DNA of 24,854 nt from a bacterium (GTDB taxonomy: Bacteria > Zhuqueibacterota > Zhuqueibacteria > Oceanimicrobiales > Oceanimicrobiaceae): contig JBHHXT010000057.1 of assembly GCA_046757165.1 (NCBI GenBank), positions 1-24,854 of the forward strand. Reading direction: 5' to 3'. Shown here in pieces: positions 1 through 24,854 of this stretch (positions within the stretch are counted from its first letter, which is position 1; every line of letters begins with the position of its first letter). The notes beneath the pieces were generated by a model, which saw nothing but the letters and a program-made list of their open reading frames with translations, did no database searches and was not told the DNA's origin. The translations under genes were made by a program, and so were the position numbers.

Positions 1-60
1 TTGCATGAAATGCTAAAGCATTTCACTCCTTATGTGTTGCCCCCTGTTGGGCGAAATTCA

Positions 61-77
61 TGAATTATCCAGGCTAA
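61..77 (-). repeat. 17-bp motif (TTAGCCTGGATAATTCA on -), probable terminal inverted repeat of a MITE-like element extending left out of the window
   Basis: TGAATTATCCAGGCTAA at 61-77 is a 15/17 reverse-complement match to TTAACCTGGATTATTCA at 24803-24819. A hairpin TGAAATGCT-AA-AGCATTTCA (6-25) lies to its left. Confidence 0.45.
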
Positions 78-112
78 TGAAACTATGGTATTACTTCTTG
101 TCTTTTGCATTT

Positions 113-1609
113 TCAAGTCCCCTCGACAACGAGTCTTTTTTCGGCGCGCTGCACGGGGCCGCCGTTCAATTGGAAACGCTGCAAGATCATCCTGCTTTCT
201 GAACCCGGCTTGCCGACCACGCGGAAATTCAACAACAAGAGAGGGCCAGACTGTTTGATGACTTTGCCCCGGTAAGCGGATACTCGCAATCGACCTGGCC
301 GGTCATTGGCGACAATTTGAAACGCCGTGTTCAGCTTTTTCTCTTCGGTGACTGACAGGAATTGCAAGACTTGTGGCTCGTAAACAAAATCAATGTCGAC
401 TGAGAGAACTTTCTGATTCTCAACGGTTAGCGGAATGGCGACATTCTTCCCGGCCGATACGACCAGGTTTTCCAAATGCGCGTATTGTTCAACAACAGGC
501 AGGGGCGCTGACATTGGTGATGGGGTCCAGCTGCCATCCACATCCCCCAAAAGTGTCGCGCCAAAGTCTTGCCTCTGGTCCGCGATGACCGCAAACAATT
601 GTGCCTGGGGGGGCTCGAAACGCCATTCGCCAGTATGGTCCTCAAAGGGCAGCGGTGCCTCGCCAGCCGCGAACCTGCTGATCAGCGCGGCGTCGAAGGG
701 TTGGATGCCATTTAGCTCGTCGACATCTGCAGCCCGGCGCTGCGCCGGCGTCAGGGTTGTATCATTCGACAGGAACAGGTTGATGAGAGCCGCGTCAAGA
801 GAGGTGATGGAGGCACTGCTGTCCCCTCGTGCGAACGGCGGTTTGAACGGCCGAACCGTGTAGTCCAGGTTCGGCGTTAGATTTTCGAACAAATAATGTC
901 CGTTCTCATCCGTGCCTGTGGAATCGGTTGCGCCGTCATGCAATCGTACCGTGAAGTCACTGACAGGGGCGCCGGTAATCGCAGAGTGAATCTCCCCTTC
1001 TATCTGCGGCCGCGTTGTATCGCGAGCACTGATATTATCCAGGAACAATTCCTGTCCCCCGATGCGAAAGGTCGCAACCGGGCCGAGCAAGGTGACCGTC
1101 CCTTTGTTAAGGGGCGCAAAAATACGGGTGGTGTCGATCGCAACCGTGATGCCGCCCGCGAGGGTTATGAGCGTATCCCGCATTTCTCCGATCAAAACCG
1201 TATCGCCATTCACAAAAATGTTTTCAGAGCCGCCACAGTCGGCAAACTCGAACAGGACTTTGTTGGGGCTGAATCCCAACCGGGTGAAATCCGTGAAATC
1301 GAACTTCAAGTTGACGTTGTTCAAGAGCATGGTGTTCTCGGTGCCAAAACTGGCGATGTCGCTGGCGATGGCGTCGCTGATCTCGGAGAAATTGAAGGTA
1401 TCGCCGCCGGCCACAAAAAAGAATTCATGGATGGAGACATCCACGCCGTTTTCACGAAATATCATGGCGCCGCGGATGTTGCCGACCGGCTCCCCAAACT
1501 GAGTGCCGCGAGCGAGTGAATCAAATACCACGCGTTGGGCTTCTGCTTGCGCCGATGGCATGAAGGCCATCAGGGCAAGAAACAATTGGGTCTTTCCCAT
1601 GCGTCTCAT
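113..1609 (-). CDS. Secreted multidomain protein: N-terminal beta-sandwich-like region, carboxypeptidase-regulatory/Cna-B-like domain, dockerin-like domain, C-terminal cohesin-like domain
   Basis: 498-aa ORF with AAGGAG 8 nt upstream of the ATG. Signal peptide ...SAQAEA. 'IEGEI...TDENGHYLFENL...YTVRP' is Cna-B-like. Duplicated 'ITSLDAALI / ADVD..NGIQPFDAALI' is dockerin-like. 'VAIPLTV...SVDIDFVYEPQVLQFLSV...GRLRVS...LLLNFRV' is cohesin-like. Confidence 0.8.
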   Translation of the reverse strand: MRRMGKTQLFLALMAFMPSAQAEAQRVVFDSLARGTQFGEPVGNIRGAMIFRENGVDVSIHEFFFVAGGDTFNFSEISDAIASDIASFGTENTMLLNNVNLKFDFTDFTRLGFSPNKVLFEFADCGGSENIFVNGDTVLIGEMRDTLITLAGGITVAIDTTRIFAPLNKGTVTLLGPVATFRIGGQELFLDNISARDTTRPQIEGEIHSAITGAPVSDFTVRLHDGATDSTGTDENGHYLFENLTPNLDYTVRPFKPPFARGDSSASITSLDAALINLFLSNDTTLTPAQRRAADVDELNGIQPFDAALISRFAAGEAPLPFEDHTGEWRFEPPQAQLFAVIADQRQDFGATLLGDVDGSWTPSPMSAPLPVVEQYAHLENLVVSAGKNVAIPLTVENQKVLSVDIDFVYEPQVLQFLSVTEEKKLNTAFQIVANDRPGRLRVSAYRGKVIKQSGPLLLLNFRVVGKPGSESRMILQRFQLNGGPVQRAEKRLVVEGT

Positions 1610-1683
1610 GTGGTAATCTCCTTAAGGAACGTCATTTAAATAACCTGCCCATCTTGAAAGAACTCAGATTCTTTCATAAAGAA

Positions 1684-1814
1684 GTTATTTCACGTCATTT
1701 GTTGTCATTTGCCCTGCGGGTATCATTGAGCAACCACTGGCCCAATGACGCCCGCAGGGCAAATGACGGCGCGAAGCGCTAAATGACTTTTTTCGCAGCA
1801 AAGACTGCGAAAAA
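1684..1814. repeat. Composite palindromic element built from GTCATTT/AAATGAC units with a 17-bp perfect inverted repeat and GNA-triloop mini-hairpins
   Basis: GTCATTTGCCCTGCGGG (1704-1720) pairs with CCCGCAGGGCAAATGAC (1751-1767). Extra GTCATTT at 1694 and AAATGAC at 1781. GCCC-GCA-GGGC at 1750-1760 and GCGC-GAA-GCGC at 1769-1779. TTTTTCGCAG/CTGCGAAAAA stem at 1789-1814. Confidence 0.75.
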
Positions 1815-1824
1815 GATTACAATC

Positions 1825-4707
1825 TTACCTCAGCAGGCTCATCTTCCTGATCTGGACAAACTCTCCCGCTTCAATCCGGTAAAAATAGACCCCACTCGCT
1901 AGGACCTGGCCCTTGCCGTCCCGGCCGTCCCAGCGAATCGTATGATAGCCGGCCGGATAGTCGGCGTTCGTCAGCACGCGAATTTTCTTGCCAAGCAGGT
2001 TGAAAATGCTGACCTGCACCCGGCTGGCTTCCGGCAATTGAAAGCGCAAAGTGGTTTCAGGGTTGAATGGATTCGGGTAATTCTGCTCGAGCGCATAGCT
2101 CGCGGGCAGCGATGCAGGGCCCTCGCCAACGCTCGTGAGAAAAGTCGCGCCCGCGAGCAAGCTATCGGGTTTCAAGAAGGTCAGGCCTTCGATATCCAGG
2201 GCTGCAGAGGACCTGGTTGGAAATTCTGTGCCGATTCCGGTGGTGGGATCGATGACGATGAATTTGTGCACCTCGCCGTTGCTGAAGCCGAAGAGCGTAT
2301 TCTGGGGGGAGAAGGCCAACCCCTCCACCTGGGGGAATCCGATGGTGTTTGTCGGATGAACAGGCGTGCCGGCTCCTGTTGCCAGATCAATGACGAGCAG
2401 CTTGCCGGTTTTAGTGTCGGCGCCATAGAGCACGACCGTGGAATCAGCTTCGACCCGAAATGTGATCGCCTCGACATCCCTGAATCCGAGCGCCCCGATT
2501 TCTGTCACTGCGGCCGTGGTCCTGTCGATGAGAAGGAGCTGGTGCGAGGAATTGTCCACGCCAAACAGCTCGCCGGTGACGGGATTCACCGCGATGTCCT
2601 CGATGTCGTCTGAGCCGGTGCTGCCGATGAAAGCCGCTGCAAGGTTCCTCGCCGCCAACGGCATGGGGCCGCCCAGAACGCTGCCGTCGATGGCGTACAG
2701 GGGACCGTCATCCTCGTTGGAGATAAGAAGCAGGCGGCGCGATCCCGGGTCCCAGGTCATGGCTTCCAGATCGACGATGCTTGCACTGCCATCCGTGACC
2801 GTGCCCCAATTGACCGCCAAAGGGTTTGTGTCCTTGACATTGACGCGCACCAGGAAGTCATTGTCGCCGTCAACGCCAAACATGAAACTCGGGGCGGCCG
2901 GATCCACTGTCACCGTCATGTCGGCCGTCAAGGCGGTATTTTCAGTGCCGACGGTGACCAGTCGCGCGACGGTCTGCTGCAAGCCGGGAATCTCGATAAC
3001 CGTCGTCAACCGGAAATTGCCTTGGCCATCGGTACTGTCGTCGGCGATCGGGTCCGGGCCCAGAAAGACATGGGCTGCCTCCGTGGGCGGCAAGCCCTCT
3101 GCCGTGATTTCGACGGTGCCGGCGTTGGGTATTCTTTCCGGCTGCACCGAACCGGTCGGGAAGCCAGGGGTGCGAAAGGATAAGCGGAAGCTGTTTGTTC
3201 TATCGATCTCCCCGGTTCTGAAATTCTCGGCAATGGCGAGATATCTCACGATAGGCAGGATTTCCGTTCGATTGTCATGCACGCCCAACTGAATGATTTC
3301 GCCAACGGGCGAGCGAAAGCTGGTGTCGGAGGTGAAAATGTAGACCGAGTCTGAAACCAGGGTTGGCGTCAACAAGCTCTCGTCTCGGGGCTCGAAACGC
3401 TCGCTCTGGGTATTGAAAACAAAGCAATCCGCGGACAGGTGTGGGGAATCACTATAGATGAATTTCTTGAGGAAAACTCTGCCCACCATCTCGATGCCTT
3501 TTGCATCTGTCGGCACGTTCATGAGCTCAGGCGCGCCCCCCGTTCGTGGATCGTTGTCCGCATCCAACAGGAAGGTAAAACACAGGTCCGCTTCCCTTGT
3601 GTCGGCTATCAGACCTGCGGTGGTCAGAAAGAAGTGCGGCTCTCTGGCCACCTGCGCGATATCGATGACCATGCCGCCGACACCGATATCGATGATGTCG
3701 TTTTCCTCCTCAGCGGCGACGTCTTTGCGCGCGTCCGACCTCATGTCGGCAAACGGTCCCTTTTGCCGCGGAGCGCCACCACCTGCAGCCATCAGACTGC
3801 CTGGTGGGAAATGCTCTGTACCCGGAACATGGTTCAATGCCTGCTCCCGGATACAATCGCATTGCTCAACCGTCAGATTCTGTTCAACCGGATAGGCGGG
3901 AAACATCAGGTTGTGCTCCCATTCGTCCGCATCCACGGGCGCACATAAATCCCGGTTGACATGGTCCAGGGCCAGGGCGTGCAGCACTTCGTGCGCCAGG
4001 ATGGTCTCATGCGGATCATCTGCCAGGTCCGGCAAATTCAGAGGCGAGCCGGGCAGCATGTACGCCGCATCGATAACCATGACCCGGCCGATGTTGACTT
4101 GCACGCCGTCGTCGCATCTGAGATCATTAAACCCTCCGATGCCAAGATAGTCATCCACCGGGTTTCCTTCATCATCGATGAACCGGTTGATGTTGACCGC
4201 AACGATGCCGAACTCGCGGGCAAAAGAGAGTCTGTTGCCCACTGAATTCTTCAAGTTTGTCCAGGATTGACGCGCCAGGTCAATAGCCGCCAAATACTCA
4301 GTCAAATCCGGCCGCCGGTCTCGAATCGCCTCCCGCGAGCCCAGACTGATATCACCCGGGTTGCCAATCGTCAAATCCGGATCCGTAATCACGGGAAAAT
4401 TCGTGATGTCGCGGAAGGCGGCTGACCGCAGCGTGACATTGCACTGCGGGATCAGAATCCGGTCCGAAGCGCGCTCATGCCGGCGCCACAGGAGATCTTT
4501 CACGCTGCGTTCACCCACCAGCGAGGGATCATCGATGGAGGGGCTGCCTGCAATTCCCACCCATTTCAAGGGCACGGAAACCAGGCCCGAAGTCGCCGCG
4601 GTTTCAAAGCGGCTCTGTGATCTGGTCGCTTCAGGTAAAAGCACGTAGAGCAGAATCAAGAGCAGGGGCAGGGACCGGGTGGCTGCGACAATGGGGATAA
4701 GTCTCAT
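1825..4707 (-). CDS. Secreted metzincin-like zinc metalloprotease with beta-propeller region and FlgD-Ig/T9SS-like C-terminal domain
   Basis: Start moved to MRLIPIV (ATG 4707, GGGAGG 7 nt upstream). Hydrophobic signal peptide. HEVLHALALDH (3961-3993) followed by an NLM Met-turn. Repeated 'xEx(I/L)A(F/V)...L(F/Y)GxD' blades. C-terminal EQNYPNPFNP...WDGRD...SGVYFYR. Confidence 0.8.
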   Translation of the reverse strand: MRLIPIVAATRSLPLLLILLYVLLPEATRSQSRFETAATSGLVSVPLKWVGIAGSPSIDDPSLVGERSVKDLLWRRHERASDRILIPQCNVTLRSAAFRDITNFPVITDPDLTIGNPGDISLGSREAIRDRRPDLTEYLAAIDLARQSWTNLKNSVGNRLSFAREFGIVAVNINRFIDDEGNPVDDYLGIGGFNDLRCDDGVQVNIGRVMVIDAAYMLPGSPLNLPDLADDPHETILAHEVLHALALDHVNRDLCAPVDADEWEHNLMFPAYPVEQNLTVEQCDCIREQALNHVPGTEHFPPGSLMAAGGGAPRQKGPFADMRSDARKDVAAEEENDIIDIGVGGMVIDIAQVAREPHFFLTTAGLIADTREADLCFTFLLDADNDPRTGGAPELMNVPTDAKGIEMVGRVFLKKFIYSDSPHLSADCFVFNTQSERFEPRDESLLTPTLVSDSVYIFTSDTSFRSPVGEIIQLGVHDNRTEILPIVRYLAIAENFRTGEIDRTNSFRLSFRTPGFPTGSVQPERIPNAGTVEITAEGLPPTEAAHVFLGPDPIADDSTDGQGNFRLTTVIEIPGLQQTVARLVTVGTENTALTADMTVTVDPAAPSFMFGVDGDNDFLVRVNVKDTNPLAVNWGTVTDGSASIVDLEAMTWDPGSRRLLLISNEDDGPLYAIDGSVLGGPMPLAARNLAAAFIGSTGSDDIEDIAVNPVTGELFGVDNSSHQLLLIDRTTAAVTEIGALGFRDVEAITFRVEADSTVVLYGADTKTGKLLVIDLATGAGTPVHPTNTIGFPQVEGLAFSPQNTLFGFSNGEVHKFIVIDPTTGIGTEFPTRSSAALDIEGLTFLKPDSLLAGATFLTSVGEGPASLPASYALEQNYPNPFNPETTLRFQLPEASRVQVSIFNLLGKKIRVLTNADYPAGYHTIRWDGRDGKGQVLASGVYFYRIEAGEFVQIRKMSLLR

Positions 4708-4831
4708 GGTTCGTCCTCCCTGGTGTTGCAGATCCCCCCGCGAGGGAATCAGGAACACCGTCTAAACCTTATCTGGCAAAGACAACTTTATCGCGCATCC
4801 AACATAATGTTGGACACCGGGAGTGCCAATC

Positions 4832-4926
4832 GACGCTGAAAGCGTCCGACAACACAGCCCAGGGTTGAGCGTAGGCGAAACCCTGGGAAAAGAAAAAATC
4901 AATAAAAACAACCCTGTAAGGGTTGT
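4832..4926 (+). repeat. REP-like triple-hairpin element
   Basis: GACGCT-GAA-AGCGTC (4832-4846), CCCAGGGTT-N12-AACCCTGGG (4858-4887), an A-rich spacer, then ACAACCCT-GTA-AGGGTTGT (4908-4926). Confidence 0.7.
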
Positions 4927-5111
4927 ACGCACCGCAACCGTAACAAAAAACCCGATTGTTGATCAAAGAATAAACAGCTTCGTCAAAACACGGTCCCAGA
5001 CCGTGTTGGATCATTTCTGGACCTTTTTGCAGTTTACTCCATAATTTGCTTTTGAATTCTTTGCGTGACTTCTACACCTTTGCATTTAGACGAACAATCG
5101 CGACGATTGGC

Positions 5112-7952
5112 CTACTGAACCAGGAGCATTTTTTGAGTCTTTGCAAACTGTCCGGCGCGCATGCGAACAAAGTAGACGCCGCTGGCCACCAGGCGGCCAT
5201 GCAGGTCCCGGCCATCCCAGACCGAGGCATGATTGCCCGCATCTTTGGCTTCATCATCCACCAGAGTCTGAACCCTCTCCCCCAAAATGTTGAACACCGC
5301 CAGCGTCACTCTTCCCTGCGCCGGCAGCCCAAATCGAATGGTGGTTACGGGATTGAACGGATTCGGATAATTCTGTGACAAATAAGAATCTGCCGGAATT
5401 TCCGCTTCATGGGCAAGATGCTGGCGGATGAATTCCGGGCGGCCCACGACCACTTTAAGCCGGCGTCTGCGTTCGGATTCTGAACCCGCAAACTCATAAT
5501 GGTCGCTGCTCCGGAGATCCCGGGCAAGGCCGGTCGCCTTATCCACCAGCCAGACCTCGAAGCCTGCGGGGACGGTTTCCTGCCCTTCGAAGATGAGGTG
5601 AACTTTGTCGCGAATGTTGGTGATCACCTCTATGTCCCAGACATCACCGTCCACAAGCTCAGGTCGAGCGTCAGTAGAGTACCGGTCGAAATGTCTCCCC
5701 CACTCTGGATGTGGAAAGTAGGCCGTTATGAAGTCCCCGATGACGGGGGGTTCAGGTCTGTCAAGATTGTCCAGCTCGTGAGAGGCCTGTTGATGTACCA
5801 GAATCTTTGTGTCACCGTCCAGGGCTTGGTGACACCGGGCGCGGATCCGGATGGACCAGGAGTCGAATGCTGCTTCCGGGAGTGAGCCGTTATTCTTTCC
5901 TGTACCTTCAACCGCAAATATTTGCGGATTCACGAAGAGGGTATCGACAACATCGTCTCTGTTTGCGACGGCGTATCCTTCAAACGGCCGCAGCGGTGAG
6001 CTGGCTTGACTCCAGCGGCCAGCGTAGAATCTGATATCAGGCGTGTTGCCAGATTTCAGGCGTAAATTCGCAAAGGGAATGTCGAAATCAAACGGATCGC
6101 CAACAAAATTCCAGCCCGGATGCAGCGGAATGGCAAATTCTCTGTTCGAAGGATTGGTCACCCCGGGACCGGTATCAATAGATTTGCCCGTTTCTTTGAC
6201 AATGAGCCAGAAGGCCCTGCCCGGCTCCATGTCGAAAAAGGTGTCCGGAAAATCGACGAGCTGTTGGTTTTCCGGCCGCAGCTCCACGAATCGCCATTTT
6301 GTATCATCGAAGGGGCCCAGGTCATCCTCGAGAACCGCAGCCGGGTCCTTCTCATCGAGGTCGAGGGGAACTGAGATGAGACGATAGGCTGTCGCTTCCG
6401 AGCCCCCTGGCTGGGGCACGGGATTGCCCAGGGAATCCCGTTTCACTTTCCCTTCGCCGGGGATGGAGACTGGCAACGAGAAAATCCCGGAACGCGGCAG
6501 CCTCGCTTTTCGCCCGTCGACATCCTGTGCCAGGATAAAATACTCGATGCCTCTCGAAGTCGAGTGCTCCGCCCGAATCGTTCCCTGATAGGTGAGGCTG
6601 TCCGTTCTGACCATCCCGACGCTGTCAAACGCCCGGCGGCCCCCCGGTCGAAACATCAGGGTAACCTCTTCCACCGTCGAGATTCCGGCTATTTTGGCCT
6701 GGATCGGGATGTCTTCGTTCTCTTCATGGGGTGACATGGGGTCTACCTCAATCGCCGGGGCGAAATCATAAATATACGCGGCGCCTGCCCGGTCGGCTAC
6801 TTCGTCATCGAATGGGGTGCCAACCATCGCCAGGTTGCCATCGAGTGAGACCGAGAATCCGAATCTATCGCCGGCCTCGCCCCGGCTGGCGAGCAGTTTT
6901 GCCAACTCGGTCCAGGTCGTATCTTTTCGGATGAACAGGGTGGCCGAGCCCGAATTGGTGCCGTTATCTTTGTCAAACTGCGCTCCGACCAGAAGCGTAT
7001 TCTCGCTCAGGCGCATCGAGGTGCCAAATTCATCATCGCTGTCTGCGTCGCTTGCGAGAAGCTTGTCATGTTGTCGCCAGCCCTCCTGCTCACGTTCAAA
7101 AATGTAGACAGCACCGGCATTGTTGCCACCGACTCCAAAGCTATCATCAAATGGCGCACCAACCGCAGCAACCTCCCCGCTGATGGTGACGGAAAAACCA
7201 AAACGGTCTGATTTTGCACCATCATTTGCCGTCAGAGGTGGTTGCTGCTGCCATGTCTGGCCGACGCGTTTGAAAACATAAGCCGCACCGGCGTCTTGCC
7301 CGCCGTCATGGTCATGGAAGGATGCCCCAACGAGTGCGAAATCATCAGAAATGGCCACCGACTGGCCAAACTGGTCAAACTCAGCGGCGTCACTGGCGGT
7401 GAGTTTTGCCACCATCCTGCCGTCTAGCTCGAAGATGTATGCCGCGCCCGAGGCGAGACCCACGATGTTCTCCTTCGGAGCGCCGACCAGAATATGCTCG
7501 CCATCCAAGGCAACGGCCGCGCCAAACCAGGCATTCTCTCCGCCATCTGGCATCTCGATTTTGGTGATCTCATTCCAGACACCGCCCTCTTTCTTGAAGA
7601 CGTAAACCGCGCCCCGGCTATTGTGAGAACGCGCTCCGACCAGTGCAACTTCACCGCTCAGAGCGACCGACATGCCGAATTCATCCCCCTCTCTGCCATC
7701 GCTGGCGAGAAGTTTTGCCTGCTCGTGCCAGCCATCGTTCCTGCGCTCGAATATGTACGCCGAACCCGTGCCGCCATTGCCGCGCCGGGTTCCGACCAGA
7801 GCATATTGTCCGGAAATTGAAACCGAACTTCCCAACTGGTCATTTGGACTCAAATCACTGGCTTTGATCTTGAACTCGGTTTGTGGCAGGACAGGGGGTG
7901 GGCAAGCGAGGAGGCAGAAAGTCACAAAGGATATCGTCAAGCTGGTTCGCAT
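5112..7952 (-). CDS. Secreted FG-GAP (integrin-alpha-like) 7-bladed beta-propeller protein with uncharacterised middle domains and FlgD-Ig/T9SS-like C-terminal domain
   Basis: Seven '(D)xFGxSV(A/S)(I/L)(S/D)G..ALVGA...GAAY(I/V)F' repeats, a signal peptide, and C-terminal SQNYPNPFNP...WDGRD...ASGVYFVR. Start is ATG 7952 or TTG 7964. Confidence 0.88.
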   Translation of the reverse strand: MRTSLTISFVTFCLLACPPPVLPQTEFKIKASDLSPNDQLGSSVSISGQYALVGTRRGNGGTGSAYIFERRNDGWHEQAKLLASDGREGDEFGMSVALSGEVALVGARSHNSRGAVYVFKKEGGVWNEITKIEMPDGGENAWFGAAVALDGEHILVGAPKENIVGLASGAAYIFELDGRMVAKLTASDAAEFDQFGQSVAISDDFALVGASFHDHDGGQDAGAAYVFKRVGQTWQQQPPLTANDGAKSDRFGFSVTISGEVAAVGAPFDDSFGVGGNNAGAVYIFEREQEGWRQHDKLLASDADSDDEFGTSMRLSENTLLVGAQFDKDNGTNSGSATLFIRKDTTWTELAKLLASRGEAGDRFGFSVSLDGNLAMVGTPFDDEVADRAGAAYIYDFAPAIEVDPMSPHEENEDIPIQAKIAGISTVEEVTLMFRPGGRRAFDSVGMVRTDSLTYQGTIRAEHSTSRGIEYFILAQDVDGRKARLPRSGIFSLPVSIPGEGKVKRDSLGNPVPQPGGSEATAYRLISVPLDLDEKDPAAVLEDDLGPFDDTKWRFVELRPENQQLVDFPDTFFDMEPGRAFWLIVKETGKSIDTGPGVTNPSNREFAIPLHPGWNFVGDPFDFDIPFANLRLKSGNTPDIRFYAGRWSQASSPLRPFEGYAVANRDDVVDTLFVNPQIFAVEGTGKNNGSLPEAAFDSWSIRIRARCHQALDGDTKILVHQQASHELDNLDRPEPPVIGDFITAYFPHPEWGRHFDRYSTDARPELVDGDVWDIEVITNIRDKVHLIFEGQETVPAGFEVWLVDKATGLARDLRSSDHYEFAGSESERRRRLKVVVGRPEFIRQHLAHEAEIPADSYLSQNYPNPFNPVTTIRFGLPAQGRVTLAVFNILGERVQTLVDDEAKDAGNHASVWDGRDLHGRLVASGVYFVRMRAGQFAKTQKMLLVQ

Positions 7953-7974
7953 TTCGATAGACAATGGTCAGCCT

Positions 7975-8514
7975 CTATTCATTGTCGGGGAATGCCGGCG
8001 GATCCGGCAACCGAGCCGGCTTCGATGAGCCAGAATCGACCGAGATTTTCAAAATCGCCGCGCCAGCAGCAAGTCCGACGCCCACCAGGATGAATCGCCT
8101 GATGCGACTCCCCGTCTGCTTGCGCCCGGCCCGAATCCTCTTCTCCTGTTCCACAAAGGTTCGAAAGAGCGGATCATCACTGGGCTCGGGCTCATAATTC
8201 TCATTTAGATTCAGCAGCTGTTTTACGGTCTCTCTGGCTTTGTCGAGGTTGTCTTCAGCACTGTAGGACAGAGCCAAGAAGCGATATCCCTGGACTTTGT
8301 CGGCCTCGTCAACGCTGTCCGGCAGGCAGCGGTTCAGGAGTACAATCACCTCGGCTGTGCGACCGATCCGGTAGAGGTTCTGTGCATCAGAGACAGCGGT
8401 GTCACATTTGTCTTGTGCGAACAGGTCGTTTGTGTCAACTGCCCAAGCGACCGCCAGCAACAAGATCAGGAGAACCAGCGGTCGGGGAGCAATGAAAGGG
8501 ATTTGGTTGGACAT
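7975..8514 (-). CDS. TPR-like protein with N-terminal signal peptide and C-terminal TM helix followed by a Pro-rich LPDPPAFP tail
   Basis: Start moved to MSNQIP (ATG 8514, AGGAGAAGG upstream), because the ORF-track extension runs through heptamer repeats. 'GYRFLALSY...ARETVKQLLNLNENYEP' is TPR-like. RIRR-FILVGVGLAAGAAIL is a TM segment. Confidence 0.75.
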   Translation of the reverse strand: MSNQIPFIAPRPLVLLILLLAVAWAVDTNDLFAQDKCDTAVSDAQNLYRIGRTAEVIVLLNRCLPDSVDEADKVQGYRFLALSYSAEDNLDKARETVKQLLNLNENYEPEPSDDPLFRTFVEQEKRIRAGRKQTGSRIRRFILVGVGLAAGAAILKISVDSGSSKPARLPDPPAFPDNE

Positions 8515-8533
8515 ATACCTTCTCCTGAGCCGG

Positions 8534-8646
8534 AAATTCGAAATCCTGAGCTCCAAAATCGCAAATCGTAAATCTTCGTGGTCAGAAATCTGATATGCGA
8601 TATATGATTGACGATCTCCGATTTACGATCTACAATCAACGCTTTT
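8534..8646. repeat. Inverted arrays of degenerate heptamers (AAATCGY units, then YGATHTA-like units)
   Basis: Left arm AAATTCG AAATCCT ... AAATCGC AAATCGT AAATCTT (8534-8576). Right arm in strict 7-nt period: TGATATG CGATATA TGATTGA CGATCTC CGATTTA CGATCTA CAATCAA (8591-8639). Confidence 0.7.
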
Positions 8647-8706
8647 GGGTTTTGCAACTGCCCCCTCATAAGATAGGTGCAATTCCAGCCGCAGATTCTC
8701 TCAGAT

Positions 8707-11430
8707 CTAAAGCTGAGATGCTGAGGAGGCGCCGGACGTCACCCCTTTCCCGGCCGGCAAGGTCGGGCAGGTGCGTTGGTATCGAATATCCTCCCCGATG
8801 TACTGGACCCATTCTGCCAGACTCAAATTGCGCGTGCAGACGGCGCATACTTTGTTTGCCAGAAGCTCAACGTCGATTGTCCAGAAGCGAACGGTTTTAT
8901 CCTTGCTGCCTGAGGCGAGGTGCGTGCCATCGGGACTGAATGCCACGGACCACACCCAGTTTTGGTGGTCGGCAAGAACGATGGGGTCGGCGGTGAGATT
9001 GGAGAGATCCCACAGCCTGACGCTGTGGTCCGAGCTGCTGGAGGCGAGTTTCTGACCGTCCCGGCTGAAGGCCAGAGAGTTGACCGGACCGACATGCCCC
9101 AGAAGTGTTTGCTTGTTCTCGGGCGCCTCATCTTCGCCAACATGCCAGAGCAAGATCTTGCCATTGACGCCGCCGGTAGCCAGGATACTGCCAGCAGGAT
9201 CAAACGCCAACGCGCGCACGCCCCCTTCGTGCTGGAGCTTATGCCCGAGTGAGGGGGGAGCAGACGCTAACGCGGCCGGAGCAAATTGACTGCCGGCCAG
9301 GAGCAGGATGGAGCCGTCATCACAAGCCGCCGCAATGCGGCCGTTGCCAGCCACCGTAACGGACCGTATTCTTGCAGTCAGGGCCACCCTGTGGACCACC
9401 GGATTGTCGGTGGCGTCCACCTGCAGAACCACGAGCCAGCCGTCGGCGCCGCCCAGAATGAGCCGCTGTCCGGTTTCGTTGAACGCCAGGGACCAGATTC
9501 TATCCGAGTGCTGGTACAAGATCTTGGGCTGAGGCCGCTGTTCCTGTAAGCGCCACAGACGAACCGTGCTGTCATTGCTGGCTGAGGCCAGCAGCGATTC
9601 ATCCGGACTGAAAGCGACCGCGCGCACGCCAGCCGAATGGCCGGTGAAAATTCCGGGCGAGCCCGTGCCCGAGCCAATATTCCAGAGCCGGATGGTACCA
9701 TCATCGCTTGCCGAGGCAACCGTTCCAGTCACTGGACCGAACGCGACCGAGCGAATGCCATCCGAGTGCGCCCGCCAGACCTGAGGCCCGCCGGCATTGA
9801 ATTCCGGCGAGTTCAGGGCAGTTCGCAACGCGTCGTAGATTTCGTTTTGCAACTGTCCCTGACTCCAGATGTAGGCCTGGCGTGCCAGGAGGAGGCCTAA
9901 TTCGTGCGCGCCGAGCTGTTGCTGCTGACGCGCTTGTATCGTCAAGAGGCGCGCTTTGTCGATGCGTCGCAATCGTTCCGCCACGCTCAGATTGGCGAAC
10001 GCGACGACTTTCAGACTGTCGGCACGTTCCCGTTCGAGGCGCTGTTTCCTCGCTGACAATTCTGCCAGAAGTCTCTGTTTGTTGGCGATTTCACTCTGTT
10101 CCAGAACCTGCTGCAGCGCATCCTGTTCTCGCTTCAAAGCTTCCTCGGCCTGGATTCTAAGCGAGTCCGCCGCCTTCTGCGCCAATCTGGTTTGTTCCAG
10201 CGCACGGTCCGCGTTTTCTCTGGCATCCTGCTCCTTTTGCGCCAAATTGAAGGCCGCAATCGCCAGCGAAATCGAGGTCACCAGCAAGACCAGAATAAAC
10301 GCACTCGCCACCTTGACACTGGTTGGCACGGTGGCCAACCAGCTGGTCGGCCAGTGGTCTTTCAGCCAGCGGCGGTCGAAGACGTGGTGGTAGATGGCGT
10401 TGCGCACGTGCAGCCGGCCGTCATCGTCCCGGCGGACGATGCCGGAGAGTTTGAGATGGCTCTTGACCGCGGTTTGCTCCTCGTCTGGTACCGGCCGCCT
10501 GCCCAGTCGAATGTCGCGGTAGGTGGTCAGCACTGCGAGCTGCCCCGGGTCGCGTTTGGAGAGCAGCATGTCGCGCACGAACAGCAGGTTGTTGTCCTGT
10601 TCGCTCATCTTGCCAAAGAAGGTGCGGGCGACGGCCTGGTCGACCTCGGCTTCGGTCCATTCATTTTTAAACTGTTCGGCGATGGTTCGGCAGAGCCGCT
10701 GGGTCAGGTAGGGATGACCGCCACTCCACTTCATCACCCAGTGCAGGACCTGCCGGGCGTGTTCGGGTGGCAGCTTCAACCCCTCCGACAGTGGCAGCGC
10801 CTCTTCCTCTGTAAAGTCGGTCAGCTCAACACGCTGCCCGATGTTGAACGGGGTGCGGCGCCGGTCCTGAATCAGGTCCCCCGGCGCTGCGACACCGATC
10901 AGGACAAAGGAGAGACGCTTGAATTCCGGGGATTCAGCGCGTGCGTTATGGAGGTAGCGGATGGCGGCAAAGAAATCGTCTGTGAAACTCAGATTGAGCG
11001 TGGTGTCGATCTCATCCACAAAAATCACAATACGGCCAGGAACATCTTTCAACAATACATCCTGGAAGAATTGCGTGAGCTGGTGTGTTGCGCCCAGGTC
11101 CGAGTGGGCGCGCCACCAGCTGACCACGTCTGCTTTTGGAATCAGCTTCTTCTGGATTTCATAGAGCAGGCCCAGGTACCAGCTTTCGGCGCTCAGTTGG
11201 ATGCCGATTTTGGTGAGGTCGATGATGACGGAATGAATGCCTTCTTTGGCGAGCGCTTTCGAGGTGCGGTGCATCAGGCTGGATTTACCGACCTGACGCG
11301 AGGACAGGATGTGGGCGAAGGCGCCGTCGCGGCAGAGCTCGAGCAGCTCCGCATCCGCCTGGCGTGTCACGTACAGAGCATCTGCTTCCAGGATCGTGCC
11401 GCCGACGGTGTACAGGCTGTGCTTACGCAT
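8707..11430 (-). CDS. AAA_35-type (STAND-like) P-loop NTPase - TM helix - coiled coil - 7x WD40 protein
   Basis: 'LYVTRQAD', Walker A SSRQVGKSS, Walker B IVIFVDEID, TPFNIG, GGHPYLTQRLC, RNAIY. TM VASAFILVLLVTSISLAIAAF, a Q/E/A/R-rich coiled coil, seven GH...VAFSPDG...W(D/N) repeats, and C-terminal 'C..RNLS..EW..Y...TCP'. Confidence 0.9.
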   Translation of the reverse strand: MRKHSLYTVGGTILEADALYVTRQADAELLELCRDGAFAHILSSRQVGKSSLMHRTSKALAKEGIHSVIIDLTKIGIQLSAESWYLGLLYEIQKKLIPKADVVSWWRAHSDLGATHQLTQFFQDVLLKDVPGRIVIFVDEIDTTLNLSFTDDFFAAIRYLHNARAESPEFKRLSFVLIGVAAPGDLIQDRRRTPFNIGQRVELTDFTEEEALPLSEGLKLPPEHARQVLHWVMKWSGGHPYLTQRLCRTIAEQFKNEWTEAEVDQAVARTFFGKMSEQDNNLLFVRDMLLSKRDPGQLAVLTTYRDIRLGRRPVPDEEQTAVKSHLKLSGIVRRDDDGRLHVRNAIYHHVFDRRWLKDHWPTSWLATVPTSVKVASAFILVLLVTSISLAIAAFNLAQKEQDARENADRALEQTRLAQKAADSLRIQAEEALKREQDALQQVLEQSEIANKQRLLAELSARKQRLERERADSLKVVAFANLSVAERLRRIDKARLLTIQARQQQQLGAHELGLLLARQAYIWSQGQLQNEIYDALRTALNSPEFNAGGPQVWRAHSDGIRSVAFGPVTGTVASASDDGTIRLWNIGSGTGSPGIFTGHSAGVRAVAFSPDESLLASASNDSTVRLWRLQEQRPQPKILYQHSDRIWSLAFNETGQRLILGGADGWLVVLQVDATDNPVVHRVALTARIRSVTVAGNGRIAAACDDGSILLLAGSQFAPAALASAPPSLGHKLQHEGGVRALAFDPAGSILATGGVNGKILLWHVGEDEAPENKQTLLGHVGPVNSLAFSRDGQKLASSSSDHSVRLWDLSNLTADPIVLADHQNWVWSVAFSPDGTHLASGSKDKTVRFWTIDVELLANKVCAVCTRNLSLAEWVQYIGEDIRYQRTCPTLPAGKGVTSGASSASQL

Positions 11431-13789
11431 TCAGATGGTCCTTGAAGTAGTCAGCATAGAGCTGGCAGCGTGGCAAGACCGAACGACCCTCCTTGCGCAC
11501 CAACCCCGCGCCCCGCAACCGGAAGTAAACATGGTCATCCTCGCATTCATGCTTGCGAATCACTTGTTTCAATCCGGCGATGAGCTCGTTCTTGCCTTGC
11601 AAGCGCCAGAGATGATGGCGGAGATGGTCGCCGAAAGGACCGCTCTCCTCTGCGGCATGACGAACCAGCTCGGCATACGTCATGCGGCCACTGGCGACGC
11701 AATAGAGCGTGCGGCGCACCAGAAACGGCTGGCCGCCCACAAGGTGCAACAACTGTTTCTCTTGCTTCGCTGAGAGAGGGGAGCGATGACGGCGATTCAG
11801 CTCAGCAACATCCTGGAGAGCAAAATCGGTCAATTCGATCACCTCGCCAACATTGAACGGGGAGAGGTTGAGATTCTCGATGAGCTGATACGGCTCGGTA
11901 GAGGTGACCAGGACCAGATCCAGCTTTCTCCAGCTCGATCCTTCCTGGCGGCTGTTGTGCCAACTGCGCAACATGCCGAAAAAGTCGGTGCGAAAATCGG
12001 TGTCGAAGATGCTTTCCACTTCGTCCATGCCCAAGACCAGGGGCTGTTTTACGCCTTGCAAGAGATGGTCCTCCACAAAGCTGGTGCAGCGCTGGATATT
12101 GCCGAGTGGAATCTGCCAATACTCATCGACTCTGTTCTCCAGTTGCAGTTTGTAAGTGAGCCATGCGCAGAACTGCTGAAAAAATCGGTCCGCCGAGCCC
12201 AATGCTGATTTGTCGAACTGCTGAAAATCGAGAAAGACGGTTCGTTTGCCCAGCGCTTGTGCGGCTTTGATCGTTCGCAGCAAAAGCGAGCTTTTCCCCA
12301 TCTGTCTCGGTGCTTTAATAGTAATAGTGACCCCCTGTCGCTGGATAGTCTCGAGTGCCGCCAAATCTGACGGGCGTTCGATGTAGAAAGCCGAATGGGG
12401 GTCCATGGTCCCTTCCGGAGATTCGAGCTCGGGCAGCGGGGGAAGCAGCGCTTGCGCCTCTCCGGCCCGGATGACATTTGCCTTCTCGTTTGTGCTGATG
12501 GGGAGCTGCTCCCGGCCTTCGATGGCGGCCGTGAGCTCCTGGATCAGCCGCGGGGTCTCCTCTGGCCCATCCCACAACGCCCAGTTGATGGGGTCCAGAT
12601 AGCGCCGGAGGTGGTAGGGGAAGGGTTCCCGAAAAGCCAGCCTGACCGGCAGAATCCGGGGTTTGCCGCCCTTCTGCCTCGCCAGCTCGTGTGCGGTTTG
12701 GATTTCAGCGCGCACCATTTCGCTCTGGATAGAATGCGCCGACAGGAGAATGACGAGATAATCCGTCTGCTGCAGCTCCCTCATGATCCGTTCCACCCAC
12801 CGCGCGCCGACAATCATGTTGCGGTCGATGAACACCTGGTGATGCTGTCTCAGGGCCTCATAAATCTGCATGGCTACCGACTGGTCCGGCTCGACATTGC
12901 GCTTGTAACTCAGGAAAATGCGCCGTCGTGTGATCGGGCTCAGGCCTGGCGCCGACGCTGAGACCATGGGGACCAGATTCTCCAGCTCCGCCAGCAGGGC
13001 ACCCGCCGTATGATATCGCTCGGCCCTGTCCTTACTGAGGGATTTTTCGATGACGCGCACCAGGCTATCCGGGAGATCCGTCCGCAGGTGCGTGAGCTTC
13101 TCCGCCTGCTCATGCCGGATGGCATACAAGACGGCCAACAGATTATCGCCCTTGAAAGGACGCTGTCCGGTGAGCATTTCGTACATCAAGACGCCAAGCG
13201 ACCAGATGTCTGTGCGGCCATCCACTTTCAGACCATGCGCCTGCTCCGGGGACATGTAGTGCACCGTGCCAATGGCCGTATGTTCTTTGGTGATGTCTTT
13301 GGTGATCTCTTGCTGGTGCACAAGCTTAGCCAGGCCAAAGTCCAGTATTTTGACCACGCCATCCCTTGTGATCATGATGTTGGCGGGTTTAATGTCACGG
13401 TGGACTATCTTCTTGCTGTGCGCGATTGCCAGACCACGCGCGGCCTGGGCAGCAATGTCGACGGCCTCGTTCACGGGCAGTTTGCCGCGCGCTACTTTTT
13501 TTTGCACCGTCTCGCCGTCATAGTAGGCCATGGCGATAAAGAGGCCGCCAGGCTTGTTTTCATCTATTTCGTAGACCGTGCAAATATTTTGGTGGTCAAG
13601 CCGGGAGACCGCCTGGGCCTCGCGCATGAAACGCGCTTTCGCCTCTTTATCCAGCGTCAGCTCTGGGCGCAGGAACTTGAGCGCAACGGCCCGCCTCAGC
13701 TTGATATCCTCAGCCTTGTAGACGGTCCCCATTCCGCCATGGTCGAGCTCCTGCAAAATCTTGTAGTGTGAAACTGTCTTGCCAAGCAT
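11423..13789 (-). CDS. Hanks-type Ser/Thr kinase - TIR - AAA_35 (STAND-like) fusion protein
   Basis: Kinase motifs GGMGTVY, VALK, HRDIKPAN, DFG, YMSPEQ, DIWSLG. TIR motifs IFLSY, VFID, W..I..L..D.LVILLS..S..S.MVRAE, ILPV. AAA_35 motifs FYIER, APRQMGKSS, LVLGMDEVE, SPFNVG, GGQPFL, RCQLY. The stop codon overlaps the next gene by 8 nt. Confidence 0.92.
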   Translation of the reverse strand: MLGKTVSHYKILQELDHGGMGTVYKAEDIKLRRAVALKFLRPELTLDKEAKARFMREAQAVSRLDHQNICTVYEIDENKPGGLFIAMAYYDGETVQKKVARGKLPVNEAVDIAAQAARGLAIAHSKKIVHRDIKPANIMITRDGVVKILDFGLAKLVHQQEITKDITKEHTAIGTVHYMSPEQAHGLKVDGRTDIWSLGVLMYEMLTGQRPFKGDNLLAVLYAIRHEQAEKLTHLRTDLPDSLVRVIEKSLSKDRAERYHTAGALLAELENLVPMVSASAPGLSPITRRRIFLSYKRNVEPDQSVAMQIYEALRQHHQVFIDRNMIVGARWVERIMRELQQTDYLVILLSAHSIQSEMVRAEIQTAHELARQKGGKPRILPVRLAFREPFPYHLRRYLDPINWALWDGPEETPRLIQELTAAIEGREQLPISTNEKANVIRAGEAQALLPPLPELESPEGTMDPHSAFYIERPSDLAALETIQRQGVTITIKAPRQMGKSSLLLRTIKAAQALGKRTVFLDFQQFDKSALGSADRFFQQFCAWLTYKLQLENRVDEYWQIPLGNIQRCTSFVEDHLLQGVKQPLVLGMDEVESIFDTDFRTDFFGMLRSWHNSRQEGSSWRKLDLVLVTSTEPYQLIENLNLSPFNVGEVIELTDFALQDVAELNRRHRSPLSAKQEKQLLHLVGGQPFLVRRTLYCVASGRMTYAELVRHAAEESGPFGDHLRHHLWRLQGKNELIAGLKQVIRKHECEDDHVYFRLRGAGLVRKEGRSVLPRCQLYADYFKDHLNA

Positions 13790-13826
13790 TTTAGAATCGT
13801 TGCCTTAGTGCTGTTTTTCAGTATTT

Positions 13827-14025
13827 TTCAGGTGTCAGGTGTTTAGACTGTAGGCGGTTAGGCGGTTAGGGTTTTGGCCAATGCGCCAATCAACGCGCCT
13901 AAGACTTTTTGGTGCCGAATAGATGTTCACTGCCAATTTGTCGGCTAACTCAAAAGCTCGAAGTTTCGTATGCTCTCTCAACGATTTTTCCTACAGCCTA
14001 AACGTCTACAGCCTATCTACCTGAA
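13827..14025. mobile_element. ~200-bp cassette bounded by inverted 7/8-mer tandem repeats (TAGGCTG/TAGGCGGT units, both arms starting TTCAGGT) around a four-helix-bundle gene remnant
   Basis: Left arm TTCAGGTGTCAGGTGTTTAGACTGTAGGCGGTTAGGCGGTTAGG (13827-13870). Reverse complement of the right arm (13990-14025) is TTCAGGTAGATAGGCTGTAGACGTTTAGGCTGTAGG. Mobility is inferred. Confidence 0.6.
13858..13981 (-). pseudogene. Internally deleted four-helix-bundle protein gene (23S rRNA-IVP / bAvd-like family)
   Basis: Manual translation from TTG 13981 gives (M)REHTKLRAFELADKLAVNIYSA, resembling the family N-terminus. At ~13910 it joins out of frame to KVLGALIGALAKTLTA* (13908-13858), resembling the final helix. 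About 40 codons remain of an expected ~115-120. Confidence 0.7.
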
Positions 14026-14028
14026 TAG

Positions 14029-14988
14029 TCATCCCTTTGCCCCCTCGCGCGGCTTTCTCCCGCCTTCCCTGATGTTGACCACCTTGCTCAACATATCGAA
14101 CCAGAAAGGAGCGCCAAGAGAAATGGCGAGCGCCGTCAGGAGCCAGCCTGTGATCTTGGTGAAAAGCCAGGCCCAGTCTTTTCCTTTTGAGAGCTGCAAG
14201 TCGCCAAATCTCTTCGACTCATCCTTCCAGCTCATGCCGAGCAGCTTTCCCGTCATCGCAATCTCGCTCTTCACCAGGGAGTCAGCTTGCAGGAATAACG
14301 CCTCGATATCCTCCCGATGCTGCGCCCGGGTGGACTCATCCATCTGATATTTCTCTGCCAGCTCGACGACGGCTTTTCTTGCCCGCGGATTGGTCGAGAG
14401 CGTTTGCACGATGTTGAAGGTATCCGCATTGAAGGTCACACTCAGAACGAGCCCGATAACCAGTGAGATGACCCGCACTTTACTTTTGTACCACTCGGTG
14501 GCGTGACTCATCATATCATCGTACCAGTTCTCCAGGTTCAGCCGCAGGTGCTCCAGGTTGTCGGCGGCGTCTCGTACAAAGCCTTTGAGAAGTCTGTTCG
14601 TGTCGCTGTCCGCCGGAAAGATGTCGTCGATTTTTCCCTCCAACTGGGCGGGAGTGATGTTGTTGGCGTGGCCGTCGACCAGGGTCTCGAGCAAAACTTT
14701 TGAAAACGTCTGGTTTGACAAGAAAGCCGGAGGGGAGGCCAGCCCCAGTTTGTTGAGGACGGGCCGAATGCTCGATTTCTTGATGAGCGGGTGCGCGTAA
14801 AATTTGCTGCAGAAATCAATCTCGTTGCCCGCCTCATCAAACATTATGCTGATCACTTTGCGAAGATTCTTGCCGCGCAGGGCGAGGAAGTTCGCAATCA
14901 GCTCGTTGATCGTGGTGGCAAGCAAGCTCAACAACAAGTAAACGAAGATGAGACCGAGAACAACTTCGAGAACTCCGGAACCGAACAT
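14029..14988 (-). CDS. Uncharacterised integral membrane protein (~3 TM; LEVxxGLxFVYLLLSL ... GWLLTALAISLGAPFWFD)
   Basis: Start moved to MFGSGVLEV (ATG 14988, GGAG upstream), because the ORF-track extension begins inside a REP. Three hydrophobic segments and a soluble helical loop with 'LENWYDDMM...WYK'. Confidence 0.78.
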   Translation of the reverse strand: MFGSGVLEVVLGLIFVYLLLSLLATTINELIANFLALRGKNLRKVISIMFDEAGNEIDFCSKFYAHPLIKKSSIRPVLNKLGLASPPAFLSNQTFSKVLLETLVDGHANNITPAQLEGKIDDIFPADSDTNRLLKGFVRDAADNLEHLRLNLENWYDDMMSHATEWYKSKVRVISLVIGLVLSVTFNADTFNIVQTLSTNPRARKAVVELAEKYQMDESTRAQHREDIEALFLQADSLVKSEIAMTGKLLGMSWKDESKRFGDLQLSKGKDWAWLFTKITGWLLTALAISLGAPFWFDMLSKVVNIREGGRKPREGAKG

Positions 14989-15127
14989 GAGTCTTTCTCC
15001 AGGGTTTGACGATGGGTGATGACTCTGACTAATAATTAACATTTTGCAAAAAGTCAAGAGAAAACATTCGGTCGGAAAACGGCAAACGTGTCCGGGGCTG
15101 TCCAGGTGGAGAACCACCACCGATGAT

Positions 15128-15219
15128 GTAGCCATGCCCCCTTGTGGGGCAGATATCGAATATCAATAAGAATCACCATGCGGGGAGATAACAAGCCACC
15201 CACAAGGAGTGGCGGCTAC
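15128..15219. repeat. GTAG-type REP doublet (REPIN-like), two inverted REPs
   Basis: GTAGCC-A-TGCCCC-CTTGT-GGGGCA at 15128-15151 on +. GTAGCC-GCCACTC-CTTGT-GGGTGGC at 15219-15195 on -. The two are separated by a ~43-nt spacer. Confidence 0.75.
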
Positions 15220-15327
15220 CAGTGGCGAAGTAACCCCCATTGGGGAGTGCGGTGACAGCACAGCCTCCGACCGTGTTTTTGGGGTTGTGGTAGAGAGGGA
15301 GCGTTACCTGCGGTTTGGCGGCGCGGG

Positions 15328-17739
15328 TTATTTATCGATCGTCCTCGCTGTTCCAGCCTGAAGCTCCTGTGTCAACACCTCCCGTACCTTCTTGCCGAGG
15401 GTCTCTTTGGTAAACGGTTTTTGCAGGACGACGTAAGATTCTTGCTCAGCGCTGCTCAGACCCGGTATCGCGGAATGAACGTCATAGCCTGTCACAAAGA
15501 TAACAGGCAAATCTGGAGACATCAGGTTTAACGCCTTGTAGGTGTCGATGCCACTCATTTCAGGCATGACAACATCGATGATCACCAGATCGATGGTGTT
15601 GCTTTGTTGCTGGAATACGGACAATCCTTCTTTGCCGCTGCGCGCTGTGAGAACTCTGTACCCCAGGCCGCTCAGGATTCTGCCGGTCACTTTGAGAACG
15701 GCGTCTTCATCCTCGACCACCAGAATGGTTTCCCATCCGCCGGGAATGGTTTCTTTTGTTCGTGTGTTCACTCTCTCTGAGGCTGGCAGGGTCACGGCTG
15801 GCAAAAAGATGTGGAAGGTCGCGCCCTTCTGCCGTTGGCTCTCGATTTGGATGACACCGTGGTGCCGTTTGACGATGCCGTAGGCCACAGCCAGGCCGAG
15901 CCCGGTGCCCTGACCCACTCCCCTTGTCGTATAGAAGGGTTCAAAGACGTGCGCCCTGGTTTCTTCGTCCATGCCAACTCCTGTGTCAGAAACCGACATC
16001 TGCACGAAATTCTTTGCCGCATGAGAATCAGCGTGGCCTTCTTGCGCGGCTGTCTCATACAGCCATCTCTCGTCTGCCACAAAGTTCCGGGTGGCGATGG
16101 TCAGCCGGCCTCCTTTTGGCATCGCATCGCGGGCATTGACCGTGAGATTCATCAACACCTGCTGGATCTGAGCGGGGTCGGCCATGACAGGACTCAGGTC
16201 GGCATCGAGGTGGGTCTCAATGTGAATATGCTCGCCGATGACCCGCTTCAAAAGTCTTGTTTGGTCCAGGATCAATCGATTGAGCTGAACCAGTTTTGGC
16301 TCGATCGCATGCTTCTTGCTGAAGGTCAACAGTTGGGTGGTCAGTTCGCGCGCCTGGATGGCAGCGGTTTCGATTTGCAGCAATTCTTCATGACCCCGCT
16401 CGCCGGGCTTGATATCCCGCAGACCGAACTCGGCATTTCCGAGCACGACCATCAGAAGATTGTTGAAATCGTGTGCCACGCCCCCTGCCAGCCTGCCGAT
16501 GGCTTCCATTTTCTGCGACTGCAGTAACTGCTGCTCCAGTCGCTTGCGTTCGGTGATGTCCATCATAAAGCCGACAAGCTCGCGTGAGCTGTTTTCAGCC
16601 GTCATCACGGTCACGACATCACGAATCCATACCACCTCGCCAGTGGAGGCAATAGCGCGGTATTCAAAGTCGTGGTCCTCCACGCCGTCAGCGGCATTCA
16701 GACAGGACTGGTACGCACCTTCGCGATCGTCAGGGTGAATCCGCTCTTTCCAGACATTGAGGTCGATCCAGCTCTCTGCCGGATAGCCCAGGACCTGCTC
16801 GACTTGCTTTCCCATGTAGGTAAATCGTCCTGTCGCCTGATTGAGCTTCCACGGAATGGCATTGGTGGATTCCACTAAGGTGCGGTACTTTTTCTCGCTT
16901 TCCTTCAGCGCCTGTTCCGCCTCCTTGCGCTCAGTGATGTCGAGCACAACACCTTCATAATAATCAGGACTTCCCTCTCCTGAGCCTATCCGTAACATGT
17001 AATCTTCCACCCACAACTGGGTGCCGTCTTTCTTCTTCAGTCTGTAGACAAAGACCCCTTTGTGGTGCTGGCGGAATTCTTTGATGACCGCCTCCCTTTC
17101 CGCGGGACTGAAATAAACATCTCTCGGGATACTGACACACAGAAGTTCCTTCCGGCTTGCGTATCCGAGCATGTTGACCAAAGTAGAGTTGACTGTCAGG
17201 AACTTGCCCTCGCCGGTTGACTGGTAGATCCCGACCGGCACGCGTTCCACGATCTGCCGGTACTTGGCTTCACTCGCACGCAATGCCTCCTCTGCTTGCA
17301 CGCGCTCGGTGACATCGGCAGTGACGACCATCACTTCTGTAACTTTGCCACCGTGCAGGATCGGTGCCACACGGCTCTCACACCAGGCGTGGGTGCCGTC
17401 CTTCTTCACAACCGGGGTCACATACTTTTGGGGTTGGCCAGATTCAAAGACAGAGTCGAGGATGTCTTTTAGTTTGCTTTGTTCGCTCGGTGTCAGGAAA
17501 GTGTATGCGCTGGTTCCGACAACTTCATCGAGGTTGCCATCCGAGCAGGTGCGATTGAGGAAAAGGATCTTGCCGCTGCGGTCCAGAGTGACGATGCGTT
17601 CCGGGGCATGCTGCAACAAAGAGCGCCATTTCTTCTCTTCTTGCGGGCCTTTACTCACTCTCTCCTCGAGCTCAGCTACCTGCTGGCGCAAACCCTGCAA
17701 CTCTTCAATGAGCTGCTCTCTGGTCTTTCTTTCGTCCAT
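15328..17739 (-). CDS. Cytoplasmic hybrid sensor histidine kinase (3 PAS/PAC - HisKA - HATPase - receiver; CckA-like architecture)
   Basis: Three PAS/PAC units ending DVTER/DITER. H-box LAGGVAHDFNNLL, N-box QQVLMNLTVNARDAM, DTGVGM, FEPFYTT, GTGLGL. Receiver VVEDE...IDVVMP...TG...KPF. GGAGG RBS before ATG 17739/17742. Confidence 0.93.
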   Translation of the reverse strand: MDERKTREQLIEELQGLRQQVAELEERVSKGPQEEKKWRSLLQHAPERIVTLDRSGKILFLNRTCSDGNLDEVVGTSAYTFLTPSEQSKLKDILDSVFESGQPQKYVTPVVKKDGTHAWCESRVAPILHGGKVTEVMVVTADVTERVQAEEALRASEAKYRQIVERVPVGIYQSTGEGKFLTVNSTLVNMLGYASRKELLCVSIPRDVYFSPAEREAVIKEFRQHHKGVFVYRLKKKDGTQLWVEDYMLRIGSGEGSPDYYEGVVLDITERKEAEQALKESEKKYRTLVESTNAIPWKLNQATGRFTYMGKQVEQVLGYPAESWIDLNVWKERIHPDDREGAYQSCLNAADGVEDHDFEYRAIASTGEVVWIRDVVTVMTAENSSRELVGFMMDITERKRLEQQLLQSQKMEAIGRLAGGVAHDFNNLLMVVLGNAEFGLRDIKPGERGHEELLQIETAAIQARELTTQLLTFSKKHAIEPKLVQLNRLILDQTRLLKRVIGEHIHIETHLDADLSPVMADPAQIQQVLMNLTVNARDAMPKGGRLTIATRNFVADERWLYETAAQEGHADSHAAKNFVQMSVSDTGVGMDEETRAHVFEPFYTTRGVGQGTGLGLAVAYGIVKRHHGVIQIESQRQKGATFHIFLPAVTLPASERVNTRTKETIPGGWETILVVEDEDAVLKVTGRILSGLGYRVLTARSGKEGLSVFQQQSNTIDLVIIDVVMPEMSGIDTYKALNLMSPDLPVIFVTGYDVHSAIPGLSSAEQESYVVLQKPFTKETLGKKVREVLTQELQAGTARTIDK

Positions 17740-17938
17740 CATAACACCTCCTCGCAGGGCCGCGAGTTGAGTGGGAACAGTAAACTCCTTCGGAGCGAGC
17801 ACTTTCTTGAGCCAAAAGGTCGGAAAACATTACGAAATTACGAAAAAAAACGTGTCTTAACAACATAAAAGAAGAATGACGGCCAATTCTTGCATGAATT
17901 TTTCTTAACATATCCCGGTTTTGTTATGAAGAGCACCG

Positions 17939-18243
17939 CACTGTTAGCCACGAATGCTCACGAATGAACACGAATAGCTAAAAGAAAGAATTCGTGAGAA
18001 TTCGTATTCATTCATGGCATCAATTTCGTGGCATCAATTCTTGTTCACTGTTAGCCACGAATGGTCACGAATGAACACGAATAACTAAAAGAAAGAATTC
18101 GTGAGAATTCGTGTTCATTCATGGCCTTACAAACGTCCGGCGATGAAATAAAATCTGTCAGCGAATTGTATATGCTAATACTTTCTCACCTATAGTGTTA
18201 GCCACGAATGAACAGGAATAGCTAAGATAAAAGAATTGGTGGC
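17939..18243. repeat. Two 80-bp direct copies plus one shortened copy of a self-complementary element built from CACGAAT/ATTCGTG decamers
   Basis: Copy 1 (17939-18018) and copy 2 (18046-18125) differ at 3 positions. Each has 3x CACGAATRNN, an A-rich loop and 3x ATTCRTR. Copy 3 (18196-18243) has fewer units. Confidence 0.88.
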
Positions 18244-18282
18244 CTTAACCTTTACTCACAAACAACTGGAGGGACAGACGTT

Positions 18283-20910
18283 ATGAGAAGAAGCCTCTTG
18301 CATGGTGTCATTTGGGCGGCGGTTTTCGTGTGGTGCGCACTGCATCCGAAGGGAAGAGAACTACTTGCGCAAGATTTCACGTTTGTTGCGCAACAAACTA
18401 TTGGCGTTGGCACCGCCGACGTTCAAATCGAAGTCTTGGACCCGGCCGAAACCACAGGCGACACCTACCGGGTGACGTTTGCGGTGCAAAACGACGCGGT
18501 TTCTTATGCCATCGAAAATCTCACCACACAAACTTCGGTTGTCGACGCTCTACCCATCGATGAGCCATCGCCTGTCTTCGATGGCGTTCGTGTTTCAATC
18601 GACATCCCCCCACCCCAGATTCGCAGTATCCTGGAAGTCATGTACGGAAACACGATCGTGGATCCGCCGGTGCACGTCTTCCGGCCGGGAGACCGTGAGG
18701 CAGCAGGCGGAAACAATTCGACCGATGAATACACCTTTGTCGGCGGAGGGGGCGCGGGCGGCCTCGACCGCATTGCTCGCAGCGAAGGCAACACCAACTT
18801 TAATGACTATGAACTTCGTTCTGATGGCAACCCGGAGGGTAGAAACAAGTTCATCTATGCGTTCCGGGGTGCGGGCACCATCAATGTGCCTTTTTCGCTG
18901 TGGAACATCGGACGGGCGACGCCGGACGACCCTTCAGATGACCATCAAGTGATCGCCATCGGCTTTGACGATAGCGGCAACTCCGCAGCCTACGACGGCG
19001 GCGCTCCGCCCGCTGACGGCGGTGCGGGCACCATGTTCGACCGCATCTACGCCTATGAGCTCGCTGAGCGTTCCGGCGCTGACATCAACGGCGACGGGCA
19101 GGTGGATTATGACGACGTCTTGCAGGATATTGCCAACAATGGTGGCGATATCAGCCAGCAATTCTTCGGCAGGCCTTACGTTGGACCAGAGGTCTTCGCC
19201 CGCTTCTCGATGGTCAGTCTCGCTGGCGACGTCGAGTTTATCCCACCCGCCGGCACCACTATTCGTATTGTCAGCTCCAAGCCGATTTCGCAGGAGGATG
19301 TCTATGAGTTTGCCACGCCGGAATTCGGCTTGTTCTCGCCAGTCGCCACCATGAGTTTTGGCAATGTGCGATTGGGTGAAAGCTTCACCCTGCCGTTGGT
19401 GCTGGTCAATGCCAGTGGCGGTGTTATCACCATCAGCAACATTGCTGCTGATTCGCCCGATTTTTCGGTGGCAACCACGAGCCTTGCACTCGCAGACGGC
19501 GACACGGAGCAAGTGGAGCTGACGTTCACGCCTGCATTCGTCGGGTTGGTGGAAGGGACGCTCACCATCTCCAGCGACGACGCCTTCTTTCCAGAATTCC
19601 GCCTGGCCGTTACAGGCGAAGGCCTGCCGATGACCGAGGGGATCATCAATGTCGTCGGCCACATCGCCATTCCACCAGAAGGGAGCGTCTCGGACATCTG
19701 GGGCTACTTTGATGCAGCCGCAGGGCGGGAGTATGCCCTGGTCGGTGGGCTGGGAGATGTGGGGTTTACGATGGTCGAGGTCACAGAGCCGGCCAGACCG
19801 CGGATCGTCTCCCAGGTTACCGGTGTGCCCGGATTCGATGTCAAGGCCTGGGGCCACTTTGTTTACACTGTGACCGGCGGCCCTGGACCGAGCCAGGGGA
19901 AGGTGGTCGACGTCCTCGACCCGGCCAATCCGGTTATCGTCGGCTCCTTCGACTCGTCTCACAACATCTACATCACCGATGATGGCTTCATGATTCTCTC
20001 CATTCCAGGCATCCGCGTGTTTGATTTGAAACCCGATCCGACTCGCCCGCAATTGCTGTGGACCGGAGGTGTGGAGGGACACGATGTATCGGTGATCGAC
20101 GCCATTCTGTACGATTTTCACGGCCGGACGGGGACATTTATTTACGACTTCGCCGATCCGAGCAACCCAACGCTGCTCAGCGCCATCAACGACCCGGCCA
20201 TCAGCTACAACCACTCGGGCTGGACCACTGAGGACCGCAACTATCTCTTCATTTGTGATGAGCTGTCACGAGCGCCCGGCCCCGACATTGTCATTTACGA
20301 CATCCAGGACAAAACCAATCCTGTCAGAGTGGGCGGCATTGGCGACAACAGCGCAACAGTACACAATCTGTTTGTCCTCGGAGACCGGCTGGTGGCCTCC
20401 TACTACACCGCCGGCTTCAAAGTGTTGGATGTCTCCGACCCGCTCAACGTCACGGTTCTCGACCAATTCGATACCTCACCGTTGGCGGGGGAAAACTTTG
20501 GCGGCGCCTGGGGCGTCTACCCCTTTGCGCCTTCCGGGAAAATCTACATCAGCGATACCCAGACCGGCCTGCACATTTTTGAGCTGCGCGATAAGCCAAC
20601 CTCGGTATCAAACAGCGGGGGGTCGCTGCCACACGCTTTTGCCTTGCACTACAACTATCCCAATCCGTTCAACCCGGAGACCGTCATTCAGTATGAAATT
20701 CCACAGCAGGCTGAGGTGAAGCTCGAGGTTTACAATACGATTGGGCAGAGAATTCGCACGCTGGTCGACGCCGAAACAGCGCCGGGCACCTACCAGGTCA
20801 TGTGGGACGGCAGGGATGATGGCGGGATTCGCGTGGCGTCAGGACTCTACTTCTACCGGCTGAAGACGGACGCATTTGTCAACACCAAACGCATGTTGTT
20901 GTTGAAGTAG
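18283..20910 (+). CDS. Secreted choice-of-anchor B-like (LVIVD-repeat) protein with ASPM/choice-of-anchor D-like Ig domain and FlgD-Ig/T9SS-like C-terminal domain
   Basis: GGAGG RBS and signal peptide. EF-hand-like DINGDGQVDYDD. FGNV..GES..L.L.N...ITISNI Ig domain. SDIWGY...EYALVG, YNHSGW.TED..YL...DE, VHN, SYY..G, GAWGVYPF..SG...SD...GL. C-terminal NYPNPFNP tail. Confidence 0.88.
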   Translation: MRRSLLHGVIWAAVFVWCALHPKGRELLAQDFTFVAQQTIGVGTADVQIEVLDPAETTGDTYRVTFAVQNDAVSYAIENLTTQTSVVDALPIDEPSPVFDGVRVSIDIPPPQIRSILEVMYGNTIVDPPVHVFRPGDREAAGGNNSTDEYTFVGGGGAGGLDRIARSEGNTNFNDYELRSDGNPEGRNKFIYAFRGAGTINVPFSLWNIGRATPDDPSDDHQVIAIGFDDSGNSAAYDGGAPPADGGAGTMFDRIYAYELAERSGADINGDGQVDYDDVLQDIANNGGDISQQFFGRPYVGPEVFARFSMVSLAGDVEFIPPAGTTIRIVSSKPISQEDVYEFATPEFGLFSPVATMSFGNVRLGESFTLPLVLVNASGGVITISNIAADSPDFSVATTSLALADGDTEQVELTFTPAFVGLVEGTLTISSDDAFFPEFRLAVTGEGLPMTEGIINVVGHIAIPPEGSVSDIWGYFDAAAGREYALVGGLGDVGFTMVEVTEPARPRIVSQVTGVPGFDVKAWGHFVYTVTGGPGPSQGKVVDVLDPANPVIVGSFDSSHNIYITDDGFMILSIPGIRVFDLKPDPTRPQLLWTGGVEGHDVSVIDAILYDFHGRTGTFIYDFADPSNPTLLSAINDPAISYNHSGWTTEDRNYLFICDELSRAPGPDIVIYDIQDKTNPVRVGGIGDNSATVHNLFVLGDRLVASYYTAGFKVLDVSDPLNVTVLDQFDTSPLAGENFGGAWGVYPFAPSGKIYISDTQTGLHIFELRDKPTSVSNSGGSLPHAFALHYNYPNPFNPETVIQYEIPQQAEVKLEVYNTIGQRIRTLVDAETAPGTYQVMWDGRDDGGIRVASGLYFYRLKTDAFVNTKRMLLLK

Positions 20911-20958
20911 GGGCCGTCCAAATCGTCCGCAAGAGATGTCATGTTGAGACGCCTCGAA

Positions 20959-21426
20959 TCATTCCGCATCGATGATTTTCACCTCACAGGAAACCTGCCG
21001 CTCGAGTGCGTTGACGACCGAGCCAAAAATGAGGCGGGAGAGGTTGGAGCGTTTGCGGCGATTGATGACGATCAGATCGGGGTCCTCCAGTTGTGTCACG
21101 CGCAGGATTTCATCGAGAACCGAGCCGCTGCGGACGATCGAGCGCACGCGCACGTCTTGCTGCCGGGCGCACTGCTCGATCTCGCTGATGCGCATTTCCG
21201 ACTGCAGCCTGTACTCTTTGAGCAACGACAGATAGAGCTGCTCGGATGGTTTGCCTCCTATCCAGCCTTCGTCGGTCAACTTGTCGACGATTCGGTTGGC
21301 AAAATCGATGTCCAGGACAAAGAAGACCACCAGCTCCGCATGGTTCTTCTTGGCCAGCTTGATCGCCTCGTCAACGGACTTCGGGCTGTTGCGCAAAAAC
21401 GAAAGAATCAACAGGATCTTTTTCAT
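20959..21426 (-). CDS. Universal stress protein (UspA family)
   Basis: MKKIL..., A..LAK...AEL, G....EIL.....D.DLIV, 'LIFGSV...L....C.V'. The RBS overlaps the upstream stop codon. Confidence 0.88.
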   Translation of the reverse strand: MKKILLILSFLRNSPKSVDEAIKLAKKNHAELVVFFVLDIDFANRIVDKLTDEGWIGGKPSEQLYLSLLKEYRLQSEMRISEIEQCARQQDVRVRSIVRSGSVLDEILRVTQLEDPDLIVINRRKRSNLSRLIFGSVVNALERQVSCEVKIIDAE

Positions 21427-21432
21427 ATTTCC

Positions 21433-22836
21433 TCAAAACTTGAATCCAATCATCGGCCAATAAAGCCAAATTGAAGATGCAAAGACAATAAACGCAAAGA
21501 GTTTCAGGATCATTCCGCCGACGATGGTATCCCGCATGCCGACAAATCCTGACGAGTAAGCGATGGCCGTTGCCGGGGTGCCCATGGGGAGCTGGAAGGC
21601 CAGTCCCGAGGGGATGGTGAGCGCCATCGTGATGATTCTGGGGTCGAGATTGAAGTCTGCTGCCAGCCCCAACGCCAGCGGCATCATGAGCGCCACCACA
21701 GCGGTGTTGCTGATCGCTTCGGTCAAAAAGAGTGAAATCAGCGCCACAGCCAGGACCAGGCCCCAGGCAGAGGTCACGAGGCTCCCCAGAGATTTTGCCG
21801 CCAGCCAGTGGGCTGCCCCAGTCATTTCCATGGTAAATCCCAGACAAATGGCGCCGCCATACATCAGAAAGATGCCCCAGTTGACGTCCTCTTCCACCTC
21901 TTTCCAATCCAGCAGGTTGAACAAGAATGCCACCACCACCGCGGCAATGGCGATGTTGGCCAGGCCCAGCACCTTGCCAAAGGCGATCCAGGTGAAGATG
22001 GTCAGCAGCATCAAGCCGCCGATAGCCAGCTCGCGCCGCGTGATGCGTCCCATCTTGAGCTCTTTCCGTTTCAGGGCCGTTTTGGCTTTGCTGATGTCTC
22101 GAACCTCCGATGGAAAGAGTTTGAGCAACGAAAAATACGCCACCACCAGCATGAGCACCACCGTTGGCAGGGTCGCCAGGCTCCAGGACAAAAAGTCGAT
22201 GGTGGTGCCGCTGGTCTGTTGCAAAATACCCACGGCCAGCGGCGCCCGCGCGCCGCCCAGAAACGTGGTGATGCCGCCGATAATGCAGCCCCAGGTCATG
22301 GCCAGGAAAAGCGCTTTGCCGTAGTTGCTCTTGCGCGGTACGAGCTTGAGCGCATCGACGACTTCCAACACGATGGGAAACATCATCGCGGCCACGGCGT
22401 GCTCCGACATCCAGAACGACAAGAACGCCGACAAGCACAGGAAACTCGAGATCAACCCCCTCGGGCGATCCCCCAGGTGCCGCAGGGTCAAAAGCGCCAG
22501 CCGCGTACTCAGCCCGGACCGCATGATGCCGGAAGCCAGGATGAACGCACCCAGAATGAAGAAGATCGCCTCGTTGCCAAACAGGGCATAGGATTGGCTC
22601 GTGGTCAGCACGCCCGTGAGCGGGAACAAGATGATGACCAGCAGACTCGTGATCATCAAAGGCAGGGCATGCGAGACCCACAGCATGATGGCAACGACAA
22701 AAATGGCGATGGAGAGGTGCGCCTGATTGGAGAGCCCTTCCGGAGTGGGCAGCATGACGATAAGCGTAAAGAAGAGCAAGGACAGGCCGATAACCGCGGG
22801 CCTGAATCCTCTCTTGAGCGCATTTCTGAGGGCCAT
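21433..22836 (-). CDS. DASS/SLC13 family sodium-coupled anion symporter (IT superfamily)
   Basis: More than 11 hydrophobic segments; GLSTRLAL, VNWGIFLMYGG, LTEAISNTA, FQLPMGTPATAIAY. Start probably MALRNA (22836); alternative 22869. Confidence 0.9.
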   Translation of the reverse strand: MALRNALKRGFRPAVIGLSLLFFTLIVMLPTPEGLSNQAHLSIAIFVVAIMLWVSHALPLMITSLLVIILFPLTGVLTTSQSYALFGNEAIFFILGAFILASGIMRSGLSTRLALLTLRHLGDRPRGLISSFLCLSAFLSFWMSEHAVAAMMFPIVLEVVDALKLVPRKSNYGKALFLAMTWGCIIGGITTFLGGARAPLAVGILQQTSGTTIDFLSWSLATLPTVVLMLVVAYFSLLKLFPSEVRDISKAKTALKRKELKMGRITRRELAIGGLMLLTIFTWIAFGKVLGLANIAIAAVVVAFLFNLLDWKEVEEDVNWGIFLMYGGAICLGFTMEMTGAAHWLAAKSLGSLVTSAWGLVLAVALISLFLTEAISNTAVVALMMPLALGLAADFNLDPRIITMALTIPSGLAFQLPMGTPATAIAYSSGFVGMRDTIVGGMILKLFAFIVFASSIWLYWPMIGFKF

Positions 22837-22885
22837 CCTGTCCCCGTATGCTTTCGAGTCTGCTTTCATGCTTCCGATGCTGCGC

Positions 22886-23722
22886 TTACGACCATTCGAT
22901 AAAAAGGGTCCTTTTCGCTGGCTGGCAGGTGGGGCAAAAGAAGGTATCAACCCCCAAAACGCCTTCGCGCCGGATGGTGGTGGTGCATCGAGGACAGGGC
23001 TGGCCCTTGCGGTTGCGCACCTTCACATGGTCGCGCACCTTGACCTCGATGGGCTGCCCGGCCTTCTTGACCTCGGCAATGCCCCACTGCATGACGGTGG
23101 CGATGCTGCTGTACAGTCGCTCCACCTCACCGGCGTCAAGCTGGTGGCAGAAAGTCTTGGGATGCACCCCGGCGTCGAACAAAATCTCGTCGGCGTACGC
23201 GTTGCCGATAGCGCTCAACAAGGTTTGGTCCATGAGAAAAACGCGCACCTGTTTACGTTGGCTTTTGATGAGCTTCTGCAAGCGCTCGAGGGTGAAATCG
23301 GGGCTGAGAATGTTCACCCCTTGCTCGAGATAACGCGGAATCTTTCCGTACTGGCCGGCGGGAATAAGGTAGACCTTGCCCATTTTTTTGTCGTCCAAAT
23401 AGTGCAAACACGATCCGTCCTGCAGAACAAAGGTCACACACAAGCCGCGGCCGGTTTTCTCTTCCGGCGTCGCATGTTTCAGCCTGCCGGCCAACATGGG
23501 ATGCAGCACGAGCTCGAGCCCGGCATCGAGTTGAAATCTCAGGAATGGACCATGCCGGCAGACCTGGTCAAACTGCACCCCGAGCAGGCTGGCTTCGAAC
23601 CCGCCGGTCGTCAAAACCCTGAGAACGATGGGCTCTCTGATGTCGACCTGGACGATGGTCTTGCCGGGGAGAAGGTGGTTGAGACGTTCCTCAATATAGA
23701 CCAGGTCTGGTAATTCAGGCAT
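22886..23722 (-). CDS. Fpg/Nei family DNA glycosylase/AP lyase (atypical, PELPDL type)
   Basis: True start MPELPDL (ATG 23722). H2TH motif LMDQ....IGNAYADEILF.A..HP. C4 zinc finger CPRC...CPTCQ. Confidence 0.9.
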   Translation of the reverse strand: MPELPDLVYIEERLNHLLPGKTIVQVDIREPIVLRVLTTGGFEASLLGVQFDQVCRHGPFLRFQLDAGLELVLHPMLAGRLKHATPEEKTGRGLCVTFVLQDGSCLHYLDDKKMGKVYLIPAGQYGKIPRYLEQGVNILSPDFTLERLQKLIKSQRKQVRVFLMDQTLLSAIGNAYADEILFDAGVHPKTFCHQLDAGEVERLYSSIATVMQWGIAEVKKAGQPIEVKVRDHVKVRNRKGQPCPRCTTTIRREGVLGVDTFFCPTCQPAKRTLFIEWS

Positions 23723-23727
23723 ATGCG

Positions 23728-24633
23728 CTAAGCCAAATTCAAAATTCGCTCCAGATTGCCGCCAAAGATCAGCGCCTGCTCGCGCCACGAAAGGTTGGAC
23801 TCCGTCAGAACGCCGTGCTGCGTCTCGAAGATTTCCCTGCGCCAGCCACGCGGGAAAAACGACGAGTCCGTGCCGAACAGCAGCCGTTCCGGCCCGGCAA
23901 CTTCGAGCGTCTGCTCGAACACCTGCTTCAACGTCAAAGGGGGCGTGATCCAACTGTTCGAGCTCGAGGTGTCGAAATAGACGTTGTTGCACTGCGCTGC
24001 AACCGAGAGCGCCTCTTCGAAGCAGCCGCAACCGAAGTGGGGAACAATAAAATTCAGCTCCGGGAAATCGAGCGCCGCTTGCCGGAGGTCGAGTGGGTTG
24101 GAGTACTTCAAATCGATATTGTCTGGCAGTCCCAGTTTTTGAAAAATCGGAATGCTCAGCTGGCCAAAGTGGATGAATACCGGCACAAGGGCAGAGACCG
24201 CTTCCTCATAAATCGTATAGGCGACTTGATCGCTGGCGCGAAAGTGGTGCAGGGCTGGAAAGAGCAGCACCCCTTTCATCTCCAGCACGTTGAGCGCGTA
24301 CAGCGTTTGATTGCGCGCGTCCGGCAAAGTCGGGTCGATCATCACGTAGCCGAGGAGCCGGTCCGGATAGGTATTGGTGGCGGCCGCGAGGGACTCGGCA
24401 TCGTTCAACTTGCTGGCGAACAGCACCTGCTTCGCCAGCCCATGCTTTTCTTGCTCCGTTACCCACCGCTTGCCCAGCTCGGCTGGATCTCTGGGCGGCG
24501 CCTCCCACCCCAGCTCGCGCGCCAGCGCCTCCACGGTTTCGAATTTGTTCTTTGCGAGCTGGTAGAACTGCCCTAACCAGTTGTAGGAAAAGAAGTGAGT
24601 GTGGGCGTCTATGATTGGAAACGTTTTTGGCAT
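23728..24633 (-). CDS. Amidohydrolase family protein (Amidohydro_2, TIM-barrel metal-dependent hydrolase)
   Basis: IIDAHTH, PVFIHFG, FPELNFIVPHFG, NVYFDTS, ERLLFGTD, IFGGN. Start MPKTF (24633). Confidence 0.9.
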   Translation of the reverse strand: MPKTFPIIDAHTHFFSYNWLGQFYQLAKNKFETVEALARELGWEAPPRDPAELGKRWVTEQEKHGLAKQVLFASKLNDAESLAAATNTYPDRLLGYVMIDPTLPDARNQTLYALNVLEMKGVLLFPALHHFRASDQVAYTIYEEAVSALVPVFIHFGQLSIPIFQKLGLPDNIDLKYSNPLDLRQAALDFPELNFIVPHFGCGCFEEALSVAAQCNNVYFDTSSSNSWITPPLTLKQVFEQTLEVAGPERLLFGTDSSFFPRGWRREIFETQHGVLTESNLSWREQALIFGGNLERILNLA

Positions 24634-24673
24634 TAGGTGATGGCCGGTTTGTGCTGTTCCTTTTAGCGCCCGC

Positions 24674-24702
24674 AAGATAGCCAGCACATAGAAGAAAATC
24701 AA
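24674..24702 (-). promoter_or_regulatory. Putative sigma70-type promoter for the amidohydrolase-Fpg-DASS-USP operon
   Basis: TTGATT (24702-24697) - 17 nt - TATCTT (24679-24674) on the minus strand, 40 nt upstream of ATG 24633. Confidence 0.5.
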
Positions 24703-24771
24703 GCAGGAATTCGCTTTTGCCAGAAAAGCCCGGCGGTGGCATTCGGTGAAAATAAGTTTTTACACCACCGA

Positions 24772-24804
24772 AAGTCCCCGGCACTTTCAAAGTGCCGGGG
24801 ACTT
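24772..24804. repeat. 33-bp palindrome with perfect 16-bp arms (REP-like)
   Basis: AAGTCCCCGGCACTTT-C-AAAGTGCCGGGGACTT. Confidence 0.75.
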
Positions 24805-24819
24805 AACCTGGATTATTCA
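24803..24819 (+). repeat. 17-bp motif TTAACCTGGATTATTCA, probable terminal repeat of an element extending right out of the window
   Basis: 15/17 identical to the reverse complement of 61-77. Confidence 0.45.
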
Positions 24820-24854
24820 CAAGAGATTAGCAAATATTCACATAATCGCTTGAT

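What the first reader, a model, noticed from the sequence alone, without database searches (positions are those of the whole stretch)
8707..13789. Translationally coupled paired-STAND module: kinase-TIR-AAA_35 plus AAA_35-TM-WD40, a candidate trans-membrane NLR/TLR-like system
Seen: two adjacent genes overlap by 8 nt (ATGCGTAA), and each has an AAA_35-type NTPase with Walker A (APRQMGKSS / SSRQVGKSS) and Walker B motifs. One partner carries outputs only (Ser/Thr kinase + TIR). The other carries a TM helix and a 7-bladed WD40. Known: STAND NTPases oligomerise on ligand sensing, and bacterial TIR domains act as NADases or signal producers when oligomerised. Inference: sensor and effector are split over two NTPase subunits that hetero-oligomerise, passing an envelope signal to both phosphorylation and TIR activity. 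I do not recognise this three-domain fusion as a characterised defence system.
Basis: partly seen in the sequence, partly recalled or inferred. Interest (0 to 1): 0.8.

Follow-up and report, generated by a model that had tools for sequence, protein, structure and literature searches.

The report
Paired-NTPase membrane receptor in secretion cassette
Two overlapping genes encode a membrane-spanning ATP switch with an outward-facing sensor and a sister switch carrying a kinase and a TIR domain, and in this lineage they sit in a four-gene cassette where ordinary receptor kinases can take their place, so they look like an untested way of carrying an envelope signal into the cell.

Summary
Observation confirmed: kinase-TIR-AAA_35 (gene A, 11423-13789) overlaps AAA_35-TM-WD40 (gene B, 8707-11430) by ATGCGTAA. 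The two NTPase domains are distinct paralogous subtypes, both with intact Walker motifs, folding like archaeal MNS-clade STANDs. Pairing is near-obligate across phyla: B beside A in 74 of 79 loci, A beside B in 58 of 61. The helix after STAND-B is conserved (59 of 69; 66 of 73 in a second set), and the propeller most likely faces the periplasm. New here: the pair heads a cassette with a signal-peptide TPR-TM gene (7975-8556) and a large secreted protein (5112-7964); in relatives the same slot holds kinase-TM-PEGA receptors or nSTAND1-TM-WD40 with a TIR partner. That favours trans-membrane signalling; a defence role is neither shown nor excluded. The family is Pfam AAA_35, probably the Npun2340/2341 family (recalled, not checked), differs from the nSTAND2 two-gene operon, and I found no characterisation in nine literature searches. 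The scan noted this gene-pair family before on other DNA, including a kinase-TIR copy.

The parts
11423..13789 (-). Gene A, 788 aa: Hanks Ser/Thr kinase - TIR - STAND subtype A; cytoplasmic effector subunit
   Evidence: no hydrophobic segment; 0 of 77 A relatives have a 19-aa window with KD >= 1.9
13007..13765 (-). Kinase domain (aa 9-261): K38, E57, HRD 130-132, DFG 150-152 present; first glycine of the G-loop is Asp16
   Evidence: 50-57% identical to many kinases of the same genome (59 tblastn HSPs at E<1e-20)
12593..12919 (-). TIR_2 domain (aa 291-399) with the glutamate at the catalytic position, E362
   Evidence: E in 72 of 74 aligned N-terminal regions; catalytic role by established TIR knowledge
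11441..12418 (-). STAND subtype A (AAA_35), C-terminal, no sensor after it; K499, D589-E590
   Evidence: K, D, E invariant in 66 of 66; C-terminal in 59 of 59 full-length metagenome copies
11423..11430 (-). 8-nt stop/start overlap ATGCGTAA
   Evidence: the last 8 nt of gene A begin with ATG in 23 of 77 relatives
8707..11430 (-). Gene B, 907 aa: STAND subtype B - TM - helical stalk - WD40 propeller - two-Cys tail; membrane receptor subunit
10351..11430 (-). STAND subtype B (aa 1-360): K49, D139-E140, R192 at the likely arginine-finger position
   Evidence: K 66/66, D 66/66, E 65/66, R192 65/66
10240..10311 (-). Single transmembrane helix (aa 374-397), predicted N-in
   Evidence: KD 2.54; conserved in 59 of 69 and 66 of 73 relatives; more basic before than after in 47 of 59
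8866..9774 (-). WD40 propeller, about seven blades, predicted periplasmic sensor
8767..8847 (-). C-terminal Cys862/865...Cys888 motif, possible disulfide
   Evidence: two Cys 17-36 aa apart in the last 110 aa of 30 of 37 complete WD40-type B proteins, against 5 of 173 interior control windows
7975..8556 (-). Gene C, 179-193 aa: signal peptide - two-Cys TPR-like domain - C-terminal hydrophobic helix - proline tail; conserved third gene
   Evidence: directly after B in L024, L026, L028, L029, L031, L044, L071, L112, L242; Atlas look-alikes are TPR proteins; no Pfam hit
5112..7964 (-). Gene D, 950 aa secreted protein: FG-GAP propeller (variable slot) - conserved all-beta region - FlgD-Ig/Por-tail-like C-terminus
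   Evidence: tail hits just under cut-off; 10 nt after gene C; conserved region found after C in relatives; only Ig-like partial fold matches

Best explanation
A two-subunit trans-membrane STAND switch. B is an inner-membrane receptor: STAND in the cytoplasm, one helix across the membrane, a helical stalk and WD40 propeller in the periplasm. A is its soluble partner: a paralogous STAND with nothing after it, carrying kinase and TIR. A ligand or state change outside (plausibly involving the exported TPR protein C and/or secreted protein D, or their cleavage or damage) clusters B; B and A form a mixed ATP-bound oligomer; clustering activates the kinase by trans-phosphorylation and lets the TIR domains assemble an NAD+-consuming or messenger-making site. 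In this lineage the kinase is probably the main output, making the pair a stand-in for a one-chain receptor kinase. Shown: anatomy, motifs, pairing, cassette and slot exchange. Inferred: topology (strongly), A-B binding, ligand, outputs and physiology.
For: Pairing both ways: 74 of 79 A loci have B (3 of the 5 misses end at or near the contig edge), 58 of 61 B loci with >=1200 nt upstream have A. A and B form separate clades (22 vs 22 rows, SH-aLRT 100, quick tree) and their distances correlate (Spearman 0.75; best of 999 permutations 0.38). Both keep Walker A/B; an Arg in the AAA+ box-VII position is kept in B (65/66) and replaced by Gln in A (62/66), an asymmetry expected of a mixed ring. 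Topology: helix in 59 of 69; absent in 4 of 4 where a cytoplasmic domain (CHAT, kinase, T2SSE, DUF4062) follows directly; CHASE2 follows it in two; two-Cys tail. Cassette: of 25 gene-C loci examined, 10 follow a WD40 tail and 12 a PEGA-like tail; of 20 fetched regions, 10 have kinase-PEGA, 6 nSTAND1, 1 caspase-TM-PEGA, 1 CHAT, 1 WD40 tail only, 1 contig end. Of 7 A genes in gene-C cassettes (window included) 6 carry a kinase. ECF sigma genes flank the kinase-TIR copies L044 and L071.
Against: No experiment, no RNA data and no structural model of the complex. Across the wider family TIR (73 of 78) and CHAT (30 of 78) dominate the A slot, which are death/immunity effectors in characterised systems. 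No ECF43-like sigma was found in this genome by tblastn at E<1e-6, so the kinase substrate is unknown here. The kinase has Asp in place of the first G-loop Gly and B has Ala at a position that is Thr in 60 of 66. Gene C is wider spread than the pair (45 versus 14 of 167 genomes) and is absent after FGE-type and 14-blade B genes (L025, L027, L250), so it may only be a neighbour of a common kind of operon. Distance correlation also follows from shared ancestry. Most B proteins without the early helix but with WD40 were not checked by a topology predictor.
Confidence: 0.55

Rival explanations
1. Same architecture, but the job is immunity: B detects a phage, predator or contact-toxin signature in the envelope and A kills or arrests the cell by NAD+ depletion and phosphorylation (a Toll-like or NLR-like abortive system).
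For: TIR with conserved Glu in 73 of 78 A proteins, CHAT in 30, also PNP, trypsin, calcineurin-like: the effector set of Kaur et al. conflict systems (PMC8195603, section 7 read). Patchy spread (14 of 167 genomes), 39 plasmid records, hosts enriched in filamentous or multicellular groups. The alternative slot-fillers also carry TIR, DUF4062, SIR2-like and caspase domains.
Against: No PADLOC or NCBIfam system model matches above generic kinase/propeller level. Nearest neighbours hit PADLOC in 12 of 125, about half of them generic kinase, TPR, WD40 or CHAT models, with no baseline run. Window neighbours are secreted proteins and a hybrid histidine kinase.
Confidence: 0.3
2. A and B work in one pathway but as separate homo-oligomers, or B merely holds A inactive at the membrane and releases it.
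For: Both have complete Walker motifs; orphan A and B genes occur on different contigs of one genome (G037, G162), and B lies divergent or upstream in 6 of 79 loci.
Against: A never has a sensor and B rarely has an N-terminal effector; the putative arginine finger is kept only in B; orphans still co-occur in the same genome.
Confidence: 0.1
3. The hydrophobic stretch is not a membrane span; B is a soluble Apaf-1-like sensor of cytoplasmic ligands.
For: WD40 sensors of characterised STANDs are cytoplasmic (established knowledge); three WD40-type B proteins lack the helix in the first 50 residues (L033, L084, L087).
Against: Conservation of hydrophobicity without sequence, basic flank on the STAND side, CHASE2 tails, loss when a cytoplasmic enzyme follows, two-Cys tail; those three have a hydrophobic stretch further on.
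Confidence: 0.05

Closest known systems
MNS-clade STAND NTPases: PAB2304 (2QEN), SSO1545 (2FNA); Npun2340/2341 family of Leipe et al. 2004
   Same: Best structural matches, Z 18.8 and 18.4 over about 310 residues; Pfam AAA_35; R in the P-loop. Kaur 2021 names Npun2340/2341 as an MNS family used in conflict systems (passage read). That this family is a cyanobacterial adjacent pair is my recall.
   Different: 14-16% identity; the solved proteins are single archaeal ATPases. The 2004 paper is not held, so identity with Npun2340/2341 is untested.
nSTAND2 two-gene operon (Kaur et al. 2021, PMC8195603)
   Same: Two adjacent STAND genes, predicted toroidal hetero-multimer (passage read).
   Different: There one copy is inactive and carries GT4 or HEPN; here both keep Walker motifs, one is membrane-spanning, and neither domain hits Pfam nSTAND1/2/3 even at E<=1.
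nSTAND1-TM-WD40/FGS conflict proteins with TIR partners (Kaur 2021; periplasmic STAND-CLec targets in PMC10907252)
   Same: STAND - TM - outside sensor layout; fills the same slot before gene C in 7 loci.
   Different: One NTPase only; the partner has no STAND domain.
Avs and bNACHT antiviral STANDs (Lee et al. 2026, PMC13581612)
   Same: STAND switch, TIR-type effector, WD40 or FGE sensors.
   Different: Described as single chains sensing phage proteins inside the cell; no mention of Npun or AAA in the main text and none of Npun, AAA_35, PF14516 in the 7 supplements held as text.
Sensor/helper NLR pairs (NAIP/NLRC4, plant paired NLRs) and Toll-like receptors
   Same: Division of sensing and output between paralogous NTPases; TIR plus kinase behind a membrane sensor (recalled; analogy).
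   Different: Different STAND clades; NLR pairs are cytoplasmic; TLRs have no NTPase.
Bacterial receptor Ser/Thr kinases (kinase-TM-PEGA; PknB-like; ECF43-associated kinases)
   Same: Homologous kinase; interchangeable position before genes C and D.
   Different: Here two NTPase domains on two chains sit between sensor and kinase; PknB model scores 313 against a cut-off of 450.

Membership tests
STAND NTPases | P-loop domain with Walker A and B followed by a GxP helical domain and winged helix | tested here: met
   Motifs invariant or nearly so in 66 A and 66 B; AF2 model of B pLDDT 90.6 aligns over about 300 residues with STAND and Orc/Cdc6 folds
STAND NTPases | Ligand-triggered ATP-dependent oligomerisation | not testable with these tools
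   needs biochemistry
Pfam AAA_35 (PF14516) | Score above the curated cut-off of 27 bits | tested here: met
   393 and 115 bits
MNS clade | Closest fold to SSO/PH-type archaeal ATPases | tested here: met
   PAB2304 and SSO1545 rank 1-2, more than 2 Z units above the next row; tested for B only, A is its paralogue (hhalign probability 100)
Npun2340/2341 family | Orthology to the two Nostoc punctiforme name-giving proteins | not testable with these tools
   Defining paper not held; many Nostoc pairs found but the old locus tags could not be mapped
nSTAND2 two-gene system | One of the two STAND domains has eroded NTP-binding motifs | tested here: not met
   Walker A K and Walker B D intact in 66 of 66 for both
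nSTAND2 two-gene system | Match to the nSTAND2 profile; GT4 or HEPN effector | tested here: not met
   No nSTAND hit; no GT4 or HEPN among 78 A N-termini and 69 B tails at E<=1e-5, best five families shown per protein
Avs / bNACHT antiviral STANDs | Effector-NTPase-sensor in one cytoplasmic chain | tested here: not met
   Split over two genes with a membrane helix
Avs / bNACHT antiviral STANDs | Protects against phage | not testable with these tools
   needs infection assays
Avs / bNACHT antiviral STANDs | Enriched beside defence genes | tested here: inconclusive
   12 of 125 nearest neighbours hit PADLOC, many generic, no baseline
Enzymatic bacterial TIR domains | Catalytic glutamate | tested here: met
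   E362, kept in 72 of 74
Enzymatic bacterial TIR domains | NAD+ cleavage | not testable with these tools
   needs an assay
Hanks Ser/Thr kinases | VAIK lysine, alphaC glutamate, HRD, DFG, APE | tested here: met
   first G-loop Gly is Asp

The most novel reading that the evidence does not exclude
A class of bacterial single-pass receptors that transduce through a mixed ring of two active STAND paralogues, with the arginine finger supplied only by the membrane subunit, and that in FCB-type bacteria is one of several interchangeable receptors (receptor kinase, nSTAND1 plus TIR, paired AAA_35) reading one conserved extracellular module made of the TPR protein C and the secreted protein D. With an outside sensor, TIR and kinase it would be a prokaryotic counterpart of a Toll/IRAK-type relay built from NLR parts.
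Probability: 0.3. Interest if true: 0.85.

Novelty: new variant of a known kind. Interest (0 to 1): 0.62.

Why it matters
Characterised bacterial STANDs are single chains that sense inside the cell. If the mixed ring is real it is a new transduction mechanism and gives a function to a large set of 'AAA-like domain' genes. The cassette adds a handle: C and D are concrete candidates for ligand or co-receptor, and cultured Nostoc and Hyalangium carry the pair, so the question is testable.

Tried and rejected
No RNA holder was listed for the region. No solved relative by sequence, only P-loop-level RecA hits. No match in annotated phages; one viral contig carries the pair (L191). The 368-aa gene upstream (14029-15135) has no Pfam, PADLOC or NCBIfam hit and no relative in the loci L022-L191: not counted as a part. 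PD-T4-6 and MADS6 PADLOC/NCBIfam hits cover only the kinase and were rejected. nSTAND2 membership rejected. The conserved region of D gave a model of pLDDT 71, pTM 0.49 and only partial Ig-like matches. A terminator-like hairpin follows D (4926-4908) but such sites are at chance frequency (10 versus 11.3). The careful A/B tree did not finish; the quick tree is quoted. An HMM-based estimate gave 32 of 68 overlaps of 8 nt; the direct count of ATG-NN-stop is 23 of 77 and is the one to use. Literature searches found no paper describing a paired AAA_35 system; subscription journals, Leipe 2004, Kaur 2021 supplement 13 and the cut tables of Lee 2026 were not seen and may bear on novelty.
Full report
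Observation. The two ORFs, their domains, the Walker motifs and the ATGCGTAA overlap are as described. Gene A is kinase (9-261), TIR_2 (291-399), AAA_35 (458-783). Gene B is AAA_35, a hydrophobic segment at 374-397, a charged alanine-rich helical stretch, about seven WD40 blades (553-855) and a short tail with cysteines. These are the only two AAA_35 matches in the 6.09-Mb genome. GC does not stand out from the flanks (54-62% against 51-60%). A contig of a second run of the same study bridges the junction.

Two subtypes. The two NTPase domains are 27% identical paralogues that fall into two clades across phyla (22 A and 22 B rows chosen from 66 pairs; SH-aLRT 100; quick tree). Subtype A always ends the protein (59 of 59 full domains) and carries effectors in front; subtype B starts the protein and carries a sensor behind. 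Both keep Walker A Lys (66/66 each) and Walker B Asp-Glu (66/66; 66 and 65/66). The model of B (pLDDT 90.6) is closest to PAB2304 and SSO1545 (Z 18.8, rmsd 4.6, 309 aligned; Z 18.4, 4.7, 310), ahead of plant resistosomes and Orc/Cdc6 (same picture). In that model R192 lies between the sensor-1 strand and the fifth strand, where AAA+ proteins have the arginine finger (established knowledge); it is Arg in 65 of 66 B and Gln in 62 of 66 A. That this Arg acts on A is inference.

Pairing. With A as query, 74 of 79 genome loci have B within the fetched flank: 68 directly downstream, 3 upstream on the same strand, 3 divergent; 5 have none, 3 of them at or near contig ends. With B as query in metagenomes, 58 of the 61 loci that have at least 1200 nt upstream have A; 19 of the 80 loci were too short and left out. 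Pair distances correlate (Spearman 0.75, permutation maximum 0.38), which shows joint inheritance, not binding. Hosts among the best 79 include Cyanobacteria, Chloroflexota, Acidobacteriota, Myxococcota, Rhodothermales and KSB1; these are the best 80 of 594 and lean towards the query's clade. In the window's phylum 14 of 167 genomes have it (the tally includes one unpublished genome); 39 plasmid records carry it.

Swapped modules. Of 78 A N-termini, 73 hit TIR_2, 30 CHAT, 4 kinase plus TIR, and single or few ParA-like, cyclase, PNP, trypsin, HTH and phosphoesterase domains. Kinase without TIR occurs too (L026, L028, L029; 9 of 53 in the metagenome set by motif). Of 69 B tails, 48 are WD40-type, 3 FGE, 2 CHASE2, 1 TPR, 4 cytoplasmic domains, 11 without a hit. 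The window's kinase is as close to the genome's own large kinase family (up to 57%) as to the kinase of the same fusion in a relative (53%), so it may be a local recruit.

Topology. A 19-residue window with KD >= 1.6 lies within 50 residues of the STAND end in 59 of 69 genome copies and 66 of 73 metagenome copies; at KD >= 1.9 it is 47 of 69 B against 0 of 77 whole A proteins. Net charge is higher before the helix than after in 47 of 59 and lower in 6. The helix is missing in all 4 copies where CHAT, kinase, T2SSE or DUF4062 follows directly, and CHASE2, an extracytoplasmic sensor, follows it in two. A two-Cys tail is present in 30 of 37 complete WD40 copies against 5 of 173 control windows. 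Three WD40 copies lack the early helix. No dedicated topology predictor was available.

The cassette. Gene C (7975-8556) has relatives directly after B in L024, L026, L028, L029, L031, L242, L044, L071 and L112, generally followed by a large secreted protein, often sharing D's conserved C-terminal half. It is absent after the 14-blade and FGE-type B genes of the phylum (L025, L027, L250). A profile of C hits 45 of 167 genomes (includes two unpublished genomes). Of 30 loci returned I examined 25 (own, two unpublished and two weak ones left out): the gene upstream ends in a WD40 tail in 10, a PEGA-like tail in 12, is unrelated in 2, and is off the contig in 1. In 20 larger regions (17 of these plus 3 more) the upstream gene is kinase-PEGA in 10 (helix detected in 9), nSTAND1 with a helix in 6 (TIR-DUF4062 or SIR2-like partner in 4), caspase-TM-PEGA in 1, CHAT in 1, a WD40 tail in 1, contig end in 1; 11 further regions gave one more of each main type (L246, L249). 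So three kinds of trans-membrane module fill one slot. Six of the seven A genes in such cassettes carry a kinase, and two lie next to ECF sigma genes; this genome gave no hit to that sigma.

Mechanism. Most likely B senses in the periplasm, clusters, and recruits A into a mixed ATP-bound oligomer that switches on kinase and TIR (0.55 for this as envelope signalling; 0.3 for the same machine used for defence; 0.1 for separate or inhibitory action; 0.05 for a soluble sensor). Anatomy, pairing and slot exchange are shown; binding, ligand and outcome are not. Evidence on defence is mixed: effector types and patchy spread are for it; PADLOC and NCBIfam give no system-level match, and 12 of 125 nearest neighbours hit PADLOC, about half generic, without a baseline.

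Comparison. Kaur 2021 (PMC8195603: abstract, section 7, passages, supplement search) names Npun2340/2341 as an MNS family with FGS sensors and describes a different two-STAND operon, nSTAND2, with one inactive copy. Kaur 2020 (PMC7159879: passages) has no mention of Npun or AAA_35. Lee 2026 (PMC13581612: abstract, sections 5 and 15, passages, supplement search) covers MNS clades in its tree without naming this pair. PMC10907252 (passages) predicts a periplasmic STAND-linked sensor. PMC11119718 (one passage) lists AAA_35 as an accessory domain of cyanobacterial sigma factors. PMC12419801 had no relevant passage. Leipe 2004 is recalled only. The analogies to NAIP/NLRC4, plant pairs, TLRs and ECF43 kinases are recalled. 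Earlier notes of this scan describe the same family on other DNA and reached a similar reading; they are not counted as support. A word search of those notes for the cassette returned nothing.

Verdict. A real, conserved, uncharacterised paired-STAND trans-membrane module: a new variant of a known kind. The kinase-TIR form is a recurrent variant; the addition here is the four-gene cassette with interchangeable receptors. Interest 0.62.

Noticed in passing
window 14029-15135 (-): 368-aa membrane protein 239 nt upstream of gene A, same strand; no Pfam, PADLOC or NCBIfam hit and no relative near other pairs.
   Followed up: partly
window 113-4758 (-) and 18283-20910 (+): Three more large secreted proteins with FlgD-Ig or cohesin-like tails; 1825-4758 has an HExxH-like stretch (HEVLH) that suggests a metallopeptidase.
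   Followed up: no
window 15328-17802 (-): PAS-PAS-PAS hybrid histidine kinase with receiver domain, co-directional with the cassette.
   Followed up: no
G000:C388:2554-3096 (-): Second copy of gene C in this genome, again followed by a large secreted protein but without a receptor gene in the 570 nt upstream; weaker matches on C46 and C49.
   Followed up: partly
L249 (G162:C409): One kinase-TM-PEGA gene followed by three repeats of gene C plus secreted gene.
   Followed up: partly
L030 (G054:C248): Two A genes in tandem, then a B whose tail is TIR plus nSTAND1 and has no early helix.
   Followed up: no
G037 (C100, C63) and G162 (C404, C285): A and intact B genes on different contigs of one genome; in G162 the B next to A is broken.
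   Followed up: partly
L044:3384-4528, L071:4601-5248: ECF sigma genes next to kinase-TIR-STAND-A in Rhodothermales, suggesting a transcriptional output there.
   Followed up: partly
L191: A complete TIR-A plus B-TPR pair on an IMG/VR viral contig.
   Followed up: partly
window 13862-13933 and 8311-8912: Contigs of both laid runs skip about 70 nt upstream of gene A, and depth rises at the intergenic stretches, pointing to short repeats or a strain difference.
   Followed up: no
L239, L240: A YkuD-like exported gene lies between the TIR partner and nSTAND1-TM-WD40, a further envelope link.
   Followed up: no
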